A stretch of DNA of 64,000 bases, from assembly GCA_000092065.1 (NCBI GenBank), contig CP000585.1. The stretch is one strand, 5' to 3'. The translations under genes and the position numbers were made by a program. Source of the DNA: Ostreococcus lucimarinus. Its lineage: Eukaryota. Below the pieces are notes generated by a model, which was not told the DNA's origin, did no database searches, and was given only the letters and a program-made list of their open reading frames with translations. Numbering within the stretch: position 1 is the first letter of the stretch; the number at the start of each line of letters is the position of its first letter. Positions 1 to 64,000 of this stretch are shown here, piece by piece.

Positions 1-2
1 CG

Positions 3-3000
3 AAGGGGTGCTTTTGCGACGGCGTGGCCACCGCGCTCGACGCCACGCAAAGCGCCGGGGCTGTTTCGTTCGCGAGCGCGTGTTCGGTGACAAGAACGAC
101 GGCGAGCGGTGACGCGATCTGCGTGGCGGCGCTGGCGAACCAGGGTGGTTCTTCTTCTTCGTCGTCGGGATCTCCGCCCGCGACGCCGGCGCCGCCGGCG
201 GGTCCCGCCGCGCCCACGGATGTGTACGCCCTTCGCACCGGTGCGAACGAGATCACGCTCGCGTGGTCCGCGAGCACGTCGAGCGATGTCGTGGCGTACG
301 CGATCGATGCGTGCGATTCGGCGAATCTCGCGACGTGCGCTACGCCGACGCGAACCACCGTCGCGGCGTCCGCCGGGACGAGCAAAGTCTTCTCAGGGGT
401 GTCCGCTCCGAACACCATGGTGTACCGCATCAAGTCTGCGACGCTGACGGAAGCGGGTGCGTCTTCGTCACCGACGGCGATTCCCGTGATCGACGCGCGC
501 GATTCGATCCTCGTCTCAAACGACGCGTCGACGAGTTCTTCGTCGTCGAGTTGCGGCTCCTTCGCGACGCCGTGCGATTCCGTTGGATCGGCGCTCGCCG
601 CGACGACATCCTCGCCGTCGACGCCGCGATCGATCTTGGTACTCCCTGGCACACACACATCTTCGTGCGGATCCACGCTCGGGTCTACGGGCGATGTCAC
701 GGTCACCTCAGCGCTCGGGGCGTCTCGCACCGTTTTGGATTGCGGCGAAAACTCTCGAGGTTTCGAAATCTCCGGGTCAGACGCCATCGAAATCTCTGGT
801 CTCACGGTAAAGAAAGGCCTCGCCACCACGGGTGGTGGATTTAAAATTACGAACGCCGATTCGGTGACGATTGACAGTGTCGACGTCGTCGAATGCAAAT
901 CGCAAACCATGGGCGGCGGCTTGCACGCGATCAACTCCACGCCGACGATTCGACATTCTCGATTCATCGGCAACATCGGTGGGAACGATCGAAGCGGCAA
1001 CAACGTCCGTGGAGCCGGCGCGTACTTTCAGACGTCTTCGCACGCTTCGTTGCAAAACGTGAGCTTCATCGGAAACGAACTGATGGATAGTGGCAAGGGC
1101 GCCGGATTGAACGTCGACGAGAACTCAAACGTCACCGCCGTTGGATTAACGCTCAAGGACAACAAGGCTTTCTTCGCCGCCGGCCTCTTTGTCGGTAGTG
1201 GCTGTCATGGTAACTTTTCAAATATTGTCGCCACGGGCAACGAAGCGTCGTACGGGGCTGCTATCGGTGTCTTTGCCGGTGGTAGACCAAAGTTCAACGG
1301 CGGCACCGTGTCAAAGAATACCGCCACTCTCTGGGGCGCGGGCGTCATCGTGTACACCACCGCGTCCGCCGAATTCAACGGATTCAATTTCACAGAAAAT
1401 GAAGCCGAAATCGGCGGTGGTGTCTTCATGTACTCCCAAAGCTCGGCCAAGATGTATAACTCGCGCGTGTCTTCGAACGTCGTTTCCAAGCACGGCGCCG
1501 GGATTCGCGTCGAGGACCGCGCCGACCTCGCGTTGGTGAGCACCGAAGTTTCGCACAACGTCGCGAATCTCGGCGGTGGTGGCGCACACGTCACTACCGG
1601 CTCGCTACTTTCCGTGAGGGGTGGTAAGTTCGAGAACAACACCGCTCCGAACGGTGCCGCATTCATGTGCGAAGGCGGCGCTCACGGCGGAGGCGAAATC
1701 GTCGGCTCTGGCGTCAGCGTCAAATCCAACGTCGCTTCTGGTCTCGGCGGCGCTATGTATCTCGCAGGTGCGTGCGATGTTCAAGTTAAAGACGCATCTG
1801 AGATTGAATCCAACTCCGCTGTGAGTGGCTCGAGCTGCCGTTCGTTGTACGCCGTCGGTGGAGGCGCTTTTGCGCTCGTACCAAACACCGAGAACGCGCC
1901 GACGAAGCTCGCAATCGAAGGTTCAACGATCGTTCGCAGAAACACTGCGCCAACTGGTGGAGCGATTTTCGTCATTCCTGCATCGACTTCTGCCGATGTG
2001 AACTCTCCGCGGGGAGCGCAAATCACCGTGACATCATCGACGTTGTCTAACAACGAAGCCAACGGCTGCGGTTCAACCGTACCCGGTCGCGGTGGGGCAA
2101 TGTTTGTGGCTGCGGGCAACCACACGCTACTGCAAGCCTCACTCAGTGAAAACACGGCGGACAAAGATGGTGGAGCGGTGTTCATCGCGAGCTTCGGCGC
2201 GCTGACGATGGATTCTTGCACCACGAGCGACAACACAGTGTCTCGGTTCGGCGGCGCCGTGGCGCACGCTGGCGCCAAACTCAAAGTCACTGCCGGTGTG
2301 ATCGAATCCAACAACGCGGGCAGCGGTGGTGGCGTGTACATCGGTGCTGATAATACCTTGCCTATGTTTGCTCTGATTGGCACGTCGTTAAAGACGAACT
2401 CGGCGACTCGCGGTGGGGCAATGTATTTCGCCGCAAATCTCGCGCTCGGAATGCTGAGTCAGCTCTCCCTCGATCGCAACGTCGCGACAGCTGGGGCTGA
2501 TTCGTACTGGCTTCGCTCGTCGAGTGCGAACGCGGAGTTTACGTGTACTGGATGCGCTTACGCTCACGCCAGTGGCTCGAGTACCGGTGTCATCGCGACC
2601 GAGGCTCTCGCGCTGACGACCGCCAGAGCGATCGCTTCGCGAATTCAATCTGGAAAAGTCACGGACGATTACTCCGTTCAGCTCGTGGACTTCTACTCGA
2701 ACCCCGTGACGAGTGAGATCGCGCCGACAGAGTGTACGATTGCGCCCGTGACGAGCTCTTCTACGCTCGCGCGGCATGAACTCGAAATCAGTGGCTCGAC
2801 GTCTGCTGCAACGAGCGCCGGCGTTGCGACATTCAGCGGATCCATCTTGCGCGGTGAGCTGAACGAGGAGTACACCGCCAAAGTTACGTGCACGCGTGAC
2901 ACCACTATGTCGCTCACGGACATCACTCCGCTCTCGCTACCTGTTCGTATCGGCCTCTGTTCCCCAGGCTCTGAACCGCTCTTCGTGCAGCACGCCGACG

Positions 3001-4496
3001 GAGTCTCCGTCGCTCGTGAATGCACGGTCTGCAAAGATCGGACGTTCAACTTCGACGGCATTGCGTGCCGCGCGTGTCCTGAAGGTGGCGACTGTCGAGG
3101 TGGCACTTCTCTCGATGCCCTGCCCGGTTGGTGGCGTTCTTCCGATTCCGCCGAAGTTCTATTCTCATGCCCGATTCGCGAATCGTGCGTCGCCGGCAAC
3201 GTCACCGGCGCGAACGCGTGTGACGAAGGATACGAAGGTCCAGTGTGTGCGCTCTGCGCCGAAGGTTACCGGCACTGGGGTGGAAAATGCTCAAAGTGCG
3301 GCTCCAACGCCTCGTTGGCGATGCCCACGCTCGGAATCATGGCGTTTATTGCGTTTTTGGTGTACATCTTCCGCAAGCCTCTCAAGCAAGCCGTCGGCAC
3401 GGTTATCTTCGCCGCTCTGCTCTTCGTCGCGCAAATTGTGGGCTTGCTCAAAGAGTACGACATCTCTTGGCCTAAATCTATCGGTCGATTGGTTGAAGTG
3501 TTGGATATCACGAACTTCAACATGGAGTCCCTCACGCCCGGGTGCTCATCGAGCAAATCCAACTACTACTCGACGTACATCACCGCAGTCGTCGTGCCGC
3601 CCGCCGTCACGTTATTCTGTGTACTCGTGTACGTCCTCATGGGCGTCATTGAACGTCGCGCGCCTTTCTATCGCTTACGCGAAATGGCGTGCGATGTGAG
3701 AACGAAGTGCCGTCGCAATGCCACTTGGCTCGTCGTGCTTTCGTACTCGGGCGTCGCGAAGACGGTGTTGCAACTCTACAATCAGCGCCATCTCGATGTG
3801 GGCACGTACTTGAGACGGGACTACTCCATCGACGCCTCCAACACGGAGCACATGGTTTATCGCATCACCGGCTACGTCGCGCTGATCGTGTATCCGATCG
3901 GTATTCCGCTCGTCATCACGTACATTCTCGTGCGCAATCGCAAACGACTCGACGATCCCTCGGTGCAGGCCAACTTCGGATTCCTCTACAACACCGTTCG
4001 CGAAGAAGTCCCTTTCTGGGAACTCACCGGGCTATTCTTGAAGTTTATGCTCGCCGCGATTCCAGTGTTTGCGAACGAACGCCTGCTGCGCATGAAGGCC
4101 AGTGCGTTCGACACAACGAGCGACTTCAACGGCGCGACGCAACTCTCGCTCGCCCAGCTCTTCATCGGCGTCGTGTTCATCGCCACGATCTGCGTGCGAC
4201 CGTACAGAAAGACACTGCACAACGTGCAATTTTCCCTCGCGATCGGGATCGTATTTGCGTTCGTCACCCTCAGTGCGAACGTTTTCAACGCCGTGAACAC
4301 GTACACGGAGCGTGAAAAAACCGGCGTCGCCGGCGTCGCCGTGGCGCTCGCCGCGGGTGCCCTGTTTGCCTCCGTCGTCAACTCGTTCCGCGCGGGCGAG
4401 TTCAAGCCCGCCTCCAAGGGCGACGCCGGCAACGACAGCGACGACAGCGCCATGAGCGCCGGCGTCGACGTCACCAAGCTCAAGTCAACCGTTTAA
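3..4496 (+). CDS. 5'-partial large receptor-like membrane protein: right-handed parallel beta-helix ectodomain (Pmp/PbH1-like repeats with GGA[MVI][YF] motifs), Cys-rich EGF/TNFR-like module, then 8-9 predicted TM helices
   Basis: The track ORF 24..4496 begins at a GTG, and the reading frame is open back to the window edge, so the gene is 5'-truncated. About 900 aa contain repeated G-x-N/T and GGAxY/F motifs typical of pectin-lyase-fold/polymorphic-membrane-protein repeats. A Cys cluster follows (CRACPEGGDCRGG...CDEGYEGPVCALCAEGY..CSKC). After it come multiple hydrophobic 20-23 aa segments (MPTLGIMAFIAFLVYIF, VIFAALLFVAQIVGLL, ITAVVVPPAVTLFCVLVYVLMGV and others). Confidence 0.7.
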   Translation, partial: KGCFCDGVATALDATQSAGAVSFASACSVTRTTASGDAICVAALANQGGSSSSSSGSPPATPAPPAGPAAPTDVYALRTGANEITLAWSASTSSDVVAYAIDACDSANLATCATPTRTTVAASAGTSKVFSGVSAPNTMVYRIKSATLTEAGASSSPTAIPVIDARDSILVSNDASTSSSSSSCGSFATPCDSVGSALAATTSSPSTPRSILVLPGTHTSSCGSTLGSTGDVTVTSALGASRTVLDCGENSRGFEISGSDAIEISGLTVKKGLATTGGGFKITNADSVTIDSVDVVECKSQTMGGGLHAINSTPTIRHSRFIGNIGGNDRSGNNVRGAGAYFQTSSHASLQNVSFIGNELMDSGKGAGLNVDENSNVTAVGLTLKDNKAFFAAGLFVGSGCHGNFSNIVATGNEASYGAAIGVFAGGRPKFNGGTVSKNTATLWGAGVIVYTTASAEFNGFNFTENEAEIGGGVFMYSQSSAKMYNSRVSSNVVSKHGAGIRVEDRADLALVSTEVSHNVANLGGGGAHVTTGSLLSVRGGKFENNTAPNGAAFMCEGGAHGGGEIVGSGVSVKSNVASGLGGAMYLAGACDVQVKDASEIESNSAVSGSSCRSLYAVGGGAFALVPNTENAPTKLAIEGSTIVRRNTAPTGGAIFVIPASTSADVNSPRGAQITVTSSTLSNNEANGCGSTVPGRGGAMFVAAGNHTLLQASLSENTADKDGGAVFIASFGALTMDSCTTSDNTVSRFGGAVAHAGAKLKVTAGVIESNNAGSGGGVYIGADNTLPMFALIGTSLKTNSATRGGAMYFAANLALGMLSQLSLDRNVATAGADSYWLRSSSANAEFTCTGCAYAHASGSSTGVIATEALALTTARAIASRIQSGKVTDDYSVQLVDFYSNPVTSEIAPTECTIAPVTSSSTLARHELEISGSTSAATSAGVATFSGSILRGELNEEYTAKVTCTRDTTMSLTDITPLSLPVRIGLCSPGSEPLFVQHADGVSVARECTVCKDRTFNFDGIACRACPEGGDCRGGTSLDALPGWWRSSDSAEVLFSCPIRESCVAGNVTGANACDEGYEGPVCALCAEGYRHWGGKCSKCGSNASLAMPTLGIMAFIAFLVYIFRKPLKQAVGTVIFAALLFVAQIVGLLKEYDISWPKSIGRLVEVLDITNFNMESLTPGCSSSKSNYYSTYITAVVVPPAVTLFCVLVYVLMGVIERRAPFYRLREMACDVRTKCRRNATWLVVLSYSGVAKTVLQLYNQRHLDVGTYLRRDYSIDASNTEHMVYRITGYVALIVYPIGIPLVITYILVRNRKRLDDPSVQANFGFLYNTVREEVPFWELTGLFLKFMLAAIPVFANERLLRMKASAFDTTSDFNGATQLSLAQLFIGVVFIATICVRPYRKTLHNVQFSLAIGIVFAFVTLSANVFNAVNTYTEREKTGVAGVAVALAAGALFASVVNSFRAGEFKPASKGDAGNDSDDSAMSAGVDVTKLKSTV

Positions 4497-4771
4497 TCGT
4501 CCGACGAAGCGCTCCTTTATCCTCGGAGCCGTCGTCGCGACGCCGCAGAGACGACGTCCCGCGTCGACGATCGTCGACGCCGCTCGCGCGACGCGCGCGC
4601 CGCGCCGCACCGCGCCCGCGATAAATTTACTTTCATCAATAAGCGCGCCCACGGCCGCATTTTACGCTGTAACACCGACGTCTCCGGTCACGTTTACGCC
4701 TCGCCGCGAAACCGCTCTGGAAAACGCTCCGCCGCGCGCCGGCGCCTCCGCAGATCCTCGCGCGCGCCGCC

Positions 4772-5194
4772 ATGGATCGCCTCATGCGCGACCTGCGCGA
4801 TCTAGACGACGACATACGGCAAAACGCGAGCGCGTCGGCGTCGCCGTCCTCGCCCGCGCGCGCGTCCGCGCGTCGTCGCGGCGCGTCGCCGTCGTCGTCG
4901 AGCGGGGTCAAGTCCAAGTCGGGGACGCCCGAGCCCACGAGCGCGCTCGCGCCGCGCACGCCCGCGCGCGACGCGACGTACGACGGACCGTGGTCGCCGG
5001 TCCCGTGCGCGACGCTGCGCGACGCGCGCTCGGCGCTGGAGACGGCGGCGCGGGAGCTGAGCGCGCTCGAGGCGACCGAGTTGGCGCGCGCGAACGCGAG
5101 CGGAGCGCTGCGAGCGCCGCGAGGGAAGAGCGTCGACGCGAGCGAGCGCGTCGCGGGGCGAACGGCGACGCGCGGCGCGGCGCTGGGACGGTAG
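4772..5194 (+). CDS. hypothetical small protein (weak)
   Basis: ATG-initiated 140-aa ORF in a GC-rich spacer with no recognisable domain. It may be a compositional artefact. Confidence 0.2.
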   Translation: MDRLMRDLRDLDDDIRQNASASASPSSPARASARRRGASPSSSSGVKSKSGTPEPTSALAPRTPARDATYDGPWSPVPCATLRDARSALETAARELSALEATELARANASGALRAPRGKSVDASERVAGRTATRGAALGR

Positions 5195-5329
5195 CGTCGC
5201 GCGCGCGCCATCATTTTTTGTCGCACCGACGACGGCTCGCCGCGGGGCTCGAGGCGTCGACGACTTGTAACGATACGATACCACACACACTCGCGCCTCG
5301 ACGCGCGCGGCTCGGCGGTCGACGTCGAC

Positions 5330-6118
5330 ATGGCGTCCGCGACGATGGCGTCGACCGCGTCGACGCGCGCGCGCGACGCGAGACCGCGGCGACGCGCGTC
5401 GGGACGGCGCGCGACGCGAGCTTCGGGACGCGAGCTGGCGCGAGCGTCCCGAGGCGAAAGCGACCCGGACGACGCGCGCGACGCGCCGGCGGTCGCGTCG
5501 ACGTCGCGTCGCGTCGCGTGCGCGGCGTTGCTGCTGGCGACGCGCGCCGGACGCGCGCGCGCGGCGACGGATGGATCTCGGGCGGCGCTGGAAGAGGTGC
5601 GCGCGGCGCGCGAGGACGTCGCGACGGCCAGAGCGGCGCTCGGCGACGTCGACGCGGACGCCGACGCGAGCGCGGACGCGCCGTCGGTGTCGAAGCCGTT
5701 GCCTTTGAAGGAAATCGCGGCCGCGCTGAACACGAGCGCGGTGAAGAATTTGGAGCGCAACGCCGTGGCGCTGGACGCCGTCGCGAAGGCGAGGCCGCTC
5801 GAGGACTGGGAACGCGAGGCGTGGCGAGGCGTGCGCGAGGATGAATGGTTGACGCAGAGTCAAACGACGACGCTTCCCATGGCAAAACGTCCGAATGACT
5901 TCTTGTGCTTCGTGTTCTCGTGCTACAACGATCCCAGGGCGCCGGCGAGCACGGAAGTTTTATTGACGATGCGCTTGGCCAAGGACGGCGTCGCGATGGG
6001 TCAACGGGGTGACAAGCGCATCACCGATCTCGGTCTCGCTGCGTCTCTGGATGACGTTTTAGAAAAATTAGACGCCTATTTGGCATTTGCGTCGAAATTC
6101 GTCGAAGCGGGCGAGTAG
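5330..6118 (+). CDS. hypothetical thylakoid-lumen protein (transit peptide plus twin-arginine signal)
   Basis: ATG at 5330. The N-terminus is Ala/Arg/Ser/Thr-rich. It is followed by a twin-Arg motif and hydrophobic stretch ending in AxA (TSRRVACAALLLATRAGRARA), as in Tat substrates. The C-terminal 80 aa are non-low-complexity (DFLCFVFSCYNDPRAPASTEVLLTMRLAKDG...). Confidence 0.55.
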   Translation: MASATMASTASTRARDARPRRRASGRRATRASGRELARASRGESDPDDARDAPAVASTSRRVACAALLLATRAGRARAATDGSRAALEEVRAAREDVATARAALGDVDADADASADAPSVSKPLPLKEIAAALNTSAVKNLERNAVALDAVAKARPLEDWEREAWRGVREDEWLTQSQTTTLPMAKRPNDFLCFVFSCYNDPRAPASTEVLLTMRLAKDGVAMGQRGDKRITDLGLAASLDDVLEKLDAYLAFASKFVEAGE

Positions 6119-6133
6119 GATTGATGCGGGTCG

Positions 6134-7681
6134 ATGGCGTCGCGTCGCCGACGCCGTCGCCGACGCCGACGCCGACGGTTAATATCACGAGACGCGCCTC
6201 TGTACGACACATCCACGCGCGCGAGCGCGCGCGATTTCGAACACACAGCGATGTTTGAAGTTCTAAACGTTCCTCTCGCGTTCGCGTTCGCGTGCTTTCG
6301 TCCGAAACGAATGAGCAAACCGACGACGTCCCGCTCGCCGCGCCCCGCACACGCCGCCTCCGACCGGTCCTCCATGTCTCGCTCCATCGTCGTCGTCGGC
6401 GGTGGTAACGCCGCGGGCTATCTCGTCCGCGCGTTGGTGAGCGCCGATCCGACCCTGGGCGCGCGAACGCTCGTCATCGGTGCCGAGGACGTCGCGCCGT
6501 ACGAGCGTCCCGCGCTCACCAAAGGATTCCTGCACAAAGAAAGCCCGCCGCGTCTGCCCGGTTTCCACACCTGCGTCGGCGGCGGCGGCGAGCGACAAAC
6601 GCCAGAGTGGTACGAACAGCACGGGGTGGAACTGAGGCTGAACACGACGGTGACGGCGGCGGATTTCAAGAGCCGTACGGTGACGACGAGCGCGGGCGAG
6701 TCGATCGGCTACGAAACGTTGGTCCTCGCCACGGGATGCGGCGTCATTCGGCTTCCCGAAGCCATCGGGGGGACGTTACCGGGAGTTCACTACGTGCGGA
6801 ACAACGCCGATGGACTCGCGCTCGTGGAAGCGATGGACAAGGCGACGAAGGCGGTTGTCGTCGGCGGCGGGTACGTCGGTTTGGAAGTCGCGGCGTCGTG
6901 CGCCACGCGCGGATTGAAGCCGGAGGTGGTGATGATGGAGCCGCACGTCATGGCGAGGCTTTGGAACGCCGATATCGCGCAGCATTACGAGCGATTGTAC
7001 GAAACTCGGGGTACGACGTTTCACAGGTCGAGTAAGCTCAAGGCAATTTTGGCCGACGCCGACGGCAAGGCGCGCGGGATTGAATTAGAGTCTGGCGCGG
7101 TGATCGACGCCGATTTAGTCGTCGTGGGCGTCGGCGCGACCGCGCCCGTGCCTTTCACCGGACTGGACGCCCCCGAAGGACGCGTGGGTGGGATCAAGGT
7201 GGACTCGCGATTCCGCGCTTCTGGCGCGGACGTCGCGCCCGGTAGCGTGTACGCCATCGGCGACATCGCGGCGTTCCCACTCAAGCTCGCCGACAACGAG
7301 ATCGTCCGCATGGAACACGTCAAGCACGCGCGCGACAGCGCCACCTTGGTCGGTAACATCATCGCCGGCAAATCCGACGACGAGTACGATTACACGCCCT
7401 TCTTTTACAGTCGCGTCTTCGAGCATCCCGGCACCGAGCGCGCCGTCAACTGGGTCTTCCACGGCTTACAGCGCGGTGAAATCATCACCATAGGCAATCT
7501 CGACCCCACGCTCGCCGCGTTCTGGATTGACGACGGCAAGTGCGTCGGCATCATGCTCGAATCCGGCGCCCCCGAGCGCGTCGCCGCGCTCGCCGCCGCT
7601 GTTCGCGCCCGCAAATCCGTCGACGTCTCCGCGCTCCGCGCGTGCGCTTCCGTCGACGACGCCCTCGCGTTGGTCCTTTAA
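6134..7681 (+). CDS. MDAR: monodehydroascorbate reductase (FAD/NAD(P)-binding pyridine nucleotide-disulfide oxidoreductase) with organellar-type N-terminal extension
   Basis: IVVVGGGNAAGY (dinucleotide-binding fold) and YERPALTKGFL match the MDAR signature Y-E-R-P-A-L-S-K-G-Y-L. A second GGGYVGLE NAD fold and a C-terminal dimerisation region follow. The N-terminus contains a 14-residue poly-Arg run encoded by a (CGCCGA)n microsatellite, so the true start may be a downstream ATG. Confidence 0.88.
   Translation: MASRRRRRRRRRRRRLISRDAPLYDTSTRASARDFEHTAMFEVLNVPLAFAFACFRPKRMSKPTTSRSPRPAHAASDRSSMSRSIVVVGGGNAAGYLVRALVSADPTLGARTLVIGAEDVAPYERPALTKGFLHKESPPRLPGFHTCVGGGGERQTPEWYEQHGVELRLNTTVTAADFKSRTVTTSAGESIGYETLVLATGCGVIRLPEAIGGTLPGVHYVRNNADGLALVEAMDKATKAVVVGGGYVGLEVAASCATRGLKPEVVMMEPHVMARLWNADIAQHYERLYETRGTTFHRSSKLKAILADADGKARGIELESGAVIDADLVVVGVGATAPVPFTGLDAPEGRVGGIKVDSRFRASGADVAPGSVYAIGDIAAFPLKLADNEIVRMEHVKHARDSATLVGNIIAGKSDDEYDYTPFFYSRVFEHPGTERAVNWVFHGLQRGEIITIGNLDPTLAAFWIDDGKCVGIMLESGAPERVAALAAAVRARKSVDVSALRACASVDDALALVL
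6140..6178 (+). repeat. (CGCCGA)n / (CGACGC)n hexanucleotide microsatellite encoding poly-Arg
   Basis: cgtcgccgacgccgtcgccgacgccgacgccgacgg, translated RRRRRRRRRRRRRR at the MDAR N-terminus. Confidence 0.9.
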
Positions 7682-7858
7682 TCTTCCCTTCTTTACTCGT
7701 CCCGCTTTCAATTTTATCCCACTTTCATTCGTTTAAATTCGTTCAGACGCCGCGGCGACGTCGTCGGCGTCAGAGCCACGTCACCAGTCGCTTCGCGCGG
7801 ATAACTTTGCCTCAGACACCACCGCGCGCGCGACGACGCGCCGTCGTTCGCGCCGCGC

Positions 7859-9580
7859 GTGGACGTCGAACGACGCGCGGCGACGATGCGCGCCAATGTC
7901 GTGGGGTGCGAGCGTCCAGCGGCGCGCGCGCGCGTCGCGACGGCGCCGCGAACGTCGCCGCGTCCCTCGCCGCGGTCGTTCGTCGCGACGGTTTCGCGAC
8001 GCGTGACGCTCGGTGCGACGACGAAATCGCGCGTTGAGAGCGCGGAAGCGCGCGCATGCGTCGCGCGCGGCGCGTGGTGCGCGCGACGCGCGGCAGGAGC
8101 GATGGAGATGGCGGGAGACGCGAGCGAAGGCGCGGCGAGAGGGGACGCGGGCGCGGCGTGGCTGAGCGAGGACGCGACGCCGCGGAACGACGCGCTGGAT
8201 AAGCTCATCATCAGTCTGTTCGTGCCGGCGATGCTAAACTTTTTGATAATCCCGCTCGTGGGCGCGGTGGATGTGTTTTGGGTCGGGCGATTGGAGGACG
8301 CGGTGGCGCTCGCGGCGCAGGGGGCGGCGAATCAGGTGTTTCAGAGCGCGTTTTGGATCATTTCCTTCATTCCGAGCGTCGTCGCGCCCGTGGTGGCGAA
8401 AGCGGCGGCGGGAGGTGATACGAACGAATTGTCGAAAAAGATTGGGGAGGGGATCTTCTGCGCCGCCGTGGTGGGGGCGATGGGGATGGTGTTGATGTAT
8501 ACGATGCAAGAGCGCGCGTTGGGCATCGTCGGCGTCGCCGCGGGGAGCGTGACGGCGCATCAAGCGGCGCCTTACGTTGGGTATCGCGCGCTGACGTTCA
8601 TTCCAGCGATCGTTTCCACGGTTGGTTTCGCCGCATTTCGTGGGACGCTTGACGTGATGACACCGATGAAGATTACGTTGGCGAGTCAAATGTTAAACGT
8701 CGTCCTCGACCCGCTCTTCATCTTCGGCGTCGGCACGTTCAAGGCGATGGGGGTCGCTGGCGCCGCAATCGCGACGTCGATTTCAGAGATTTTCTCTGCG
8801 GGTTTGTACACTACGTTACTCGTCAAGCGCAAGCTGGTCGATCTTAAGGATATGTTTAGGCCTCCGAGCGCGGCGGCGTTGGGGACGCTTCTCGTCGGCG
8901 GCGCCGGCGTGCAGCTTCGAGCAGTGGCGCAAAATATCACGTTCTTGGCAGTGATGCGCGCCATACTTACGATGGACTCCACCGGTACGGCGGCTGCGGC
9001 GCACACGATCTCGTCGCAGGTGTTTCAGCTCGGTGTTATCGCTATTTTGGCGTTGAGCACCATCGCCACCATTTTGATCCCCCAGCGCATGAACTCGATG
9101 GAAAAAGGTGGACCTCGCGAAGCCAAGCGCGTGGCCGATCGTTTGCTCGTATGGGGCGTTGTTATCGGTGTCATCTTGGCCGTCTTACAAGCGGGCGCGA
9201 TTCCGTTCCTCGGCGTCTTCTCCTCCTTGTCTGAAGTTCAAGAACAGGCCAAGATGCCCTGCATCATCGGCGCGTTGCTGCAGCCGCTCAACGGCATCGT
9301 TTTCGTCGGAGAGGGCTTGATGCAAGGCCATCAAGCTTTCCTTCGTCTTGCCGCGGGCATGTTCGTCTCCACGGGTGCCATGCTCGTCGCATTGAACATA
9401 TACGGCAACTCCCTCGCCGGCGTGTGGTTTTGCTTCACCGTATTCAACACGTTTAGATTGTTCTTCGGCTTGCGTCATCACTTCTTCGACGGCCCGCTCG
9501 CGCCGCGTCACATCGACGCCACGATCGCCAAGCTCGAAGTGGAGACCGCAGCCAAGGCTGCGGCCGCCAAGACGGATTAA
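7859..9580 (+). CDS. MATE (multidrug and toxic compound extrusion) family transporter, plastid-type with N-terminal targeting extension
   Basis: ATG at 7859. There are 12 predicted TM segments. The typical MATE N-lobe and C-lobe duplication is present (FWVGRL...AALAAQGAANQVF; later MPCIIGALLQPLNGIVFVGEGL). About 110 aa of Ala/Arg-rich presequence precede the transporter core. Confidence 0.85.
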   Translation: MDVERRAATMRANVVGCERPAARARVATAPRTSPRPSPRSFVATVSRRVTLGATTKSRVESAEARACVARGAWCARRAAGAMEMAGDASEGAARGDAGAAWLSEDATPRNDALDKLIISLFVPAMLNFLIIPLVGAVDVFWVGRLEDAVALAAQGAANQVFQSAFWIISFIPSVVAPVVAKAAAGGDTNELSKKIGEGIFCAAVVGAMGMVLMYTMQERALGIVGVAAGSVTAHQAAPYVGYRALTFIPAIVSTVGFAAFRGTLDVMTPMKITLASQMLNVVLDPLFIFGVGTFKAMGVAGAAIATSISEIFSAGLYTTLLVKRKLVDLKDMFRPPSAAALGTLLVGGAGVQLRAVAQNITFLAVMRAILTMDSTGTAAAAHTISSQVFQLGVIAILALSTIATILIPQRMNSMEKGGPREAKRVADRLLVWGVVIGVILAVLQAGAIPFLGVFSSLSEVQEQAKMPCIIGALLQPLNGIVFVGEGLMQGHQAFLRLAAGMFVSTGAMLVALNIYGNSLAGVWFCFTVFNTFRLFFGLRHHFFDGPLAPRHIDATIAKLEVETAAKAAAAKTD

Positions 9581-9678
9581 TATCGTCATCGCTAGATTGA
9601 GTAGTTCGCTGTGTAGTTTCTATTTCTAATCCACGTTTTGTCACGCGCCAGAACCTCGCGCGGCACGCGCGCGCCGTC

Positions 9679-10373
9679 ATGGGGCTTCTCAGCATCATAA
9701 AAAAAGTACGCTCGGCGTCGCCCGCGCGCGCGTTTCGTCTCTCGCCTCGCGCGCGCGTCGCTCGCGACGCCGAACCGTCGAGTCGAGTTCGTTGTTCGTT
9801 GACCCGCGCTGACGCTGACTTCGTCCCCGCGCTCGCGAAACGCAGGTCAAGGCCAAGGAGCGCGAGCTCCGCGTCCTCATGGTCGGCCTCGATAACGCCG
9901 GGAAGACGACGATCGTGAAACGAGTGAACGGGGAACCGATCGATGAAATCTCCCCGACGCTCGGGTTCAACATCAAGACGATGACGTTCGGCGCGTACTC
10001 GTTGAACATCTGGGACGTAGGCGGACAGAAAACGCTGCGGTCGTATTGGAAAAACTATTACGAAGCGACGGATGCACTGATTTGGGTCGTGGACAGCGCG
10101 GACGGGCGACGGATGCGAGACTGCGCTCGCGAACTCGCGGGCGTGCTCGGCGAGGAGAAGCTCGCGGGGGCGAGCGTTTTGATTTTCGCGAATAAGCGCG
10201 ATATTCAAGGCGCCATGGACGTGGATGCTATGGTGGATGCGTTAGGGTTGAAGACGCTGGTGAATCGGCACTGGAACATCGTCGCGTGCTCGGCGGTGAC
10301 CGGCGAAGGGTTACTCGAGGGGTTCGACTGGCTCGTGAAAGACTGCGCGGATAGGATTTACATGTTCGATTAG
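9679..10373 (+). CDS. ARL2: ADP-ribosylation factor-like GTPase ARL2, two exons: join(9679..9705, 9846..10373), intron 9706..9845 (140 nt)
   Basis: Exon 1 encodes MGLLSIIKK and exon 2 [22 protein letters not shown]..., matching the ARL2 N-terminus [28 protein letters not shown]. The intron starts GTACGC, has a CTGAC branch point 20 nt before the acceptor, and ends CGCAG. All G1-G5 GTPase motifs are present ([20 protein letters not shown]). Confidence 0.9.
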
Positions 10374-10565
10374 CGGAGTTGGCGCGGCCATCGCGCGTCG
10401 CCAATATAGTCATAGATCGCTGTACAACAACCACATTCTTTCGGCACTCATCGCGCCGCGCGATGGCGAGAAGAATCGAAACCGCGGCGCGCCGAGCGCG
10501 ACAGCTCTCTCGCGTTTGAATCTCCCCGACCTCACAAATCCGCGCACGATCGCGCGCGCGCCGCG

Positions 10566-11141
10566 ATGCCGCCTAAAACCCCCAAAACCGTCCTCGACAA
10601 GGTTTTGCACGCCATCGAGACCCTGCAAACGCCCGGCGGATCGTCGCGCCAAGCCATCGCGAAATATCTCAAGGAACACTTCGACGCCGATAACGCTCCC
10701 GCACTCAAGCGCGCGCTCGCCAAGGGCGTCGCCGACGGCAAGCTCGAACAGAGCGGGCAATCTTTCTCGATTCCTGGCCTCGAATTCGACGCGCCCGAGG
10801 ACGAAAAGGTGAAGATTGAAGTCTTGGACGAGGGACGGTACGCGAGCGAGTCGGGACGGTGCGAGCGAGGCGACCAAGTGATGGTGGACTACGTCGGCAC
10901 GCTCGCGGCCACGGGCGAGGAGTTCGATCGCTCGGACGGACCGTTTCGGTTTAATCTCGGGTACGGCGAGGTGATCAAGGGATGGGAAGAGGGAGTGATC
11001 GGAATGCGGTGCGACGAGACGAGACGGTTGACGATTACGCCAAAGTTGGCGTACGGGAAACGAGGGAGTCCACCGGAAATCCCGCCGGACGCGACGTTGG
11101 TGTTCGAGGTGACGATGTTGCGGTTCGAGCCGGTGGGATGA
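10566..11141 (+). CDS. linker-histone (H15 winged-helix) domain fused to FKBP-type peptidyl-prolyl cis-trans isomerase
   Basis: N-terminal LDKVLHAIETLQTPGGSSRQAIAKYLKEHF...ALKRALAKGVADGKLEQSGQSFSI resembles the H1/H5 globular domain. The C-terminus GDQVMVDYVGTLAATGEEFDRSDGPFRFNLGYGEVIKGWEEGVIGMRCDETRRLTITPKLAYGKRGSPPEIPPDATLVFEVTML is a canonical FKBP domain. Confidence 0.85.
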   Translation: MPPKTPKTVLDKVLHAIETLQTPGGSSRQAIAKYLKEHFDADNAPALKRALAKGVADGKLEQSGQSFSIPGLEFDAPEDEKVKIEVLDEGRYASESGRCERGDQVMVDYVGTLAATGEEFDRSDGPFRFNLGYGEVIKGWEEGVIGMRCDETRRLTITPKLAYGKRGSPPEIPPDATLVFEVTMLRFEPVG

Positions 11142-11210
11142 GCGCGCGGTCGTCGGGGGTTCGATTACTCGAGGGTCGGCGTCGACGGGCGCGTCAGACG
11201 ACGCCTCGAC

Positions 11211-12293
11211 ATGCGCGCGGCGGCGACGGCTCGACCATCGACGGCTCGACCGTCGACGTCCGCGAGACGCGCGCGGCGAGCGCGAACGCGCGCCGTGCGT
11301 GATGAACGAATCGACTTCCTCTCCACGACGCTCATCGTCGACGACCTGGTGTTCGCGGACGGGACGACGCGGATGGCGGTGCTCGGCGGCGGTGGGCCGC
11401 AGACGCTGTTCGGCGCTGCGGTGACGTCCGACGGTGAGCTCACGCTCGGTCTCGTCGCGGGCGTGGGCGAGGGCGATTGCCCGGAGACGTGCGCGAGGTG
11501 GCTCGCGGACATTGGCGCGGAAGCGTTTTTGTTGACGTTGGGGACGTCGACGCCGCGGGCGTGGCAAATCACCGAACGCGACGGACGTCGCACGCAGGTG
11601 TGGAGATTGGACGCAAGCGATGCTTTGTACGCGATGTTGCGTCCGAAATACGCGATTTGGCCAGAGAAGTGTAAGCGTGCGAACGCGGTGCACTTTGGCT
11701 TGAATCCGTCGCGACCAGACGTCGAGCTCGTGCAAGCGCTTCGCGAAGGCGGGTGCGGCTTGATTTCGATCGAACCGTTCACGCACGCCGAGGCACCGCT
11801 ATCGAGGAAAGATTTGGAAAATCTCGTTTCCATGGGTGATGTTTTCTCGCCGAATGAGCGCGAGGCGAGGAGTTTCTTTGCGAAGGGCGACGGGATGTCG
11901 CCGAAGGATTTGATCAAAGCCATGCGAAAAGCTGGGGCGACGATATGTTGTTTGCGGCGCGGGTCGCGCGGTGCGATGGTGTATGATTCGCGAACGAACG
12001 AGGGTTACGAGTGCGAGGCGCTCTCTGCGAATGTCGTAGACGAAACTGGATGCGGCAACGCGTTTTGCGGCGCTTTCGCCGCCGCCTTGGCGCAGGGCGC
12101 CACGATACGCGACGGTCTTATCCGTGGAACGGTTGCGGCGAGCATCATGCTCGAACACGTTGGCGTCCCAAACGGCACATTGGTCGAGTATCGCGCCGAA
12201 GCAGCGAGGCGTGCGAACTTGATCAATCCCGTTGCGTTTAGTCTCGACGAAGAGGTTGCCGCGTTCGTCGACTTCGACGAGTACATCCCCTAG
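11211..12293 (+). CDS. pfkB-family carbohydrate kinase (ribokinase/fructokinase-like), probable plastid presequence
   Basis: N-terminal GGGG substrate-lid region (AVLGGGGPQT) and C-terminal DETGCGNAFCGAFAAALAQG matching the pfkB signature 2 (DTTGAGD). The first ~45 aa are Ala/Arg/Ser/Thr-rich. Confidence 0.8.
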   Translation: MRAAATARPSTARPSTSARRARRARTRAVRDERIDFLSTTLIVDDLVFADGTTRMAVLGGGGPQTLFGAAVTSDGELTLGLVAGVGEGDCPETCARWLADIGAEAFLLTLGTSTPRAWQITERDGRRTQVWRLDASDALYAMLRPKYAIWPEKCKRANAVHFGLNPSRPDVELVQALREGGCGLISIEPFTHAEAPLSRKDLENLVSMGDVFSPNEREARSFFAKGDGMSPKDLIKAMRKAGATICCLRRGSRGAMVYDSRTNEGYECEALSANVVDETGCGNAFCGAFAAALAQGATIRDGLIRGTVAASIMLEHVGVPNGTLVEYRAEAARRANLINPVAFSLDEEVAAFVDFDEYIP

Positions 12294-12333
12294 TTTAGCT
12301 CTAGATGTTCAGATTAAAGTTATGCAACGCGTT

Positions 12334-13325
12334 TTATTTACACTCCTCCTCCTCGTCTTCTGGGTCACCTCCGGCGTGATAGAACGGACTCGTCGTCAAC
12401 TTGCGGCGAGTGTCGACGACGACGAGCGGGCGGCACTCGCAGTTCTGCGGCCACGCGTGCATGTGTTCGCGCATATTTTCGCTCGGCACGTGTCCACCGA
12501 AGCAGTACTCCACCATTAGATTGCACATGAACGCCGAGTGTGTGACGACTATGATTGAATCTTCCTCGCGATCGAAACACCAGTCGAGAAACTTTCGCGC
12601 TCGCGCTCGCAGCACCGGTTCGGGCTCGCGATTCTCTCGGCCCGGCTTCCACAACACGTCGTCCTCGTCCTCGATGAACGAAAAGTCAACCCCAGGAAAC
12701 TCTCGTCGATATTCGCTGACGCTGCGCCGTCTATCGCACGGATTCCCGCCTATTTGCTCGCGCACCATTTCGAGCGCGACGAATTTCTTCCCCCCGCGCA
12801 ACCGCGCGTCGCACCTCAACGCCGGTCGTTCGCACGCCTTCATCGCCTCCGCCCTCGTCGCCTCCATCAGCACGCACCCATCGCCGTCGACCGATCCGAA
12901 CATCCCCGCCGCCGTCTCCATCGCTCGCGTCAACGGCGACACCACCACCAGTTCGCACGTCTCCAACATTTTCCCGTACGCGTCGCGCGACTCGAGCGTC
13001 TCTTTAAAATGTTCGCACTGTCGCCATCCTCGCGCCGTGAGTCTCGCGTCCGCGTACGCCTCGCTCCCGTACTCCTTCGGGTCTCGCTCGCCCGCTGCGC
13101 TCCCGGCGCTCGACGCGCGCCGTCAGTCGTTTTCCTTCGGCTTTCGTCACCGACCGTCTCTGATTTCAATCTTCTCGCGCGTCGCGTCCGTCGCGTCGCG
13201 CGCGTCGCACCTCGATTGTGAAACCCCTCGGCGTGTCGTATGAGATAGATCGTCTTCGTCGCGCCCGCCGGCGCGCAGTGCACGTCGCGCGCGTCCGCGC
13301 TCGGCGGATGGCGCACCCAGCCCAT
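12334..13325 (-). CDS. phosphoglycerate-mutase-like histidine phosphatase, two exons: join(13211..13325, 12334..13094), intron ~13095..13210 (116 nt, phase 1)
   Basis: Exon 1 ends ...KTIYLIRHAEGFHNRG (RHG catalytic motif) with donor GTGCGA. The intron has CTGACGG followed by GCGCAG. Exon 2 continues A-GERDPKEYGSEAYADARLTARGWRQCEHFKETLE...ELVVVSPLTRAMETAAGMFG. The spliced product aligns with plant PGAM-like proteins (HNVEGEKNHKAYLSEDLFDAHLTPLGWQQ...ELVVVSPLLRTLQTAVGTFG). Confidence 0.8.
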
Positions 13326-13637
13326 GTCGCGGCGAAAAGTGCCGTCGCGGTGCCGACCCGGTGCCGCACTCGCCGTCGCGCGATGGCGGCGACGCGCGGG
13401 GAGTACGCGACGTACGGCGTGGGCGCGTTTTTGGCGTGCGTGTCGAGGGTGCGCGACGGCGCGACGCGACGCGACGCGACGCGACGGCGCGGCGCGACGG
13501 CGCGACGGCGCGACGGCGCGACGCTTTCTCTTCGCCGCGACGACGCGTCGACGCGCGAACGCGACGCGCGAAGGAGCGACGCGCGAAGAAGCGCGGACTG
13601 ACGGGAGTCGTGACTCGCGTGACAGGGCGTCACGGGC

Positions 13638-14528
13638 GTGGGCGCGGCGATACTGTTCCTCGTGACCTGGGTCGTGTTCTCCGTGGCGGGCGCGGAGACG
13701 AGCTCGCTGAAGGACACGGTGGCGCTGGAGGCGTTCGTGGGATTGGTGACCATGGTGCCGTTCATCACGTCGGCGAACATTCGCGAACACACGAATTGGG
13801 TGATACTGGCGTCGTTTTTACCGTGTCAGGCGGCGAGTGTGCCGTTGGGGGCGCTCGCGTTGCAGAGGGTGTCGCCGGCGTATTTGGAGCTGACGTTTTC
13901 GGCGTTGATCGCGTTGTTCGTGAGCGAACGCACGGGGGCGTTCGGGTACGTCGCGCGAAAGTGTGGAGGTGGCGAGAGTACGACGACGGTATCGACGACT
14001 GCCGGTGACGGTGATGGCGACGCACGGGGCGTGAACGCACCCGACGTGGAGACGGGCGAAGAGGTCGAGGCGCGCGCAAACTGGTGGAAAGAGCCCAAGA
14101 AATTCCTCATGTTGCCCGTGGACAACGATGGCTTGACATTCAACGGCGAAAATTGGAAGTTTATGCTTTGTTGGGCCGTCGCTGGGTGCATGAGTGGCTT
14201 TTTGGGCGGTATGACGGGCACGCACGGTCCGCCGGCCATCGCGTGTTACACGATGATGAAGGTGAGTAAAGACATCGTGCGCGCCACGAGCGCGGCGATT
14301 CTTGTCACAGTCATGTGCTCGCGCCTCGTCACGTACGCCGTGAACGGGATGTTTGACATTAGTAAACCCGGCGTCTACGGCACCGCTGGCGGCTGCGGAC
14401 TCGCCGGCGTGTTCCTCGGCATTTACGCGCAAAAGTTCGTCGACAAGGACCAGTTTACGAAAATTTTACTCGGCATCCTCGGACTCGGTTCGGTGCTCAT
14501 GCTCTACAAGGGCATCGAAGATCTATGA
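13638..14528 (+). CDS. TauE/SafE (TSUP, DUF81) family 4+4 TM anion permease
   Basis: Two internally repeated 4-TM halves with Gly-rich helices (LGGMTGTHGPPAIACYTMM, GTAGGCGLAGVFLGIYAQKF) separated by an acidic loop. The length and topology fit TauE/SafE sulfite-exporter-like permeases. Confidence 0.7.
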   Translation: MGAAILFLVTWVVFSVAGAETSSLKDTVALEAFVGLVTMVPFITSANIREHTNWVILASFLPCQAASVPLGALALQRVSPAYLELTFSALIALFVSERTGAFGYVARKCGGGESTTTVSTTAGDGDGDARGVNAPDVETGEEVEARANWWKEPKKFLMLPVDNDGLTFNGENWKFMLCWAVAGCMSGFLGGMTGTHGPPAIACYTMMKVSKDIVRATSAAILVTVMCSRLVTYAVNGMFDISKPGVYGTAGGCGLAGVFLGIYAQKFVDKDQFTKILLGILGLGSVLMLYKGIEDL

Positions 14529-14670
14529 TATTCGGTCATTAATACTCGACCACCAGTTATATTCTTTGTAGTCTGTTGTATGGTATTCGCATCGCTCGCG
14601 CCGCGCGACGTCCCGCTCGCCGCGCTCGCGCGAGCGTCGACGCCTCAGACGCCGCCGCGCGCTTCTCGAG

Positions 14671-15546
14671 ATGTCGGACAGCGCCGCGCGCGTCACCGCC
14701 GCGAGACGCGCGAAGGAACGCGGGAGCGATTTGTACAAATCTGGCAAGTGGCGTGACGCCGCGGACGCGTTCGGGGAGGCGATTAAAATCGCCCCGCGAG
14801 ATGACGAAGACGTCGCCGTCTACCATTCCAATCGCGCGGCGGCGCTCCTGCAACTCGGCGACGCGAAAGCCGCGCGCTCGGACGCGGAGAAATGCGTGCG
14901 TCTTCGCCCGCACTGGGCTCGCGGGTGGTCGCGCGTGGCCGCGGCGTGCGAAATGCTGCAAGATGACGCCGGCGCCGAGCGGGCGTTGGAAAAGTTGATT
15001 TCGCTCGACGCCGATAACGCGGACGCGAGGCGGAACCTGAACGCGGTGCGGGCGAGAATGCGCGAGCGCGGTGGCGCGTCTCGGGGATGGCGCATGCCGT
15101 CGATGCCGTCGATGCCGTCGATGCCGTCGATGCCAGACGTGTCGGCGACGGCGGCGGCGGGCGCGGCGTTTTGTCGCATGCGCTACGCGCGCGCGACGCC
15201 GAACGAGCAGTTGGCGGTGAAGTGCGCGCTCGGCGTTTTAGCGTACTTTGTGTTCAAGCGCGTGGCGAGCGTTTTCGGATTCGGTGGTTACGGCTACGGT
15301 TCGTACGGTGGTGGTTACGATCCGTACGACGGCGGTGGTTTTTCGTTGTATACGCTCTTGGGCGTGGTGGCGCTGTACTACGCTCACAAGAGCGGCGCGA
15401 GTTGGTGGAACTTGCTTTCGATCGCAAACATGTTTGGCTTGACCGGAGGAGGTCGGCGTAGAGGCTACGGCGGCTACGGCGGCTACGGCGGCTACGGCGG
15501 CTACGGCCGACCCGGGTTCGGCGGACCGGGGATGTTCTTTCGATGA
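14671..15546 (+). CDS. TPR-repeat protein with C-terminal TM segment and Gly/Tyr-rich low-complexity tail (TOM20/OEP-like architecture)
   Basis: Three Hop/STI1-type TPR repeats (KERGSDLYKSGKWRDAADAFGEAIKIAP...VYHSNRAAALLQLGD...WARGWSRVAAACEML). These are followed by a (MPS)n repeat, a hydrophobic helix (ALGVLAYFVFKRVASVF) and (GYG)n repeats. Confidence 0.65.
   Translation: MSDSAARVTAARRAKERGSDLYKSGKWRDAADAFGEAIKIAPRDDEDVAVYHSNRAAALLQLGDAKAARSDAEKCVRLRPHWARGWSRVAAACEMLQDDAGAERALEKLISLDADNADARRNLNAVRARMRERGGASRGWRMPSMPSMPSMPSMPDVSATAAAGAAFCRMRYARATPNEQLAVKCALGVLAYFVFKRVASVFGFGGYGYGSYGGGYDPYDGGGFSLYTLLGVVALYYAHKSGASWWNLLSIANMFGLTGGGRRRGYGGYGGYGGYGGYGRPGFGGPGMFFR
15093..15136 (+). repeat. 9-bp coding tandem repeat (GATGCCGTC)x4.5 encoding (MPS)n
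   Basis: gcatgccgtcgatgccgtcgatgccgtcgatgccgtcgatgcca inside the TPR gene. The antisense ORF reads (GIDGIDGID). Confidence 0.9.
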
Positions 15547-15580
15547 ACGCGTACGATTACATCGGCGCGTGGAAAACGCC

Positions 15581-15597
15581 TAGCCTAGCCTAGCCTA
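15581..15597. repeat. (TAGCC)3 microsatellite in convergent 3' UTR spacer
   Basis: tagcctagcctagccta between the stop codons of the TPR gene (15546) and FRA10AC1 (15609). Confidence 0.85.
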
Positions 15598-15608
15598 AAT
15601 CGCTAAAT

Positions 15609-16283
15609 CTACATCTCCAACAGTCCCCGCAACGCCTCCCTCGCATCGTCCTTTTCCGCATCCCGTTTCCTCTTCCTATCCTTCTTCTCTCGCTTCCTAT
15701 CCTTCGGCTTCGCCCTCGAGACCCCCCCGCCGGCGCCGAGCTTCTCCGCGCACCGCGCGCACGCGCGCACCTTCATCATCGCCTTCTTCCTCACCCCTCC
15801 CTCGTCGTACGCGAACACGCACTCGAACGACGCCAACCCATCGCTCGTCTCGCATCTCTTCTCGCCGCACGTGAACTGCCCCTTCCCCGCCCGCACCTCC
15901 GCCGCCGTTCGCCACCGCGCCCCCGTCTCGCCGTCTCGCGTCGTCGCGTCGAACACCGCGTACGCCTTGTACAGCTTTTCGTGATACCGTCTCGCCAGTC
16001 GCACCGCCCACGCGTCGCCGCGCCTTTCGTCCTCCTCGTCGTCTCTCACGAATCGGTGCTCGCGCGCCAGCGCGTCGCCGTCGCCGCGCGCGCGCCGCGC
16101 GTTCGCGCCGCAGAACCGCTCGTGCGCGTCGAGCAGCGCGGCGTGACGCGCGCGAGGGCTCAGCCGCGCGAAGTCGGCGCGATCGAGCGCGGCGCGCGCG
16201 ACGTCGTCGCCGCGCGCGCGCCGCATCGCGCGTCGCGGCGTGCGGGCGACCGACCGCGCGGGCGCCGTGCACGCATAAATCAT
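15609..16283 (-). CDS. FRA10AC1: FRA10AC1 homologue (fragile-site-associated nuclear protein family)
   Basis: KLYKAYAVFDATTRDGETGARWRTAAEVRAGKGQFTCGEKRCETSDGLASFECVFAYDEGGVRKKAMMKVRACARCAEKL matches the conserved FRA10AC1 core (EYAICDLS...RWRTEKEV..GKGQF.CGNKHC...L.SWEVNFGY.E...K..LVKLRLC..C..KL). A basic KDRKREKKDRKRKRD tail follows. The track start at 16283 lies inside the tandem duplication, so the true start may be the ATG at ~16226 (MRRARGDD...). Confidence 0.8.
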   Translation of the reverse strand: MIYACTAPARSVARTPRRAMRRARGDDVARAALDRADFARLSPRARHAALLDAHERFCGANARRARGDGDALAREHRFVRDDEEDERRGDAWAVRLARRYHEKLYKAYAVFDATTRDGETGARWRTAAEVRAGKGQFTCGEKRCETSDGLASFECVFAYDEGGVRKKAMMKVRACARCAEKLGAGGGVSRAKPKDRKREKKDRKRKRDAEKDDAREALRGLLEM

Positions 16284-16396
16284 CCATCACACATGGGCGA
16301 ACGGGTCGCAGAGTACGCGATCGAACGCGCGGGCGCCGTACACGCATAAATCATCACACATGGGCGAACGGGTCGCGGAGTACGCGATCGAACGCC
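16258..16396. repeat. tandem duplication, 2 x ~70 bp (GCGGGCGCCGTRCACGCATAAATCATC[CAT]CACACATGGGCGAACGGGTCGCRGAGTACGCGATCGAACGC)
   Basis: Copies at 16258..16328 and 16329..16396 differ by a 3-nt indel and 2 substitutions. The array sits between the divergent FRA10AC1 (minus) and SC5D (plus) genes. Each copy carries an ATG opening the same short reading frame (MIYACTAPARS). Confidence 0.9.
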
Positions 16397-16617
16397 CGCG
16401 GCGCGCGATAAAAATCGACCGCGCGACGTCACCCGTTTGACCGCGGCGCCGCACACGCCGGCGCGCCGCGCGACCGCGCGCGCACGAGCGCGCGGACGTC
16501 GAGCGCGACGTGAAGCGTCGCGTCGTCGCGGCGAGCGCGCGCGCGACGCGAGGAAGCGAACGCGACGCGACGCGAGGAAGCGAACGCGAAGACGCATTCG
16601 CGCGCGCGGCGCGCACG

Positions 16618-17514
16618 ATGAGCGAGGTGCCGATCGTCGTCGGCCTGCTGCACGGCTTCGACGGCACGGGACACTGGTTGAATCACGTGCTGATCGATCG
16701 GTACGTGCTCGGGGTGACGAAGGCGGGAGACGCGTACGATCCGTCGAGATATTCGATGGCGAGAAAGTTTACGGTCATGTGGGCCTTTTTGACGTTTTTC
16801 ACGTACGCGCTGTACTTTACGCTGTGCCCGTTGTCGTATTGGTGGAATTTTAAGCGGAAGAACGCGGAGGGGAAGAATAAGGCGAAATGGCTCGGTCGCG
16901 AGGGGAAGGATCAGGTGAAAAACGAGATCGTGCTCTCGGTGTGGTCCATCGCGGTGATGACGTTTATGATTGCGCCGTTCGAGCTGATGGTCGAGGCGGG
17001 ATGGACGAAGTTGTATTGGGACGTCGATAAGTACGGCATGACGTACTTTTGTCTCACGCCGTTGTTGTTTTTGGTGTTCAGCGACACGTGCATTTATTGG
17101 ATTCATCGCGGGTTGCATCATCGCGCGGTGTACGCGCCGATTCACAAGTTGCACCACAAGTACAAGGACACGACGCCGTTTAGCGCGTACGCGTTTCACC
17201 CGCTCGACGGCTGGTTACAAGGGTGCCCGTATCACTTGTTCATCTTCCTGTTCCCCATGCATCACATGACTTACTTTATTTCTCTCGCCATCGTTGGTTT
17301 GTGGACGATCAATATCCACGACCGCGTTTCGATGCGGTTTCCTTACGTCAACTGCGCGGCGCACCACACGATTCATCACACGGGGTTCAATTACAACTAC
17401 GGGCAGTACTTTACGTTTTGGGACAAAATCGGAGGGTCGTACAGGGACCCGCACTCATACCCGCCTTACGCGGACAAGAACCCGAACTTGACGACTAGCA
17501 AAAAAGCTGATTGA
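16618..17514 (+). CDS. SC5D: sterol C-5 desaturase (lathosterol oxidase, ERG3/SC5D/STE1; fatty-acid hydroxylase superfamily)
   Basis: Three His boxes in the canonical order and spacing: HRGLHH, HKLHHKY, HHTIHHTGFNYNYGQYFTFWDKIGGSY. The protein aligns closely with the ERG3/SC5D core (WIHR.LHH...HK.HH...PF...AFHP.DG..Q..PYH.F.F.FP.H). The track ORF starts at a GTG at 16510; the first ATG is at 16618 (MSEVPIVVGLL). Confidence 0.9.
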   Translation: MSEVPIVVGLLHGFDGTGHWLNHVLIDRYVLGVTKAGDAYDPSRYSMARKFTVMWAFLTFFTYALYFTLCPLSYWWNFKRKNAEGKNKAKWLGREGKDQVKNEIVLSVWSIAVMTFMIAPFELMVEAGWTKLYWDVDKYGMTYFCLTPLLFLVFSDTCIYWIHRGLHHRAVYAPIHKLHHKYKDTTPFSAYAFHPLDGWLQGCPYHLFIFLFPMHHMTYFISLAIVGLWTINIHDRVSMRFPYVNCAAHHTIHHTGFNYNYGQYFTFWDKIGGSYRDPHSYPPYADKNPNLTTSKKAD

Positions 17515-17713
17515 TCGATTAATAATTGTTTGTAACGCTCACGAAGAATTTAGCGAAAGGGGTGCGCGTCGCGCCGACGAAAAGCTTTTTGGTTTTATCG
17601 TTACAGTGAAAGGCTCCTTTGTGTCTTCTAATCTCCGAAAATATGCATCACCGAGACGACGCGATCACTTTCGCATCTCAAAAAACCAGCGGCCGACGGC
17701 GCTCGCCGTTCGC

Positions 17714-18666
17714 TTACAGGTACTTTTCCACCGTCCCGGTGAGCGTGCTCTTCGGCACCGCGCCAATCACAGTGTCCATCTTTTGACCACCCTTGAAGAT
17801 CATCACGGTCGGGATGGAACGAATGCCGTACTCCGTCGCCACGCTAGGGGATTCATCCGTGTTAAGCTTGACCTGCACGCGCACAAAAATCGTTGAAACT
17901 CGTCAGTCGCCGCGCTTTGTTTGTCTCACCGCGTCACCCTCGCTCGACGCCGCCCCGCGCGCGGCGTTCTACGCTCGCGCGCGCACCCTCGCGCGCGCCA
18001 TCGCGCGCGACTACACTCGCGATCGAACATTTTCAACGTACCGCCTTGAGCTTCCCTTGGTACTCCTCCGCGAGTTGATCAATCAAAGGCGCAATCATTC
18101 GGCACGGCCCGCACCACGGCGCCCAAAAATCCACGAGCACCGGAACGTCGGACTTCAACACTTCCGCCTCAAACGTCGCGTCCGTGACCACGGTCGCGAG
18201 CGAGCCTGCGCGTGCACACACATTTTCATCCGTCAGTCGCCTCGTTCGCGAATATCGCGCGTCCGCGCGCGCCGCGATTCTCTTGTCTATAGAGCCCTCG
18301 GACCCCCACACCCGGGTGGCTTATCGCGAACGCGATCAGGGGTAACGACGCGATTCCCATCGCGCCCGCGCGCCGCGCGCCGCCCCGCATCCGCCCCCCG
18401 GCGCCCGCGTTCGACGCGCGTAAATCTCCACCGCGCATTCCCACCCCTCGACGTCCGAGCGTCGCGTCGCGCGCGCGTCGCGCGTCGCGAATGCACCGCG
18501 CGCGCGCGCCCGCGATCGCGCGCATCTTCATTCGCGTTGACGCACCGCTCGTGCTCGTCTCCTCCGCGCGCGCGACGACGCGCGCGCGGTTGGACGGCGT
18601 TCTATTTTGGTGCGTTTTTCGCGTCACCGAGGTCATCGCGGGGCATCGCGCGAGGGTGAGCGACAT
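17714..18666 (-). CDS. TRX: thioredoxin (m-type, plastid-targeted), three exons: join(18546..18666, 18042..18205, 17714..17872)
   Basis: Exons 2 and 3 encode [54 protein letters not shown] then [52 protein letters not shown]-stop. Intron 2 starts GTACGT and ends GTGCAG. Exon 2 is preceded by CGACTGACGG...GCGCAG, an acceptor context. Putative exon 1 ([41 protein letters not shown]) ends at a GTGCGT donor in phase 1, which restores the frame. Exon 1 is the less certain part. Confidence 0.8.
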
Positions 18667-18866
18667 CGTATACGCGCGTCGCGCGATGCCGACGTGGCCA
18701 TTATCCGAGTTGATCCGGCGCGGTAAACAATGATCCGTGTTGTATTGCACGAAACGACCCCATGTTTCTTTGAGTCAAGATCCGTCAGAGCTGAGGATCA
18801 CGTATTTCGAGCGCTGGAAGCGCATGAGTCGCGCGACGCGGCCGCCGCACGCCGCGGCGCGCGGCG

Positions 18867-19797
18867 ATGGCGACGCCGGCGTCCACCGTCGCGGGCACGC
18901 GCGTGGTGAAGATCGGGGACGCGTCGCTCGAGGTGCGGACGCGCGCGACGCGCGCGCGCGACGGCGCGACGGCGCGAACGCGCCAACGCGCGCGATGGGC
19001 GATGGGCGACTGACGGCGCGGTGACGACGACGCAGGTGCCCTCGTTCGTGAGCGCGTCGAACGTCGGGACGAGCGCGCCGCGAAAGAAGCATTTTCGTCA
19101 GCGCGCGCACTGTAATCCGTTGAACGATGGGTACTATTACGCGCCCGTGGGACCGTGGGAGATCGACTGGCGCGAGCACTACGAGGAATTTTTCGCGAAG
19201 CGGGACGGCGACGGCGACGCGGGAAGTCTGAAGATACGCTTCGCGGACGTCGGATGTGGGTTCGGAGGGATGCTCGTGCGACTGGCGGAGGTGTTTCCGG
19301 AAAAGTTGATGCTCGGGATGGAGATACGGGACAAGGTGAGCGAGTACGTGCGCGAGCGGTGCGCGGCGTTGCGCAAGGACCACCCGGGTAAGTACTGGAA
19401 CATTTCGTGCGTGCGGGCGAACGCGATGAAAAATTTGCCGCAATATTTCGAAAAGGGGCAATTGGAGAAGCTCTTCTTTTTGTTTCCCGATCCACACTTC
19501 AAGGCGGCGAATCATAGGCGAAGAATCGTGACGACGACGTTACTCGCCGAGTACGCGTACGTGCTCGCCGAGGGCGGAATTTTGTACACCATCACCGACG
19601 TCGAGGAACTCGGTAAATGGATGTCCGATCACATGTCCGCGCATCCAATGTTTGAACGCGTGCCCGAGGCTGAGCTCACGAAAGATCCCGTGGTGCCGCT
19701 CCTTTACACGGGCACCGAGGAAGGGCAAAAAGTTGAGCGAAACTCGGGTTCGACGTTTCTCAACGTCTTCAGGCGCGTCGCCAACCCGAACCATTAG
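18867..19797 (+). CDS. TRMB: tRNA (guanine46-N7)-methyltransferase (METTL1/Trm8/TrmB), two exons: join(18867..18932, 19036..19797)
   Basis: Exon 2 encodes KKHFRQRAHCNPL..DWREHY...IRFADVGCGFGGMLVRLAEVFPEKLMLGMEIRDKVSEYV...LFFLFPDPHFKAANHRRRIV, which matches METTL1 (YYRQRAHSNP...FADIGCGYGGLL..L...FPD.L.LGLEIR.KV..YV...FFLFPDPHFK). The track start at 19021 is a GTG immediately preceded by CTGACGG...CGACGCAG (an acceptor). The upstream exon is MATPASTVAGTRVVKIGDASLE ending at a GTGCGG donor. Exon 1 is moderately confident. Confidence 0.8.
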
Positions 19798-19893
19798 TTA
19801 GCGCGCGTCAAGACGCAACGTAGTTTTCTAGATTCTAAGCCATCACAGTATTACATGATTCCCTACGTGCGCGCGACTTCCTCGCCCTCGCTC

Positions 19894-20217
19894 CTACGTC
19901 GCCTTTGCCTTCGCCGCCTGCGCTTGGTCGTACGAAAACCTTCGAAACAGTTGATACGACCCCGTCGCCGCCATCACCATGTTCACCGCCATCAAGTTGT
20001 AGTTCACGGGCGTGATGTCCAGCGCGTACTTGCACCAGATCAATCCCGTGAGCGTCACCGCGCTCTGCTGCGGGACGCTGAGCAATTCGGGCGGGCGCGA
20101 GAAATCCTTCACGTTCGCCGCGGTGATCCCCCATTTCATCGTCGGCGCCCAGAAGAAGATGGTTTTAGGGCCCGCGGGGTGGTTCCAGAATGATCGCGCG
20201 CTCGCGGCGAACGACAT
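19894..20217 (-). CDS. MPC: mitochondrial pyruvate carrier (MPC1/MPC2 family, UPF0041)
   Basis: From the internal ATG the product is 107 aa: MSFAASARSFWNHPAGPKTIFFWAPTMKWGITAANVKDFSRPPELLSVPQQSAVTLTGLIWCKYALDITPVNYNLMAVNMVMAATGSYQLFR. This fits the MPC pattern (FWGP..NWG.P.AA..D....PE.IS...T.AL...S..FMRFA..V.PRNYLL.ACH..N). The longer track ORF (176 aa) has a non-homologous N-terminus. Confidence 0.8.
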   Translation of the reverse strand: MSFAASARSFWNHPAGPKTIFFWAPTMKWGITAANVKDFSRPPELLSVPQQSAVTLTGLIWCKYALDITPVNYNLMAVNMVMAATGSYQLFRRFSYDQAQAAKAKAT

Positions 20218-20353
20218 GGCGAACGCGCCGCGGAATGCGTCGCGGCGGAAACCCCCTGAATGGACTTTTGCGCTGTGTTCCGAACACTGGCTACGTAGAG
20301 CTCGGATGAATGTCGTATCACATGGGTCGTGGTGAAAATCGTCGAGAAGGAAA

Positions 20354-22816
20354 CTAGAGTTTGAGCTGGATGGCGACGCCGGCGTCATCGCGTCGCATGG
20401 TTTTCGTGCAGAGAGGATTTTCATCGAGCGCCGCGTCGGCGGCGGTGTGAACGATGATTTTCGCCTTGAGCGCGGACGCGGCGTTGGCCTTCTTTGCCAA
20501 AGCGATATCCGAGTCGACGTTTGACGGGACGTATTGCGCTACCATGACGGATTCAGTCCACGGCTTGAAGTTCAAGTCGACGTCGCCGTCATCGTAATCG
20601 ACGCGAAACGAATACGTGTGCGGATCGAAGGCGGTAATCGTGCCAGAGTAAAACGCGTTGTCCCGCTGCCACAGCACCACTATCCTCTGGCCTACGGCTT
20701 TGTCCTTGCGAAGCGCTAGTGTGGCGCCGATTTGACCGTGTCTCGCGAGTTCTATGATCTTCATCTGTGCGCACTTTGATTTCATCTTAGAACGACCAGC
20801 CGCGAGCTCCGACTCCGTGCCGGACGAACGCCGCGATCTCGTCTGCGGTTTGCTATCGGCCATAGCCTTGTGCGCTTCGGTGACGCACACGTCACATTCG
20901 TAACATGGCGATGGATCGGTGAAGAGATGTGCGTTGTTACGCTGCACGATTGGGTTGACGGGAGCCTCTAAATTCCTCGCATTGCACCACGCCCGTGCCG
21001 ACTCGACTGACTGCGTAAATTTCGCCTTTGAAGAAAACACAGGTTGTTTCATCGCTTCGCCGTAAAATTTGTCGAACGGATAAACTTCCGACGCTTTAAC
21101 CCATGCGAAGGATCTGCGATCGTCGAAAAAGATCACTAAACGATGATCCTCGGTGAACTTGGGGCTGAAAGCTGCAACACGTGCGCCCTCAGGGATAACG
21201 GCGTGATCCCGAAGCGGATGGAGCGCGACGCATGGCCAGTACATGGTCTTTCCTCGCACAGCTCCTTTCCATTTCACCCACGAGCACTCGCCGTGTGTCG
21301 TCATGCCATGTTCGTCTAAGTCGTTTTCGTTGTTTTCGTCTCGATGTCTCTTTTCCTTTGCAGCCTCTGTTTCTTCGCTCTCCCCCTCGTCTTCATCCGA
21401 ATCGTCGTCGTACTCATTGGCAGCTTGTTCGTCGTCTTCGGCGTCAATGTCTTCTAAAATGTCAATCTTAGACTTCTTTGATGGCGACGGCAGGGTCACT
21501 TGTGTCGAGTCACGCTTGACGTCTAACGCCGCGAGAATCGTCGAGTCAATGTTCTCGTGCGCGAGCTCGAGTCTCCGCAAGTAGCCTTCTCGAAGTTCGT
21601 ACCGCACGGGTTTGTTCTTTGTGAATTCAAGAAAATCGCCGAGCGGTGTGAAACCGCGAATGAGTGGAAACTCTGAAACTTCGTTCGGCGCGCGTTGTCG
21701 ACCTGTCCATTTCGGATCGCCGTTCACGTTGAGCATGTTGTAAGCGGCGAGCGGCCATGCCTTTGAAGATCGATCGCGCGTCGCTGGTCCCGGACACGGC
21801 TTTTCGAATGGCGTCGCCAGCGCATCGTAGGTAAATTTCACGTTGTACGGGCATTTCAACTGCTCGCCAAGCCACCGGCTTTGTGGGACGCTGCACGCCA
21901 GACCTAAGAGACTAAATCTTTTCATCGTTTGTAAATCCGTGTCGAACACCGGCGCTCGTTCGTTGGGACGCATGAGCGGATAGCAGGGTTCCGTATAACC
22001 CGGAGGAAATCCCATCAATCGTTCGGCGTCTTCTATCGCCAACATTGACAACTCAGCCTTTTGCTTTCCGATTTGGGTCGCGACACATGTACGACGTCCG
22101 TTGCTCGTCGTGAAGCAGTGCATGATATCGCAACACGGCGCTCGACGCTTCTCCCCGAGATCTATCGACGCCGAAAACATCTTTGTCGGTACTCGCGGTG
22201 GAGTGATGAAGCACTCGTAACACTCGTTGTTCATTCCCAGCTGGACGCACTCTCCCGAACACATCGCGCTCTGCGACAATAACACGTCTCGGGGATCACC
22301 GTGCAAAGATGCGACGACGAAAACGCGTCGTCGCTTATGAGGCGTCCCAAAGGACAAAAGATCGACGACGCGATACGCCCATCTGTATCCGAGATTTTCC
22401 AATTCATTGACTACGTAATCGATCGCCGGTCTCTGTTCGCCGTCGCTGTGCCACTTCAACAACCCGACGACGTTCTCGAGCAACAGCCACGGCACCCGTC
22501 TCGCCTCGAGCAAGCGAAACACGTGCGAGACGGAACGCGTGGCGCCGCCGAGCTCGAGTCCGGGTCGCTTGAGATTCTCGCAGCTGCAGTCGTTGCACGG
22601 AAACCCAGCGACGACGCAGTCGATGTTTTCGAGCATGAACGGGAGCACCTCCGCCACGTCATTGAGCAGCGCGACGCCCGGAAAGCGCGCCGAGAGGACT
22701 TGCTTGCAGTGGGCGTCGCGCTCTACCATGAGCTCTATGCGGTGGCCGGCTTGCTGGAGACCGAGATCGAGGCCTCCGACTCCGGAGAATAGGGACGCCA
22801 CGCGAAGACTCACCAT
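20354..22816 (-). CDS. DNA (cytosine-5)-methyltransferase with C-terminal PWWP-like and Tudor/Agenet-like reader domains
   Basis: ATG at 22816. Motif I LFSGVGGLDLGL, motif IV GFPCNDCS (Pro-Cys catalytic), motif VI ENV, and motifs IX/X are present. A target-recognition region with a Cys cluster follows, then an acidic linker (DAEDDEQAANEYDDDSDEDEGESEE). GKTMYWPCVALHP...FAWVKASEVYPFD is a PWWP-type aromatic cage. The C-terminus has a Tudor-like beta-barrel (GQRIVVLWQRDNAFYSGTITAFDPHTYSFRVDYDDGDV). Confidence 0.85.
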   Translation of the reverse strand: MVSLRVASLFSGVGGLDLGLQQAGHRIELMVERDAHCKQVLSARFPGVALLNDVAEVLPFMLENIDCVVAGFPCNDCSCENLKRPGLELGGATRSVSHVFRLLEARRVPWLLLENVVGLLKWHSDGEQRPAIDYVVNELENLGYRWAYRVVDLLSFGTPHKRRRVFVVASLHGDPRDVLLSQSAMCSGECVQLGMNNECYECFITPPRVPTKMFSASIDLGEKRRAPCCDIMHCFTTSNGRRTCVATQIGKQKAELSMLAIEDAERLMGFPPGYTEPCYPLMRPNERAPVFDTDLQTMKRFSLLGLACSVPQSRWLGEQLKCPYNVKFTYDALATPFEKPCPGPATRDRSSKAWPLAAYNMLNVNGDPKWTGRQRAPNEVSEFPLIRGFTPLGDFLEFTKNKPVRYELREGYLRRLELAHENIDSTILAALDVKRDSTQVTLPSPSKKSKIDILEDIDAEDDEQAANEYDDDSDEDEGESEETEAAKEKRHRDENNENDLDEHGMTTHGECSWVKWKGAVRGKTMYWPCVALHPLRDHAVIPEGARVAAFSPKFTEDHRLVIFFDDRRSFAWVKASEVYPFDKFYGEAMKQPVFSSKAKFTQSVESARAWCNARNLEAPVNPIVQRNNAHLFTDPSPCYECDVCVTEAHKAMADSKPQTRSRRSSGTESELAAGRSKMKSKCAQMKIIELARHGQIGATLALRKDKAVGQRIVVLWQRDNAFYSGTITAFDPHTYSFRVDYDDGDVDLNFKPWTESVMVAQYVPSNVDSDIALAKKANAASALKAKIIVHTAADAALDENPLCTKTMRRDDAGVAIQLKL

Positions 22817-22976
22817 CTTCGCCGCGTCGCGATGCGTCGAGCGTCGGGGTGTGTGGACGCGATCGCGGTCGCGCGGCGAGACGGGACGACGCCGACGGCG
22901 AGCAAATTCTAAAATACATTAAAAATATGCCTCTCGCTCGCGAAGAAACACACGACAATCTTGTTCTGAATCCTTC

Positions 22977-23607
22977 TTAATCTTGCTCGGAATCCTTCAA
23001 AATTTTGTTGTACAGCGTGGCTTCGTCGCATTCGACGCACTCGTCGATCTCCGCGTTGAGCGAGCAAAATAACTGTTCTCTCAAGATTTCCAAGTTCACG
23101 TCTTCGTACTTCTCCTGGCATCGCTCACCCCCGAGTCCGCGGTTGAAGTAACTGCGCCATCGTTTCAACAACACCACTCTCTGCGCGAGAATTCTCTGCG
23201 CGTGATCACTGCGCCCTTCGGCGAAGAGTTTCTTGATGAACTCGTCGCCTCGGTTCTTATACTCGCTCGCGGCGAAGTTGTACAACCACTTGTACTCCCC
23301 CTTCCCCGGCGACAAATCCGTCTCTTGCATCTGCGCCAGCGTCTCCTTGAGCGCTCGAAACGTAAAGTAGTTCATCAGCAAGCTGTCGACGTCGTTAAAA
23401 CTCTGTTCAGGCGCGCGCGCGTCGCGCATTCCGTCAGTCAATCGCTCGAAAAGTTTAAACTCGCGCACTCGCCATCGTCGAGACGTCGCCGCTACTCACG
23501 TCGCCGTACGCCCCGCCGAGGTCCCCGCGTCGAATGACATCGCGCGCGCGATGCCGCGCGACGCGTCGGGCGGCGAAAATCGGTGTCGCGCGCTTGACGC
23601 ACGACAT
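22977..23607 (-). CDS. RBCX: RbcX (RuBisCO assembly chaperone), two exons: join(23500..23607, 22977..23402), intron ~97 nt
   Basis: Exon 2 encodes SFNDVDSLLMNYFTFRALKETLAQMQETDLSPGKGEYKWLYNFAASEYKNRGDEFIKKLFAE...AQRILAQRVVLLK, which matches RbcX (YLTYQALMTVLAQLGETNP...LWLHTFS....DGEAYVKELF...LALRIMTVRE). The upstream exon MSCVKRATPIFAARRVARHRARDVIRRGDLGGAYGD is a transit peptide ending at a GTGAGT donor. The intron contains TTGACTGACGG and ends GAACAG. Confidence 0.75.
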
Positions 23608-23831
23608 TTTGTGCGGGGTGCCCGCGTCCGTGGTCGACAGTTGAAGGGGCCTCGGCGCCAGCGTGGCTCGAGCGCGACATTCGAGGGATTGCGGTCGGGG
23701 AAGAGGGGATGTGGTATTGAATAGAGCGTAGAATGCTAAAGCGAGAGTGTGCGCGTCATCTCGACGCGCGGGTGGGCGAGAGGAGCGATGACGACGAGAT
23801 CCGCGATCGGGTCTCGGCGACTCGGCGCCGC

Positions 23832-24501
23832 TCACGCGGCGGGCTCGGGCGCGGTCAACGCCGCGTCCGTCGTGATCGTCGACGAGGTCTCCGCCACTTT
23901 GGGCGCGGGTGCGGGCTTATCGGTCGCGGGCATTCTCGCGCTCGTCGCGCGCTTCTCTACCGGTGCCTCTTGTAAGAGATCCACCACCTTGTACACGCCG
24001 AACAAGACCGCCGCTCCGACGGCGAGCGTCACGAGCGTCGTCACGCTCGGTCCCGAGCTTTCCACTACCTCGAAATCCTCTCCCCGAATCGTGTCTTCGC
24101 GCACTTGACCAGAGCGAATCGGGTCACCGCGCGCGTATCGACCCTCCTTCAGCGTCTTACTCTCCGGTCGCGAGCCGTAACTCTCCGGCGCCGTCTCTTT
24201 GCGGCCGTCCGGCAAGCTCTCCACGAGCTTTCCGATTAACCCGCCGAGCTCGGGCTTCTCTTCGCTGCGGTACGCCGAGGAATCTTTCGCCTCGTCTTCC
24301 GAACCGGCGCGTCGGACGATGTGGGCGCCTCGCGCGAGCTGCGAGCGGAAGAATCGGCGTTAATCACTGTCGACGTCATCAAACAACAAACGAGCGTCGC
24401 GCATCGTCGAACGAGCGTACCTGTCGCGCCGCGCGCGGGCATACGGTGGCGGGCGTCTTCGCGGAGACGTTTAAGCGCGCGGTGGCGGTGATGAGAGCCA
24501 T
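23832..24501 (-). CDS. hypothetical plastid-targeted single-pass membrane protein, two exons: join(24421..24501, 23832..24338), intron ~82 nt
   Basis: Exon 1 MALITATARLNVSAKTPATVCPRAARQ ends at a GTACGC donor. The intron ends CTTCCGCTCGCAG. Exon 2 has a soluble region, one TM helix (VTTLVTLAVGAAVLFGVYKVV) and an Ala/Pro-rich tail. No family was recognised. Confidence 0.5.
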
Positions 24502-24709
24502 GTTAAATAAAGGAGCGTCGAACAGTGATGGAGCAGAAGGGACGTGATATCCACTCACTTTATCGCTCCGCTAGCGCGAGACGCGAGACGAGGAGAATCG
24601 CGCGCGACGAGGGCTGATGAATACTCTTGAATTACAGCAAATGAATGATAAATGAACCGCTGCGCGCTAGTGTGTGTGTGTGCATTTGTATGTGTGTCGT
24701 ATCGCTCGA

Positions 24710-27316
24710 TTATTTCGCCGCCGTCCTCGCCGGACCGCTTGCGGGATTAAAGTTACGCTTGAGCGCGTCCCTGTTTCCGCCGAGGAACCGAATGAGGGAG
24801 AAAAGCTCGTCGCGCACGAGCCACGTTCGAACGGCACCACGATCGGCGACAAGACAGCCGATGTTGTGCGATGGGACTTCGAAGGGTGAGTCGAGACGAC
24901 TGAGCGTCGCGATGGTTCGCTCCTTGACAGGCGAGTGGCCGTACACGGTGCTGTGCTTGCCCCAACCAGTGACGACTTGAATCTCTTCAGGCAAGTCGCG
25001 AATGTCGATCGGCATTTCGGACTTATTCTTCAACCCTGATACGAGCGCACGCGTTCCTTTGCCCGCGGCTCGAACGTCGAGCGGTGCCAAAGCGCGTTGA
25101 CGCATTCGGCGCAACCACCAACGTAAGACGCACTGCGCGGTGCCGGCGGAACGAATACGGTGCAGGTCTAAAACACCGAGATCGTCCTCGCATTGGAAGT
25201 GCCCAGCCGCTTGAGCTTGTTCGAGCCACGTCGTTGCGCGATCCCATTGACCCATCTCCTCGCAAACATCGATGAGCGCGTCAAACGTGAGCGCGTTTGG
25301 CACGATCCCTTCACTCGTCATTTGCGTCATCGCCTCGCCCGCCTTTTGCCACTCTTTACGAGCCTCATACGAAATCAATAGCGAGTTGTACGTGTGCACG
25401 GTGCGCGTGACGTCGCTCGTCAGCATGTATTTGAATGTGTCCTCCACCTCGGCGTACTCGTTGTTAACGTGAAGCACTCGGAGCAGGGCGTCGGAAACGA
25501 ACCCTCGCCATCCTGGAACTTCTTCGAGCTCGCGATCGTCGGCGAGCGCGCGTATAAGAACCGGGAGGTTCCCGACTGGACTATCGCTCACGTCGCACGT
25601 GCGTTCGAATTCGGGCAAATCGATGCCCTCCAATTCGGCTCGCTTGATTTCCTCGCGAAGCCTTTCCTCGCGACACGCCTGAAGCTTTTCAATACCGCAC
25701 AAGCAATCGAGTGTGATGGTGTCCGGCGCGAATCCCGAAAGAAGAAGTTCTTTATATATTTTCGTCGCGCGCACCCAGTCACGCTCTGCGCTCGCCTCCA
25801 TCAGGAGCGTGTTGTACGTGACGAGAGTCGATCGCACGCCCTCCGTCTCCATCACTCGTAAAACCCGTTGCGTGCCTTCAAGATTACCCGCCTTGACACA
25901 CGCCCCGAGCGCGCTGTTGAATATCACGGCCGTCGCGTGCAAACGCGGGGCAATGATGACTTGATGCAGGAGCTCGAGAGCCCGATCGATGTTGCCGCTA
26001 TTGCCGTGCGCGGTGATTAACACGCTGTACGTGGTTTCGTTCGGCATGACCCCCGCGCGCTGCATGGATTGGCTCATATTTTCCATGTCACGAATGCGTC
26101 GCTGCCTTCCGAGCGATTGCAACATACCGTTGTATGTCGTCACGTTTCGCCTGACACCTTCCGTTTGCATGCGCTCAAACACGGCGGCGGCGTCCTTGTA
26201 ACGGCCCGAGTTCACCGCGGCAGAGAGCAATGCGTTGTACACACCCGTGTCCAATTGCACGTGCGAGCTCGCAAACAAGCTTTCGAATAACTCGCTCGCC
26301 TTTTCGAATTGTCCGCCCTTGCCGTACGCGCTGATGAGGGACGTGTACACGCGCACGCTCGGGTGCCACGTGGGCCCGCGACCTCTGAAGTCGCGCTTCA
26401 TCTCCTCAAACGTTTGTTCGGCGAGCTTCCACTCAATCGCACGCGCGTACGCCGCGATCACCTCGTGATACGTCTTGGCATCCGGACCCGGGCCGTGCTC
26501 TCGCATCTCGCGCAGCAATCTCGTCGCGTCCGCGCTCGCCGGCGGACGCGAGCGCTTGCACGCTCGCAGCGTCATGTTGTAAAACGCCAGCGGCACCGCC
26601 ACGCCGTTTCGCTCGCCCGCCTTCTTCATCCGCTGCAGCGCCGAAATCGCCTCAGGCGCGTCTCCGGTATCCGCCGCGCGCAGCATCACCGCCCCATCCA
26701 CCGCCCACATCGCGTCGTTCGCGTCCCACGCCGCGCTCGTCGACTTCTCGTCGTCGTCCGACCGCAGCGCTCGCTCGAGCGCGCCGTACGACGACGACAA
26801 CCCACCGTTTCGCCGCCCACTCCCGTTTCCACCCGTCGCGCGTCGCCACCCTCGTCGACCACCGTTCGCCGCGCCATCGAACCCGCTCCCGTCGCCCGCC
26901 GCGTCGAAATCCTCGTCGCCGCTTCGCCGCGTCGTCACCTCACCGCGCGGACCCTCGACGATTTCCAGCCCCTCCCGCGCCCAACCCCGTCGCGTCGCGA
27001 CTCCCGCGTACGCCCGCGTCCCGTTCGACGCCGCCGCGCTCGACCCGTCGTCGTCGTCGTCCTCGTCGCGCGTCGTCTCGTACGACGCGAGCGCGTCGCC
27101 CTCGTCGTCGTCGTCGCGACTCGTCGCTCTGCGGTTTTTACGGCTCGCGCGCGCCGTCACGCGCGCGCCGCGCGTCGCCATCGCCGCGCGCATCGCGCGT
27201 CGCTCGAGCGCGTCCGCGTCGCTCGCGCGTCGCGCCGTCGTCGTCGACGCGCGCGGTCGTCGTCGCGCGGTCGTGCTTCCCACCGGCGCCGTCGCGACGC
27301 CGCCGCGCGTCGCCAT
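24710..27316 (-). CDS. pentatricopeptide-repeat protein with C-terminal Smr domain (PPR-SMR family: GUN1/pTAC2/SVR7/SOT1-like), plastid presequence
   Basis: At least 12 tandem 35-aa PPR motifs (VYTSLISAYGKGGQFEKASELFESL; TYNGMLQSLGRQRRIRDMENMSQSMQRAGVMPNETTYSVLITAHGNSG; and others). The C-terminal Smr domain is LDLHRIRSAGTAQCVLRWWLRRM...VVTGWGKHS. The N-terminus is Ala/Arg-rich with acidic low-complexity stretches. Confidence 0.85.
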   Translation of the reverse strand: MATRGGVATAPVGSTTARRRPRASTTTARRASDADALERRAMRAAMATRGARVTARASRKNRRATSRDDDDEGDALASYETTRDEDDDDDGSSAAASNGTRAYAGVATRRGWAREGLEIVEGPRGEVTTRRSGDEDFDAAGDGSGFDGAANGGRRGWRRATGGNGSGRRNGGLSSSYGALERALRSDDDEKSTSAAWDANDAMWAVDGAVMLRAADTGDAPEAISALQRMKKAGERNGVAVPLAFYNMTLRACKRSRPPASADATRLLREMREHGPGPDAKTYHEVIAAYARAIEWKLAEQTFEEMKRDFRGRGPTWHPSVRVYTSLISAYGKGGQFEKASELFESLFASSHVQLDTGVYNALLSAAVNSGRYKDAAAVFERMQTEGVRRNVTTYNGMLQSLGRQRRIRDMENMSQSMQRAGVMPNETTYSVLITAHGNSGNIDRALELLHQVIIAPRLHATAVIFNSALGACVKAGNLEGTQRVLRVMETEGVRSTLVTYNTLLMEASAERDWVRATKIYKELLLSGFAPDTITLDCLCGIEKLQACREERLREEIKRAELEGIDLPEFERTCDVSDSPVGNLPVLIRALADDRELEEVPGWRGFVSDALLRVLHVNNEYAEVEDTFKYMLTSDVTRTVHTYNSLLISYEARKEWQKAGEAMTQMTSEGIVPNALTFDALIDVCEEMGQWDRATTWLEQAQAAGHFQCEDDLGVLDLHRIRSAGTAQCVLRWWLRRMRQRALAPLDVRAAGKGTRALVSGLKNKSEMPIDIRDLPEEIQVVTGWGKHSTVYGHSPVKERTIATLSRLDSPFEVPSHNIGCLVADRGAVRTWLVRDELFSLIRFLGGNRDALKRNFNPASGPARTAAK

Positions 27317-27491
27317 CGTCGCGTCGCCGCGCGTCGCGGTGCGTCGCGCGAGACTTCGTCGCGTCGCGCGCGCGTCGTCGCCGCGCTCGCGTCGCGTCGC
27401 GCGTCGCGCGCGCGCGTGTGACGCCGCGCCGTCGCCGCCGCCGGGCCGACCGCCTTATCTGCGACCGCGTGTGCGCAAACAGTGAGGACGT

Positions 27492-27648
27492 ACGTATACG
27501 TACCCCAGATGGGTAAAGTGCGCGCTGAATACGTATACGTACCCCAGATGGGTAAAGTGCGCGCTGAATACGTATACGTACCCCAGATGGGTAAAGTGCG
27601 CGCTGAATACGTATACGTACCCCAGATGGGTAAAGTGCGCGCTTGAAT
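27492..27648. repeat. tandem array, 4 x 39 bp (ACGTATACGTACCCCAGATGGGTAAAGTGCGCGCTGAAT), in a bidirectional promoter
   Basis: Four contiguous, essentially identical units (27492, 27531, 27570, 27609). The fourth has a 1-nt insertion. Each unit begins with the perfect 10-bp palindrome ACGTATACGT (ACGT core). It lies between the divergent starts of the PPR-SMR gene (27316, minus) and the lumenal-protein gene (27672, plus). Confidence 0.95.
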
Positions 27649-27671
27649 ACGAGCGGCGCACCGCGACGCGC

Positions 27672-28232
27672 ATGCGCGCGACGCCGCGCGCGCGCGCGCG
27701 CGTCGCGACGCCGCGACGTCGGCGACGACCGCGCGCGGTGACGCCGATCGCGTCGGCGTCGTCGGACGCGCGGCGCGCGACGCGACGCGTCGCGCTGACG
27801 ACGACGGCGATCGCGCTCGCGGCGTTCGGCGACGCGCGCGACGCGCGCGCGCGGCCGCTCGCGGTCGTCGAGGCGCGCGACGCGGTGGCGCGCGACGGCG
27901 GACGGTTTACGTTTGAGATCGAGCTTCCGAGGGGGTATCACTTCACGGAGGGCGCGAACTCGAGGTACGAGACGACGGCGGCGGCGAGCGGGACGAGGGG
28001 CGCGCTGGAGGGCGACGGCGGAGCGAAGAGGACGGTGGTCGTGCGCGCGGCGGAGGGGGTGAACGAGGCGCGCGTGGATTGCGTGGTGTATTTTTGTCGA
28101 ACGGATGACGTGTGCCTGATGCAGCGCGTGCGGTTCGAGGTGCCGGTGGCGACGGGGGGGGCGAGCGAGACGACGGCGGAGTACGTCGTCGCGGCGGAGG
28201 CGAACGACGCGGCGGTGCCGAGTTTTGATTGA
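27672..28232 (+). CDS. hypothetical thylakoid-lumen protein (transit peptide plus twin-arginine signal)
   Basis: ATG at 27672. An Arg/Ala-rich presequence is followed by ATRRVALTTTAIALAAFGDARDARA (RR, hydrophobic core, AxA). The mature ~110-aa domain (FTFEIELPRGYHFTEGANSRYE...VDCVVYFCRTDDVCLMQRVRFEVPV) has no recognised family. Confidence 0.6.
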   Translation: MRATPRARARVATPRRRRRPRAVTPIASASSDARRATRRVALTTTAIALAAFGDARDARARPLAVVEARDAVARDGGRFTFEIELPRGYHFTEGANSRYETTAAASGTRGALEGDGGAKRTVVVRAAEGVNEARVDCVVYFCRTDDVCLMQRVRFEVPVATGGASETTAEYVVAAEANDAAVPSFD

Positions 28233-28299
28233 ATCGCTGCTCTCGTGTTGTATTGTTCGTACATGTGTTAGGTGCGTGATTCGCGCGCGTCGCGTTCGC

Positions 28300-31200
28300 C
28301 TACTTCTTGGCTTTGGCGAGCTGAACGCCTTCCATTTCGTCTTCGACGTCTGAAAAAAGCTCGCGTAAATTCTCGAGAGTCTCCTCGTCGGCGTCCCACA
28401 TTCCGCGACCGGCGGCTTCGAGCATGCGCTTGACGACGTTCCTGAACGCCTGCGGGTTCGATTTTCTCAGCTTGTCACGCATCTCTTCGTCTTCGACGTA
28501 GGTTTCGTGCGCGCCGTCGTACACCCAGTTCTCGGCGAACCCGCTCGTGGCGCCCCAGCCCACGAGCGCGGTCATGCGTTGGGAAATTTCGTACGCACCG
28601 CCCGATCCTTGGTCCGCCATCGCGGTCGCCCATCGCGGGTTGAGTAGTTTCGTGCGGTACTCCATGCGAAGCGTCTCGTCGAGATCTTTCGGGGTGACGT
28701 CTTTACCGAAAGTCTCGACGATGGAGCACGCGACGTCGGGATTTTTCACGCCCGCGTCTTCCTTCGCGGCCTTGGCTGCGGCGACGAGCGCGCCCGTGTT
28801 GGCGTAGTACTCTTGGATGTCGGTCAGACCGTACTCTACAGAATCGATTTCCTGAACCACGCGCTCGGTGGTGCGTAAGAGCGATTGTAAAACTTCTGGT
28901 CGCGCGGTGCCGCGTTCGTCGCCTTTGCCGTACGAGTACGCGTTTCTCGACGCCCACGTATCTCCAAGCTCGCGAGAGTCCTCCCATCCACTCGTTCCGA
29001 CGCGTTCGTTCACCATGGAACCGTAGTCTCCGGGAGGGTTGCTGAACAAGCGTGCGGTGGTGTTCTCGATCCCCTCGCTTTGCATCTCTCTCGAGTGTTT
29101 GCGAATGAAGTTCATCTCAATCGGCTCGTCCGCCTCAGCCGCTCGAACGAAGAGGTCATCCAACAAACCAACGACGCTTGCAAAGCTGTCCCGGAAAATG
29201 CCAGACATGTTACACAAAACATCGACGCGCGGACGCCCATTCATCTCGCTGAGAGGAATCAGTTCGTATCGCACGACGCGACCGGTGCCTTCTTTCACCG
29301 CTCGAGCGCCGACGAGTTGCAAAACTATGCCGACGCTCTCTCCTTTCGTTTTGATCGCGTCGAGTCCCCACAAATTTACGCTGACTGATTCTGGATACGC
29401 ACCGTCGTTTGCGTCTTGATGTTGTTTCAGAATGGCATCCGCCACTGCGGCGCCGCGCGTGGCGGCGGCGGCCGATGGCATGCGGTACGGATCGAGTGCG
29501 TGAATGTTCCTTCCGGTTGGAAGGACTCCTTTACCGTCGCGCAACAAATCACCACCCACTGCCGGAGGCACCCATTCGCCGTCCAGGGCTCGATGCATAC
29601 CCGTGATCTCTTCTGTGTTCATCGAGAGCAGATCACGAATCTCGATCGCTTCCGTGACCTTGTCGCTGACAGTCGCCGTAGCGCCTCCGCTTTGCAGCGC
29701 GTCTTGCGCGCTGACGGGCACGGATAGGTTGAACGTTTGCTCGAGCCTAGCTTTGACCGCGTCCAGTGATTCGTTTGGATCAGCCTTGACAATTTCATCG
29801 ATCAGGCCCGCTTCGATATCACCGTCAAAGTACGCGCTAAGATACTGTGTCATTGACTCGCGCGTCGGCGCGGTGCCGAGCGAATGCAAGCCTTCGCTGA
29901 AGAGTCGATTTTCCAGAACGCCAAGGTACGTGTAGAGCTCGCTGGCATACGCATCGAAGTCTTTCTGAGAGAGAGACTCCGCCATTTCCGGCGTCATGCG
30001 AACATGCTCGCTCGTTTGTGCGTCGACGTAAGGGCAGTCGCTGTCTAATCCAGCCGCAGTCACCATGTCAAAGATGGACGTGCGCAAAGCGCTGTTCTCG
30101 TCGGGATTTTCCCTATACTCGTTCAAAATTTCACGCAACTGCGCGGTTTGCTTGTACAAGCCGGCGCGTCCGTACGGTGGCACGTTGTGCGAAATGATGA
30201 CTCCGTATCCGCGTCGCTTCGCGATGATGCTTTCACTAGGATTGTTCGCGGCGTATACGTACACATTCGGCATCGCGCCCAACAACTGTTCGCTCCACGA
30301 CAAGCTCGTGTTCCCGAGCGGCGAACCCGGGAGCCACTCGACGGTACCATGCATGCCGAAGTGAACGATCGCGTTCGCCTTGAACTCGTTTTGAAGCCAT
30401 TTGTAATACGCGGCGTACTGCGGATGCGGCGTGAGATCGCGCTCAAACAACAATCGCATCGGATCGCCCTCCACGCCGAGCGCAGGTTGAATGCCGATGA
30501 AGACGTTACCAAGCTGGAGACCAGTGACGACGCTCCCTTTGCCTGGCGCAGTCGCAAGTCCGATGTAATTTTCGAGCGGTCCCCACGCCGCTTCCATCTT
30601 TTTTACGAGTACGTCGGGTTCTGGTAAGTATGGAATCGGTCCCCACTCCGTCGGTCCCCACTCCTTTGGAAACGCGAGCCACTTCTTCAGCTGCGCCGGC
30701 GTCACGTTCGCACCCGCAACCGTGACTCCAGGGAGCTCACCGCCTTTCGCCATGTCGCTCACCGCGTTCACCGCTCCATCGTAACCAGCCATGATTGTGG
30801 CGTTTTCTTCCAACGTACGCAAAGCTTTGACGATGGACTCGCCCGTGGGGAGCTCGTCGGCGTCGCCGAGGTAGTACCCTTCAGCTTTGAGCGACTGTAA
30901 CATGTTTTCTAAAGAATTCGGCACGTTTAGTAACGCCGCCGTACCCGTGGCACCGACGCCCGGGGGGAATCCGTACATCATCACTGCGATTTTGCGCTCA
31001 TCTCGCTTGGTTTTGCGTAAACTGTGCCATTGCTTCAGACGATTTGAAAGCGCAAAGACGCGCTCGCGAGTGAGGTAAATGTTGTCGCCGCACAACCCAC
31101 CGAGCGCGACCGTGTCGATCGCGCCGTCAAGTTCTGGCAACGCGTAGAGAATTGTACTTTGTAAACCACCAACGCCACTTCGAACCCAGGAAGCGATGTC

Positions 31201-32997
31201 TTGAATCAACAACGGCGCGGCGACGAAGTACGGAATGTTCTTCGCTCCCAAGATACCTTGCGCAACTTCAGCCTGCCGACCCGCCTCCATACTTCCCGCG
31301 GGGCCGCCGACGAGAGGAAATCCGACCGTGCTAACCACGGCGTCTACAACTGTGGCGTCTTGCTTCAAAGAATCGACCTCTACGACGCCTTCAGCGCGTC
31401 TTTGTTGTTCGTATTCAGACGTCAGCATGTCGCGCACAATGGTGTGCGCCTCGACGCCGTTGATGAAAATTGGAATCGGCAGAACGCCGGAGTCTTCGAA
31501 TGATTCGACTAAATCCGCAAGATATGGCTGCTTCGTGATGACGTGCTTACGGTAAAGAAGCATAGCCACGCGCGGGGCACCCGCTGGAACTTTGTGGGAA
31601 CGCGTCCGAGCGTGCCAATCAAGGTAGGACGCGATCGTCTCGAAGTACGGCATCTTTTCTCGCTCGCGTTGCGGATGATAGAGACCCAGCGCCGGAGTTT
31701 CCACGGGAGGTTTTGGCGCGCCAGAGACACCGAAGATCCGTTCTATGAACGATTTCGGCTTGTTCTCGTCACCGGGCGGGGCCAAGTACTCTGACGCAAG
31801 ATACGCGAACGCTTCTTCAACGTTTTCTTTGCCGCCTTGGTTCCAGTACGCGTACACCGTGAGCCAATTCTTCAGATCACGCGCCTTATCCCCGGGAACA
31901 AACTTCAAAAGTTGTGGGCCGATCTTCAAGAACGACAAGTAGCCGACGAGCTTGTCCTCCTCCTTGCCGCTTCCAAACTTGGCGAGCACGGCTTTCACTG
32001 CCGGCGGCGGTCCCGCCTTTTGCCCGCTCGGTGCCGCCATTTGGAAAGAACCGACGGATGTGCAGCTCATGAGCTCGAGGGCGGACTCGAACACAAATCG
32101 CAAGGGAATATCTGCGATGCGCGCGCGCAACCACTCGACTTGATCGTAATCGAACAACAACGACCCGAAGAAGACATCCGCGCCGTCGAGCGCGGCTTCC
32201 AACTCCTCTCGTCTTCCCTCGATATCGCGATCGCTAAACACTAACAAATCAACGTGAGGGTATCGTTTCTTCAAATCTCGCGCCGACGCCTTGTACAGCG
32301 CGACGTTAAAACTCTCGAATCCACTCAACAAAACAATCTTCCGCGCGCCCTCGCGCGTCTCGGGAACCGCGGACGCCTTCATCGGCGGCGCGCTCAAAAA
32401 CCCCACCCCACCGCGTTTCGCCACCGCCAGCGCGTTCTCCGCCTCCGCCAACGCATCTCGAGCTCGATCTCGCCGCGCTTTTATCGAGTGCACGCTCTTC
32501 TGAAACGTCAACCACTTCGCCCCGTCCTTCTCCGCCTCCCGCAGCAGCGCCGTCGCCGCCTTCGGTTCGCGCGCGTTCAGCTCTCGAAATCCAATCTCCG
32601 TGCCCGCCTCGTCCCCGAGCGCGCGCTCCTCGCCGTCCTCGCCGTCCACTCGCGGCTTCATCGTTCCGAACGCGTCGCGATACGCGCCATCGAGCGCGCT
32701 CGTGAGCGCGTCGACGTCGCGCGTCAGCGCCTCCACTCTGGCTCGGCGCTCGGCGACGTCATCGTCCTCTCGCCGCGCGCCCTCCGCCGCCGCCGTCGCG
32801 AGGACGTCGTCGGCGTAGCGCTCGGCGGCGCTCGACAGGGGCTTCGCGTCGACGCCCTCGCCGCGGGCGACGCGCGCGGCGGCCGTCGCGCGACGCGCGC
32901 GCGACGTCGACGACGCGCGGCGACCGAGTCGACCGCGCGACGCCGCGGACGCGCGCGGCGGCGCGGACGCGCGCGGCGCGAGGCGCGGACCGCGCAT
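28300..32997 (-). CDS. CHLH: magnesium chelatase subunit H (CHLH/GUN5; CobN/Mg-chelatase family) with unusually long N-terminal extension
   Basis: About 1330 aa align along the CobN/CHLH family. These include the N-terminal domain (KIVLLSGFESFNVALYK...VFFGSLLFDYDQVEWL), the central porphyrin-binding region and the conserved C-terminus (...NWVYDGAHETYVEDEEMRDKLRKSNPQAF). The ORF adds ~220 aa before the conserved start: an Arg/Ala/Ser-rich presequence and a predicted coiled-coil segment. Confidence 0.92.
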   Translation of the reverse strand: MRGPRLAPRASAPPRASAASRGRLGRRASSTSRARRATAAARVARGEGVDAKPLSSAAERYADDVLATAAAEGARREDDDVAERRARVEALTRDVDALTSALDGAYRDAFGTMKPRVDGEDGEERALGDEAGTEIGFRELNAREPKAATALLREAEKDGAKWLTFQKSVHSIKARRDRARDALAEAENALAVAKRGGVGFLSAPPMKASAVPETREGARKIVLLSGFESFNVALYKASARDLKKRYPHVDLLVFSDRDIEGRREELEAALDGADVFFGSLLFDYDQVEWLRARIADIPLRFVFESALELMSCTSVGSFQMAAPSGQKAGPPPAVKAVLAKFGSGKEEDKLVGYLSFLKIGPQLLKFVPGDKARDLKNWLTVYAYWNQGGKENVEEAFAYLASEYLAPPGDENKPKSFIERIFGVSGAPKPPVETPALGLYHPQREREKMPYFETIASYLDWHARTRSHKVPAGAPRVAMLLYRKHVITKQPYLADLVESFEDSGVLPIPIFINGVEAHTIVRDMLTSEYEQQRRAEGVVEVDSLKQDATVVDAVVSTVGFPLVGGPAGSMEAGRQAEVAQGILGAKNIPYFVAAPLLIQDIASWVRSGVGGLQSTILYALPELDGAIDTVALGGLCGDNIYLTRERVFALSNRLKQWHSLRKTKRDERKIAVMMYGFPPGVGATGTAALLNVPNSLENMLQSLKAEGYYLGDADELPTGESIVKALRTLEENATIMAGYDGAVNAVSDMAKGGELPGVTVAGANVTPAQLKKWLAFPKEWGPTEWGPIPYLPEPDVLVKKMEAAWGPLENYIGLATAPGKGSVVTGLQLGNVFIGIQPALGVEGDPMRLLFERDLTPHPQYAAYYKWLQNEFKANAIVHFGMHGTVEWLPGSPLGNTSLSWSEQLLGAMPNVYVYAANNPSESIIAKRRGYGVIISHNVPPYGRAGLYKQTAQLREILNEYRENPDENSALRTSIFDMVTAAGLDSDCPYVDAQTSEHVRMTPEMAESLSQKDFDAYASELYTYLGVLENRLFSEGLHSLGTAPTRESMTQYLSAYFDGDIEAGLIDEIVKADPNESLDAVKARLEQTFNLSVPVSAQDALQSGGATATVSDKVTEAIEIRDLLSMNTEEITGMHRALDGEWVPPAVGGDLLRDGKGVLPTGRNIHALDPYRMPSAAAATRGAAVADAILKQHQDANDGAYPESVSVNLWGLDAIKTKGESVGIVLQLVGARAVKEGTGRVVRYELIPLSEMNGRPRVDVLCNMSGIFRDSFASVVGLLDDLFVRAAEADEPIEMNFIRKHSREMQSEGIENTTARLFSNPPGDYGSMVNERVGTSGWEDSRELGDTWASRNAYSYGKGDERGTARPEVLQSLLRTTERVVQEIDSVEYGLTDIQEYYANTGALVAAAKAAKEDAGVKNPDVACSIVETFGKDVTPKDLDETLRMEYRTKLLNPRWATAMADQGSGGAYEISQRMTALVGWGATSGFAENWVYDGAHETYVEDEEMRDKLRKSNPQAFRNVVKRMLEAAGRGMWDADEETLENLRELFSDVEDEMEGVQLAKAKK

Positions 32998-33115
32998 CGC
33001 GGACGCGGACGACTGTCGCGAGCGATTCGCGCGAGCGATGGGCGACGCGCGCGTGCGAGTGACGCGGTGAAGACGCGCGATTGGCTAGGCGTGCGCGCTG
33101 CAAAAGTTAAGTTAC

Positions 33116-33128
33116 TCACTCGGGACGA

Positions 33129-33166
<38 letters not shown>

Positions 33167-34750
33167 CTGGGAGAAGAAGAAATCCTGGGGGTTGATGCCG
33201 AGATCCCAAAGCTCGCAGTCGTCGAGCGCGGGGTCGCACTCGTCGTCTGCGAAGAAAATCTCTTCGCCGCCGACGTGCCCGGCGGCGGTGCCGAAGCGGC
33301 AAGGAGCGCCCCACTCCTCGCGGATGAGCGTCATTTTTTGTGGCTCGTCCGTGCGCTTGGGAAAGAAGCACAGCTTGAGGACGAAGGAGTATCGCGGGAC
33401 TCCGGCGATTTGGCTCGGCGTGGAGACGCGATGGAGGATGTCCTGATCCATGAGAACGACGCGACCCGGCTGCGGGCGGACGAAGACGCCGGTGCCGGTG
33501 CCGGGGTCGAGGAAGAGCGTCTCGGCGTCGAAAGCGGCGGGCCAGTGACCTGGGTTGAGATAGACCATGGCGGATACGAATAGCGGTCGGCCTCGCTCGC
33601 GATTGACGTACGAACCGTAGCGCTCGACCCAAGGCGCGGACGGATCGAGCTGGCTCGGGTCCATGTCTATATGCCAGTTGAACATGTCGCCGTACACCGC
33701 GGCGTTACCGATGGCTGAGCAAATGCTCGAGCCCCCCCACGCACCGGGGACGGCGTCCGGCTCGAGTGCATCGCTCGGCATGGTGCGTATGTCGTACTCT
33801 GGGTATAACGCCGCCAAGCGAGCGCGAAACGCGCGCACAGCGTCGGTCTTCATGACTTCTTCCAACGTCTCCGGCGTCAGTCCCCAGCTCGGCGGCGGCG
33901 ATTCGCCGTCTTCACCTTCCAACCCATCGCGCGTCTCCCGGTTCCACTTTCCCGGCGGCGGTCCTGTTTCGGTGAAGTGGTCGTATCCAACCTCGGTAAG
34001 CGCGTCGAGAAGCGCCGCGCGCAACGGCTCGCCGACGACGCCGTCGATGGCGACGACGTGCGACGAATCGCTCCGTAAGCGCTCTTCCCCCCGAGCCATG
34101 CTCGCCGTATCCAAAACCTCGGCTCGATCCATCGAAACCGCCATAGCTGTCGTCACTCGCCCTAAATCCCACGCATCCTTCGCGCCCTCGTACTCAAAAT
34201 CGACGTGCTCGTTCACGTCGTACGAATCCGCCTCCGTCGTCGGCTTCAAATTCCAATACCTCTCATGCGCCTCAACCACGCTCTTCGCCGCCTCTCCCAG
34301 CGTCCCGAGTCTCAACTTCTCCGTGAACACCCCGAACACCGCCCCCTCGAACCCCTCTTCGTTCATCTCCAGCTTCAAATCCGGCATCAGCGCCTTCGCC
34401 GCGTCGCCGTCCAGCATGACGACGCGTTCGCCGACCCCGTCTTCGTCCTCTTCCCCGTACGTCCCGCGCACGCTCGACGTCATCTCGCTCGCGCGCACGC
34501 CGCGCGTCTCGATCTCACCGAGCTCGACGCCGGAGTCCTCCACCGCGGCGCGCAGCGCGTCGACGAGTTCGCGCACGCGCGGGATCTCCGCCGCGCCGTA
34601 CCCAAACAGCGCCACGCGCGCGACCGCGACCGCGTTCGGCGTCGCGGCGCCGCGCGCGCGCGCGACGCGCGACGCCGCGCGCTCGCGCCGCGCGCCCGCG
34701 CGACGCGTCGACGGACGGTGCGCGCGCGCGCGCGGCGCGAGCGCGCGCAT
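33116..34750 (-). CDS. hypothetical plastid-targeted protein with C-terminal 2OG-Fe(II)-oxygenase/cupin-like fold
   Basis: Start taken at the first ATG (MRALAPRARAHR...); the track ORF begins at a TTG. The C-terminal half has a His-x-Asp...His arrangement (NWHIDMD ... VLMDQDILHRVSTP) embedded in a predicted beta-rich region typical of double-stranded beta-helix hydroxylases. It ends in a 13-residue poly-Asp tail encoded by (GTC)n. Confidence 0.55.
33129..33166. repeat. (GTC)n/(GAC)n trinucleotide microsatellite encoding a C-terminal poly-Asp tail
   Basis: 13 consecutive GTC triplets on the plus strand, translated DDDDDDDDDDDDD on the minus strand. Confidence 0.9.
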
Positions 34751-34949
34751 CGCGCTCGAGAGTGCCGTCGGCGCGCGCGTCAACGCCTTTTCGCGGGAAC
34801 AAACGTAGGCGCGAGACTGTTTGCCCAGTGACAGCTCATCGGCGACGCGCGACTGGAACGGCGCGGCGTCTCGGCGTGATTTGATGTGCGTTACAACCCA
34901 GACGGTGCGCAGTTTTATTGTTCATATATATGCCGCGGGCCGGCGGCGC

Positions 34950-35519
34950 TCAGAGGTAGACGCAGTACGCGCCGGCGAGGGACAGCAACGCCATCAACGC
35001 CTCCGGGACGTAGTGCATCGGGTACTTGACGGACAAGTTGTTCTTCAACAAGTTCCACTTGGCGTTCCAAGGATACAGCACACCGACCGCGAACGACGCG
35101 AAGAGCGCGATTTTAGCGCCCGTGGCGACGTCGAGCTGTTGCACGGCGTACACGAGGCCGGCGAAGGCGACCGAGGAGCCGCGAATCCAAAACTGCGTCA
35201 ATTGATCCGCCGACGCGTTGAAGTGGTCGGTGATCATCTTCGCCGGGACCAAGAGCATTTGCAGCGCGTAGACGCCCATGACGGCGCTGAACGCGGTGAC
35301 GTACTGCGCGGAGGTGATGATGCGCGCAGGCGGCGGCGGCGGCGGCGCTTTACCCGCGATCTGCGCGACTTCGCGCGTTTGTTGGCGCTGCGTCGGCGCG
35401 AAATTCGCGGCATTCGCCGTCGGCGCGTTCGCGCGGACGATCGGCGTCGCGCGTCGCGCGTGCGCGCGCGCGCGCACCGCGGGGCGGGCGAGAACGGTGG
35501 AGGTCGTCAAGGTGAACAT
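34950..35519 (-). CDS. hypothetical small plastid membrane protein (transit peptide plus 3 TM)
   Basis: Internal ATG (MFTLTTSTVLARPAVRARAHARRA...) chosen because the track ORF starts at a TTG. The mature region has three hydrophobic helices (YVTAFSAVMGVYALQMLLV; SSVAFAGLVYAVQQL; IALFASFAVGVLYPW). Confidence 0.5.
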   Translation of the reverse strand: MFTLTTSTVLARPAVRARAHARRATPIVRANAPTANAANFAPTQRQQTREVAQIAGKAPPPPPPARIITSAQYVTAFSAVMGVYALQMLLVPAKMITDHFNASADQLTQFWIRGSSVAFAGLVYAVQQLDVATGAKIALFASFAVGVLYPWNAKWNLLKNNLSVKYPMHYVPEALMALLSLAGAYCVYL

Positions 35520-35682
35520 GTTCTGTCGGCGGGCGAGCGTACGGTGCGCGTCGACGAGCGTCGTGTTGTGACGACTCTCGGAATGCGTGAGAATTATAAT
35601 CGTGCTGACGCGGCATGAAAATGACGCTGAAAAAAAATGTCCGATTTTCGGGCGCGAGACGCGACGCGACGCGACGCGGGGG

Positions 35683-36882
35683 TCACGCGACGCGCGCGAG
35701 ATCGAAGGCGTCGACGACGGCGTCGGGCGCGCGCGCGCGATAGCGAAACGCGGCGTCGTCGGCGCCTTGGTATGGAACGACGCGAAGGGCGCAAGACGCG
35801 CGATCGGAGGCGTCGTCAAAGTCGCAAATCAAGGCGCCGAACTTTGACGCGTCGGGGGCTCGAACGCACGTCGGCGAAGACGCGAGACAGGAGGTGGAGT
35901 ATACCTTGGCCCAGATGCCGCTGTCGGTGAGTTGAGCTTCATTTTTGTAGCCGCCGATGCCGACGACGGCGACGGCGGTCAGACCGTCGTTTGAAGAGGC
36001 TCGAGACGGCCGAAGCAAGACGCGACGCGTCTCGCGGTCGTAGACTTGAAGATCTTCTCGCGTGAAATCGTAGACCTTGGAGCCGAAGCGATTCATGGTG
36101 AAAGAACGACTGTACACGTGTGCGTGTCCAGTGACTATAAACGCGCCGTATTTGCGACATATTTCGTACGCCCCGAATCCCACCGCGTCGCCTTTGTAGC
36201 TGACTTGCAAGCGCTCTTGCGTCATGTGCCACACGCAAATTTTCCATTTTCTCTTCGACGAACTCAACGCGCGCTCTAAAAAGTCGTAGTGGTCGCGATT
36301 GGCCGACTCCCCAGGTCGTTCGGCGCCGACGGAAGACAGTACGATCAAAACATCAGGGGTTTCCATGATGAAATCTTCGCCGTACGATCCCGAATACGTC
36401 GAACCTCGCAACGTCGGAAGTTGCCGCCGTAATAAACTTTGGTAGCCGCGTGGTCCACTCCAAAGATCACTGACACCGTCCCATCCATCGACGTCGTGAT
36501 TTCCTTTACTCGCGATGTACGATATTCCCCGCCTCCAAACATGTTCCGTGAGGAAGCGAAAGAAGCTCGTGGGAGACGACGCGTAATCGAGATCGCCCGC
36601 GTGCACGATCAAGTCCGCACCGGCGTCCGCGGCGAGTCGGAAAACGTTCTTTGCGCGAGAATACGCGCCGCAGTATTTGCCATCAAACGTTTGACACTCC
36701 ACGCCATCGACTTTGTACGATGGTCGGCGAACATTTCCAAGGTAGTCTGTCCAAACCGAGCCTGGCTTGTCGTTGCCTATGCCCGTGTCCCCTATGAACG
36801 CGATGCGCAGCGCGCACGTGCATCGTGGTGCGTAAAGCAATGCGAGCGACAAAAGCACGAACGCGTGTCTTGAGGTGTGCAT
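35683..36882 (-). CDS. calcineurin-like metallophosphoesterase (purple-acid-phosphatase-like), secreted (signal peptide)
   Basis: ATG at 36882 (MHTSRHAFVLLSLALLYAPRCTCA = signal peptide). Metallophosphatase motifs in order: GDTG, GDLDY, GNHD, GHAHVY. Confidence 0.8.
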   Translation of the reverse strand: MHTSRHAFVLLSLALLYAPRCTCALRIAFIGDTGIGNDKPGSVWTDYLGNVRRPSYKVDGVECQTFDGKYCGAYSRAKNVFRLAADAGADLIVHAGDLDYASSPTSFFRFLTEHVWRRGISYIASKGNHDVDGWDGVSDLWSGPRGYQSLLRRQLPTLRGSTYSGSYGEDFIMETPDVLIVLSSVGAERPGESANRDHYDFLERALSSSKRKWKICVWHMTQERLQVSYKGDAVGFGAYEICRKYGAFIVTGHAHVYSRSFTMNRFGSKVYDFTREDLQVYDRETRRVLLRPSRASSNDGLTAVAVVGIGGYKNEAQLTDSGIWAKVYSTSCLASSPTCVRAPDASKFGALICDFDDASDRASCALRVVPYQGADDAAFRYRARAPDAVVDAFDLARVA

Positions 36883-36977
36883 GATGCGTGCGCGTGTGAA
36901 GCACCAAGGCGGGGATAGATTTTCCAATATCGGTCACATCAAATTCACATGGGCGAGTTAACATCCGCGCTCTTCGA

Positions 36978-38540
36978 CTACGCGCTCTTACCCGGAGACT
37001 TGAGCGAGAACAAACGCTTCACAGCACTGTTGCTCTTCTTTACGCTTGTCGGGGTAGCCATGGACGCGGAACGCGGTGTTTTATACGAAATGGCATCGTC
37101 GTCTGCGCCACGTGGGCTGGCGTGTGCCCGCGAGAACGAGTTGGGCGATAACGGCGTGGACACCGCGAGCTTCGTGAGAGACACATTCTTTTCCCACGGG
37201 ACGAACGTAGTATCGTTCATGTGTTGCAGACTCCAAGGCGGACACTCGTTGAGCTTGCGCTTGCAGTTGCCTCCCAAAAATTCTGGTACGCGATCGACGC
37301 CTCCCATGATGGCGGCGAGCTTGGTCAAGTTACCACGCTTGACCGAACCTAATATTCGAACTTTCGCTCGCACTCGACTTGGTAGAATTGCAGAAAATGT
37401 GGACCAAACAACTCGCGCACCGATCGGTACATTGACGACGTACGTGCGATAGAGAAACTCCGGGAAATTTGCATCAACTTCTTGCAAACGCTTGAAGACG
37501 GCGATGTTGCGACTCGACAAGAGACTCAAACCCGCCCCCTTCATGTCGATCACGTGCACGATTTTATCTCGCGCGATCGATCCAGGGCGTCTCGCCATCT
37601 CTGGCAACAACGTCTTAATCATGTACCCTTGCATGCGCATTCTTTGCCCTACTATATCTTCCACGCTCGCGGTTTTGAGCATCTTCTCGACGTCCAACGT
37701 GCCAAGACGCTCTACGTAAACCGGCACACCCAGCGGGGTATTGGCCGTGTACCAACCGCCCTGATATCCCTCATACATATGTTCGCGACTCTCGGCACTC
37801 ACAGCCTCCCAAGATTTCATGGCCTCTTCTAAATCGTGCGTCGCGTGCCACTCCGCTCGTCGTCGCATGTCTCCCGCGGCGACGCTCGCCTTCGTCCCGC
37901 CCGCCACCAATCCTCGCTCGTACGCTTCCCGCACGTCCAACTCAGGATTTCCACTATCAACAATCATATCTTTATGCAGCGCGCTCACTTCGAATTCCCG
38001 CTGCAGCGCGTGAAGCTCGACCATATATCCCTCCGCTTCGCGCTTCGCCCGCATCGCGTTCTCGAGTTTCGCGCGCGCCGTCGCCGAGCTCTCCGCTTCA
38101 CCCGCTCCCCGCACGCTCCGCGATCGCGCGCTAGCGCTTCGATATCCCATCATTCTCGCTTGAAACTCTCGTCGCTGCGCCCGAACCTTCCTCGGCGTGA
38201 GCGCGTTCCGCGTTTGACTCAACGCGCGTCTCGCGACGAACCACGCGCACGCGAGCGCGACCGCGCAGTAGCTCACAAGCTTCGCTCTGAGCGTCGGTCG
38301 CGCGCGCAGCAGCGCCGCGACGCCCACTGGCGGCGTTACGTACCGCGCGCGCGCGCGCAAGGCCTCAGCCATCACCGGTGCGGACCAGGATCGTTCGCCG
38401 TCGACGCGTTTCGCGGGTCGATCGACATCGCGACCGGTGAACTCCCACGCCGACGCCGTCGCGGTGCGCGCGAGGACGGCGACGGTGACGGCGCACGCGA
38501 TGCGTGACAGGTTTCGCGCGCGTCGCGCGCGGGCGCGCAT
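36978..38540 (-). CDS. SEC14-like phosphatidylinositol transfer protein (CRAL-TRIO domain) with N-terminal membrane anchor and coiled-coil region
   Basis: CRAL-TRIO lipid-binding domain (IVHVIDMKGAGLSLLSSRNIAVFKRLQEVDANFPEFLYRTYVVNVPIGARVVWSTFSAILPSRVRAKVRILG). It is preceded by a hydrophobic segment (LVSYCAVALACAWFVA) and a charged helical region. Confidence 0.8.
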   Translation of the reverse strand: MRARARRARNLSRIACAVTVAVLARTATASAWEFTGRDVDRPAKRVDGERSWSAPVMAEALRARARYVTPPVGVAALLRARPTLRAKLVSYCAVALACAWFVARRALSQTRNALTPRKVRAQRREFQARMMGYRSASARSRSVRGAGEAESSATARAKLENAMRAKREAEGYMVELHALQREFEVSALHKDMIVDSGNPELDVREAYERGLVAGGTKASVAAGDMRRRAEWHATHDLEEAMKSWEAVSAESREHMYEGYQGGWYTANTPLGVPVYVERLGTLDVEKMLKTASVEDIVGQRMRMQGYMIKTLLPEMARRPGSIARDKIVHVIDMKGAGLSLLSSRNIAVFKRLQEVDANFPEFLYRTYVVNVPIGARVVWSTFSAILPSRVRAKVRILGSVKRGNLTKLAAIMGGVDRVPEFLGGNCKRKLNECPPWSLQHMNDTTFVPWEKNVSLTKLAVSTPLSPNSFSRAHASPRGADDDAISYKTPRSASMATPTSVKKSNSAVKRLFSLKSPGKSA

Positions 38541-38700
38541 GTCGCGGTCCGGCGCGCGCGTGTGCGGGCGCGCGCGGTCGTCGTCTCTGCAGCAGATAGA
38601 TATTTGCAGATAGATATTTTGGGTCGTTCGCTAAGCTCAAATGACAAAGGAAATATTAAAGCGCGCGGAGGTCGCGACGCGGACGCGAGCGCGCGCGCGC

Positions 38701-39915
38701 TCACTTGCCCGCGATCATGTCCTCGGACACGCGGTGGATGCTGTCGACGAGGTAGGCGACTTTTTCGACGTCTTCCTTGCCGCCCAAACCGGCGCCGAGG
38801 TTCGCGATGAGCTTTTGCGGACCGAAATCCTCAAGCATTTGCGTCACCTCTCTTTCGATGCCTTCGAAAGACGAGCCGCCTTCTTTGTTCAACAGGCTTG
38901 GGTCGAAGTTACCCTGAACGCCGGAGGGTTGGACGCCGCGCGTCTCGGCGTCGTGACTCAAGACGTCGCGGGCGACGACGCGGTCCATCGCGGTGTCGAT
39001 GGTGATGATGTCGTAACCGGCGCGCTGAAGGGCGGCGAGACCGTACGGGGCATCGCGCGCGAATCCCAGCAAAGGCACGGTCGGGTGGCGCTTTTTCAAT
39101 TCGCGCGCAATCTTCTCCATGCACGGCATGGCGTACTCGTAAAAGCTTTCCTCGGTGATGTGCTCGCACATCGCCTCAAACACTTGCACCATGTGCACCC
39201 CAGCCTTGACTTGCGCGTCGAGGTAATCGATCACAACGTCCGTCAGAATGTCCAACAACTTTTGCGCTTCCTTGGGGTGTTCTTTCAACCATCGCATCCC
39301 CGCATCCGTGTTCTTTCTCGACGACCCGCCGACCATGTAATACATGAGCGTCCACGGCGCCGCGCTGAACCCGATTAGCGGCACTCCCAAGCCTTCCTTT
39401 TCGATCTGCACGTTGATCTCCTTGACGCTCGCCAGCACGTGCGCCAACTTTTCGTTCACATCGATCGATTCCGGCACTCGATGCATATCCTCCGGTCCCC
39501 GAAGCGGATTCGGCACCAATATCCCCTTCCCGCCCGGCATCTCCACCTCGATGTTCAGCGCCTCCGCGATGACTAAGATATCGCTGAACAAAATCGCCGC
39601 GTCCAGGTTATAACGTCGAATCGGTTGCATCGTCACCTCCGCCACGTCTTTCGGGTCCGCCAGCAGCTCGAGAAAGTTTTTCCCCGTCGATTTCTTATAC
39701 TCGTTGTACTCGGGCAGGTGGCGTCCCGCCTGTCTGAACAGCCACACCGGCGTGCGTTCGACCCGCTCTCCGCGCGCCGCGCGAATCATCAGATCGTTCG
39801 CCGGCGTCGCGTTCGCGTTCGCGCGCGTCCGCGTCGCCTCGGCGCGTCGCGTTCGTCGTCGCGTCGCCGCCCGCGCGGGCGTCGACGGCGTCGATCGCAT
39901 CGCGCGCGTCGCCAT
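38701..39915 (-). CDS. UROD: uroporphyrinogen decarboxylase (HemE/UROD), plastid-targeted
   Basis: [29 protein letters not shown] matches the UROD N-terminal signature (LLLRAARGE.VERPPVWMMRQAGRYMPEY). Full-length alignment continues through [11 protein letters not shown] and the C-terminal [19 protein letters not shown]. The track ORF begins at a GTG; the first ATG is at 39915. Confidence 0.92.
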
Positions 39916-40249
39916 CGCGCGTCCTTCGGCGTCCACTCGCGAGTCGCGCGCGCGCCGGTCCCGCGCCGGGCGTCGAGGGCGTCGAGCCGCGTGCGTTCGC
40001 GCGCGCGCCGGGTCGTCGGCCTCGCGCGGGTCCGCGCGGCGACGTGCGGCGTCGCGACGGCGTTATCCGCGCGCGGGGCGCGCGCTTTTGATTAGACGCA
40101 CCGTATTTAAGGGATCTATATACGCCGTCGTACTGTTTGCTCGATGTCGTTCGAGCCGCCGCCGCCGCCGCGCGCGCGTCGACGCCGCGCTTCGCCGCGC
40201 GCGTCGCCGGGCGCGCTCGCGACGCGACCGCGCGCGAGAGTCGCGCGCG

Positions 40250-42799
40250 ATGCCCGGCCCGAGCGCGCACGGGCAGCGAAACAAGAAACACAACAGCGGG
40301 AAGCATCAATCGAAACACTCGTGGAGGAAGCACAAGACGTCGAGCGATGCGTCGACGCGCGAGATGTTCGGCGCGCGCGCGCGGGCGTCGATGAAGATCG
40401 GACACGGCGTGGGGAATAAACGCGAGCGGGCGCTGCGAGGGAAACAGATTCGAGACGCGAACAGAGAGGCGCTGGTGATGGAACGAAGACACGCGAGGGC
40501 GACGCCGAGAGTCGTGGGCGTGTTGGCGTTCAACGAGGAAGAACAGGGATTGGATGATTTGCGAGCGTGCTTGGAGACGTTGGTGCGAACGATGCGAGGG
40601 GATGAGGACGCTGGGGGGGAGGAGGAGGCGGGGACGTTCGTTAAGGGGATGTTTGACGATTGCGTGACGCCGCGGACGACGACGTGCGGGCGGCATCGGC
40701 AACGAGTTTCGTTTCTTTTGATCAACTCAGCGAACGTGATGTCGGCGTTGGAGACGCTCAAAGTGTGCGATTTGTTGATGGTGATCGCGCCCGTGAGCGC
40801 GCACGAGCCGAGCGCGGTGGTGGCGCGGTGTTTACCGACGCTGAAGGCGCTCGGGATTCCGCAAACGCTCCTCGCGCTCAGAGGATTGGACGACGTGAAG
40901 CAAGCGAAGAGGCAAGAGGTGAAAAAAGCGATGCTGAACATCGTCGCGACAGAGTTACAAATTCCCACCGACCGCGTGAAAACGCTACCGGCCACATCGC
41001 GAGCCGAATTCACCGAGTTGGTGCGACAAACGGTGGAGCTTCGCGGCGAGACGCCGCGTTGGCGCGGTCAGCGGCCGTATGTGCTCGCGCATCGTCGCGA
41101 GATCATCCCCGACGTGAGCGACGATCGATTTGCTACCGTCGTCGTTGAAGGGTACGTTCGTGGTGTGCCTGCGACCGCGAGTCAGCTTTGGCATTTGCCG
41201 GGCGTGGGCGACTTCCCAGTCGTTAAAATTGAGTCCATCGCCGAGCCTGCGCAGGCGCGCGCGAACGCTGTGAGTCGTAACGACGCAGCGATGGAAGGTA
41301 ACGAGGTACTGATGACGTGGACGCGGGATGCCAACATAGCTCAGGAAGTTATGCGGGAAAACCAACCGGATTCAATGGCTGGTGAACAAACGTGGCCGAC
41401 GGCAACAGAGCTCCAACTCGCCGAGCTCGAGGCGAAGAGGAAAACTCGCCCGGCTGGTATGAGCGATTATCAAGCATCGTGGCTTTTAGACGCCAACGAA
41501 GATGGCAACGCCAATGAAGACGCAGATGATGCCGACGACGCCACCATGGACGACGCGCCTGGAGATGACACATTTGGCGCCGAGGCGGAGATGCGCGAAG
41601 GCGGTGCCGACATCGCGGAAGATGGGGAATCAGATGAAGAATGGGTGAATGCTGGTGGTGATGATGAAGACGAGGTCGATTTGGAAACGCGTCGAAACCT
41701 GGACATGGCCGAGCGCGATAGTAACAAGCGCGCGGCGCTTCAAGACGCAGAGAATGAGGACATGAAGTTTCCAGACGAAATGGACACGCCAGCGCATTGC
41801 GTCGCTCGCGACAGATTCGCAAAGTACAGAGGGTTAAAATCTTTCAGATCTTCGCCGTGGGATCCCAAAGAGTCGCTTCCCTACGATTACTCGCGCGTGT
41901 TTGCGTTCGAAAACTTCAAGCGCGCGCATAAACGCGCGCTACAAGTTCAAGAAGAGGACTCAGTGGGCGGCGCGCAAATCGGAACGTACGTGCGAATCAC
42001 CATCGCTGGCGTCCCACGCGTTCCCGTCACCGCTCTTTTCGAAGGCTTGGGCGGATACGAAGCCCCGAATCCGAACGTGTGCCCGCGGAGCGAAGATGGC
42101 AAGATCGGTCTCGGCGTTGGTCCGTCCTGGAGCGGTTGGGTTGGTGGCGCCGGGCCTGTGGTGTTGAGTGGCTTGATGCAGTACGAGTCATGCCTTTCGC
42201 TGATGAACTATTGCGTCACAAAGTCGACGTACTACGACGCGCCGTTAAAGTCGAAGGATCCACTTTGGTTCCACGTCGGATTTCGCCGCGAGCGCGCTGG
42301 TCCGGTGTATAACACCGATAATCTCGGCGATAAGCACAAGCTCGAGCGCTTTTTGCGCGCTCGCTCGCCGACGATTGCCAGCGTGTACGCGCCCATCACG
42401 TACGGGCCGGCGCCCGTGATCGGGTTCAAGGAATCGTTCACATCACACGGGATCAAAGTCGATCTCTGTCTCACGGGATCCGTACGCGATGCGAACCCAG
42501 ATAGAATCGTCCTCAAGCGAGTAATCCTGAGCGCGCTTCCGTTTCGTACGCACAAACACAAGGCGGTGGCGCGATACATGTTCCACAATCCCAACGACAT
42601 TCGTTGGTTCAAACCTTTGGAACTTTGGACAAAGTACGGATTGCGAGGTAAAATCGTCGAGCCCGTGGGCACGCACGGTCGCATGAAGTGCGTGTTCAAC
42701 AACGTCATCCATCAGCACGACACGATTTGCGCGACGCTTTATAAGCGCATCTACCCGAAATTCGCCGCATCGGAGCAGCACGCGCACGCCGCGACGTGA
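40250..42799 (+). CDS. TSR1: pre-rRNA processing protein TSR1 (BMS1/TSR1 family, AARP2CN plus DUF663 domains)
   Basis: Starts MPGPSAHGQRNKKHNSGKHQSKH (TSR1-type basic N-terminus). A degenerate GTPase-like domain precedes an acidic insert. The conserved C-terminal domain follows (FRSSPWDPKESLPYDYSRVFAFENF...GPVYNTDNLGDKHKLERFLRARSPTIASVYAPITYGPAPVIGF). The track ORF (from 39704) begins at a non-ATG codon and has an Arg-rich artefactual leader. Confidence 0.88.
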   Translation: MPGPSAHGQRNKKHNSGKHQSKHSWRKHKTSSDASTREMFGARARASMKIGHGVGNKRERALRGKQIRDANREALVMERRHARATPRVVGVLAFNEEEQGLDDLRACLETLVRTMRGDEDAGGEEEAGTFVKGMFDDCVTPRTTTCGRHRQRVSFLLINSANVMSALETLKVCDLLMVIAPVSAHEPSAVVARCLPTLKALGIPQTLLALRGLDDVKQAKRQEVKKAMLNIVATELQIPTDRVKTLPATSRAEFTELVRQTVELRGETPRWRGQRPYVLAHRREIIPDVSDDRFATVVVEGYVRGVPATASQLWHLPGVGDFPVVKIESIAEPAQARANAVSRNDAAMEGNEVLMTWTRDANIAQEVMRENQPDSMAGEQTWPTATELQLAELEAKRKTRPAGMSDYQASWLLDANEDGNANEDADDADDATMDDAPGDDTFGAEAEMREGGADIAEDGESDEEWVNAGGDDEDEVDLETRRNLDMAERDSNKRAALQDAENEDMKFPDEMDTPAHCVARDRFAKYRGLKSFRSSPWDPKESLPYDYSRVFAFENFKRAHKRALQVQEEDSVGGAQIGTYVRITIAGVPRVPVTALFEGLGGYEAPNPNVCPRSEDGKIGLGVGPSWSGWVGGAGPVVLSGLMQYESCLSLMNYCVTKSTYYDAPLKSKDPLWFHVGFRRERAGPVYNTDNLGDKHKLERFLRARSPTIASVYAPITYGPAPVIGFKESFTSHGIKVDLCLTGSVRDANPDRIVLKRVILSALPFRTHKHKAVARYMFHNPNDIRWFKPLELWTKYGLRGKIVEPVGTHGRMKCVFNNVIHQHDTICATLYKRIYPKFAASEQHAHAAT

Positions 42800-43038
42800 T
42801 TTAACGAAGCGAACGCGCGCGCGCGATGGCGGCACCGACACCCCGACGATGTAACGTAAATATTAGCACGAGTTTGAGTCGTAAAAGCGACGTCTGCGCG
42901 GTTTTCGTCGGCGCGGTTTTCATCATTTCAATAAACTAACGACACCATCGCCATCGCGTCGTCGTCGCCGCCATCGCGACGCCCGACCAAAGACAACACT
43001 CTACGTCCGCGCGCGCGCTTCCGCGTCGTCGAGATCGA

Positions 43039-43419
43039 TTAATCATCATCCTTAAACTCGCGTCTATCCAAGTACCGACTCGGGCGCAGCTCCGCGATCT
43101 CCTCCGGCGACATTTGTTCCCCGGTCGCCTTCAGCGTCGCCCTGTTCAGCTCGCGAATCTCTTCCAATCGCTCCTTATCCCGTCGCTCCTGCCACACGAA
43201 GAAGATCGGGATCCCGAGCCCCGCGCCGAGGCCCAGCACGGCGGCCCCGATGGCGGTCACCGTCTCCTCGTTCAGGTCGATCGCCGTCTGCGCCACCACC
43301 TGCGCGGCGTTCGCGCGCGGCGACACCGCGATCGCGCGACGCGATCGTCGCGCGACGTTCGCGCGCGCCGACGCGCGCGCGACGCGCGCGGGCGCGACGG
43401 TGTTCGTCACCGCGCGCAT
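43039..43419 (-). CDS. hypothetical small plastid membrane protein (transit peptide, one TM, C-terminal charged helix)
   Basis: ATG at 43419 (MRAVTNTVAPARVARASARANVARRSRRAIAVSPRANA...). TM: AIGAAVLGLGAGLGIPIFFVW. The helical C-terminus is ERRDKERLEEIRELNRATLKATGEQMSPEEIAELRP. The 699 nt of track ORF upstream are an Arg-rich artefact. Confidence 0.55.
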   Translation of the reverse strand: MRAVTNTVAPARVARASARANVARRSRRAIAVSPRANAAQVVAQTAIDLNEETVTAIGAAVLGLGAGLGIPIFFVWQERRDKERLEEIRELNRATLKATGEQMSPEEIAELRPSRYLDRREFKDDD

Positions 43420-43671
43420 GTTTCTGCGGTCGGCGCGCGACCGCGATAGGGTCGACGTCACGGCGATCGCGCGACCGCGGGCGCGGGCGCCGGCGAACCC
43501 GCGCGCGAGGTTGGACGCGCGGCGTCGAACGACGTCGCGTCGATCGCGCGCGCGCGGGAGTCGACTGCAGTCGACGACGCGCGGACGCGGCGCGCGCGAC
43601 GCGCGGGCGACGCGCGACGCGCGGGCGAAGGGCGAGGGGCGACGCGCGACGACGCGGCGCGCGCGGCCGCG

Positions 43672-44142
43672 ATGAAGAAGACGATCGCGCTCGCGCGCGC
43701 GCAGTTTACGAGGGATGAAGCGCTCGTCGAGAAGATTCGCGGGCGCGGGCGCGAGCGCGCGCGCGACGCCGCCGCCGACGACGACGACGACGACGACGAG
43801 GGAGAGACGGTGACGTGGACGAAAGCCGAGGTGGTTCGACTGAACGCGTACTCGAAGTACTTCCTCGCGTGGTATCTGGGAACGATCGCGGGGATCATGG
43901 GGTTCTTTGGATTTGGTTGGACCGTGTGGGGCGCGTTCTTCATCAACGTCGGGACGTACTTTTTTGAGACGATGTACTTGCGGATCGATCTGGATGAGAT
44001 CGGAGAGGGAATGGAGTTCTTCTTGGACTCTCTCGCGTCGAGTTACGGGGTGTTTGTGCTGACTTGGGTGGTGGTCGCGGAGACGCTCGGGCGCTCGCGC
44101 GCGCAGATGCCCACTCACACGATTCCGCGCTTTGGCGGGTGA
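43672..44142 (+). CDS. hypothetical small membrane protein (3 TM)
   Basis: ATG at 43672. A poly-Asp stretch is followed by three aromatic-rich helices (YFLAWYLGTIAGIMGFFGFGWTVWGAFFINVGTYFF; YGVFVLTWVVVAETL). It is divergent from the gene at 43419 (a shared ~250-bp promoter). Confidence 0.5.
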   Translation: MKKTIALARAQFTRDEALVEKIRGRGRERARDAAADDDDDDDEGETVTWTKAEVVRLNAYSKYFLAWYLGTIAGIMGFFGFGWTVWGAFFINVGTYFFETMYLRIDLDEIGEGMEFFLDSLASSYGVFVLTWVVVAETLGRSRAQMPTHTIPRFGG

Positions 44143-44288
44143 CGCGCGCGTCGACGTTCGTGGTGAGGGGTTATTTTTGTATAGCCTTGTAATTAATATA
44201 CTCGATGTTGAAACAAAATTCGTGTCGGCGCGCGTTGGAGCTGCGGTGGCGGCCGTTATTCGTACATTTCAAAGACGGAGAAACATTC

Positions 44289-45713
44289 TCATCGACGTCT
44301 GCCTCGGCGCAAACCGAGAAGAAGTTCACTAGCGTCAGAGAGCTCCGACATGCAGCTTTTCGACGCCACGAGCGAACCAGCGACAGATGGCGTGGCGCTA
44401 GCAAAACCATCGCGGTTGATTCCCGAGTGTTCTGTGCTCATGGGATTCATGTACGATCTCGCGGGGACGGTCTCCGACGCGCGCGGCTGCGGTCTCTTTG
44501 GCGATTCGTCCACTTGCGAACGTTGCAAACCGGCATTGTTCGCGCTTTTCGCTGCCGCGTTTACGACGCTTTCAAGCGCGTACGCGCCTCGAGACACATT
44601 GAGGAATCGTGCGTCTTGACTCAGACGACTGTACAGTGTGTTCGCCGGCGTCTTTCCGGCGAGCCTTACGAGCGAACGATCCTTGATCAAGCGCACCATT
44701 TCGCTCACTTGCAAACCTTCGGGGCCGGCGGTGAGTAAGAGGTGATAACACGCCTCGGAAATCGACTTGAACGGGCAATCCGTTTCGTCCGAGGTCACTA
44801 TGCCCTTGCCCGAGTCCCCGACGAAGGAGCCGCCTACGGTCATCGGCGGCTTACTCGTTGTATTCCCTGAATGATGTTCGCTCGTCGTCATCGTGCCGCC
44901 AAAGTTACTCGGCACTGCCTCGCGCTTGTAGCGCTTGGTGCTATCGCCGGCTTCACTGACGCTCATCATCGCCGCCAAGTGCTTGTACGCGGAATCTGGT
45001 CCGACAATACCACTTTCCTGCGGCGCGCCTCTCGGCGACCAACGCCCGTACGGTGACAACGTCCAACCTCTTCTAATCGACGCGTGCTTAGGCCGTGTCT
45101 TATTCCACGTCTCGCGAATCCACGATTGTCCGGTGGAGTCTTGGAACACTATCAAGGATGTATCGTTATTCACGCCAACGCCCGGAAAACAAACGACAAT
45201 TTTCCCGCGAGCGTCGGTGATTTGAGAAATATATCCTTCGCACCACCTGTTGTTGTAATGCACGTCGACCTCCTCGTTCAAGCGACGAGACGCGTCCACG
45301 GCTAGATTGTCAACTGGTGGTGTCGGGCGAACAGTACTCGACAGCGTGCTCGTGGGCAAACGAACGTTATCTGCGACACCATCGCCGCCGCCTTCCGGCG
45401 CGACGCCGAGCGTGATAAACTCCCCGTCGTTTTCGATAACCTTGGCGCTCGCCCAGGTCGCGCCGTGGGACTTGTGCGGACGCGCTACTTCTACCATTGA
45501 CCCTGGTTCGTACGCCAAGTTCACGTCAACGAGCTCCGAACCCGAACTCTTGTCACTTTCGCTCTCGCACCCGACGTAGTCCTCCGTCTCGCGACGACGC
45601 TTGCGACAAGCCGCCGCGCCCGCGAACTCAACCTCATCCGCACCCCGTCGCCCCGTCGACTCCCCGTCCAGATCGATCACTTTATACGTCGCGCGTTTGA
45701 CCAGCACAAACAT
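44289..45713 (-). CDS. chromatin-reader-like protein: tandem Agenet/Tudor-like barrels plus C-terminal HARE-HTH winged helix
   Basis: Two small beta-barrel modules (GSMVEVARPHKSHGATWASAKVIENDGEFITLGV; VDVHYNNRWCEGYISQITDARGKIVVCFPG) resemble Agenet/Tudor. The C-terminal CYHLLLTAGPEGLQVSEMVRLIKDRSLVRLAGKTPANTLYSRLSQDARFLNVSRGAYAL matches the HARE-HTH pattern (...TP..TL...LS.D.RF..V.RG.YAL). Confidence 0.65.
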   Translation of the reverse strand: MFVLVKRATYKVIDLDGESTGRRGADEVEFAGAAACRKRRRETEDYVGCESESDKSSGSELVDVNLAYEPGSMVEVARPHKSHGATWASAKVIENDGEFITLGVAPEGGGDGVADNVRLPTSTLSSTVRPTPPVDNLAVDASRRLNEEVDVHYNNRWCEGYISQITDARGKIVVCFPGVGVNNDTSLIVFQDSTGQSWIRETWNKTRPKHASIRRGWTLSPYGRWSPRGAPQESGIVGPDSAYKHLAAMMSVSEAGDSTKRYKREAVPSNFGGTMTTSEHHSGNTTSKPPMTVGGSFVGDSGKGIVTSDETDCPFKSISEACYHLLLTAGPEGLQVSEMVRLIKDRSLVRLAGKTPANTLYSRLSQDARFLNVSRGAYALESVVNAAAKSANNAGLQRSQVDESPKRPQPRASETVPARSYMNPMSTEHSGINRDGFASATPSVAGSLVASKSCMSELSDASELLLGLRRGRRR

Positions 45714-47456
45714 CGGATCTACGTTCGCGTTCGCATCGTCAGTCTTCTTGCCGAAAAATCGTCGCGCGTCCTACGTCGCCTCGCCTTCGTCGTCGTCGCA
45801 CCTTTAGACAACTGTCCGACGATCGTATTCTGCGGCGTCGCACCGCCGAGTTTCACCCCACCCGATCGCTCTCGAACAGCTCTCGTGATCTCTTTCACCT
45901 ATCGTCGCCCGTCGCGCGTCGCGCGTCGCGTCGTCAGTCTCGCGTTCGCCTCGGCGCGTCGACATCGCGGTCCGTGTGCGTGTACAGTCTCACACCGGCC
46001 CCCGTCCGCGCGGGGATACCCCCGTCGTCGCCTCGCGCGCGCACCGTCAGGCCCTGTTCCCCCGCCGCGCGCAGTGCGTCGTAACACGCGCGTTTGATCG
46101 TCCCCTCGCGGAACCGCGACGCCATTCTCGTCGCCGCGCCGCGCGCACGCCCTCGCGAATCCACGGTCGTTCGCGTCGTTCGCGACGCGATTCCCGTCGA
46201 CGAATCCGGCGCGCCGCGACGCGCGCGCGACGCGCGCGCGCCCGATCGCGCGAGATACGCGCGGTAGAGAATACGATCGAAGTCGTCGACGCGAACGAAG
46301 GCGCTCGCCGCGATCGCGCGACGCGCGAAACGCGCGTGCGAGTGCGGCGCGCGGTGCATTTCGGGCGCGCCGACCCCGTCGCGGTCGTCGAGTCCTGACT
46401 CGTCCGAGAAAATCTCTCGCGCGCGCGCGTGCCGAGCCGACAGCGCGCGCGCGCGCGCGACGCCGCGACGGCGCGCGCGGCGCGTCGATCGCGCGGCGAC
46501 GCGCGATGATGATCGCGTCGTCGATCGAACGCGGGCGAGACGGCGCCGCGACCGCGCCCGCGCGGGGAGCGGGCGTCGATCGCGCGCTCGCCCTAGAATT
46601 CCGACATTGGCACCGCACGGGGCGCTATGGGACGCAGTCGGATCCGACGCATCCGCGCGCGACGCGGCGTCGTCGCGATCGCGATCGACGTCGCGCGACG
46701 ACATCCCGCGAGCGTAACATTCGCGCGCGCGTCCGCGCGCGCGATCGTCGCGTTCGCGCGTCGCGCGACGCGTCGCGACGCGCCGAACGCCTCGACCGAC
46801 CGCGTCCGCGAGCGCGCGGCCGCGACGCGACGTCCGCGCGTCGCGCGCGCGTCGCCGCGCGCGATCAAGCGCGCGTCGCGCCGCATTCGCGCGCGCGAAT
46901 TAATCCCCGATCGCGCGCGCGCGCGTCGGGCGTCGTCGTCGCGCGTCGCGCGCCGCGCGCCCGCGCGCGCGCGTCGCGACGAGTCCCGATGGGCGCGCGC
47001 GGGCGCCCATCGCGCGAAATTGCAAAAAATACTCGACGTTTCGAATTCTCGTACGCGCATTCAGTGAGACGATGCGAACCGTTGCGAATCGCGAAAACAC
47101 GGCGGATGTCGTCGGGCGCGATGGACGACCGACCGCGCTCCAGGGGTGGCGCGCGTCGCGTCGTCGGCACTAAACCACGCGCGATGTCTCTCGCGAACGA
47201 GCTCGCGATGAAGTCCGCGGTCGCGTCTCGCGCGATCGCGACCAAGGTGCGCGCGACGGCGGCGCGCGCGCGCGAACGGCGGCGCGATCGGCGCGCGATG
47301 GCGCGCCATCGTCGACGCTTCGATCGGATACGTCGAGACGATCGGACCGCGAGGACGACGCGCGCGCGGTCGGGACGACGCGCGATCGCGCGGGGTGGTT
47401 GGAGCGAGCGTCGCGGGATGTGTAGAGACTGACGGTGGAGCACGCGCGCGCGCGCG

Positions 47457-50012
47457 ATGGATGAACAGACGATGAAGAGGACGAAGAGCGCGAGAGGGGC
47501 GCCGCGAGGCGCGCGCGCGGCGGCGAAGCGCTCGGAAGACAGCGAAGAGGTCGAGGGCGGCGCGCTGAAGCGCATCGTCGCGGCTGGTACGGTTGCGTTT
47601 TCCGTGCTCGCGGGCGTGGAGGGGGCGATCGAGCCGGCGCGCGCGGCGGGCTCGGCGACGGAGATCGTGCAACTCGCGCTCGACGCCGTCGACCCCGTCG
47701 AGGACCCTGACGCCAAGGCTGAAGCGCCCGAGCGAGTCAAGGCGGATACTTCCTCGCTCGAGGGTGCGCTTAAGGCACAAGTGCAGTCGCGAAAGTCGAC
47801 GGTGAAGGAAGCGGGTAAGAAAGCGGCCAAGGCTGCCGCCGCGCCGGCGAAGAGCGGCGCGCCCGAAGGCGCCATGTCTCCGAACGCGAAGGATTACAAG
47901 TCTGAAATCGGCGAAAGCCTCGCTACTCTGGATTATGACGCCATTATCAAGAAGACGGACGACTATTTTGTCTACCGCTACGATCGCGGCATCGATGAAT
48001 CTCAAATCATCGATCTCGACGACGAAGACGACTCTGCGACGCGCGGTCCGAAGGGCACGAAGAAACGAGTCGCGGTGGCCAAGTCCACCACCGCCCCTTC
48101 GTTCACCTTGCCGAGCTTCACCGCGCCGAGCTTCGATGCGCCGAGCTTCTCGATTCCGACGTTTGAAGTGCCGAGCATCGAAATTCCGGCTATTCCGGGT
48201 GTAGCCGAACCGGCGACCAAGAAGGACACCTCCGCCGAAGACGCCGCGAAGGCTGACGCCGCGGCCGCGAAGAAGGCCGAGGCCGAGGCCGAGGCTGCGA
48301 GGAAGGCCGAGGCCGACGCCGCGACCGCCAAGAAGGCCGAGGCCGACGCCGCGGCCGCCAAGAAAGCTGACGCTGAAGCCGCCAAGAAAGCTGACGCCGA
48401 AGCCGCCAAGAAGGCCAAGGCTGACGCTGAAGCCGCCAAGAAGGCAGCGGCGGAAGCCGCCAAGGCTGAAGCTGCCGCGAAGAAGGCTGAAAGCGCGAAG
48501 AAGCCGATGGCTGCCGCCCCGGCCGCCGGTAGCAGCGATCTTGGTTTCGATTTCGGCTCTCTCTCTCAATACATGGAATCCGCTCCGGCGGCGCCGAAGG
48601 TTGACAAGAAGGCTGAAGCCGCCGCTAAGAAGGCTGCCAAAAAGGCCGCTGCTGAGGCCGCGAAGAAGGCTGCCGAGGAAGAAAAGAAGGCCGCCGCTGC
48701 CGCGAAGGCCGCTGCGAAGGCTGCTCCGAAGCCGATGGCTGCCGCCCCGGCCGCCGGTAGCAGCGATCTTGGTTTCGATTTCGGCTCTCTCTCTCAATAC
48801 ATGGAATCCGCTCCGGCGACGCCGAAGGCACCGAAGGCTGACAACGCGTCCGCCGCCGCTGGTCAAAAGGCTGCCGAAAAGATCGCCAAGCAACAGAAAG
48901 AAGCCGCCAAGAAGGCTGAGGCCGCCGCGAAGAAGGCTGAGGCCGCCGCGAAGAAGGCTCAAGCGCAAGAGGAAGCCGCCGCCGCGCGCGCCGCCGCCAA
49001 GGCTGAGATGGCCGCGAAGAAGGCGGCCGGGAAATCCGCTGAGAAACCGACTTACAGCAAGCGCACTGTTGAAAAGAAGGCGAAGCCGACGTTCACGAAG
49101 TCTGCCAGAGATGGTAAGTTCGCTCCCTTCGCTGGGACTTACAAGACGACCGTCGTCGAGAAGGAGGCCCTCCCGGGCGTGCCCGTCGACTTCGATGCCA
49201 TCGTCGACGCCCAAGAACCCAAGGCGGAAGCGATTCTCGCCAAGGCCAACGATAAATCTGGCGATTTCTTGAACATTTCCGGTGAAGCTGGCTTCGCCAT
49301 CGCGGGTACGATTGCGTTGGTTTACGAGACGGAGGACAAGAAGTTCCGCGAGCAAGCGAAGAATGCCAAGATGCCGGCGCCGACGAAGACGAATGCTCCC
49401 TCCGGTGAAAGCACCACCGAAGGTTGGTTCGATGCAGCGCTCAAGAAATACATGAACAAAGATGGTTCCGCCCCGAAGCCAAAGCCCGTCGCCGCCGCGC
49501 CGAAGCCGGTCGCCGCCGCGCCGAAGCCGGCCGTGCCGAAGTCTGATCCGGTGAAGAACGCCAAGGAGGCGCAATCGTGGATGGACAAGTGGTCCGCGAG
49601 CAAGCCTAAGCCGGCTGCCGCCGCGGCGCCGGCGCCGGCGCCTGCCGCGCCGAAGCCCGCGGCGCCGAAGTCTGATCCGGTGAAGAACGCCAAGGAGGCA
49701 CAGTCGTGGATGGACAACTGGGAGCGCAAGGTCAAGCCGACCGCCGCCGCCGCGCCGACGCCGGTCGCCGCGCCGGCGCCGACGCCGGTCGCCGCGCCGG
49801 CGCCGACGCCGGTCGCCGCGGCGCCGAAGCCCGTCCCGACGCCGACGGTCTCGACCACCACCACTCGCACGGTCACCTCGGACAACCTGACGGCCGAGCA
49901 ACGCGCCGCCGCCGAAGCCTGGCTCAAGAAGTGGCGCGAGGACGGTCGCCCGACGGACGAGACCAAATTCGACGAGGCCAAGACGTGGTTGAAGCAGCAC
50001 AACTTCGACTGA
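47457..50012 (+). CDS. Ala/Lys/Pro/Glu-rich internally repetitive protein of unknown function
   Basis: ATG at 47457. Long KKAAEAEAAKKA low-complexity tracts. Two 90-nt nucleotide-identical copies encode KPMAAAPAAGSSDLGFDFGSLSQYMESAPA (48501..48590 and 48729..48818). Two ~57-nt copies encode PKSDPVKNAKEAQSWMD (~49536 and ~49666). An (APTPVA)3 repeat follows, and the C-terminus is non-repetitive (AWLKKWREDGRPTDETKFDEAKTWLKQHNFD). Confidence 0.7.
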   Translation: MDEQTMKRTKSARGAPRGARAAAKRSEDSEEVEGGALKRIVAAGTVAFSVLAGVEGAIEPARAAGSATEIVQLALDAVDPVEDPDAKAEAPERVKADTSSLEGALKAQVQSRKSTVKEAGKKAAKAAAAPAKSGAPEGAMSPNAKDYKSEIGESLATLDYDAIIKKTDDYFVYRYDRGIDESQIIDLDDEDDSATRGPKGTKKRVAVAKSTTAPSFTLPSFTAPSFDAPSFSIPTFEVPSIEIPAIPGVAEPATKKDTSAEDAAKADAAAAKKAEAEAEAARKAEADAATAKKAEADAAAAKKADAEAAKKADAEAAKKAKADAEAAKKAAAEAAKAEAAAKKAESAKKPMAAAPAAGSSDLGFDFGSLSQYMESAPAAPKVDKKAEAAAKKAAKKAAAEAAKKAAEEEKKAAAAAKAAAKAAPKPMAAAPAAGSSDLGFDFGSLSQYMESAPATPKAPKADNASAAAGQKAAEKIAKQQKEAAKKAEAAAKKAEAAAKKAQAQEEAAAARAAAKAEMAAKKAAGKSAEKPTYSKRTVEKKAKPTFTKSARDGKFAPFAGTYKTTVVEKEALPGVPVDFDAIVDAQEPKAEAILAKANDKSGDFLNISGEAGFAIAGTIALVYETEDKKFREQAKNAKMPAPTKTNAPSGESTTEGWFDAALKKYMNKDGSAPKPKPVAAAPKPVAAAPKPAVPKSDPVKNAKEAQSWMDKWSASKPKPAAAAAPAPAPAAPKPAAPKSDPVKNAKEAQSWMDNWERKVKPTAAAAPTPVAAPAPTPVAAPAPTPVAAAPKPVPTPTVSTTTTRTVTSDNLTAEQRAAAEAWLKKWREDGRPTDETKFDEAKTWLKQHNFD
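48501..48818 (+). repeat. intragenic segmental repeat: two 90-nt identical copies (48501..48590; 48729..48818) separated by 138 nt
   Basis: Both copies read aagccgatggctgccgccccggccgccggtagcagcgatcttggtttcgatttcggctctctctctcaatacatggaatccgctccggcg. Identity extends to synonymous positions. Confidence 0.9.
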
Positions 50013-50128
50013 GCGATTACAAACAACGAGTGAATCGTTCACATTGACTGTTCATGAAGACATTAATAAACAAACGCACACGCACTAAGCTATCCGGGTC
50101 GCGCGTCCAAGCCGACGTCGCCCTCGCG

Positions 50129-50617
50129 TCACGGCGACGTCCCCGGGGTCTCCTCTCCCCCCCCCTTTCGCGCCTCGCGCGCGACGTCGCAGCACCGCAC
50201 GTGCGGCAGATTCACCTTCCCGCACACCCCGCACCGCACCACGCTCTCCACGAACGGCAACCTCTTGAACTGATTCCTCCGTTTCCTTCGACTCGGCGTC
50301 ACCTTGCGCTTCGGCACCGCCATGAGCCACATCTCCATCACCCGCGATCCCAGTCCACCGTCCTCGAGCGTCGCGCCCGTCGCCGTCCGCGCCGTCGGCG
50401 CCATCGTCGCCGTCGCTCGCGCCTCGCGAATCGCGTCGTCGCGCGTCGCCATCGCGCGTTCGCGCGTCCGCGCGCCGTCGTCCCCGTCCGTCGCCGTCGT
50501 CGCGTCCGTCGTCGCCATCGCGCGCCGTCCCGCCGTCGCGCTCGCCGCCGCGCGCGCCGCCGTCGTCGCCGCCGTCGTCGCGCGCGTCGCGCGCGCGAGC
50601 GCGCGCGCGAGCGCCAT
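50129..50617 (-). CDS. organellar ribosomal protein bL32 with long N-terminal presequence
   Basis: The mature part MAVPKRKVTPSRRKRRNQFKRLPFVESVVRCGVCGKVNLPHVRCC matches bL32 (MAVPKKRTS.S...R.....C..CG....H..C). The start is assigned to MALARALARATRATTAA..., a presequence-like stretch. The start is uncertain because several in-frame Met lie upstream of the mature MAVPKRK. Confidence 0.75.
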   Translation of the reverse strand: MALARALARATRATTAATTAARAAASATAGRRAMATTDATTATDGDDGARTRERAMATRDDAIREARATATMAPTARTATGATLEDGGLGSRVMEMWLMAVPKRKVTPSRRKRRNQFKRLPFVESVVRCGVCGKVNLPHVRCCDVAREARKGGGEETPGTSP

Positions 50618-50862
50618 GCGCGCGTCGCGGTGTGCGTCTCGGTTTCCATCGTCGCACTGTTTGCCCATACGAAATCGCGCAACGTCGAGGTTTTATTATC
50701 CACCCGCGTCGATCGCGGCGCACACGACGACGCCGCGACCGCGCGCGCGACCGGCGCGTCGGCCGATGCCGCGCGTCGGCGCGACGCCGCGCGCGTCGCT
50801 CGCCGCGCGCGGCGTCGCGCGCGCGACGCGAGGGACGGCGCGATGCGCGCGACGCGCGACGA

Positions 50863-50894
<32 letters not shown>

Positions 50895-52412
50895 CGGATC
50901 GAGCGACGGCGCGACGCGCGCGGCGACGGCGCGATCGCGCGGGCGCGACGCGCGACGCGGTGCGACGCGCTGGGAGGGCTGGAGGCGATGGACGCGAACG
51001 CGATGGCGGCGCTGGCGCGCGACGCGCACGCGCACGCGAGCGCGGTTTTCGAGACGGCGGACGTCGGCGCGCTCGCGGACGCGGTGCGCGCGGTGAGCGA
51101 TGCGAACGGTGCGGTCGGCGATGGGGCGATGGCGGTGGACGCGGACGCGCTGAAAGAGGCGATGAGCGCGGTGACGGAGGCGGAGCGCGCGGCGAAAATC
51201 GCGAGCGGGGAAATCGCGGCGCCGCAGAGAATGGAGGGATGGCTCGCGCCCGTGTCCGACGCGCTCGAGGATCTGTTGTTTGCGATTCAGGGGCAGTTGC
51301 AAGGGCTGGGGGTGCCGTACTCGACCGGGAACGCGATCATCATCGTGACGATTTTGGTCAAGTTTGTGACGTATCCGCTCACGCGAGATCAAGTCGTGAG
51401 CTCGCTGAATATGAAAAACTTGCAGCCACAGATCGCGGCGATTCGTGAGAAGTACGAGGACGACCAGGAGCGCATGAATAAGGAGATCAATCGCGTGTAC
51501 GAGGAAAACGGGGTGAACCCGCTCGCGGGGTGCGGTCCGGCGTTGTTGACGTTTCCCGTGCTCGCCGGGTTGTATCGCGCGTTCAACAACGCCGGCATCG
51601 ACGGCGCGTTTGACGAGGCTTGGTTTTTCTTACCTTCCCTCGCAGGTCCCACGGACGCGCGAGATTTGAGTTGGCTGCTGCCGCTCGACTCGGATTACGC
51701 GCCGCCGATCGGTTGGGAGGAAGCGTCGCTGTATTTGATTTTCCCGGTGCTGACGACGATTTCGCAATTCGTGAGCATGGAAGTGTTGAAACCGGAGGAG
51801 ACTGAAAAGACGGATGAGATGAAGAATCAGTCGGTGTTGCTCAAGTTGCTTCCGCTGTTCATCGGCTACATCTCCCTCACCGTTCCCGCCGGGTTAGCTC
51901 TGTACTGGTTCTGGAACAACGTATTCACGACGGGGATTCAGGTGTTTTTGCGCAACGGCGGCGCGAAGGCGACGGTGGAGGCTCCGGACGACATTAAGAT
52001 TAAGATTCCTCTCGGATGCGTGGTGATTCCGGAAGACGCGGAGATCATACCGGCCGGCACCACAGACTTCGGACCGAGCATCGTCTGGGACGAGGAGTGG
52101 CTGGCGAAATGGCGAGAGGAGCAAGTCGCCGCCGCGCCACAGTTGGCGGCGCAAAACGCCATCGCCGCGGGCATGAGCGAAGAAGACGCCAAGACGATGG
52201 AGGAAGCCCTTCGTAACCGTCTTCCGCGCAAAAAGAACATAGAAGAGCGCAATTTAGCCACAGAAACCGAGTTAAAGTCCCTGATCAAGGAGTTCAAGGC
52301 GCAAGGCAAGGACGCCACCGTGCTCGAGGAGGGTCTCGTCGCGCTTCGAGCGTACAAGGCGGAACTCAAGGCGAAGAAAGAAGAGGCCCCATCCGAAGCC
52401 GCGACGCAATAA
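50616..52412 (+). CDS. ALB3: ALB3/OXA1/YidC-family membrane insertase (thylakoid ALBINO3-like) with C-terminal charged tail
   Basis: Core GNAIIIVTILVKFVTYPLTRDQVVSSLNMKNLQPQIAAIREKYEDDQERMNKEINRVYEENGVNPLAGCGPALLTFPVLAGLYRAFNN...FFLPSLAGPT...LPLFIGYISLTVPAGLALYWFWNNVFTTGIQVFL is canonical 60-kDa inner-membrane-protein/Alb3. Start assigned to the first ATG after the Arg-rich artefact (MRASRCASRFPSS...). The conserved core begins ~300 aa later, so an internal start or an intron is possible. Confidence 0.8.
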
Positions 52413-52478
52413 CGCAGATGTTTCTAGCCATTGATTGTTACACGTCGATTCTAAAAGATTGCAGCTGCAGAGTTGTCC

Positions 52479-53489
52479 TCACGCCGCTCCCGCCCCGCCG
52501 TACGCCCCTTTCACGAAGATGTACGCCTTGAAATTTTGTCCACCAGTCGTGCGCATCGTGAACGAGTGCACGTGCTCGACGTTTCGCAAACCTAATCGTC
52601 GCCACAACTCCACGCGCTGGTACGTCACGAGCACCTGGAAGTTCGAGCGGTTGAGCTGCTTGGCCAAGAGCGCGAGCGTCTTTTCGTTGAAGACGCGATC
52701 GTACATGTAAATGTGCGAAAACTTGAACGCTCCGCGAGTCGTCGCGTCGCCTTGCTCCAACTCGCACCTCGGCGGAGACACGAGTTCGCGTCCCTCGTCC
52801 GTCATGAACGCTCGATCGCCGTTCAAAAGTTCAGCTTGGACTTCAGAAGCCTTTTGCGCTCGCGAAGGAACGTATTCGATCCCCACCGACTTTGCCACCT
52901 TGGCCGAAAGCGCGGCGTGAAACACCACCTTCCCGTATCCGCTCCCGACATCGATGAACGTGCTGTCCTCGCACAGGTTGAGATCGGCCCACATCTCCGA
53001 CATCGACTTCCCCTTCACGGGCGTTCGCACGGGCAACGGCGCGTCCAAGTCGGCGCTCGACAAACCTCGCAACAGCTGCAGCAACCGCTCGATCGACCCC
53101 TCCGTCATCTCTCCGTACCCCTCGCTCGCCGCGTTCTCATCTTCACCCTCCTCCGTCGCGGTCTTCGCCTTCTTCGCTCGCCGAGCGTCGTCTCCGTCCG
53201 CCTCCTCGCGCTCCCGCTTCGCCGCGTCGTCGTCGTCGCCGCCGATCGACCGACGCTTCCTCGGTCCCTCCACCGACCAATCGCTCGTCAGTCCCCAATC
53301 CAAGTACGTCTTCTTATCGATGTATCGATACACTCCCTTGACCGCCGCGTCGACGCGCACGGGCGCGCCCTTCGTCGGCGTCACCGGCGCGTCGTCGCCG
53401 CCGCGTCCGCGATCGGTCTCGAGGTCGTCGCGCGACGACGGCGCGCGCTTCGCGGGCGTCGACGGCGGCGACGCGGCGAACGAGAACAT
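52479..53489 (-). CDS. DOT1-like class-I SAM-dependent (histone-lysine) methyltransferase
   Basis: ATG at 53489. Motif I STFIDVGSGYGKVVFHAA, post-I VGIEYV and motif-II-like FKFSHIYMYDRVFNE have the spacing of the DOT1 catalytic domain (FVDLGSGVGQVV...GVE...FVNNFAFGPE). The N-terminus is basic/acidic low-complexity with KRR and KKAK nuclear-localisation-like runs. Confidence 0.6.
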   Translation of the reverse strand: MFSFAASPPSTPAKRAPSSRDDLETDRGRGGDDAPVTPTKGAPVRVDAAVKGVYRYIDKKTYLDWGLTSDWSVEGPRKRRSIGGDDDDAAKREREEADGDDARRAKKAKTATEEGEDENAASEGYGEMTEGSIERLLQLLRGLSSADLDAPLPVRTPVKGKSMSEMWADLNLCEDSTFIDVGSGYGKVVFHAALSAKVAKSVGIEYVPSRAQKASEVQAELLNGDRAFMTDEGRELVSPPRCELEQGDATTRGAFKFSHIYMYDRVFNEKTLALLAKQLNRSNFQVLVTYQRVELWRRLGLRNVEHVHSFTMRTTGGQNFKAYIFVKGAYGGAGAA

Positions 53490-53682
53490 GAATGATTTTT
53501 CGAGTCGATCGCTCGCGACGCGCGACGCGCGCGGTTCGGGACGCGTCGCGAGCGTCGCGCGATGCGGATCGCGTGAATCTTAACAATTGGATTTTTCCCG
53601 CCTTTTTCGGCGCGGCCGCGAGACGCGTCGAACGGAACGCGCCATCACGACGACCCGCTCGACGCCGACCTTAAACGCGAAC

Positions 53683-53704
53683 GAACGAACGAACGAACGA
53701 AGGA
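53683..53704. repeat. (CGAA)5 tetranucleotide microsatellite (intergenic)
   Basis: cgaacgaacgaacgaacgaacga upstream of the DOT1-like gene start. Confidence 0.85.
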
Positions 53705-53732
53705 AGAAGCGAAGGCAGCGAATCGAATCGAA

Positions 53733-54422
53733 TCACGACGCGCGCCGCGCGTCGCCGGACGCGAACGGCACCGTGGGATCCACCGTCGGCTCGCCGAGCA
53801 ACACCTCCGCGGGCACGAACGCGGGCGCGCCGTACCCTTCACCGCCGTGGATGAAATCCGACCCGAACAAAAAATACGTCGCGCAAAACACCACCGATAT
53901 CGCCGCCACGAACGGGCCGAACCCGAGAAACACCGCGAATCCCGTCTTGAGCAGTTCCGTCGCGCGCGCCGGAAATCCCTCCAGCCCCTCGCTCTGCAGC
54001 GCGCGCGACCGCGCGAGCTGATCGCTCTCGTCCGCGCGTCGCGGCGCGCTCGGATTCGGCGCGAACCGCGGCGGTTTCGGCGCGTCGCTCGCGCCGTCGC
54101 GATCGAACGGGTTCGGATTCGCTCGCGTCGTCGACGCGCGCGCGCCGCCGCGTCTCGCCACCTCGTCCGCGAACGAGCTCGACAGCCCGTCGTCGCCGTC
54201 GGTCGCGCCTCGGTCGTCGTCATCGTCGTCGTCGTCGTCGCGCGCGCTCGATCGCGCGTCGTCCGCGTCCGCGCGTCGTCGCGCGTCGCGAATCCGCGTC
54301 GACGGCCGTCGCGTCGCGAATCCGCGCTTTCGCGTCGCGAATCCGCGCGCCGTTACTCGGCGCGTCGACGCCGCGGGCGTCGCGCGCGACGTCGACGCGC
54401 GCGCCGTCGTCGTCGCGCGCAT
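53733..54422 (-). CDS. hypothetical protein (weak): Ala/Arg/Asp-rich N-terminus plus C-terminal TM segment
   Basis: Only the C-terminal ~90 aa look protein-like (ELLKTGFAVFLGFGPFVAAISVVFCATYFLFGSDFIHGGEGYGAPAFVPAEVLLGEP). The rest is compositional. Confidence 0.3.
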   Translation of the reverse strand: MRATTTARASTSRATPAASTRRVTARGFATRKRGFATRRPSTRIRDARRRADADDARSSARDDDDDDDDDRGATDGDDGLSSSFADEVARRGGARASTTRANPNPFDRDGASDAPKPPRFAPNPSAPRRADESDQLARSRALQSEGLEGFPARATELLKTGFAVFLGFGPFVAAISVVFCATYFLFGSDFIHGGEGYGAPAFVPAEVLLGEPTVDPTVPFASGDARRAS

Positions 54423-54493
54423 CGCGAACGCGCGCGACGCGTCGGTGTGCCGCGGATTCGCGACGCGCGTGACGTCGCGACATCGCGACGCGC

Positions 54494-55561
54494 ATGGCGT
54501 CGCTCCCGCGCGTCATGCGCGCCGCGCGCGCGTGCGCCGAGACGCGCCGCGTCGCCGTCGTCGCCGACTGCGAGGTGCCGGCGATCGGCGCGCGCGACGT
54601 GCTCGTGGAGGTGCGATGCGCGACGGTGAATCACATCGACGTCAACGCCGCGCGCGACGGGTACGCGGTCGACGTCTACGCCGGCGCGCCGAACGCGCGA
54701 CGCGCGTGGACGCCGGGACGAGAGTTCTCGGGCGTGGTGCGCGCGGTCGGCGCGAAGACGCGAGGCTGGCGGGTCGGCGACGAGTGCTACGGCGCGACGG
54801 CGCCGACGACGCGGCGCGGCGCGTGGGCGACGTACGCGAAGGCGCCGGCGCACGCGGTGGCGAAGAAACCGCGAGGAATGACGCACGAGGAGGCGAGCGC
54901 GATACCGTTCGCGGCGCTGACGGCGCACAGGGCGGTGATGGAGCGAGGACGGGCGAGGGCGGGGGAGCGGGTGTGCGTGCTGGGCGGCGGCGGCGCGGTG
55001 GGGACGGCGGCGTGCGCGCTGGCGAAGAGCGCGGGGTGCGAGGTGGTGACGACGGCGCGCGCGAGCGACGCGGTGAGACTGCGAGAGGTGATCGGGGTGG
55101 ACGAGGCGCACGATTACGAGCGAGAGGGGTTTTCGTTGCGGCGGGCGACGGCGGCGCGAGCGCCGTTTGATTTGGCGGTGGATTGCGTGGGGACGGCGCG
55201 GACGGAGCGGAGCGCGATCGAGTTGTTGAAGTACGGCGTCGGACGGTACGTGACGCTGCACGGGGATTTGGGCAAGCACATCGCGAGCGAGCGAGGGATG
55301 GTGTACGGCGCGATGAGGGGGGTGGGCGAGTACGCGCGGAAGGCGACGATTACGCGTTGGCAACGCGACGTCGGGTACGAGCAAGCCGTCATGCGTTTAG
55401 ATCCGGACGCGATGATCGATATCGCGCGTTTAGTCGACAGTGGTAAGCTGCGCGTTCCCGTCGGCGAGGTTTTGGCGTTGGAGGACATCGAACGCGCGTG
55501 CGATTTATTGCGCGATCCCGCGGTGTTTGGGAAAATCGTCGTTCGCGTGTCCGAGGGGTAG
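54494..55561 (+). CDS. zinc-type alcohol dehydrogenase-like / NADPH:quinone oxidoreductase (MDR superfamily)
   Basis: ATG at 54494. GroES-like N-domain. Rossmann fold with GERVCVLGGGGAVGTAACALAKSAGCEV. The C-terminus FGKIVVRV is typical of the QOR / reticulon-4-interacting-protein-1-like subfamily. Confidence 0.8.
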   Translation: MASLPRVMRAARACAETRRVAVVADCEVPAIGARDVLVEVRCATVNHIDVNAARDGYAVDVYAGAPNARRAWTPGREFSGVVRAVGAKTRGWRVGDECYGATAPTTRRGAWATYAKAPAHAVAKKPRGMTHEEASAIPFAALTAHRAVMERGRARAGERVCVLGGGGAVGTAACALAKSAGCEVVTTARASDAVRLREVIGVDEAHDYEREGFSLRRATAARAPFDLAVDCVGTARTERSAIELLKYGVGRYVTLHGDLGKHIASERGMVYGAMRGVGEYARKATITRWQRDVGYEQAVMRLDPDAMIDIARLVDSGKLRVPVGEVLALEDIERACDLLRDPAVFGKIVVRVSEG

Positions 55562-55607
55562 TCGCGAAGCAAACGACAAAATTTGTACAACAACCTCACT
55601 AGTAGCT

Positions 55608-56950
55608 CTACCATCGACCTCCGCGCTCCCACGTGTACGCGTCTTCGGTCGGCTGCGCGCCCTTCGCGAGCACGCTCGCGATCGCCGCTCGATCATCGGC
55701 GTCTAAATCAAAGTCGAAGAGCGCGAGGTGATCGGAGACGTGATTCGCGTTTCGCGCGCCGACGATGATCGCCGGCACCGCGGGCGAGTCCAGGACCCAC
55801 TTCGACGCCACGTTGGCGATGCTCGCGCCGTCGTGCTTGTCGCCCACGGCGCGGAGCGTTCGGAGCAAACTTTGATACCACTGGTATCCACCGACTTGCC
55901 CGATGACCGACGCGTACTTTCGCAGCGACGACGTATTCGTGACGACGTCCTCCGCGCGCGCGTCCAAATATTTATCCGACAACAGTCCCCCCGCGACGAC
56001 GCCGTACGGCAACAGCCCGACGCCCGTCTGTCGACAATAGTCCACCATCACCTTCTCCGGCCGTCGATCGAGCAACGAGTACTGAATCTGATTCGTCGAA
56101 ATCTCCGCGCCCGCGTCCACCATCTCCTTCACGCGCTTCGTGTCGAAATTCGTCAGCGAAACCGCGCCGATTTTCCCCGCCCGCTTCAAATCCGTCAAAA
56201 ACAGCGCCGCGTCGACGTAATTTTTCTTATCGTAATCGTTCCAATACAGCTGCACCATCCCGAGTTTCCCCACCCCTATGCGTCGCATCGGTCGCGTCAC
56301 GTTCTCCTCGACCCACGCCTTCGTCATCGTCGTCTGCTCTCGCCCGACGCAGCACAGTTTCGTGCACACGATTATCTCATCGCCGTGTTTTTTCCCGTGC
56401 GCCGTCTTCAGGTACTCTCCCACCAGCGTTTCGCTCGGTCCGTAGCCGCACGCCTCCGGTCCCGTGTCGAACGTCGTCACGCCGCGGTCGACGAACGTCG
56501 CGAAATCCGTCGTCGCGTCGTCGCCTCGCGTGCGATCGCTCGCGCGTTCGCCGCTGTGTCCGCCGGAGAGCTGCCAGCACCCCTGTTTTGTGTCGCCGTC
56601 GGTCAGTCTCCGCCTTCGTCTCGCGTCGCCGCGTCTCGTCGTCGTCGTCGTCGTCGTCGTCTCACCTTGACCACCTGGGACGGCCGCAGCGTCGTGCCGA
56701 GCAGCGGCGACGTCGAGCGAGGCACCGCGCTCGTTCGCGCGCGCGCGAGCGGCGGCGCGTCGACGCGCGCGCACGCCGCGGACGCGGCGAGCGCGGCGAG
56801 CGCGCGTCGCGTGAGCGCGGCGGCGGCGCGGTCGTCGTCGCGCGACGCCGACGCGACGACGACGCGCGCGCGCGGCGCGGGACGCGGCGTCGACGTCGGC
56901 GTCGGCGTCGGCGGCGCGCGCGGGACGGCGCGCGGCGCGCGGAGCGTCAT
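55608..56950 (-). CDS. aldo-keto reductase (plastid-type, At2g27680-like), two exons: join(56666..56950, 55608..56582), intron ~83 nt containing a (GAC)n microsatellite
   Basis: Exon 1 (transit peptide ...SPLLGTTLRPSQVVK) ends at a GTGAGA donor. The intron is GTGAGA-(CGA/GAC)n-...GGAGACTGACCGACGGCGACACAAAACAG. Exon 2 starts GCWQLSGGHSGERAS...VTTFDTGPEACGYGPSETLVGEYLK, matching AKR N-terminal motifs (W.TSGGWG...FD.A..YG.AE...G). The C-terminal AKR barrel continues to the stop at 55608. Confidence 0.8.
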
Positions 56951-57053
56951 GGCGGACGCGGCGGTTGGATTCGGTTGGATTCGGTTGGATTCGCGGCGCG
57001 AAGTGACGCGAAGGCGTCGGGCGCGTCGTGGTCTCGAATGGCGACGGTTGACG

Positions 57054-64000: not shown

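Follow-up and report, generated by a model that had tools for sequence, protein, structure and literature searches.

What kind of protein is encoded by the long open reading frame at the start of the window, the whole 64,000-nucleotide stretch of Ostreococcus lucimarinus DNA analysed here (GCA_000092065.1 CP000585.1), and is it the product of one gene? The initial annotation described a beta-helix ectodomain, a Cys-rich module and eight to nine transmembrane helices, and suggested a lineage-specific surface receptor or adhesin outside any standard named receptor family.

A gene cut by the window edge

In frame +3, 1497 codons without a stop begin at nucleotide 3 and lead to a stop codon at 4494-4496; the chance expectation for such a frame, at the base composition of the window, is approximately 2e-19. 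A metagenome contig, L001, matches the gene with 99.87% DNA identity (six differences in 4496 nucleotides, and two amino acid differences), and its full-length gene call, P0001, is 1567 residues long and differs from the window frame at two residues. The open frame and the full-length P0001 together define a partial coding sequence on the + strand (3..4496; amino acids 1-1497 in window numbering), of which the 5' end is cut off by the window edge. The L001 gene call has 70 additional codons at its 5' end and starts with GTG, which cannot be right for a eukaryote, and the first ATG lies 33 nucleotides downstream of this GTG. The absent part thus comprises about 59 codons from the likely ATG, or 70 by the GTG call. 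The protein that starts at this ATG is likely to be 1556 residues long and to begin with MARARRRAIVAVLAWACANAIAARA followed by EDPG, a start that reads, by eye, as a putative signal peptide.

Eleven homologues with 66-72% identity are collinear across 80-100% of the query and lack internal stops. The O. tauri orthologue (XP_022838930.1 / CEF97860.1), one of these homologues, is a curated model of 1564 residues, collinear over its full length and 70% identical; it is from a different species, and its public name, 'Parallel beta-helix repeat', leaves out the membrane module. Another O. tauri record bears the name 'putative extracellular nuclease, partial', for which the Pfam and homologue searches gave no support. 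Among the Ostreococcus orthologues, identity is 72-76% in the C-terminal region and 62-71% in the ectodomain, and no part is better conserved than the membrane module. The region is therefore most of one real, intron-free nuclear Ostreococcus gene, with collinear homologues and no sign of an intron or a fusion, as expected for the single uninterrupted gene originally proposed. Restriction to Mamiellophyceae, which had also been raised, does not hold: Chloropicon primus, outside this group, has a close homologue with the full architecture and a Beta_helix match of 76 bits, and Chlorella sp. A99 has a homologue, probably of the same architecture.

The best explanation for the product is a predicted membrane glycoprotein of approximately 1556 residues that passes through the secretory pathway. 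From the N-terminus, its order is a putative signal peptide, a small Cys-containing head, a Ser/Pro linker, a tentative FN3-like domain, a beta-helix and an Ig-like domain, then a Cys-rich neck with DUF7630 at its end and the nine-helix domain.

The ectodomain and the cysteine-rich neck

Residues 1-66 (3..200, +) contain the end of the N-terminal Cys-containing region and a Ser/Pro/Ala-rich linker, recognised by composition (A 22%, S 20%, G 12%); the mean pLDDT of the AF2 model is below 50 across most of this part, and its Cys positions are kept in orthologues. We tentatively assign residues ~67-170 (201..512, +) to an FN3-like beta-sandwich from AF2 strands and Foldseek matches. The model places strands at residues 75-171 with a pLDDT of only 45-67, and Foldseek returns the FN3 domains 1x5z, 2edx, 1x5h and 2ee2 with probabilities of 0.97-1.00; a phmmer comparison with the FN3 domain of chitinase A1 gives an E value of 0.74, and no Pfam family matches this region.

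The main part of the ectodomain, residues ~205-838 (615..2516, +), is a right-handed parallel beta-helix of approximately 630 residues and roughly 20-plus stacked three-strand rungs, with a Pmp/autotransporter-like N-x-A...GGA repeat. In signature searches of the kind suggested in the initial annotation, Beta_helix PF13229, PbH1 and Chlam_PMP PF02415 (Pfam/SMART) do not match the window protein even at E≤1 and 7TM families do not match it either, although homologues do match Chlam_PMP (P0064, 61 bits; P0074, 36 bits) or Beta_helix (P0084, 76 bits) and DUF7630 comes near to threshold in the window protein. Among the nearest structural matches of the ectodomain are Vag8, pertactin, PfbA and Ag43, which are adhesins or passengers of autotransporters. 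However, chlamydial Pmp proteins and passengers such as Vag8, pertactin and Ag43 are bacterial and are anchored in the outer membrane by a C-terminal beta-barrel, whereas the window protein is eukaryotic, has an alpha-helical nine-TM anchor, and is only ~14% identical to them.

A low-confidence linker (residues 839-887; 2517..2663, +; pLDDT <50) with a C-x-x-C pair (C848, C851) is followed by an Ig-like beta-sandwich domain at residues ~888-985 (2664..2957, +), for which the AF2 model has strands at 890-982 with a pLDDT of 60-75. The Ig-like region is conserved in the Mamiellophyceae homologues and aligns to P0074, an environmental homologue, and to the distant family profile. Directly after it comes the juxtamembrane Cys-rich module, with 13 Cys in residues 986-1099 (2958..3299, +). 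Its last 46 residues (1054-1099; 3162-3299, +) correspond to DUF7630, which scores 23.5-25.5 bits on the window protein, just below the Pfam cut-off of 27, and is matched by 32 of 51 family members; apart from this sub-threshold match, no Pfam family matches the window protein at E≤1. Seven Cys (1056, 1062, 1073, 1082, 1085, 1096 and 1099) are at least 90% conserved family-wide, and all are present here, directly before TM1. The family profile also matches the Cys-rich domains of ELAPOR1 (E 3.6e-6), Mst1, mGluR7 and Eph receptors.

The membrane domain and its protist and fungal relatives

Hydropathy gives eight strong segments and a weaker one, for a total of nine TM helices in residues 1104-1460 (3312..4382, +), a domain further defined by loop charges and hhalign. 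The helices are TM1 (1104-1125), TM2 (1131-1150), TM3 (1194-1215), the weaker TM4 (1243-1262), TM5 (1291-1311), TM6 (1338-1357), TM7 (1379-1398), TM8 (1406-1428) and TM9 (1440-1460), and a low-confidence structure model of the C-terminal part, of insufficient quality to compare membrane-domain folds, has helices at the same places. Lys and Arg are enriched in the predicted cytoplasmic loops, and hydropathy and loop charges together predict a topology with the N-terminus outside and the C-terminus inside. Nine of the eleven N-x-S/T sequons are in the predicted outside part. The proposed order of beta-helix ectodomain, Cys-rich module and eight to nine helices is thus borne out, with 13 Cys and nine helices. 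Residues conserved family-wide are Q1144, W1156-P1157, C1181, P1199, P1302, E1340, Q1380 and P1400. The TM8-TM9 loop, with only ~11 residues, could not accommodate the pore helix and selectivity filter of a canonical TRP channel. The C-terminal tail (residues 1461-1497; 4383..4493, +), predicted from the topology count to be cytoplasmic, has an acidic Ser-rich stretch and is poorly conserved among homologues.

Searched exhaustively, the profile matches 10,933 cluster representatives at E≤1e-3, of which 2,848 remain at ≤1e-10; because this profile also spans the Ig-like and Cys-rich regions, some of the lowest-scoring matches may be to the Cys-rich region only. The Cys-rich and multi-TM module defines a pan-eukaryotic family of protist proteins, so the window protein is not lineage-specific. 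The earlier suggestion of a closer resemblance to protist surface or sensor proteins than to anything in land plants holds. The module sits C-terminally in proteins of up to 6,169 residues, from named sources that include Mantamonas, Filoreta, Clastostelium and Gefionella. A profile of 112 more distant members matches the window frame with an E value of 8.5e-128, and hhalign against these members gives a probability of 100% and an E value of 4.8e-87 over 505 columns, reaching TM9. The alignment takes in the whole membrane domain, in which the residues Q, WP, C, P, E, Q and P conserved in the family are present.

On this profile evidence, the window protein belongs, as one of its green-algal members, to a very large protist family that is uncharacterised. 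It shares the seven neck Cys, the helix order and the C-terminal placement with Mantamonas P0087, Filoreta P0121, Gefionella P0099 and Tetrahymena 7w5z_U2, and the motifs W-P, loop Cys, YP-G-P, GF-Y, WE, Q and P-Y...N with the family at large. Other protist members mostly have ectodomains with Ephrin_rec_like, TNFR-like or NCD3G Cys-rich repeats, FG-GAP or TIG, whereas the green-algal branch carries a Pmp-type beta-helix; from a comparison of these architectures, the giant ectodomains of the DUF7630 and multi-TM family are interchangeable. Two Cys that are common elsewhere in the family, one in the TM4-TM5 outer loop and one shortly ahead of this loop, have also been lost in the green-algal branch, together with the R-K that follows the W-E motif.

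The link to the Pfam family PF06011 ('TRP'), which contains fungal Pkd2 and Flc proteins, putative Ca2+ channels, is an indirect one. PF06011 (gathering cut-off 28.5 bits) does not match the window protein or the Mamiellophyceae orthologue consensus even at E≤1, but 22 of the 51 family members match it at E≤0.01, six of them above the cut-off (P0121, 41.2 bits; P0087, 38.8; P0074, 34.2; P0080, 33.6; P0134, 31.6; P0140, 30.8), and the family consensus matches it with 74 bits and an E value of 1.4e-20. All of these matches map collinearly onto window residues 1192-1461 (nucleotides 3576-4385) at Pfam positions ~150-423; the first ~150 profile positions, which contain the first helices, are unmatched in every protist member examined. 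The most direct bridge is P0074, which combines Chlam_PMP, DUF7630 and TRP in the architecture of the window protein and matches it by BLASTP with an E value of 5e-76 over 578 residues. By one-step and profile-level transitive homology through these intermediates, the membrane domain is homologous to PF06011. The initial view that this is no standard named receptor family thus stands in part: our literature search found no paper on an architecture of beta-helix, Cys-rich neck and multi-TM domain, but the TM domain itself is not an orphan.

The fungal PF06011 proteins include S. pombe Pkd2, Trp1322 and Trp663, S. cerevisiae Flc1-3 and Yor365c, A. nidulans TrpR and C. neoformans Flc1, and have roles in Ca2+ homeostasis and cell-wall integrity (PMC8618638). 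Like the window protein, they have the homologous multi-helix domain, a signal-peptide-led ectodomain outside and a C-terminal tail inside; in S. pombe Pkd2 the N-terminal domain is extracellular and the tail cytoplasmic, and the reconstituted protein passes Ca2+ upon membrane stretch (PMC9727806). Channel activity in PF06011 is established in just this one fungal member, by a flux assay and not by electrophysiology. In most fungal members the ectodomain consists of a small lipid-binding domain of ML-like type (TRP_N; PMC8618638), which has no Pfam match on the window protein; in its place are the FN3-like domain, the ~630-residue beta-helix, the Ig-like domain and the DUF7630 neck.

Proposed function and alternatives

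On balance, and with modest confidence, we favor a receptor for adhesion or force sensing that is fused to a cation channel of the Pkd2 type. The rigid beta-helix stalk would project from the wall-less cell and bind a ligand or surface outside it (most probably a glycan) or bear mechanical load, and the disulfide-rich neck would couple this input to the membrane module. The invariant C1181 in the TM2-TM3 outer loop, together with the seven neck Cys, would permit a neck-to-loop disulfide. The membrane module, like S. pombe Pkd2 under membrane stretch, would then admit cations, chiefly Ca2+, into the cytoplasm. Against the PDB, the family profile matches polycystin-2 (E 0.058-0.12), PKD2L1 (0.092) and CatSper2 (0.013) in the last TM helices, none of them significantly; the polycystin and CatSper matches are a weak but coherent fit to a channel, and could alternatively arise from hydrophobic composition. 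The protein would then do in a single chain what polycystin-1 and polycystin-2 do as a receptor-channel pair, which likewise combines a very large adhesive or mechanically loaded ectodomain with a TRP-type cation-permeable module. However, PKD, REJ, GPS, PLAT and PKD_channel domains are undetected by Pfam in the window protein, its helices number nine as against 11 or 6, and a pore loop cannot be recognised.

This absence of a recognisable pore loop would suit a surface coat protein or adhesin only, in which the beta-helix does the work, for instance in contacts between cells or of the cell with particles or viruses, and the nine-helix domain is an ungated anchor or a small-molecule carrier. 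The adhesins and passengers among the nearest structural matches and the adhesin-like freedom with which the family swaps ectodomains also point this way. Flc proteins were originally described and named as flavin carriers, and a flavin or haem carrier role was first proposed for the yeast and Candida proteins. Yet one helix is sufficient to anchor a protein, and here the membrane module is the best conserved part, with the intrahelical polar and proline residues Q1144, E1340, Q1380, P1199 and P1302 kept across eukaryotic supergroups; moreover, Pkd2, of the same Pfam family, is Ca2+-permeable (PMC9727806). We regard the adhesin-only alternative as a distinct but minority possibility. A membrane-tethered polysaccharide-active enzyme (a lyase, epimerase or glycosidase), with a catalytic beta-helix that remodels extracellular polysaccharide, seems unlikely: identity to such enzymes is only 9-17%, which points to no more than a common fold, the repeat resembles those of Pmp proteins and passengers, no Pfam enzyme family matches the window protein, and the invariant ectodomain columns are, in a shallow alignment, only the N, G and A of the repeat, with no conserved acidic or basic cluster.

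The NCD3G and Ephrin_rec_like repeats of relatives resemble the neck of class C GPCRs, and one member has a weak Frizzled match (16.7 bits, cut-off 22.3), features that would suit a GPCR-like receptor of the adhesion or class C type, with seven transmembrane helices below a large ectodomain. But there are nine helices and not seven, the NCD3G matches fall in extracellular repeats outside the membrane domain, and 7TM Pfam families exceed threshold in none of the 51 members that gave 22 matches to PF06011, making a GPCR very improbable. Least credible of all is an artefact, either a chance frame or at least two genes fused by read-through of an intron or gene boundary. The GTG start of the public call and the general caution that prokaryote-style ORF listing ignores introns are its only basis, and it is opposed by the minute chance expectation, by full-length collinear orthologues in several Ostreococcus lineages, including the O. 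tauri model, and by the recurrence of the architecture in Chloropicon and among environmental homologues, for example P0074.

The original proposal of a receptor or adhesin is probably half of the answer, the other half being a channel-like module. The kinship of the membrane module with PF06011 is the new point: the Cys-rich neck joins an adhesin-like beta-helix to a membrane domain with TRP-like relatives, and the window protein is one ectodomain variant within a modular, protist-wide family.

Gene structure and genomic surroundings

On the plus strand, frame +3 is free of stops for 1497 codons, from nucleotide 3 to the stop codon at 4494-4496, and at the base composition of the window (62% G+C) the chance of so long an open frame is ~2e-19. 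The 5' end of the window cuts the ORF, which continues upstream in L001, a marine-metagenome contig whose copy of the gene is 99.87% identical to the window, with six nucleotide and two amino acid differences. The full-length call on this contig (P0001, 1567 aa; prokaryote-style) begins at a GTG, in the stretch L001 2896-2931 upstream of the window, and the first ATG lies 33 nt further downstream, yielding MARARRRAIVAVLAWACANAIAARA followed by EDPG. Judged by eye, the former looks like a signal peptide, being basic and hydrophobic with an A-x-A pattern. Because this ATG directly precedes it, the full protein is likely to be about 1556 aa long, of which the window carries the last 1497, and P0001 is probably 11 residues too long.

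In 11 homologues, which share 66-72% identity with the window protein, the alignment spans 80-100% of the query without interruption; among them is an O. tauri protein annotated as 'Parallel beta-helix repeat' (XP_022838930.1 / CEF97860.1, 1564 aa). This is therefore one gene, without introns or fusion, of an Ostreococcus other than O. tauri. Signs that separate genes had been joined, a concern raised in the initial annotation, were looked for and none was found, there being no internal stop in the 1497 codons. Members of the wider family are also named in public records as 'predicted outer membrane repeat protein', 'hypothetical protein' and 'putative extracellular nuclease'; the last of these, on one O. 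tauri record, was set aside, as no domain in its support was found.

The neighbouring genes are ordinary green-algal nuclear genes, encoding Mg-chelatase H, an MDHAR-like reductase and a WD40 protein. One copy was seen per Ostreococcus lineage, and a six-frame HMM scan of the 64-kb window revealed no second copy of the membrane module. A candidate paralogue at 28300-32997 (-), 1565 aa, was rejected as Mg-chelatase subunit H (CobN-Mg_chel, 1006 bits, plus DUF3479; BLASTP E above 5). Outside the window, a divergent 811-aa gene at L001 303-2738 (-) adjoins the 5' end of the gene and has only a faint Gly_transf_sug (glycosyltransferase) match. Directly downstream, at about 4500-6000, G+C content rises to 69-76% compared with 56-61% over most of the gene, and long ORFs on both strands overlap; the called genes here at 4772-5194 (+) and 5330-6118 (+) have no Pfam match recorded or detected, and a 262-aa product of this stretch has an Arg/Ala/Ser-rich N-terminus resembling an organelle-targeting peptide in appearance. 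A 1218-aa ORF at 57054-60710 (-) likewise has no Pfam match at E<=1e-3.

Ectodomain, cysteine-rich neck and predicted topology

Pfam and NCBIfam searches with the whole protein returned no beta-helix, EGF/TNFR, 7TM or TRP match, the sole match being a sub-threshold one to DUF7630 at aa 1054-1099 (23.5 bits against a cut-off of 27). Structural matches to beta-helices include pertactin and the pneumococcal adhesin PfbA, together with many phage tailspikes, capsule depolymerases, alginate epimerases and PL6 lyases, and Foldseek results are consistent with these, with weak E-values. The ectodomain contains 12 occurrences of an N-x-A...G-G-A motif, spaced mostly 26-32 residues apart, a pattern that marks the repeats of chlamydial Pmp proteins and autotransporters. 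The corresponding families are matched directly by homologues, with Chlam_PMP at 61 bits in P0064 and 36 bits in P0074, and Beta_helix at 76 bits in P0084 of Chloropicon. Of the domain families anticipated in the initial annotation, Beta_helix and Chlam_PMP are thus recognized in these three homologues but not in the window protein, in which the EGF/TNFR and 7TM families gave no match either.

Upstream of the beta-helix is a tentative FN3-like sandwich (pLDDT 45-67; Foldseek FN3 probability 0.97-1.0), for which phmmer comparison with the FN3 domain of chitinase A1 gave E 0.74. A disordered linker separates the beta-helix from an Ig-like sandwich at aa ~888-985 (pLDDT 60-75), and this is followed by a Cys-rich neck at aa 986-1099 with 13 cysteines, the last 46 residues of which form the DUF7630 match. 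When the family profile was compared with the PDB, the neck resembled Cys-rich repeats of ELAPOR1 (E 3.6e-6), the Chlamydomonas mastigoneme protein Mst1, mGluR7 and Eph receptors.

Hydropathy identifies nine hydrophobic segments at aa 1104-1460, eight strong and one weaker (TM4), whose positions agree with the helices of a low-confidence structure model. Lysine and arginine are concentrated in the loops that would be cytoplasmic if the N-terminus is outside, namely the loop after TM1 (F-R-K-P-L-K), the TM3-TM4 loop (8 K+R per 27 residues), the TM5-TM6 loop (N-R-K-R) and the TM7-TM8 loop (R-P-Y-R-K); this topology places the C-terminal 37 residues in the cytoplasm. The order of beta-helix, Cys-rich module and multiple TM helices proposed from first inspection is therefore upheld by the structure matches, the neck cysteines and the nine hydropathy segments, with an N-out/C-in arrangement predicted from the loop charges.

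In a 51-member sample of the family, the positions kept in at least 90% of sequences are the seven DUF7630 cysteines (window 3168-3299), Q1144 in TM2, W1156-P1157 and an invariant C1181 (3543-3545) in the TM2-TM3 outer loop, and P1199, P1302, E1340, Q1380 and P1400. The seven neck cysteines and C1181 make an even number across the whole family, and this suggests that a disulfide may link the neck to the TM2-TM3 outer loop.

A widespread protist family related to PF06011

With the C-terminal 457 residues as query we recovered relatives at 40-45% identity, and a profile of these Mamiellophyceae-type sequences, searched against 1.84 billion cluster representatives, yielded 10,933 proteins at E<=1e-3, 2,848 at <=1e-10 and 63 at <=1e-30. 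Because the profile included Ig-like and Cys-rich positions, part of the weak tail may match no more than the Cys-rich region; in the 150 best matches, though, the alignment regularly extends from the neck deep into the helices. One metagenomic sequence (P0056, 448 aa) is a frameshifted call, partly out-of-frame and Arg-rich, and was omitted from the exhaustive-search profile and the structure-prediction alignments. Family members are typically large, the longest reaching 6,169 aa, and carry the module at their C-terminal end, and the ectodomains differ, containing Ephrin_rec_like, TNFR-like or NCD3G Cys-rich repeats, FG-GAP, TIG, Chlam_PMP or Beta_helix domains. Named sources include the green algae Chloropicon primus and Chlorella sp. 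A99, Mantamonas (CRuMs), Filoreta (Rhizaria), Clastostelium (Amoebozoa) and Gefionella (malawimonads). The protist flavour noted in the initial annotation is thus well founded, but its suggestion of a lineage-specific protein is not, as relatives occur both in other green algae and in non-green protists. Profile-profile comparison aligns the Mamiellophyceae group with 112 more distant members over 505 columns, up to TM9 (probability 100%, E 4.8e-87).

DUF7630 is matched in 32 of the 51 sampled members, and PF06011 ('TRP', the fungal Pkd2/Flc type) in 22 of them at E<=0.01. Six exceed the PF06011 cut-off of 28.5 bits (P0121, 41.2; P0087, 38.8; P0074, 34.2; P0080, 33.6; P0134, 31.6; P0140, 30.8), and the Chlorella protein P0083 scores 28.4 against the same cut-off. 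The consensus of the 112 distant members matches positions 150-414 of 426 with 74 bits (E 1.4e-20). Placed through the family alignment, all of the PF06011 matches are collinear and correspond to window aa 1192-1461, from TM3 to TM9. The closest bridge is P0074, in which Chlam_PMP repeats and DUF7631/DUF7630 are combined with a PF06011 match above the threshold; it shares the architecture of the window protein, to which it is 27% identical over 578 residues (pairwise E 5e-76). At E<=1, PF06011 is absent from both the window protein and the consensus of its Mamiellophyceae orthologues, and from the profile relationships the window protein is therefore a diverged homologue of the family, not a member by Pfam's criterion. 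That the membrane module belongs to a described superfamily was missed in the initial annotation.

A PDB sequence search with the Mamiellophyceae profile found nothing significant. The last helices of the family profile gave polycystin-2 (E 0.058-0.12), PKD2L1 (0.092) and CatSper2 (0.013), none of them significant, and the TM8-TM9 loop of the window protein is ~11 residues, which on the predicted topology leaves too little room for a canonical pore helix and filter. A single-sequence search matched chain U2 of 7w5z (E 0.004 with the whole protein, 0.21 with the C-terminal part); the match spans the Cys-rich neck and TM1 only, and the chain serves as a family relative but not as a structural template. 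It is a 3634-aa Tetrahymena 'Transmembrane protein, putative' in a mitochondrial complex IV entry, and its neck-then-TM1 arrangement, that of the surface-protein family, is unexpected for a mitochondrial subunit; its presence there may reflect the assignment of unidentified density.

Candidate functions and implications

The analyses show an N-out/C-in polytopic protein of the secretory pathway, in which a rigid beta-helix stalk of adhesin type and a neck rich in disulfides precede a conserved nine-helix module that, as judged from profile matches, is homologous to that of Pkd2/Flc; taken together, we regard these statements on architecture and homology as very likely to be correct. PF06011 was built on S. 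pombe Pkd2, Trp1322 and Trp663, S. cerevisiae Flc1-3, A. nidulans TrpR and C. neoformans Flc1, fungal proteins that contribute to cell-wall integrity and to Ca2+ homeostasis (PMC8618638). In S. pombe Pkd2 the N-terminal domain is extracellular and the tail cytoplasmic; after reconstitution in giant vesicles the protein passes Ca2+ when hypo-osmotic shock stretches the membrane, with single-channel recordings, as that study points out, still lacking (PMC9727806). The window protein has the homologous module but a swapped and much larger ectodomain.

By analogy we somewhat favour a receptor-channel, in which ectodomain input would gate cation entry. The beta-helix stalk on the naked cell surface would bind an external partner or bear load, the neck, perhaps stapled to the outer loop, would pass this input on, and the membrane module would let in Ca2+ or other cations, a working logic like that of the animal polycystin-1/polycystin-2 pair but here in one chain. 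An adhesin whose membrane domain is a mere anchor or a small-molecule carrier is a less probable but appreciable alternative. The fold matches would also accommodate a tethered polysaccharide-active enzyme, but with identities of just 9-17% and no enzyme family matched we consider this improbable. It is very unlikely that this is a 7TM receptor, since the helices number nine, no 7TM family is matched and the NCD3G matches fall in extracellular repeats, and that the protein is an artefact is scarcely credible.

Rather speculatively, DUF7630 and the nine-helix module could be an ancient pan-eukaryotic 'plug-in' making any large binding ectodomain Ca2+-gating, with fungal Pkd2/Flc a reduced offshoot. 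On this view the Ostreococcus cell might have in the beta-helix version its main sensor of contact, osmotic or mechanical stimuli, or a surface molecule used by prasinoviruses for attachment. In the literature searched no paper was found on DUF7630, the O. tauri orthologue accessions or the beta-helix/neck/nine-helix architecture, and our data suggest a widespread receptor-channel architecture whose description was not found there. The analysis ties DUF7630, together with thousands of giant protist proteins that lack annotation, to the PF06011 family, and the membrane module to which the adhesin-type stalk is joined in this gene is related to the sole fungal 'polycystin-like' protein for which stretch-dependent Ca2+ passage has been shown. 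If the membrane domain is non-conducting, the gene would encode a conserved adhesin of the cell surface whose anchor is unusually elaborate. Ostreococcus, which is wall-less and scale-less, belongs to the picoplanktonic green algae, in which genomes are tiny, cells have no wall and few surface receptors can be recognised; O. tauri permits gene targeting by homologous recombination, and the candidate is therefore genetically testable. The gene thus provides a concrete candidate surface sensor, whether of contact, osmotic change or viruses, in a minimal alga.

Follow-up and report, generated by a model that had tools for sequence, protein, structure and literature searches.

A conserved marine-algal protein family joining a linker-histone-type winged helix to an FKBP domain in Ostreococcus lucimarinus

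We found that Ostreococcus lucimarinus encodes an H1-type winged helix (H15 domain) that is attached to an FKBP domain instead of a lysine-rich tail. The gene lies on contig CP000585.1, within the 64,000-nucleotide stretch of DNA that we analysed (the window), and encodes a two-domain protein of 191 amino acids (~21 kDa), here termed H15-FKBP. It belongs to a conserved family of prasinophyte-grade green algae, haptophytes and at least one diatom. With moderate confidence we propose that H15-FKBP is a small nuclear prolyl isomerase tethered to chromatin by its H15 domain. Our literature search, which left most subscription journals outside its reach, returned no paper on an H15-FKBP fusion and no experimental work on any member; as far as we found, the fusion is present in the databases yet undescribed and uncharacterised in the literature.

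The reading frame of H15-FKBP is intron-less and complete (Table 1). Its ATG is the first possible start past the upstream in-frame stop, and there are no internal stops. The Linker_histone profile of Pfam (PF00538) matches residues 9-63 of the protein with E=7.1e-12 (45.8 bits versus a gathering cut-off of 22.4), and FKBP_C (PF00254) matches residues 99-184 with E=8.1e-30 (103.5 bits versus 21.1). These are the only Pfam domains in the protein, and an NCBIfam scan gave generic FKBP matches only, all of them sub-threshold. The original prediction, made from the letters of the DNA, was that an H15 domain is joined directly to an FKBP domain at this place; both Pfam profiles, each above its curated cut-off, bear this out, and so do the AF2 model and Foldseek. 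There is no hidden stop or intron between the domains, the reading frame being continuous at syntenic loci and in transcriptomes.

Table 1. Features of the H15-FKBP gene and its surroundings, in window positions
Feature	Position	Strand	Description	Basis
MatE transporter	7859..9580			
ARL2 GTPase	9679..10373	+	exons 9679..9705 + 9846..10373	184-aa NCBI model (P0143, ABO95982.1)
H15-FKBP CDS	10566..11141	+	191 codons + TGA, intron-less, complete	ORF list, sequence
H15 winged helix, linker-histone H1/H5 type	10587..10778	+	aa 8-71	Pfam PF00538, PDB phmmer, AF2, Foldseek
Inter-domain linker	10779..10811	+	aa 72-82 (LEFDAPEDEKV), short, partly conserved	family alignment, AF2
FKBP domain	10812..11132	+		Pfam PF00254, FKBP12 identity, Foldseek, pocket residues
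PfkB sugar/nucleoside kinase	11211..12293		360 aa	exact match ABO95984.1/XP_001417691.1
Histidine phosphatase (PhoE-like)	12334..12969			
PTM/DIR17-like Tudor-domain protein	20354..22816	-	820 aa	exact match ABO96223.1
Mg-chelatase subunit H	28300..32997		1565 aa	

We modelled the full-length protein with AF2 from an alignment of 58 family sequences (mean pLDDT 93.4, pTM 0.76). The model contains helices at residues 9-20, 28-39 and ~44-56, a short wing hairpin (61-63/66-68) and, from residue 83, the beta-sheet of the FKBP domain. When the N-terminal 80 residues were modelled alone (pLDDT 80.9), the top 16 Foldseek matches were almost only linker-histone globular domains (H1, GH5, H1.0 and Hho1p) together with the MORF WH domain, and the KAT6A WH domain appeared at rank 23. 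Among the top matches was H1 in a chromatosome (5nl0_Z; TM 0.70/0.77, rmsd 1.7 Å), and matches to linker-histone folds overall fell at TM 0.65-0.77 and rmsd 1.7-2 Å. Comparison of sequences led to the same proteins: a phmmer search of the PDB with these 80 residues found the H5/H1.0 globular domains at E=2e-4, and the window motif GGSSRQAIAKYLKEHF is nearly the same as GGSSRQSIQKYIKSHY of chicken H5. The N-terminal domain is, thus, recognized as H15 by its Pfam profile, by PDB sequences and by fold.

What follows the winged helix differs from a linker histone. After residue 71 there is an 11-residue acidic linker and then the folded FKBP domain, and the lysine-rich disordered C-terminal tail is absent; neither such a tail nor an obvious NLS was seen when the 191-residue sequence was read by eye. 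Since no lysine-rich C-terminal tail follows the globular domain, we class H15-FKBP among proteins with an H15 domain rather than as a linker histone proper. The linker itself carries a conserved G71 followed by a P..E.V pattern in the family alignment, and residues 71-90 have pLDDT 91-96 in the full-length model.

We then compared the H15 domain with the basic residues through which GH5 contacts DNA (H25, K40, R42, R47, K52, K55, K59, K69, R73, R74, K85, R94 and K97), using a HMMER alignment to chicken GH5. The window protein keeps the equivalents of R47, K52, K55, K69 and R74 and has lost the other eight. Across the 58 family members Lys or Arg is found in 98% at R47, 100% at K52, 90% at K55 and 97% at K69. 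At the R73 and R74 equivalents a basic residue occurs in 62% and 52% of members, respectively; in the window these positions are A52 and K53, and the loss at R73 (A52) is shared by the Ostreococcus clade. Lys or Arg is rare at the K40 (28%), K85 (14%) and R94 (22%) equivalents, and is found in 0-2% of members at those of H25, R42, K59 and K97. Of the 13 contact basics, therefore, ~7 are missing family-wide, and the wing loop is shorter by 5 residues. The domain is nevertheless basic in 58/58 members (pI 9.5-10.5), with a median net charge of +7 versus +11 for GH5. O. lucimarinus has the least basic H15 domain of the family (+3), and its whole-protein pI is 5.0 versus a family median of 9.2. 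With the R47, K52, K55 and K69 equivalents kept and about half of the contacts lost, binding of DNA through helix 3 is plausible, whereas the three-contact on-dyad mode of H1/H5 is doubtful, above all in Ostreococcus, whose copy has, judged by these residues and charges, the weakest predicted DNA-binding signature of the family.

The FKBP domain shares 49% identity with human FKBP12 and matches FKBPs of the PDB with phmmer E-values down to 1e-32. Foldseek with the whole model returned mostly FKBPs (the AtFKBP53 FKBD at the top, FKBP14, FKBP12, PfFKBP35 and the FK1 domains of FKBP51/52), with TM versus target of 0.84-0.90 for FKBP53, FKBP12 and FKBP14. Identical residues occupy 11 of the 14 pocket positions of FKBP12 (Y26, F36, D37, F46, E54, V55, I56, W59, Y82, I91 and F99), and these 11 are invariant or nearly so across the 58 family members. 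R42 of FKBP12 is gone with a 3-residue deletion in the 40s loop, and H87 is replaced by S and I90 by E across the family. That the pocket is conserved speaks for a functional isomerase or, at the least, for a site that binds proline, and on these residues catalysis by the domain is likely. In charge the domain is acidic in the window (pI 4.7, net charge -6; family median pI 6.7). We could not justify placing it in any one of the known FKBP subfamilies, the scores for AtFKBP53, FKBP12, FKBP14, FKBP52 and FKBP35 being about tied. Two Ostreococcus-like lineages (L008 and L020) have Leu (EVIKGLEQG) or Phe (EVIKGFDQG) in place of W59, and L008 also has Glu in place of D37; some variation of the pocket thus occurs even within the genus-level clade.

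The original prediction had left the phylogenetic distribution of the fusion to be established, and it turned out to be that of a widespread conserved family in marine algae. About 100 of the best 120 homologues contain both Pfam domains in ~180-190 residues, and orthologues from metagenomes are 67-76% identical over 97-100% of the length of the window protein. The gene order MatE-ARL2-H15FKBP-PfkB-HisPhos is kept on many independent contigs of at least three other Ostreococcus-like lineages (metagenome/Logan contigs and NCBI assembly GCA_014466335.1). Among these syntenic orthologues sequence identity is 70-78% in the H15 domain and 70-74% in the FKBP domain, so that the former is no less conserved than the latter. 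The same architecture was found, as complete transcripts or annotated proteins, in the green algae Micromonas pusilla, Pyramimonas sp., P. obovata, Cymbomonas tetramitiformis, Tetraselmis astigmatica and T. striata, in the haptophytes Pavlovales sp. CCMP2436, Diacronema lutheri, Haptolina ericina and Coccolithus braarudii, and in the diatom Epithemia clementina; complete two-domain reading frames are present in transcriptomes of Pyramimonas, Tetraselmis and Coccolithus. None of the named matches with both domains came from land plants, Chlamydomonas, animal genomes or fungi, which suggests a restriction to marine protist lineages. Matches also occur in transcriptomes of a choanoflagellate (Helgoeca nana) and a copepod (Neocalanus), and may be prey contamination.

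A word-indexed search with the N-terminal 81 residues yielded one fragment only, and we used instead an exhaustive phmmer search of 1.84 billion representatives followed by a Pfam scan. The H15 part matched 187 proteins at E<=1e-3, and the best of them were members of the fusion family, that is, the H15 domains of the fusion are closest to each other. Among the best 149 of the 187, 146 had Linker_histone and 42 of these scanned proteins also FKBP_C; many of the others were fragments. We detected no relatives in viral contigs when these were scanned with the family alignment, and see no sign of a giant-virus origin.

These observations bear on what has been published about Ostreococcus chromatin. 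According to Cai et al. [quoted passage not shown] Marine algae with linker-specific DNA methylation, O. lucimarinus included, are likewise said to be without the H1 winged helix (PMC5728721). The same study lists an O. lucimarinus H1 as a 339-bp gene on Chr_20, and Lyons and Zilberman describe this H1-like protein of Ostreococcus as tail-only and lysine-rich (PMC5728721). The published absence still holds for a canonical H1, though no longer for the H15 domain itself. The H15-FKBP gene, thus, qualifies statements on which readings of cryo-ET data from Ostreococcus chromatin, and of how linker-specific methylation evolved, have relied.

How might the two domains work together? [quoted passage not shown] Docking would keep the FKBP domain, neutral to acidic in charge, no more than a few nanometres from basic substrates of chromatin that contain prolines. 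The leading candidate substrate would be the N-terminal tail of H3, as for yeast Fpr4, and another candidate is the tail-only H1-like protein of these algae. H15-FKBP would then be a functional analogue of FKBP25 and the NPL-FKBPs, with a linker-histone globular domain providing the targeting. Both folds, the 11 of 14 pocket residues, the conserved H15 basics, the equal constraint on the two domains, synteny and transcripts speak for this model; the lost GH5 basics, the short wing, the +3 charge of the H15 domain, the acidic FKBP domain, the missing obvious NLS and the changes at R42, H87 and I90 speak against it. With four conserved basics kept while half are lost and the wing is short, we regard tethering to chromatin as plausible and unproven. 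The original prediction had read the protein as a chromatin-tethered isomerase with histone tails or H1 as its targets, and this functional part of it has partial support.

The proposed mechanism has a close parallel in Fpr4. The FKBP domain of Fpr4 binds at the nucleosome entry/exit in a manner that depends on linker DNA and is in competition with H1, and it catalyses the isomerisation of H3-tail prolines (PMC5476585), and this entry/exit, H1-competing site is the one that a linker-histone globular domain would target. Like the NPL-FKBPs (Fpr3/Fpr4, S. pombe FKBP39 and Arabidopsis FKBP53), H15-FKBP would combine a chromatin-directed N-terminal module with a C-terminal FKBP domain, the tethering being our inference here. 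Unlike them, it has no nucleoplasmin-like pentamer domain and no acidic tracts. The original prediction had drawn this contrast with nuclear FKBPs that carry nucleoplasmin-like or acidic domains, and rightly so (PMC5476585); the N-terminus here folds as a winged helix. A further difference lies in the enzyme itself, as Fpr4 binds through basic patches on an FKBP domain of pI 10.2 (PMC5476585), whereas that of H15-FKBP is acidic to neutral (pI 4.7; family median 6.7), a charge like that of cytosolic FKBPs. Since the FKBP domain is not basic, targeting would come from the H15 domain rather than from the FKBP surface.

In organisation the closest known protein is FKBP25 (FKBP3), which is small and has an N-terminal helical domain that binds DNA and dsRNA in front of a C-terminal FKBP domain (PMC4824100, PMC5714180); its full-length structure, 2mph, is among our fold matches at rank 48. 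However, FKBP25 begins with a basic tilted helix bundle (BTHB), whereas the N-terminal domain of H15-FKBP is an H1/H5 winged helix by profile and by fold. In addition, the 40s loop of FKBP25 is long and basic and touches DNA, and in the H15-FKBP family it is this loop that bears the 3-residue deletion. The winged helix shares its fold and the signature GGSSRQAIxKYLK with H1/H5, Hho1p, the WH domains of KAT6A/KAT6B, plant GH1-HMGA and TRB/SMH. It differs from canonical H1/H5 in being followed by an enzyme instead of the lysine-rich C-terminal tail, in its shorter wing, in having about half of the contact basics and in its lower net charge.

We considered whether the fusion itself might be an artefact, that is, two adjacent genes, a hidden intron or an assembly chimera read as a single reading frame. 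The exact 191-residue sequence has no NCBI accession, and one metagenome scaffold (L001; ENA BPAM22-1...scaffold_13504) matches only 10896..11351 of the window, at 99.3%, and has other sequence upstream. This scaffold, however, is a lone 3.5-kb outlier. A continuous two-domain frame stands at the syntenic loci in several independent assemblies and at least three other lineages, ~100 of the best 120 homologues have both domains at ~180-190 residues, complete transcripts contain both, and the linker is conserved and modelled with confidence, so that an artefact is effectively refuted. We also looked at the scaffold as an alternative arrangement of the gene. It joins the sequence from mid-FKBP domain onward to an unrelated rhodanese gene, giving a 244-residue hybrid gene call (P0056), and is probably chimeric, because many syntenic contigs agree otherwise. 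The fused protein could, alternatively, act off chromatin, as a soluble general folding catalyst or chaperone in which the winged helix has lost nucleosome binding and serves as a module for protein interaction or solubility. The acidic O. lucimarinus protein (pI 5.0), the net charge of only +3 on its H15 domain, the loss of ~7/13 contact basics with a shortened wing, the lack of an obvious NLS or basic tail, and the JGI name 'FK506-binding protein 2' for relatives would all suit such a protein. On the other hand, the H15 residues conserved at 90-100% are the DNA-facing equivalents of R47, K52, K55 and K69, the domain is basic in every one of the 58 members of a family with a median whole-protein pI of 9.2, and every one of its closest structural matches is an H15 domain that binds DNA or nucleosomes. 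A 21-kDa protein, moreover, can enter the nucleus without an NLS. We, therefore, think a role away from chromatin unlikely.

Two further readings keep the protein on chromatin and tie it to the missing H1. H15-FKBP might be a structural, non-catalytic substitute for H1, with the H15 domain on the dyad and the FKBP domain taking over from the C-terminal tail in an architectural or interaction role. Such a role would fit the published lack of an H1 winged helix or linker histone in Ostreococcus (PMC5728721, PMC9871001, PMC6080658) and the ability of the Fpr4 FKBP domain to condense nucleosome arrays independently of catalysis (PMC5476585). The near-invariant pocket, however, argues for selection on ligand binding or catalysis; an FKBP domain of pI 4.7, as against 10.2 in Fpr4, cannot neutralise linker DNA; and Micromonas pusilla has a canonical H1 (PMC5728721) as well as the fusion, which is therefore not a simple replacement. 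We hold this substitution to be rather improbable. The other reading keeps catalysis and makes of the protein a 'catalytic linker histone': H1 would be split in Ostreococcus, with H15-FKBP as the putative sole carrier of an H1 globular domain beside the tail-only H1-like protein. Docked at the nucleosome dyad or linker, it would isomerise prolines of the H3 tail or of a proline-rich H1-like tail, and the arrangement would perhaps extend to other marine algae with very short, Dnmt5-methylated linkers. We offer a split H1 as a tentative idea of low probability; were it true, the published lack of an H1 winged helix in these algae would need correcting. A link between H15-FKBP and linker methylation by Dnmt5 is not claimed, as the two overlap in taxa only, and E. 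huxleyi and Aureococcus are absent from our named matches.

Histone proline isomerisation is among the least tractable of chromatin modifications. Its best-studied enzyme, yeast Fpr4, reaches the entry/exit site by a diffuse basic surface of the FKBP domain. A natural protein in which a genuine linker-histone globular domain accompanies an FKBP domain would testify independently, on evolutionary grounds, to FKBP action at this site, and the 21-kDa protein would be a compact reagent for testing such action. The H15-FKBP variant is new beside the known FKBPs that are targeted to chromatin or nucleic acids, and would complement the work on Fpr4 by a different route to the same place. Should the H15 domain have lost DNA binding, the family would illustrate how a fold domain of a histone can be recruited as a protein module, which is of lesser interest.

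The locus is compact. The window has 62% G+C and very high gene density, and spacers of 192 bp (ARL2 stop to H15-FKBP start) and 69 bp (H15-FKBP stop to PfkB start) separate the gene from its neighbours. ARL2 contains a single GT..AG intron of 140 nt (9706..9845), the plain reading frame 9879..10373 yielding only 164 residues; introns, thus, exist at the locus, though the H15-FKBP gene needs none. The PfkB and Tudor-domain products are identical to recorded proteins of strain CCE9901 of O. lucimarinus. We noted nothing unusual in the MatE, PfkB, histidine phosphatase, Tudor-domain and Mg-chelatase H genes. An antisense reading frame (10410..11786, minus strand; 458 residues, Arg/Pro-rich) spans the whole H15-FKBP gene and part of PfkB; we rejected it as a gene, as it is a typical spurious frame of DNA with 62% G+C.

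In the databases the exact 191-residue protein is recorded in Logan/ENA assemblies only (P0125), with no NCBI accession, and the flanking genes have ABO95982 and ABO95984 (UniProt A4RX38 and A4RX40). We infer that the public model of the gene differs from the 191-codon reading frame. Automatic naming calls the family proteins "peptidylprolyl isomerase", and JGI pipelines call relatives 'FK506-binding protein 2'. The 191-residue H15-FKBP and the 360-residue PfkB kinase fall in the same protein cluster at 90% identity, presumably through read-through gene calls over the 69-bp spacer, and it was because of this clustering that the window's own protein was missing from the first homologue search.

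Codon 158 (11037..11039, ACG) encodes Thr in the window (TITPKLAYG); in at least 90% of family members Pro takes its place (TIPPKLGYG). Pro is also found at this position in near-identical environmental sequences (P0008, and L001 at 99.3% DNA identity), and Thr158 could be a strain polymorphism or a sequencing difference. As the position corresponds to Ser77 of FKBP12, the change is probably harmless. Near relatives of the H15 domain outside this architecture include proteins with 3-5 or more tandem H15 domains (among P0209, 505 residues; P0221, 746 residues; P0290, P0298 and P0227), and a 216-residue protein in which an H15 domain of the same subtype accompanies a BRCT domain (Pfam BRCT).

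What the first reader, a model, noticed from the sequence alone, without database searches (positions are those of the whole stretch)
27492..27648. Four perfect 39-bp tandem repeats with an ACGTATACGT palindrome between divergent plastid-protein genes
The array occupies nearly the entire 355-bp spacer between the PPR-SMR gene and a Tat-pathway lumenal protein gene. Each unit starts with a 10-bp perfect palindrome containing an ACGT core, the sequence class bound by bZIP/G-box factors. Four identical copies with no decay imply a recently expanded or actively homogenised cis-regulatory module. It could be a light/redox-responsive enhancer, a nucleosome-positioning array or the remnant of a mobile element.
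Basis: seen in the sequence. Interest (0 to 1): 0.6.

Follow-up and report, generated by a model that had tools for sequence, protein, structure and literature searches.

The report
Copy-number-variable promoter minisatellite in Ostreococcus
A 39-base stretch just upstream of a small chloroplast-lumen protein gene of the marine picoalga Ostreococcus lucimarinus is present four times in a row in this genome but once, twice or four or more times in wild relatives. It is an ordinary, recently expanded variable-number tandem repeat, not a dedicated regulatory array.

Summary
The array is real: window 27491-27651, period 39, three perfect units plus a fourth with a 1-nt T insertion. Its motifs occur nowhere else in the 64-kb window. 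It fills 44% of the 355-bp spacer, not nearly all of it.

The spacer separates a PPR gene (-) from a 186-aa gene (+). That protein is identical to O. lucimarinus CCE9901 XP_001417697.1. I identify it as a free-standing homologue of the SOQ1 C-terminal domain with a twin-arginine signal.

Metagenome and Logan contigs of the same species show the unit is normally single-copy:
- 15 complete alleles have one copy, 3 have two, and one has at least four heterogeneous copies.
- Several contigs break or carry N gaps inside the array.
- Every hit for the unit, in a JGI metagenome scan, is this same locus.

The unit is bounded by TACG microhomology. It is the most polymorphic part of the spacer (pi 0.058 against 0.004-0.012). 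The ACGTATACGT palindrome is its most variable portion and is imperfect (ACGTATGCGT) in many wild alleles.

A sister Ostreococcus carries an independent 67/76-bp duplication of the homologous segment.

Verdict: a locus-specific promoter-proximal minisatellite, recently expanded by slippage. Any regulatory effect is probably quantitative and is untested. Low interest.

The parts
27492..27530 (+). Repeat unit 1 (39 bp). In this unit the palindrome extends to the 14-nt GTACGTATACGTAC (27490-27503).
   Evidence: Exact match; sequence.
27531..27569 (+). Repeat unit 2, identical to unit 1.
27570..27608 (+). Repeat unit 3, identical to unit 1.
27609..27648 (+). Repeat unit 4 (40 bp). It has an extra T at 27644, which creates a TGA (27644-27646) in the frame opened by the unit ATGs.
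27649..27653 (+). Right-hand microhomology: TACGAG (27648-27653) follows the array. Each unit starts with TACG in the TRF phase, which is the signature of slippage or microhomology-mediated duplication. ATACGAG is also kept in the sister species and in L033.
   Evidence: read directly from the sequence.
27453..27488 (+). Conserved non-repeated promoter block CCTTATCTG...GCGCAAACAGTGAGGA just left of the array. It has the lowest diversity in the spacer (pi 0.004). GCGCA[A/T/C]AC[A/T]GTG is recognisable in more distant species.
27317..27671 (.). The 355-bp divergent spacer. Its left 135 bp is about 80% GC. The right part (27450-27660) is a 52-58% GC island made largely of the array.
27672..28232 (+). 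186-aa gene immediately downstream of the array. It is a free-standing SOQ1 C-terminal-domain homologue with a twin-arginine signal, identical to XP_001417697.1 of O. lucimarinus CCE9901.
24710..27316 (-). Divergent PPR-repeat gene (868 aa). SMR domain not confirmed.
27509..27646 (+). Potential upstream ORF, if the array is transcribed. Unit ATGs at 27509, 27548, 27587 and 27626 share one stop-free frame that ends at the TGA at 27644-27646. The frame relation to the main ATG is not conserved among alleles.

Best explanation
The array is a locus-specific, copy-number-variable minisatellite (VNTR). It lies in the low-GC core of the divergent promoter region between a PPR gene and a SOQ1-CTD-like lumenal protein gene of Ostreococcus lucimarinus.

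Origin. The 39-bp unit is an ordinary single-copy stretch of this spacer in most wild genomes. It is bounded by a TACG microhomology: the unit starts TACGTAT, and the DNA after it reads TACGAG. Replication slippage or unequal exchange between these sites made a tandem duplicate (inferred). Once two copies exist, out-of-register pairing changes the number up and down. Alleles with 1, 2 and at least 4 copies are observed (shown). This genome carries a young four-copy expansion of the 'A-type' unit. No substitutions have accumulated since, and the only difference is a 1-nt T insertion at the 3' end, which also occurs in a single-copy wild allele (L007).

Consequences. The expansion lengthens the low-GC island from about 95 to about 210 bp. 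It moves the conserved upstream block (CCTTATCTG...GCGCAAACAGTGAGGA) 117 bp further from the + gene's start codon. It also quadruples the near-invariant core CCCAGATGGGT and the ACGT palindrome. The most likely functional outcome is a neutral or mildly quantitative change in expression of the downstream gene, as for promoter tandem repeats in other eukaryotes (inferred, untested). It is not a conserved, dedicated light/redox enhancer.
For: The array is real and far beyond chance.

Copy number in the same species, where the 186-aa protein is identical or at least 98% identical:
- One copy in 15 complete alleles (L004, L007, L009, L011, L012, L021-L030).
- Two copies in L013, L031 (an 837-kb contig) and L032.
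- At least four heterogeneous units in L005; at least two in L010.
- Contigs L005, L006, L008 and L010 end inside the array, and scaffolds L001-L003 have 100-N gaps there.

Single-copy alleles L022, L024 and L026 carry exactly the unit found in this window.

The unit is locus-specific. There is no other copy in the window. The only 3 hits in the JGI metagenome collection are the same locus, including a 178-kb contig from a well-covered sample. There is none in viral contigs.

Constraint is low. Pi is 0.058 in the unit and 0.048 in the unit-to-ATG junction. It is 0.012 in the left spacer, 0.004 in the conserved block and 0.005 in the downstream coding sequence.

The unit ATG's frame relative to the main ATG varies through four different indels, and the ATG itself is lost in some units, so the array is non-coding.

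No Rfam family reaches threshold; the best match is 22 bits against a gathering score of 73.

A second intergenic minisatellite (67 bp x 2.3, at 16246-16404) lies in the same 64 kb, so such duplications are not exceptional here. The array sits in the kind of low-GC island found upstream of most start codons in the window.
Against: Two stretches of the unit are almost invariant in 32 wild units: CGTAYCCCAGATGGGT and AAGYGCGCGC. Every unit also keeps at least one ACGT core. Part of the unit may therefore be a real binding site.

A sister Ostreococcus species has independently duplicated the homologous segment, with 76- and 67-bp units present in all 5 contigs. That could reflect selection for more copies rather than a fragile site.

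Short-read assemblies under-report long arrays, so allele frequencies are biased towards one copy. The contigs are also not independent individuals.

The transcription start site and expression levels are unknown, so neutrality is not demonstrated. A genome-wide search of the complete reference genome could not be run.
Confidence: 0.75

Rival explanations
1. The array is a selected multimer of a cis-regulatory element. Extra copies of the unit (ACGT palindrome and/or CCCAGATGGGT) recruit more transcription factor and raise or re-tune expression of the SOQ1-CTD-like photoprotection gene, or of both divergent genes. Copy number would be maintained as adaptive variation between light niches.
For: The unit core is invariant, and at least one ACGT is kept in all 32 units. 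The sister species has independently duplicated the homologous segment. The array lies 23 bp from the start codon in the low-GC promoter island. The downstream gene is related to a regulator of photoprotective quenching.
Against: The unit is the most polymorphic part of the spacer, and the palindrome half is its most variable portion. The ACGT is absent at the homologous site of the sister species. More distant Mamiellales with the same gene order have no array. The motif is not found at other promoters in the window. Single copy is the commonest resolved state.
Confidence: 0.17
2. The array is transcribed as part of the 5' leader of the 186-aa gene and acts through its upstream AUGs. In this genome that would be a 45-codon uORF ending 25 nt before the main AUG. 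In other alleles it would be an in-frame N-terminal extension of 15 or 28 residues.
For: Each unit carries an ATG in a stop-free frame. Many wild alleles are in frame with the main ATG, and gene callers produced 201- and 214-aa versions.
Against: The frame is not conserved. Seven alleles are out of frame through four different indels, some giving about 160-codon overlapping uORFs that would block translation if used. The ATG is lost in L006 and in the last unit of L005. The ATG is not conserved in the sister species. Orthologues in other species have short N-termini. The TSS is unknown.
Confidence: 0.06
3. The array is an assembly artefact, or a remnant of a dispersed mobile element or satellite.
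For: Perfect tandem copies can in principle be mis-assembled. Contigs of wild relatives break at this point.
Against: Independent assemblies show multi-copy alleles with distinguishable units (L005, L013, L031, L032). Assemblers tend to collapse repeats rather than create them. At 157 bp the array is shorter than a Sanger read. The unit is single-locus in the window and in the metagenome scan and is homologous to unique spacer DNA in relatives. There are no flanking inverted repeats or target-site duplications.
Confidence: 0.02

Closest known systems
Polymorphic promoter tandem repeats (promoter VNTRs or expression-modifying TRs) of yeast and human. Sources: Vinces et al. 2009, from my own knowledge; human promoter TR eQTLs, PMC4857002.
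   Same: Head-to-tail repeats close to a start codon. Copy number is polymorphic within the species, and mutability is high. The expected effect is a graded change in expression through altered spacing or number of sites.
   Different: No expression or chromatin data exist for this locus. The unit (39 bp) is longer than most yeast promoter repeats. The organism is a haploid picoalga with spacers of a few hundred bp that serve two divergent genes.
ACGT-containing elements of plant promoters bound by bZIP factors (G-box CACGTG, A-box TACGTA, C-box GACGTC).
   Same: Each unit in this genome has two ACGT cores inside a perfect palindrome.
   Different: The flanks are TACGTA (A-box type), not the G-box. 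Natural alleles break one or other core. The homologous site in the sister species has no ACGT. Binding was not tested.
Tandem repeats enriched in 5'-UTR and proximal upstream regions of plant genomes (PMC3887541).
   Same: The position is immediately upstream of a gene start.
   Different: That survey found no such enrichment in the two chlorophycean algae analysed, and it did not analyse Ostreococcus. This case is a single locus, not a genome-wide class.
Classical minisatellites generated by slippage or unequal exchange at microhomology.
   Same: The unit is 10-100 bp and is bounded by a 4-5-bp direct microhomology (TACG). Alleles differ in number and in internal unit variants.
   Different: The array is very short (no more than about 5 units seen). 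It is not GC-rich relative to its surroundings; it is the AT-richest part of the spacer.

Membership tests
Promoter-proximal VNTR / minisatellite | Head-to-tail repeats of a 10-100-bp unit | tested here: met
   Period 39, 4.1 copies, 99% matches; exact matches.
Promoter-proximal VNTR / minisatellite | Copy number polymorphic among individuals or populations of the species | tested here: met
   Alleles with 1, 2, 4 and at least 4 copies among contigs encoding the same or at least 98% identical protein.
Promoter-proximal VNTR / minisatellite | Lies in the promoter or 5' region of a gene | tested here: inconclusive
   The array lies between divergent start codons, 23 bp upstream of one ATG, in the low-GC island typical of upstream regions here. 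The TSS is not known, so promoter and 5'UTR cannot be told apart.
Promoter-proximal VNTR / minisatellite | Copy number alters expression | not testable with these tools
   Needs reporter assays or expression data from strains with different alleles.
G-box / ACGT-element bZIP binding module | ACGT core with G-box flanks (CACGTG) | tested here: not met
   The cores are TACGTA. This is the A-box type by the plant nomenclature (own knowledge).
G-box / ACGT-element bZIP binding module | Element conserved in orthologous promoters and alleles | tested here: not met
   The palindrome positions are the most variable in 32 units: ATGCGT, AAGT, GCGT and ATGTGT variants. The sister species has TTACGCGG at the homologous place. 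Caveat: every O. lucimarinus unit keeps at least one ACGT.
G-box / ACGT-element bZIP binding module | Bound by a bZIP factor | not testable with these tools
   Needs DAP-seq, ChIP or EMSA.
Dispersed satellite / mobile-element remnant | Many copies at unrelated genomic sites | tested here: not met
   There is no other copy in the 64-kb window with up to 3 mismatches. All 3 JGI metagenome hits are the same locus. There is none in viral contigs. The complete genome was not searchable.
Dispersed satellite / mobile-element remnant | Terminal inverted repeats or target-site duplication around the element | tested here: not met
   The flanks are unique spacer DNA that is collinear with single-copy alleles and the sister species. 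The palindromes are internal to each unit.
Coding repeat / conserved uORF | Reading frame and start codon conserved among alleles and species | tested here: not met
   The alleles are a mix of in-frame and out-of-frame. The ATG is lost in some units and there is a stop in this genome. The ATG is absent in sister unit 2.
Structured RNA gene | Match to a curated RNA family, or a conserved structure | tested here: not met
   There is no Rfam hit near a gathering score. The strong single-strand fold (z -4.9) is the trivial pairing of repeated palindromes.

The most novel reading that the evidence does not exclude
The spacer upstream of the free-standing SOQ1-CTD-like gene may be a recurrently duplicating 'tuning knob'. 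Two Ostreococcus species have independently multiplied the same promoter segment, and O. lucimarinus populations segregate 1 to at least 4 copies. Copy number would set the dose of a lumenal photoprotection regulator and would be selected differently across light niches. That would make it a eukaryotic-phytoplankton analogue of contingency loci, readable directly from metagenomes.
Probability: 0.1. Interest if true: 0.55.

Novelty: new member of a known kind. Interest (0 to 1): 0.25.

Why it matters
As it stands, this is an ordinary promoter minisatellite. Its practical value is as a strain-level VNTR marker for O. lucimarinus populations, and as a warning that short-read assemblies break at this point.

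It would matter more if copy number were shown to set expression of the adjacent gene. That gene encodes a stand-alone homologue of the SOQ1 C-terminal domain, which in plants belongs to the negative regulator of the sustained quenching component qH. Natural promoter length variation would then link directly to photoprotection in a globally abundant picoalga.

Tried and rejected
- Rfam scan of 26800-28400 at E<=1 gave only sub-threshold chance hits, so an RNA gene is rejected.
- Single-strand DNA folding gave z -4.9. This is explained by palindromes of different units pairing with each other and is not evidence of function.
- Viral contig scan for the unit core gave 0 hits.
- Searches of the window for CCCAGATGGGT, GCGCAAACAGTG and TACGTA found no enrichment outside the array. 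The 'marks a co-regulated gene set' idea is therefore not supported within 64 kb.
- k-mer sharing among the spacers of six species was dominated by GC-rich k-mers, and one spacer was mis-extracted. It is uninformative and was discarded. The eye-level recurrence of ATGGGY-like motifs in distant species is left as an untested lead.
- SMR domain in the PPR protein: Pfam at E<=10, a PDB phmmer search and NCBIfam all failed to find it.
- Literature searches for the protein accessions and for Ostreococcus TSS data gave nothing usable.
- The coding-repeat hypothesis is rejected on frame inconsistency.
- The complete reference genome could not be searched.

Full report
OBSERVATION

Tandem Repeats Finder reports 27491-27651, period 39, 4.1 copies, 99% matches, score 313. 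The 39-mer ACGTATACGTACCCCAGATGGGTAAAGTGCGCGCTGAAT matches exactly at 27492, 27531 and 27570. The fourth copy (27609-27648) has an extra T at 27644. None of 100 dinucleotide-preserving shuffles gave a match.

ACGTATACGT occurs four times, all in the array, against 0.01 expected. The palindrome is really 12 nt (TACGTATACGTA), and 14 nt in unit 1.

The array is 157 of the 355 bp between the divergent start codons at 27316 (-) and 27672 (+). That is 44% of the spacer, not nearly all of it. It forms a 52% GC island in flanks of about 80% GC.

CONTEXT AND ORGANISM

The left gene (24710-27316, -) is a PPR-repeat protein (Pfam PPR families, E down to 5e-50). An SMR domain could not be confirmed.

The right gene (27672-28232, +) encodes 186 aa with no Pfam hit. 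Its sequence is identical to XP_001417697.1 / A4RX54 of Ostreococcus lucimarinus CCE9901. A profile built from 17 homologues hits the C-terminal domain of Arabidopsis SOQ1 in the PDB (7DJM, 7DJJ; E 1e-20). The cysteine pair described for that nDsbD-like domain is invariant. The N-terminus has an RR motif followed by a hydrophobic stretch. 'Tat-type lumenal protein' is therefore a reasonable description.

CHLH (Mg-chelatase H) follows at 28300-32997 (-). The order PPR(-) / SOQ1-CTD-like(+) / CHLH(-) is kept in every related locus fetched.

POPULATION EVIDENCE

Exact-protein look-ups returned metagenome and Logan contigs of the same species. One JGI metagenome scan with the unit core returned three more. 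I extracted the segment between the conserved left anchor CGCCTTATCTG and the start codon from each.

- One unit: 15 complete alleles (L004, L007, L009, L011, L012, L021-L030).
- Two units: three alleles (L013; L031, on an 837-kb contig; L032).
- At least four units, and these differ from one another: L005.
- At least two units: L010.
- Contigs L005, L006, L008 and L010 end inside the array, and scaffolds L001-L003 have 100-N gaps there.
- L020 has two units, but its left flank is unrelated AT-rich DNA.

Among the ten contigs that encode exactly the window's protein, only three are resolved (one copy each) and seven break at the array. Long alleles are therefore probably commoner than the resolved count suggests.

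Single-copy alleles L022, L024 and L026 carry exactly the unit that is quadrupled in the window. Many others read ACGTATGCGT and GGGTCAAG (the 'C-type'). The perfect palindrome is thus an allele-specific state.

All three hits of the metagenome scan are this same locus, including one on a 178-kb contig. No viral contig has the core. The unit is therefore locus-specific as far as I could test.

CONSTRAINT

I aligned 16 gap-free alleles and measured nucleotide diversity per region.

| Region | pi |
|---|---|
| Repeat unit | 0.058 |
| Unit-to-ATG junction | 0.048 |
| PPR N-terminal coding region | 0.021 |
| Left spacer | 0.012 |
| Downstream coding region | 0.005 |
| Conserved block CCTTATCTG...GCGCAAACAGTGAGGA | 0.004 |

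Across 32 wild units (22 distinct), the variable positions cluster in the palindrome half and at the 3' end. CGTAYCCCAGATGGGT and AAGYGCGCGC are almost invariant. If any part of the unit is a binding site, it is the central CCCAGATGGGT rather than the ACGT palindrome. Every unit does retain at least one ACGT, however.

CODING OR uORF?

Each unit has an ATG that opens a stop-free frame. In the window the T insertion makes a TGA, giving a 45-codon potential uORF (27509-27646).

In wild alleles this ATG is either in frame with the main ATG or out of frame. The in-frame cases explain the 201- and 214-aa gene calls. The out-of-frame cases arise through four different indels, and in some units the ATG is lost altogether. 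The segment does not behave as coding sequence. Frequent out-of-frame alleles with about 160-codon overlapping ORFs suggest that the unit ATG is not normally used. The TSS therefore probably lies downstream of it. This is an inference.

COMPARATIVE EVIDENCE

A sister Ostreococcus (protein 81% identical) has two tandem units of 76 and 67 bp at the homologous place. These run from GCGCAAACA to AATACGAG and are present in all five contigs. They align with the O. lucimarinus unit plus the block to its left. This is an independent duplication with different boundaries, and it has no ACGT at the palindrome position.

More distant species with the same gene order have no such array.

Within this window there is a second intergenic tandem duplication (16246-16404, 67 bp x 2.3). 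Low-GC islands upstream of start codons are the rule here.

MECHANISM

The unit begins TACGTAT, and the DNA after the array reads TACGAG. This 4-5-bp direct microhomology, 39 bp apart, is the classical substrate for slippage-type tandem duplication. Subsequent misalignment explains the allelic series.

The identity of the window's units shows a very recent expansion of an A-type unit (inference). L005's heterogeneous units argue against general homogenisation.

The expansion has three effects:
- It lengthens the low-GC core.
- It shifts the conserved left block 117 bp away from the + gene.
- It multiplies the unit's motifs.

The effect on expression is unknown. By analogy with promoter tandem repeats elsewhere (PMC4857002; Vinces et al. 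2009, own knowledge), it would be quantitative.

COMPARISON AND NOVELTY

This is a new instance of a well-known kind, the promoter-proximal VNTR. It fails the tests for a G-box module, a dispersed element, a coding repeat and a structured RNA (see the membership table).

SCORES

Interest is 0.25. The most novel reading not excluded is a recurrently duplicating, selected expression knob for a photoprotection gene. I give it a probability of about 0.1, with interest 0.55 if true.

Noticed in passing
window 27672-28232 (+): The 186-aa 'predicted protein' is a free-standing homologue of the SOQ1 C-terminal (nDsbD-like) domain, with a twin-arginine signal and the conserved Cys pair (C142/C148). A library-wide profile search finds 225 relatives. 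They include short stand-alone proteins and long proteins that carry the domain at their C-terminus (for example a 1079-aa protein, residues 953-1073).
   Followed up: partly
window 24710-32997; loci L014-L019, L033-L039: The gene order PPR(-) / SOQ1-CTD-like(+) / CHLH(-) is conserved across all related Mamiellales-like contigs fetched, down to 46% protein identity. Possible functional linkage (CHLH is GUN5 in plants) was not explored.
   Followed up: no
window 27151-27403: An older 134-bp tandem duplication (1.9 copies, 81%) spans the 5' end of the PPR gene. It gives two ATGGCGACGCGCGG start contexts, at 27316 and 27181 on the minus strand. One wild allele (L009) lacks the second ATG.
   Followed up: partly
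window 16246-16404: A second intergenic tandem duplication (period 67, 2.3 copies, 89% matches). It lies in a divergent spacer upstream of a + gene starting near 16618.
   Followed up: partly
L014-L017, L019 (sister species spacer): There is an independent 76+67-bp tandem duplication of the homologous promoter segment. Unit 1 also has an extra 9-bp internal duplication around CCAGAC, so this spot looks like a recurrent slippage site.
   Followed up: partly
L020 positions ~1170-1500: This scaffold joins two repeat units to an unrelated AT-rich left flank in place of the PPR side of the spacer. It is either a chimeric assembly at the repeat or a structural variant.
   Followed up: no
L033, L034, L018 spacers: By eye, ATGGGY/ACGGGC-like motifs recur in the low-GC cores of the orthologous spacers of distant species (for example TCATGGGTCAC and ATATGGGTTAAG in L034). 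They resemble the invariant CAGATGGGT of the unit. No statistical support was obtained.
   Followed up: partly
window 27490-27503 and 27635-27642 (each unit): Each unit contains a 14-nt and an 8-nt perfectly alternating purine-pyrimidine tract (GTACGTATACGTAC and GTGCGCGC). These are potential Z-DNA or cruciform formers that might contribute to local instability.
   Followed up: no

What the first reader, a model, noticed from the sequence alone, without database searches (positions are those of the whole stretch)
44289..45713. Agenet/Tudor-like barrels combined with a HARE-HTH winged helix
HARE-HTH domains are proposed DNA-modification readers (as in ASXL and bacterial restriction-associated proteins). 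Coupling one to Agenet/Tudor histone-mark readers suggests a dual DNA/histone modification reader. The protein may be functionally linked to the DNMT found 22 kb upstream. It is poorly characterised outside metazoan ASXL.
Basis: partly seen in the sequence, partly recalled or inferred. Interest (0 to 1): 0.55.

Follow-up and report, generated by a model that had tools for sequence, protein, structure and literature searches.

The report
Green-alga chromatin protein with reader-type domains
The flagged ORF is the last exon of an already annotated Ostreococcus lucimarinus gene whose protein has two HARE-HTH winged-helix domains flanking a pair of Agenet barrels; this layout turned up only in Ostreococcus and Micromonas-like relatives, and it is a plausible but untested reader of their methylated chromatin.

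Summary
ORF 44289..45713 (-) encodes a HARE-HTH domain above Pfam's cut-off and a tandem Agenet cassette. The cassette is confirmed by a profile hit to plant ADCP1/AGDP1 (E 9e-7) and by fold search.

The ORF is only exon 3. Two short upstream exons (46125..46045, 45898..45802) add a second, N-terminal HARE-HTH. The spliced 535-aa product is 100% identical to O. lucimarinus XP_001417941.1 (A4RX64). The O. tauri orthologue has the same intron positions.

Real layout: HARE-HTH, linker, Agenet x2 plus basic extension, linker, HARE-HTH, conserved C-terminal helix. Among the 163 related proteins recovered, including a search of 1.84 billion representatives, the combination occurs only in this orthologous group (Ostreococcus and Micromonas-like).

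The "histone-mark reader" reading is weakened. The ADCP1/AGDP1 methyl-lysine cage and H3K4 pocket residues are not conserved (Y/C/F here, I/R/V in a relative). The two HARE-HTH copies are the most conserved parts.

No evidence supports the DNMT link. The DNMT lies 21.5 kb away, across at least seven unrelated genes in conserved synteny.

The protein is probably a nuclear DNA- and chromatin-binding adaptor. It is a candidate reader of linker-DNA 6mA/5mC, untested. Moderate interest.

The parts
44289..46125 (-). Whole coding region of the gene: 3 exons, 2 introns, 535-aa product. It equals O. lucimarinus XP_001417941.1 / UniRef100_A4RX64.
   Evidence: Splice model. 100% identity over 535/535 aa to the annotated protein.
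46045..46125 (-). Exon 1 (aa 1-27), with the start codon at 46125. It encodes the first part of HARE-HTH 1.
   Evidence: The O. tauri orthologue starts the same way, MSCKFREGTIK.
45899..46044 (-). Intron 1: 146 nt, GTGCGC...ATAG, phase 0, with a GACTGACGA branch-like motif.
   Evidence: Same position and phase, and a GACTGACG motif, in the O. tauri gene.
45802..45898 (-). Exon 2 (aa 28-59 plus 1 nt). It encodes the middle of HARE-HTH 1.
45719..45801 (-). Intron 2: 83 nt, GTGCGA...GTAG, phase 1, with a GACTGACGA branch-like motif.
44289..45718 (-). Exon 3. The stop codon is 44289..44291.
45678..46104 (-). HARE-HTH domain 1 (protein aa 8-73). It is split by both introns and is complete only in the spliced product.
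   Evidence: Pfam PF05066, 38.4 bits alone, profile positions 1-68 of 71. 43% identical to copy 2.
45591..45605 (-). Basic cluster RKRRR (aa 98-102) in the disordered linker 1. NLS-like; this is an inference.
   Evidence: Read from the sequence. A K/R cluster sits at the same place in the orthologues. pLDDT below 50.
45309..45521 (-). Agenet barrel 1 (aa 126-196), including the RPxPP inter-barrel linker at its end.
45102..45308 (-). Agenet barrel 2 (aa 197-265). The cage-equivalent positions are Tyr214, Cys219 and Phe237.
45021..45101 (-). Family-specific basic beta extension (aa 266-292; K..K....R.GW..S..G.W..RG; net charge +7).
   Evidence: Invariant columns. Strands 273-288 in the model. 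Charge. Absent from plant Agenets.
44568..44762 (-). HARE-HTH domain 2 (aa 379-443 of the protein; aa 318-382 of the ORF).
   Evidence: Pfam 34.1 bits. AF2 pLDDT 92.6, winged helix. Fold hits to RNAP delta and forkhead.
44292..44363 (-). Conserved C-terminal helix motif (aa 512-535; SELSxASELLLGLRxGRR). Ligand unknown.
   Evidence: Conserved from Ostreococcus to Micromonas-like sequences. Helix 515-528 in the model, at low confidence.

Best explanation
Anatomy (shown). The ORF is exon 3 of a three-exon nuclear gene of Ostreococcus lucimarinus CCE9901. The 535-aa product has this layout:
- HARE-HTH winged helix;
- about 50 aa of disordered linker with a basic, NLS-like cluster;
- tandem Agenet barrels joined by an RPxPP linker, followed by a basic beta extension;
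- about 80 aa of disordered linker;
- a second, paralogous HARE-HTH;
- a tail ending in a conserved helix.

Function (inferred). It is a nuclear chromatin-associated adaptor. The two winged helices contact DNA. Whether that contact depends on base methylation is open. The central Agenet cassette with its basic extension binds a protein or nucleosome surface. It does not use the H3K4me0/H3K9me2 pockets of plant ADCP1/AGDP1, because those residues are not kept. The C-terminal helix probably recruits a partner.
For: Gene model.
- Canonical GT..AG introns with matching phases give an uninterrupted HARE-HTH across both junctions.
- The product is identical to the annotated O. lucimarinus protein.
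- The O. tauri gene has the same intron positions.
- A MMETSP transcript of a Micromonas-like relative encodes the same contiguous N-terminus.

Domains.
- HARE-HTH x2, 68.4 bits together.
- The fold is a winged helix close to forkhead DNA-binding domains and RNAP delta.
- The tandem Agenet is confirmed by profile and by fold.

Constraint.
- Between Ostreococcus and the Micromonas-like orthologue the HARE-HTH copies are 62% and 68% identical, the Agenet parts 31-39%, and the linkers 8-18%.
- The HARE-HTH domains are therefore the core of the function.
- HARE-HTH 1 is basic (pI 10.2) and HARE-HTH 2 mildly so (pI 8.8). The extension has pI 12.

Context from the literature.
- HARE-HTH is a predicted DNA-binding domain (PMC4729829). 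It is linked to chromatin domains in eukaryotes (PMC4738411).
- Tandem Agenets are histone-tail binders in ADCP1/AGDP1 (PMC6208443).
Against: - No experiment exists on this protein or on any orthologue.
- In bacterial RNAP delta the HARE-HTH sits on the polymerase, so DNA binding is not a given for the fold.
- The Agenet ligand residues known from plants are absent, so histone binding is unproven.
- Nuclear localisation is inferred only from a basic cluster.
- The full-length model is low-confidence outside the domains (mean pLDDT 53).
Confidence: 0.55

Rival explanations
1. One reading: a dual reader in which the tandem Agenet reads a methyl-lysine histone mark (ADCP1/AGDP1-like H3K9me2 with H3K4me0) and the HARE-HTH reads modified DNA. 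On this view it acts with the DNMT in the same window.
For: - The closest sequence and fold relatives of the barrels are H3K9me readers.
- Ostreococcus keeps two of the three cage aromatics, Tyr214 and Phe237, and possibly an acidic residue nearby.
- The ASXL1 HARE-HTH bound 6mA DNA in one pull-down study (PMC6591016).
Against: - The cage Trp is Cys in Ostreococcus. Cage positions read I/R/V, L/T/A, I/T/F and H/W/F in relatives, while the neighbouring residues are invariant.
- The H3K4me0 pocket E45/E89 and the hydrophobic pocket F48/Y53/L77 are replaced by H/T and H/A/G.
- The cassette plus its extension is not acidic: net charge 0 against -7 to -11 in plant cassettes.
- The DNMT is 21.5 kb away, behind unrelated syntenic genes.
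Confidence: 0.15
2. A bivalent reader of linker-DNA methylation. Each HARE-HTH recognises methylated bases (6mA or 5mC), which in these algae lie in the linkers on either side of a nucleosome. The Agenet cassette docks on the nucleosome between them.
For: - In Ostreococcus and Micromonas both 5mC and 6mA sit in inter-nucleosomal linkers. 6mA occupies the first nucleosomes after the TSS, and no 6mA reader is known (PMC12695648; O. tauri preprint).
- The two HARE-HTH copies are tethered by disordered linkers of about 50 and 80 aa.
- The architecture was found only in this algal group.
Against: - This is purely architectural inference.
- The modification specificity of HARE-HTH is unsettled, and cytosine versus adenine is argued both ways.
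- Proteins with two HARE-HTH copies and no Agenet also exist.
Confidence: 0.15
3. A transcription-machinery or remodeller subunit in which the HARE-HTH domains make protein-protein contacts, as RNAP delta does on the polymerase. On this view the protein is not a chromatin-mark reader.
For: - The fold matches RNAP delta subunits inside polymerase complexes (8x6g_E, 7f75_L, 6zca_D).
- The O. tauri orthologue carries the automatic name "DNA-directed RNA polymerase delta subunit/Asxl".
Against: - The delta subunit's defining acidic tail is absent; the tail here is basic.
- That name derives from the domain family, not from a test.
- The equally good forkhead matches are DNA-bound.
Confidence: 0.1
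4. A chance ORF or mis-annotation in GC-rich DNA, with no real gene present.
For: GC-rich Ostreococcus DNA yields many long spurious ORFs on both strands.
Against: - Orthologues occur across Ostreococcus clades and Micromonas-like genomes, with domain-specific conservation.
- A relative has a transcript.
- Two Pfam-significant domains.
- Conserved introns.
Confidence: 0.01

Closest known systems
Plant ADCP1/AGDP1 (and AGDP3) tandem Agenet cassettes, H3K9me2 readers (PDB 6ie4/6ie7/5zwx/7yta; PMC6208443)
   Same: Two Tudor-like barrels joined by an RPxPP linker. Shared core motifs are G.xVEV, W in beta2, EEVDv.yN..W.EG, and vF..S....W.
   Different: - No HARE-HTH in the plant proteins, which carry several Agenet pairs.
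- The cage (Y/W/F+E) and the H3K4me0 pocket (E45/E89) are not conserved here.
- The algal cassette has a 5-residue insertion in barrel 2 and a basic 27-aa extension.
- It is not acidic overall.
Metazoan ASXL1-3 / Drosophila Asx (HARE-HTH + DEUBAD + PHD; PR-DUB subunit)
   Same: An N-terminal HARE-HTH winged helix in a chromatin-type protein.
   Different: - No DEUBAD/ASXH and no C-terminal PHD, even at E up to 10.
- Two HARE-HTH copies instead of one.
- Agenet barrels instead of a deubiquitinase-activating module.
RNA polymerase delta subunit (RpoE) of Firmicutes (PDB 2m4k, 6zca_D, 8x6g_E)
   Same: Same Pfam family and same fold for the HARE-HTH.
   Different: Bacterial, single-domain, with a long acidic tail that displaces nucleic acids. 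The gene here is eukaryotic and spliced, and its tail is basic.
FMRP/FXR tandem Agenet (Tudor) N-terminal domain
   Same: Tandem Agenet fold (ranks 19-32).
   Different: A weaker match than to the plant cassettes. FMRP continues with KH/RGG RNA-binding modules, not with winged helices.
Proteins with two HARE-HTH copies and no Agenet (P0022, P0024, P0025), source organisms unknown
   Same: The same two-copy HARE-HTH scaffold, with the FK.GT.K..C lead-in at the N-terminal copy.
   Different: No Agenet cassette between the copies. One is fused to a dual-specificity phosphatase domain.

Membership tests
HARE-HTH (Pfam PF05066) | Profile match above the curated gathering score (25.9 bits) | tested here: met
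   C-terminal copy 34.1 bits. N-terminal copy alone 38.4 bits; both together 68.4 bits.
HARE-HTH (Pfam PF05066) | Winged-helix fold like the solved RNAP delta N-terminal domain | tested here: met
   AF2 pLDDT 92.6, three helices plus a beta-hairpin wing. Foldseek hits to RpoE delta (8x6g_E, 7f75_L, 2m4k) and forkhead domains, query-normalised TM 0.60-0.70.
HARE-HTH (Pfam PF05066) | Binds DNA, possibly discriminating modified bases | not testable with these tools
   Needs EMSA or DAP-seq with 6mA, 5mC and unmodified DNA. The literature is unsettled.
Tandem Agenet cassette (ADCP1/AGDP1 type) | Two consecutive Tudor-like beta-barrels | tested here: met
   Model strands 134-191 and 209-262 at pLDDT 70-87. 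The top 14 PDB fold hits are tandem Agenets.
Tandem Agenet cassette (ADCP1/AGDP1 type) | Sequence-profile relationship spanning both barrels and the RPxPP linker | tested here: met
   hmmsearch against PDB: 6ie4 at E 9.1e-7, 7yt9 at E 3.9e-4. Alignment with plant cassettes.
Tandem Agenet cassette (ADCP1/AGDP1 type) | Pfam Agenet (PF05641) gathering score of 27 bits | tested here: inconclusive
   Window protein 15.1 and 14.5 bits, below the cut-off. Orthologue P0012 27.7 bits, just above it.
Tandem Agenet cassette (ADCP1/AGDP1 type) | Methyl-lysine aromatic cage Tyr122/Trp127/Phe144 plus Glu149 in barrel 2 | tested here: not met
   Tyr/Cys/Phe in Ostreococcus. I/R/V, L/T/A, I/T/F and H/W/F in relatives. 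Reference residues from PMC6208443.
Tandem Agenet cassette (ADCP1/AGDP1 type) | Acidic H3K4me0 pocket (Glu45, Glu89) and H3A7 pocket (Phe48, Tyr53, Leu77) in barrel 1 | tested here: not met
   The aligned residues are His/Thr and His/Ala/Gly.
ASXL / Asx | DEUBAD (ASXH) domain that activates BAP1 | tested here: not met
   No Pfam hit at E up to 10 on the full 535-aa protein.
ASXL / Asx | C-terminal atypical PHD finger | tested here: not met
   No Pfam hit. The C-terminus is a Cys-poor helix motif.
RNA polymerase delta subunit (RpoE) | A single HARE-HTH followed by a long polyanionic tail, in Firmicutes | tested here: not met
   The tail has pI 9.7-10.6. No NCBIfam match. The gene is eukaryotic and spliced.
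Functional gene pair with the C5 DNA methyltransferase at 20354..22816 | Adjacency, or a conserved exclusive neighbourhood | tested here: not met
   21.5 kb apart, with at least seven unrelated genes between. The neighbourhood is ordinary conserved synteny with O. tauri.

The most novel reading that the evidence does not exclude
The protein is a lineage-specific bivalent reader of methylated linker DNA. Its two HARE-HTH domains would recognise 6mA (or 5mC) in the two linkers flanking a nucleosome. The Agenet cassette with its basic extension would dock on that nucleosome. This would give these algae (Mamiellophyceae) a reader for the TSS-proximal 6mA / gene-body 5mC system, for which no reader is known.
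Probability: 0.15. Interest if true: 0.75.

Novelty: new variant of a known kind. Interest (0 to 1): 0.4.

Why it matters
Ostreococcus and Micromonas carry two DNA methylation marks placed in nucleosome linkers. 5mC lies along gene bodies and 6mA just after the TSS. A 2025 survey states that finding 6mA readers is the key open step (PMC12695648).

HARE-HTH is one of the few domains proposed to sense modified bases. Here it occurs twice in one protein, around a histone-reader-type cassette, in an architecture seen only in this algal group. That makes the protein a concrete candidate that can be tested.

If it proves to be just a general DNA-binding chromatin protein, the finding is an ordinary lineage-specific domain shuffle.

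There is also a practical lesson. Prokaryote-style gene calls in metagenome databases truncate this gene to 474 aa and hide its first domain.

Tried and rejected
1. NCBIfam scan: no hit.
2. The Aravind & Iyer 2012 HARE-HTH paper is not held. I could not check whether this architecture was drawn there.
3. The afdb50 fold library is unavailable. Taxonomic spread was therefore judged from the 1.84-billion-protein representative search plus my own sub-profile scan. These carry no organism names. "Micromonas-like" rests on sequence similarity and GC-rich style only.
4. ASXL membership is rejected: no DEUBAD and no PHD.
5. RNAP delta membership is rejected: the tail is basic and the gene is eukaryotic and spliced.
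6. ADCP1-type H3K9me2/H3K4me0 reading is rejected as the conserved family function. It cannot be excluded for Ostreococcus alone, which keeps Tyr and Phe.
7. DNMT linkage by proximity is rejected.
8. Literature searches for HARE-HTH with Agenet and for Ostreococcus with Agenet found no description of this protein.
9. The overlapping plus-strand ORFs (for example 44205..44738) were treated as GC-rich noise. They were not pursued.
Full report
**1. The observation**

The interval 44289..45713 is a 474-aa ORF on the minus strand, bounded exactly as stated. Pfam places a HARE-HTH domain at ORF residues 318-382, at 34.1 bits against a gathering score of 25.9, E 3.6e-8. It gives only a sub-threshold Agenet match at residues 71-133, 15.1 bits against 27. 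NCBIfam finds nothing.

**2. The gene is longer than the ORF**

Translating the minus strand upstream showed two short coding stretches in other frames. Together with the first residues of the ORF they read like another HARE-HTH.

A three-exon model was built:
- exon 1, 46125..46045;
- intron 1, 146 nt, GTGCGC..ATAG;
- exon 2, 45898..45802;
- intron 2, 83 nt, GTGCGA..GTAG;
- exon 3, 45718..44289.

The model is in frame and gives 535 aa. Both introns carry a GACTGACGA branch-like motif. The N-terminal 93 aa alone score 38.4 bits on HARE-HTH, covering profile positions 1-68 of 71 with no break at either junction.

Independent support for the model:
- The O. tauri orthologue (P0002, 520 aa, 72% identity, 100% coverage) has the same junction residues.
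- Its gene has introns at the same positions and phases, with the same branch motif.
- A MMETSP transcript from a more distant relative encodes the same contiguous N-terminus.
- The spliced product is 535/535 identical to XP_001417941.1 / UniRef100_A4RX64, named "HTH HARE-type domain-containing protein", of Ostreococcus lucimarinus CCE9901.

The window is therefore O. lucimarinus nuclear DNA, and the gene is already annotated with this structure. Prokaryote-style gene calls in metagenome collections truncate it to the 474-aa ORF or read through the introns (P0001, P0003, P0014).

**3. The barrels are a tandem Agenet cassette**

- A profile of nine orthologues hits the ADCP1/AGDP1 Agenet 1-2 cassette (6ie4) at E 9.1e-7 and AGDP3 (7yt9) at E 3.9e-4. 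The match covers both barrels and the characteristic RPxPP linker.
- The AlphaFold2 model is poor overall, with mean pLDDT 53, because about half of the chain is predicted disordered. The barrel region is at pLDDT 70-87.
- Its top 14 Foldseek hits in the PDB are all plant tandem Agenets, E 1e-7 to 1e-4. Target-normalised TM is 0.57-0.72 for the two-barrel entries. SGF29, SETDB1 and FMRP/FXR Tudor domains follow.
- A distant orthologue passes Pfam's Agenet threshold.

**4. The second HARE-HTH as a fold**

A domain-only model built from 27 diverse HARE-HTH segments reaches pLDDT 92.6. It has three helices and a beta-hairpin wing. It matches forkhead DNA-binding domains and the RNA polymerase delta subunits at query-normalised TM 0.60-0.70. 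The delta subunits are the solved HARE-HTH proteins among these hits. The two copies in the protein are 43% identical to each other, which indicates an internal duplication.

**5. Architecture and constraint**

The layout is:
- HARE-HTH 1, aa 8-73;
- a disordered, acidic linker with an RKRRR cluster;
- Agenet 1, aa 126-196;
- Agenet 2, aa 197-265;
- a basic extension, aa 266-292, with invariant R.GW and G.W..RG;
- a disordered linker;
- HARE-HTH 2, aa 379-443;
- a tail;
- a conserved C-terminal helix, SELSxASELLLGLRxGRR.

| Region | Identity, O. lucimarinus vs Micromonas-like P0012 |
|---|---|
| HARE-HTH 1 | 62% |
| HARE-HTH 2 | 68% |
| Agenet barrels and extension | 31-39% |
| Linkers | 8-18% |

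The winged helices are the most constrained parts.

**6. Is it a histone-mark reader?**

The ADCP1/AGDP1 structure paper (PMC6208443) defines the reading residues:
- cage Tyr122/Trp127/Phe144 plus Glu149 in barrel 2, for H3K9me2;
- Glu45/Glu89 in barrel 1, for unmodified H3K4;
- Phe48/Tyr53/Leu77, for H3A7.

In the HMMER and MAFFT alignments the core structural motifs align cleanly, but these ligand positions do not match.

| Group | Cage-equivalent residues |
|---|---|
| Plant ADCP1/AGDP1 | Tyr/Trp/Phe |
| Ostreococcus | Tyr/Cys/Phe |
| P0012 | Ile/Arg/Val |
| P0016 | Leu/Thr/Ala |
| P0017 | Ile/Thr/Phe |
| P0026 | His/Trp/Phe |

The immediately adjacent residues (Asn215, Trp218, Glu220, Val235, Cys236, Pro238) are invariant across the family. 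The barrel-1 pockets read His/Thr and His/Ala/Gly. Plant cassettes are strongly acidic, net -7 to -11. The algal cassette with its extension is neutral to basic.

The fold family is therefore right, but the ADCP1-type dual H3K4me0/K9me2 reading is not a conserved property. A different ligand surface is more likely, possibly involving the family-specific basic extension. For Ostreococcus alone a reduced cage cannot be excluded.

**7. Distribution**

A profile search of 1.84 billion representative proteins returned only 156 hits at E of 0.001 or better. I scanned these hits, together with the first-search proteins (163 in all), with sub-profiles for each module.
- Agenet and HARE-HTH occur together only in the orthologous group: Ostreococcus clades and GC-rich Micromonas-like sequences.
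- All other hits are either plant-type Agenet proteins or HARE-HTH-only proteins.
- The HARE-HTH-only proteins include some with two to four HARE-HTH copies, one USP/UCH deubiquitinase fusion, and one dual-specificity-phosphatase fusion.

Literature searches found no description of this architecture. The founding HARE-HTH paper could not be read.

**8. The DNMT link**

The gene at 20354..22816 (-) does encode a C5 cytosine methyltransferase with PWWP and Tudor domains. It lies 21.5 kb away. The genes between them are:
- a PPR protein;
- Mg-chelatase subunit H;
- a metallophosphoesterase;
- a CRAL/TRIO protein;
- uroporphyrinogen decarboxylase;
- Tsr1/BMS1;
- a small EMC6-like protein (weak match).

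The five nearest the gene with a domain assignment (Tsr1/BMS1 to the metallophosphoesterase) are in the same order in O. tauri, as far as the fetched locus extends. This is ordinary synteny in a dense nuclear genome. It is not evidence of functional coupling.

**9. What it most likely does**

Shown: the domain anatomy, the gene structure, the conservation pattern and the restricted distribution.

Inferred: a nuclear chromatin adaptor in which two DNA-binding winged helices are tethered by flexible linkers to a protein- or nucleosome-binding Agenet module, with a C-terminal partner-binding helix.

Whether the winged helices sense base methylation is open.
- HARE-HTH was proposed as a modified-DNA reader from its bacterial restriction-enzyme fusions.
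- The ASXL1 domain bound 6mA DNA in one pull-down study.
- Others consider cytosine modifications more likely, and note failed confirmation for the companion RAMA domain.

The context is suggestive. In Ostreococcus and Micromonas both 5mC and 6mA lie in inter-nucleosomal linkers. 6mA replaces 5mC over the first nucleosomes after the TSS, and no reader is known. Two modified-DNA-reader candidates flanking a nucleosome-binding candidate fit that geometry. This is the most novel reading that the evidence does not exclude. I give it about 15%.

**10. Verdict**

It is a lineage-specific new arrangement of known domains in an already annotated but uncharacterised gene. It is of moderate interest, mainly as a testable candidate for reading linker-DNA methylation in these algae.

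Noticed in passing
window 20354..22816 (-): An 820-aa C5 cytosine methyltransferase with PWWP and Tudor domains at its C-terminus. Pfam matches only the first half of the methylase profile (positions 2-164 of 324), so the target-recognition half is divergent.
   Followed up: partly
window 45899..46044 and 45719..45801 (-); L001 10001..10400: Both introns of the gene, and both introns of the O. tauri orthologue, share a GTGCG/GTACG 5' site. They also share a GACTGACG motif 19-36 nt before the 3' AG, which is probably the branch-point consensus of these algae.
   Followed up: partly
P0034 (750 aa) and P0050 (665 aa), representative library, origin unknown: In P0034 a HARE-HTH is fused to a USP/UCH-type deubiquitinase. 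P0050 shares its C-terminal HARE-HTH region but gave no UCH hit. The P0034 fusion is a different way of coupling HARE-HTH to deubiquitination than ASXL-BAP1.
   Followed up: partly
P0022, P0024, P0025 (representative library, origin unknown): Proteins with two HARE-HTH copies and no Agenet between them. P0025 ends in a dual-specificity phosphatase domain. This suggests that the two-copy scaffold exists independently of the Agenet insertion.
   Followed up: partly
window 44292..44363 (-): The extreme C-terminus, SELSxASELLLGLRxGRR, is conserved from Ostreococcus to Micromonas-like orthologues, although the 70-160 aa before it are not. The ligand is unknown. In Ostreococcus it fits an LxLxL pattern, which I noted by eye only.
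   Followed up: no
window 43672..44142 (+): A convergent neighbour: a 156-aa membrane-type protein with a weak EMC6 match, 18.3 bits against a cut-off of 23.3. Its stop lies 146 nt from the stop of the HARE gene, across an AT-rich stretch at about 44160-44230 that probably serves both 3' ends.
   Followed up: no
window 22817..44288: A housekeeping gene run: PPR, Mg-chelatase H/CobN, Metallophos, CRAL_TRIO, URO-D, Tsr1/BMS1. The Tsr1/BMS1-to-Metallophos stretch is in the same order as in O. tauri chromosome contig CAID01000005.2. ORFs 33116..34783 (-) and 33663..34808 (+) gave no Pfam hit.
   Followed up: partly
P0001 cluster (78 members), P0003, P0014: Metagenome and Logan gene calls for this locus are systematically wrong for a eukaryote. 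The ORF is truncated to 474 aa, or the introns are read through to give 630-aa and 394-aa products, so the first HARE-HTH is hidden.
   Followed up: yes

What the first reader, a model, noticed from the sequence alone, without database searches (positions are those of the whole stretch)
45714..47456. 1.7-kb CpG-saturated stretch without a convincing gene in an otherwise gene-packed region
Spacers elsewhere are 60-350 bp. Here 1.7 kb of ~75-80% GC, CG-dinucleotide-dominated sequence (long CGCGCG runs; Arg-rich ORFs in all six frames) separates two divergent genes. Candidates are missing 5' exons of the flanking genes, a non-coding RNA locus, or a CpG-island-like regulatory or insulator block. 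The last is relevant given the C5-methyltransferase in the window. One antisense ORF (45934..46704, minus) ends with a winged-helix-like segment (GTIKRACYDALRAAGEQGLTV), which would fit an upstream exon of the Agenet/HARE gene.
Basis: seen in the sequence. Interest (0 to 1): 0.5.

Follow-up and report, generated by a model that had tools for sequence, protein, structure and literature searches.

The report
Gene 5' end plus CpG-rich promoter
The 'empty' 1.7-kb CpG-rich stretch is the spliced 5' end of an already annotated Ostreococcus lucimarinus gene, followed by about 1.1 kb of non-coding CpG-rich divergent promoter and leader DNA; this composition is found at every head-to-head gene gap nearby, so only the length is unusual.

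Summary
The window is Ostreococcus lucimarinus. In detail: 45714-47456 has 72% GC, 0.26 CpG per base and CpG o/e 2.0, and it is the longest CpG-dense block in the window.

About a third of it is not gene-free. The RefSeq model XP_001417941.1 and ten spliced RNA-derived contigs place the 5' end of the HARE-HTH gene here, on the minus strand:
- 5' UTR 46126-46345, with a template-switch-oligo-tagged 5' end at about 46343-46345
- exon 1 coding part 46045-46125
- intron 1 45899-46044
- exon 2 45802-45898
- intron 2 45719-45801

The remaining 1.1 kb (46346-47456) is non-coding:
- Two other Ostreococcus-like species show no protein or DNA conservation there, while the flanking short exons are conserved.
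- There is no codon periodicity.
- Population variants include 1-2-bp indels.
- Shuffled sequence gives equally long ORFs.
- There are no Pfam or Rfam hits.

Its composition matches every other head-to-head gap nearby. Tail-to-tail gaps have 41-56% GC. The stretch is therefore a CpG-rich divergent promoter with leaders.

Only its length stands out, and the syntenic spacer is also long (about 1.9 kb) in both other species. Interest is low.

The parts
45719..45801 (-). Intron 2 of the HARE-HTH gene (83 nt, GTGCGA...CGTAG)
   Evidence: Absent from all ten spliced RNA-derived contigs L019-L028. Coordinates were read from the sequence. The ortholog in L016 lacks this intron and reads straight through as ...GQLSKDPTFVLVKR.
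45802..45898 (-). Exon 2 of the HARE-HTH gene (VKEITRAVRERSGGVKLGGATPQNTIVGQLSK plus the first base of the next codon)
   Evidence: Present in RefSeq XP_001417941.1 and in the RNA contigs. It is 84-94% identical at protein level in L012 and L016.
45899..46044 (-). Intron 1 of the HARE-HTH gene (146 nt, GTGCGC...GATAG)
   Evidence: Spliced out in L019-L028. Junctions were read from the sequence.
46045..46125 (-). Exon 1 coding part (MASRFREGTIKRACYDALRAAGEQGLT), the start of an N-terminal HARE-HTH winged-helix domain
   Evidence: The peptide maps to 46042-46125. Pfam HARE-HTH matches residues 8-73 of the spliced protein, profile positions 1-68 of 71, spanning all three exons. It is conserved in L012 (E 3e-10) and L016 (E 1e-9).
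46126..46345 (-). 5' UTR of the HARE-HTH mRNA; 5' end at about 46343-46345
   Evidence: Contigs L020, L021 and L028, from three sequencing runs, begin with the SMART template-switch oligo (...TGGTATCAACGCAGAGTACGGGG) joined directly to genome positions 46343-46345. The UTR contains no upstream ATG.
46346..47115 (.). Hypervariable, CpG-saturated, non-coding core: the upstream region shared by the two divergent genes. A/T-richer patches lie at about 46380-46410 and 47017-47080.
   Evidence: There are 27 variant events in 770 bp (35/kb), including +2, +1, +2 and -2 bp indels, against 4.9/kb in HARE exon 3. There is no tblastn or blastn conservation with L012 or L016 and no codon periodicity. Its hexamer spectrum is the same as in the other head-to-head gaps.
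47116..47456 (+). Low-polymorphism segment, inferred to be the 5' leader of the 851-aa gene. It carries 5 upstream ATGs, and an ORF in frame with the main ORF stops at 47430-47432.
   Evidence: Only 2 variant events in 341 bp (5.9/kb); P = 0.002 for so few if the spacer rate were uniform. It begins just 3' of the A/T-rich patch. No transcript evidence was obtained, so this is an inference.
47457..50012 (+). Ala/Lys-rich repeat protein gene (851 aa), the divergent neighbour
   Evidence: The ORF is. Orthologs at 43-48% identity sit in conserved synteny. N-terminal conservation starts at about 47470-47535.

Best explanation
The interval is the head-to-head junction of two Ostreococcus lucimarinus genes. 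Its left third (45714-46345) belongs to the HARE-HTH/Agenet-like gene on the minus strand. Transcription starts at about 46345. A 220-nt leader without upstream AUGs precedes the start codon at 46125. Two short GT-AG introns (146 and 83 nt) split the N-terminal winged-helix (HARE-HTH) domain across three exons. These steps are shown directly. The other two thirds (46346-47456) are non-coding. A roughly 770-bp polymorphic core of CGCGCG/GCGCGA/CGTCGC-type sequence carries an A/T-richer patch near each end, and these patches are the likely core promoters. The core is followed by a roughly 340-bp low-polymorphism segment that is most likely the leader of the 851-aa gene, with a start site near 47100; this step is inferred. 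The extreme CpG content is not specific to this locus. It is the compositional signature of gene 5' ends and divergent promoters in this genome, and this is simply the longest example in the window. The long ORFs are a by-product of stop-codon-poor composition.
For: Species and gene model: the 474-aa ORF is in the same 90% cluster as XP_001417941.1 (O. lucimarinus CCE9901, 535 aa). That model's extra 61 N-terminal residues map to 46045-46125 and 45802-45898.
Transcripts: ten RNA-derived contigs are spliced exactly as the model predicts, and three carry a template-switch oligo at 46343-46345.
Domain test: HARE-HTH profile positions 1-68 of 71 match residues 8-73 only in the spliced protein.
Orthology: synteny is conserved in L012/L014 and L016. 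Only HARE exons 1 and 2 and the N-terminus of the 851-aa gene are conserved within the interval, and L016 lacks intron 2.
Non-coding status of 46346-47456: frame-GC range is 0.01-0.12, against 0.14-0.30 in the flanking coding sequence. The indels are 1-2 bp, and there are truncated ORF variants of 147, 235, 120 and 106 aa in the population. Variant density is 4.8 times that of coding sequence (P = 3e-7). Shuffles give ORFs as long as the real ones. There are no Pfam hits and no Rfam or tRNA hits.
Generality: head-to-head gaps have GC 0.74-0.79 and 0.28-0.32 CpG/nt, while tail-to-tail gaps have GC 0.41-0.56 and 0.07-0.18 CpG/nt. There are 18 CpG blocks in 64 kb.
Against: No transcript evidence was obtained for 46346-47456, so the start site and leader of the 851-aa gene are inferred only from polymorphism density and the position of the A/T-rich patch. 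That putative leader has 5 upstream ATGs, which is unusual for an efficiently translated mRNA. The spacer is 2-4 times longer than the other head-to-head gaps nearby (329-781 bp). It is also long (about 1.9 kb from HARE exon 1 to the first conserved codons of the big gene) at the syntenic site in two other species, despite no sequence conservation. A plain promoter does not obviously explain that. A weak codon-like GC periodicity (0.17-0.21) at 46180-46479 is unexplained.
Confidence: 0.85

Rival explanations
1. Compact bidirectional promoter with a very long leader. In this reading the 851-aa gene starts close to the HARE start site (about 46400-46600), and most of 46346-47456 is its roughly 0.9-1 kb 5' UTR, possibly with a UTR intron (for example the candidate AAG|GTGCGC at 47248 paired with TGTAG| at 47422).
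For: The interval is head-to-head, and such start sites often lie close together (general knowledge of bidirectional promoters). A 5' splice-site-like AAG|GTGCGC matching the HARE intron 1 donor is visible in the sequence. No data place the second start site.
Against: Variant density in 46346-47115 (35/kb) is far above that of the mapped HARE UTR (13.6/kb), the introns (8.6/kb) and 47116-47456 (5.9/kb). That fits untranscribed DNA, which mutates faster in Mamiellophyceae (PMC5455958). Such a leader would carry 11 upstream ATGs. In all three species the A/T-rich patch lies about 400-600 bp upstream of the start codon, as expected of a core promoter there.
Confidence: 0.12
2. An independent non-coding RNA gene, or a promoter-associated lncRNA, lies in the core. 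This would explain why a long spacer is kept in three species.
For: The spacer is long at the syntenic position in three species. It is not excluded by any transcript data.
Against: No Rfam match reaches E < 0.05 in the window interval or in either orthologous spacer, and nothing in the whole window reaches a gathering score. There is no sequence conservation. Polymorphism and indels are high. Folding energy is no better than shuffles (z = -1.9 from only 20 shuffles for the core; +0.6 and 0.0 for the leaders).
Confidence: 0.06
3. An unannotated, fast-evolving Arg-rich protein gene, for example the 308-aa ORF at 46506-47432 (+) or the 256-aa ORF at 45934-46704 (-).
For: Long ATG-initiated ORFs exist, and automatic callers call them on metagenome contigs.
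Against: Shuffles give equally long ORFs. No Pfam hit was found. No cross-species protein similarity was found, although neighbouring exons of 27 and 32 codons are detected. The population carries frameshifting +1, +2 and -2 indels and truncated versions. There is no codon periodicity. The ATG of the 256-aa ORF (46704) lies upstream of the mapped mRNA 5' end at 46345. The longest ORFs lie on different strands in L012 and L016.
Confidence: 0.02
4. A composition-defined chromatin or structural element beyond promoter function. Candidates are an unmethylated island or insulator, a Z-DNA-prone sink for negative supercoils between divergent genes, a replication origin, or a recombination / GC-biased gene-conversion hotspot.
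For: There are 13 alternating-CG runs of at least 10 nt against 5.4 +/- 2.0 expected; that is 19% of the window's runs in 2% of its length. Spacer length and CpG enrichment are retained in three species without sequence conservation. Polymorphism is elevated. O. lucimarinus methylates CG in nucleosome linkers (Huff and Zilberman 2014, as cited in PMC5728721), and a C5-methyltransferase gene lies at 20354-22816.
Against: The same composition and hexamer vocabulary occur at every head-to-head gap, so nothing singles this one out except length. No methylation, MNase, Hi-C or origin data could be examined here.
Confidence: 0.1

Closest known systems
RefSeq gene model XP_001417941.1 / ABO96234.1 (UniRef100_A4RX64, 'HTH HARE-type domain-containing protein', O. 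lucimarinus CCE9901)
   Same: The spliced product of 46125...44289 (minus strand) is in the same 90% cluster as this 535-aa protein, and its extra N-terminal 61 residues map to the exons located here. The spliced RNA contigs L019-L028 each translate to exactly this 535-aa protein.
   Different: Nothing material in the protein. This work adds the mRNA 5' end (about 46345) and population and ortholog support.
Vertebrate CpG-island and bidirectional promoters
   Same: It is a GC- and CpG-rich block that spans the start-site region of head-to-head genes. It coincides with 5' ends and is absent from 3' ends. It passes the formal length, GC and o/e thresholds.
   Different: The genomic background here is not CpG-depleted: o/e is 1.6-1.7 even in coding DNA. 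The island is therefore an excess over an already CpG-rich genome, not a refuge from deamination. The methylation state is unknown. The block is highly polymorphic rather than conserved.
Linker-restricted CG methylation system of Mamiellophyceae (DNMT5; Huff and Zilberman 2014, as cited in PMC5728721 and PMC9861306)
   Same: It is the same organism, and dense CpG is the substrate of that system.
   Different: No methylation data were examined. The methyltransferase ORF in this window (20354-22816) matched only Pfam DNA_methylase and a Tudor-like domain. The DNMT5 features (SNF2 ATPase, per my own knowledge) were not found in that ORF and were not searched for elsewhere.

Membership tests
5' exons of the HARE-HTH gene | The spliced product reconstitutes a complete HARE-HTH (PF05066) domain | tested here: met
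   Residues 8-73 match profile positions 1-68 of 71 (E 7e-19 for the whole protein) and span all three exons. A second HARE-HTH stretch lies elsewhere in the protein.
5' exons of the HARE-HTH gene | Canonical GT-AG introns that are removed in transcripts | tested here: met
   Ten RNA-derived contigs lack 45899-46044 and 45719-45801. The GT and AG dinucleotides were read in the sequence.
5' exons of the HARE-HTH gene | Exons conserved in orthologs at the syntenic position | tested here: met
   Exon 1 gives E 3e-10 and 1e-9; exon 2 gives E 2e-14 and 1e-14 in L012 and L016.
5' exons of the HARE-HTH gene | The mapped mRNA 5' end lies upstream of the start codon with no earlier AUG | tested here: met
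   Template-switch-oligo junction at 46343-46345; no ATG in the 220-nt leader.
Protein-coding gene inside 46346-47456 | Cross-species amino-acid conservation | tested here: not met
   No tblastn hit with E < 0.1 in any frame between 46155 and 47390, in any of the three species pairs.
Protein-coding gene inside 46346-47456 | Frame-preserving polymorphism and codon periodicity | tested here: not met
   Indels of +2, +1, +2 and -2 bp, truncated ORF variants and a frame-GC range of 0.01-0.12.
Known structured RNA family (Rfam 15) or tRNA | Covariance-model match at or near the gathering score | tested here: not met
   The best hits are miRNA models at 22-25 bits against gathering scores of 67-100. 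Nothing in the whole window reaches a gathering score. No tRNA was found.
CpG island (Gardiner-Garden and Frommer type criteria; from my own knowledge) | Length > 200 bp, GC > 50%, CpG o/e > 0.6 | tested here: met
   1743 bp, GC 0.72, o/e 2.02. The criterion does not discriminate here, because the whole window has o/e 1.68.
CpG island (Gardiner-Garden and Frommer type criteria; from my own knowledge) | Stands out from a CpG-depleted, methylated background and is itself unmethylated | tested here: inconclusive
   The background is not depleted (coding o/e 1.59), so that half of the definition fails. The methylation state cannot be tested with these tools.
Bidirectional (divergent) promoter | Head-to-head genes with no intervening gene | tested here: met
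   No gene was found in between.
Bidirectional (divergent) promoter | Start sites less than about 1 kb apart | tested here: inconclusive
   One start site is mapped at about 46345. The other is only inferred near 47100, which would give about 770 bp.
Z-DNA-prone tract | Alternating purine-pyrimidine (CG)n runs of at least 10-12 bp | tested here: met
   There are 13 runs of at least 10 nt (longest 17) against 5.4 +/- 2.0 in shuffles. Formation in vivo cannot be tested here.
Insulator or boundary element | Blocks chromatin contacts or enhancer action | not testable with these tools
   No Hi-C or functional data are accessible. The O. tauri Hi-C preprint reports boundaries only at outlier-chromosome regions.

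The most novel reading that the evidence does not exclude
The roughly 770-bp untranscribed, CpG-saturated and hypervariable core could be a composition-defined chromatin element rather than just promoter DNA. It is kept as a long (about 1.3-2 kb) CpG-enriched spacer at the same syntenic junction in three Ostreococcus species with no sequence conservation. It might be an unmethylated, nucleosome-excluding or Z-DNA-prone block that absorbs negative supercoiling between divergent genes. It might also be a recombination / GC-biased-conversion hotspot or a replication origin.
Probability: 0.1. Interest if true: 0.55.

Novelty: new member of a known kind. Interest (0 to 1): 0.17.

Why it matters
Mostly it does not: the 'missing gene' is the already annotated 5' end of the neighbouring gene, and the rest behaves like an ordinary, if long, divergent promoter. 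Two modest points are useful. First, CpG-dense blocks in this genome mark gene 5' ends and head-to-head gaps but not tail-to-tail gaps. That gives a simple compositional cue for gene orientation and warns that six-frame ORFs in such blocks are artefacts; automatic callers on metagenome contigs do call them. Second, one promoter spacer is 2-4 times longer than its neighbours and is kept long in three species while evolving fast. That would be worth a look in existing bisulfite and MNase data.

Tried and rejected
Several lines of enquiry gave nothing or were rejected.
- Pfam on six ORFs of the interval: no hits.
- Rfam at E <= 1 on the interval and on both orthologous spacers, Rfam at gathering scores on the whole window, and tRNA search: nothing credible.
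- Bacterial-type promoter and terminator scan: not informative for a eukaryote.
- Repeat or transposon hypothesis: blastn of the spacer against the rest of the window gives only about 70% low-complexity matches to the other CpG blocks, in both orientations. Tandem Repeats Finder finds only short degenerate CG-type arrays. Rejected as a specific repeat family.
- Secondary structure: fold z-scores are not significant.
- E2F-like TTTSSCGC sites: 2 observed against 1.0 expected, P = 0.23.
- N-terminal extension of the HARE protein from the ATG at 46704: rejected, because the mRNA 5' end is at about 46345.
- N-terminal extension of the 851-aa protein through the same-frame 308-aa ORF: a stop at 47430-47432 intervenes, and the only candidate GT-AG intron I saw does not restore the frame (read).
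- Mapping the 851-aa gene's start site from public contigs failed. The contigs retrieved are unspliced, co-linear DNA contigs. Six of them break at 46971-47015, at the edge of the GC-richest stretch, most likely from coverage drop-out.
- Huff and Zilberman 2014 is not held in the library.
- Literature searches found no prior description of CpG-rich 5' blocks, or of centromeres, in Ostreococcus.
Full report
**Identity of the window.** The 474-aa ORF at 44289-45713 (minus strand) occurs unchanged on hundreds of marine metagenome contigs. It belongs to the same 90% cluster as XP_001417941.1 / ABO96234.1, a 535-aa 'HTH HARE-type domain-containing protein' of Ostreococcus lucimarinus CCE9901. Metagenome contigs covering the locus are 98.7-99.9% identical to the window. 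The window is therefore O. lucimarinus nuclear DNA, from a compact picoalgal genome.

**Check of the observation.** For 45714-47456, GC is 0.721, CpG density is 0.262 per nt and CpG o/e is 2.02. The whole window has 0.621, 0.162 and 1.68. Pooled conserved coding sequence has o/e 1.59.
- At 0.22 CpG/nt in 200-nt windows the window holds 18 CpG-dense blocks. The block at 45990-47612 (1623 bp) is the longest and has the lowest codon-position GC contrast, 0.01.
- Alternating CG runs of at least 10 nt are enriched: 13 against 5.4 +/- 2.0 in dinucleotide shuffles.
- The '75-80% GC' figure is a slight overstatement.
- The ORFs in several frames are real but carry no information. Dinucleotide shuffles of the 1331-bp spacer give stop-free stretches of 373 +/- 61 aa, against 434 aa observed, and 27% of shuffles are at least as long.

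**The left third is the 5' end of the HARE gene.** The RefSeq protein has 61 more N-terminal residues than the ORF. These map to two upstream exons (and direct reading):
- Exon 1 coding part is 46045-46125 (MASRFREGTIKRACYDALRAAGEQGLT).
- Intron 1 is 45899-46044 (146 nt, GTGCGC...GATAG).
- Exon 2 is 45802-45898.
- Intron 2 is 45719-45801 (83 nt, GTGCGA...CGTAG).
- Exon 3 starts at 45718.

Three independent tests support this model.
1. Pfam HARE-HTH matches residues 8-73 of the spliced protein over profile positions 1-68 of 71. The winged-helix domain therefore exists only after both introns are removed.
2. Ten contigs assembled from public RNA sequencing runs (L019-L028) encode exactly the 535-aa protein and align to the window as three blocks with both introns missing.
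3. Both small exons are conserved in two other Ostreococcus-like species. One of these species (L016) lacks intron 2 and reads straight through.

Three of the RNA contigs begin with the SMART template-switching oligo (...TGGTATCAACGCAGAGTACGGGG) fused directly to genome positions 46343-46345. This marks the 5' end of the full-length cDNA. The leader is therefore 46126-46345, and it contains no upstream ATG.

**The remaining 1.1 kb (46346-47456) is non-coding.** I retrieved the syntenic locus from two other species through orthologs of the 851-aa neighbour. These are L012/L014 (HARE protein 66% identical) and L016 (63% identical).
- Gene order is the same over about 18 kb.
- Six-frame protein comparison and sensitive blastn, between all three pairs, detect only HARE exons 1 and 2 and the N-terminus of the big gene. 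Nothing is detected between about 46155 and 47390-47470.
- Codon-position GC contrast is 0.01-0.12 across the spacer, against 0.14-0.30 in the flanking coding DNA. One unexplained blip of 0.17-0.21 lies at 46180-46479.
- None of the six ORFs of the interval that were tested hits Pfam.
- Rfam finds nothing credible in the window interval or in either orthologous spacer, and no tRNA was found.
- Predicted folding is no better than for shuffles.
- Matches to the rest of the window are about 70% low-complexity hits to the other CpG blocks, in both orientations. They do not define a repeat family.

**Population variation gives finer structure.** I aligned 25 contigs to the window. Variant events per kb are as follows.

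| Segment | Variant events per kb |
|---|---|
| HARE exon 3 | 4.9 |
| Introns 1 and 2 | 8.6 |
| HARE leader (46126-46345) | 13.6 |
| Core (46346-47115) | 35.1 |
| 47116-47456 | 5.9 |
| First 744 bp of the 851-aa gene | 12.1 |

- The core exceeds coding DNA 4.8-fold (P = 3e-7).
- The drop in 47116-47456 is unlikely under a uniform spacer rate (P = 0.002).
- Indels in the core are +2, +1, +2 and -2 bp, mostly CG-unit slippage. The indel in the neighbouring coding sequence is an in-frame 9 bp.
- Versions of the 308-aa ORF truncated to 147, 235, 120 and 106 aa circulate in the population.
- Many variants are shared by several independent assemblies, so they are not assembly noise.

The fine composition profile shows two A/T-richer patches. 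One is at about 46380-46410, some 50-70 nt upstream of the mapped HARE start. The other is at 47017-47080, just upstream of where the low-polymorphism zone begins. Both other species also have an A/T-rich element 400-600 bp upstream of the big gene's start codon. In L016 it is a striking 120-bp island of 15-30% GC.

I therefore infer a second core promoter at about 47020-47080, a start site near 47100 and a leader of about 340 nt. Higher mutation in poorly transcribed intergenic DNA has been reported for Mamiellophyceae (PMC5455958) and fits the hypervariable core being untranscribed. This part is inference. I could not retrieve RNA contigs for this gene, and the contigs I did get are co-linear DNA. 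Six of them break at 46971-47015, at the GC-richest stretch. The five upstream ATGs in the putative leader count against it.

**The composition is generic.** I used cross-species conservation to define coding segments between 40 and 57 kb.
- The four head-to-head gaps have GC 0.74-0.79 and 0.28-0.32 CpG/nt.
- The two 5'-to-3' tandem gaps have 0.22-0.28 CpG/nt.
- The five tail-to-tail gaps have GC 0.41-0.56 and 0.07-0.18 CpG/nt.
- Counting gaps that contain a gene 5' end against tail-to-tail gaps gives 6 of 6 against 0 of 5 (Fisher P = 0.002).
- The top hexamers of the core (CGCGCG, GCGCGC, GCGCGA, CGTCGC, CGCGAC, CGACGC) are the same as in the other head-to-head gaps.

The interval differs from its neighbours only in length: 1409 bp between conserved coding segments, against 329-781 bp. 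The other long CpG block in the window (4504-5737) shows codon periodicity over much of its length and is probably partly coding.

**What stays unusual.** The spacer is also long in the other two species. It is about 1.9 kb from HARE exon 1 to the first conserved codons of the big gene, and it is CpG-enriched there too, although nothing in it aligns. A plain promoter does not require this. It could reflect relaxed deletion pressure, a long regulated promoter, or a composition-defined element. The alternating-CG enrichment makes the block formally Z-DNA-prone. O. lucimarinus methylates CG in nucleosome linkers (Huff and Zilberman 2014, as cited in PMC5728721), DNMT5-type enzymes occur in Mamiellophyceae (PMC9861306), and a C5-methyltransferase gene does lie at 20354-22816. 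None of this could be tested here, and nothing but length separates this block from its neighbours.

**Verdict.** About a third of the stretch is the annotated, transcript-supported 5' end of the HARE gene. The rest is a non-coding CpG-rich divergent promoter and leader region of a kind that recurs at every head-to-head junction nearby. It is a long member of a known kind, and interest is low. The most novel reading not excluded, a conserved composition-defined chromatin element, has roughly 10% probability.

Noticed in passing
window 47457-50012; L001, L017, L018, L031, L032: The 851-aa Ala/Lys-rich gene has internal repeats: two copies of about 187 nt at 48417-48828 and two at 49476-49786. 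Gene length varies in the population (736, 755, 762, 788, 843, 848 and 851 aa variants), and there is an in-frame 9-bp indel at 47686. The gene has no Pfam family and contains repeated ...SWMDKW... / ...SLSQYMES... motifs.
   Followed up: partly
L016 5700-5850 versus window 45719-45801: Intron 2 of the HARE gene is present in O. lucimarinus and in L012 but absent in L016, so an intron was gained or lost between closely related Ostreococcus species.
   Followed up: partly
L012 7815-8000: In L012 the conserved basic N-terminal stretch of the big gene (VSAKKRANASKRG...) is preceded by an in-frame stop with no ATG in between. That species may use an upstream exon, a downstream Met or a non-AUG start.
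   Followed up: no
L016 7484-7604: A sharply bounded 120-bp island of 15-30% GC sits inside an otherwise 60-80% GC spacer, about 400-500 bp upstream of the big gene's start codon. Weaker counterparts lie at window 47017-47080 and L012 7300-7400.
   Followed up: partly
window 46971-47015 and 54312-54352: Independent metagenome assemblies (L006, L007, L008, L010, L040, L041) start at 46971-47015, and two of them (L007, L008) end at 54312-54352. Both places are the GC-richest stretches (85-93% GC in 40-nt windows at the first), which probably means sequencing-coverage drop-out.
   Followed up: partly
window 43663-44289: HARE RNA contigs run 500-600 nt past the stop codon into the convergent 156-aa gene (43672-44142, weak EMC6-like Pfam hit). 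Either the 3' UTRs of the convergent genes overlap, or an unstranded assembly merged them.
   Followed up: no
window 20354-22816 (-): An 820-aa ORF has an N-terminal C-5 cytosine DNA methylase domain (E 8e-30) and a C-terminal PTM/DIR17-like Tudor domain. No SNF2 domain was found in this ORF.
   Followed up: partly
window 4504-5737: This is the second-longest CpG-dense block (1234 bp). It lies between the end of a 1490-aa ORF that has no Pfam hit and a monodehydroascorbate-reductase-like gene (6134-7681). It shows strong codon-position GC periodicity at 4760-5240 and 5480-6120, so it probably encodes an unrecognised GC3-rich gene or N-terminal extension. The four ORFs tested have no Pfam hits.
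   Followed up: partly
window 46180-46479: A weak codon-like GC periodicity (range 0.17-0.21) straddles the HARE leader and the DNA upstream of its start site. It coincides with degenerate 26-28-nt tandem repeats and remains unexplained.
   Followed up: no
window 45878: The window carries A at this synonymous site (Ala GCT), whereas all 15 metagenome contigs covering it carry C (GCG). This may be a reference-strain-specific allele.
   Followed up: no
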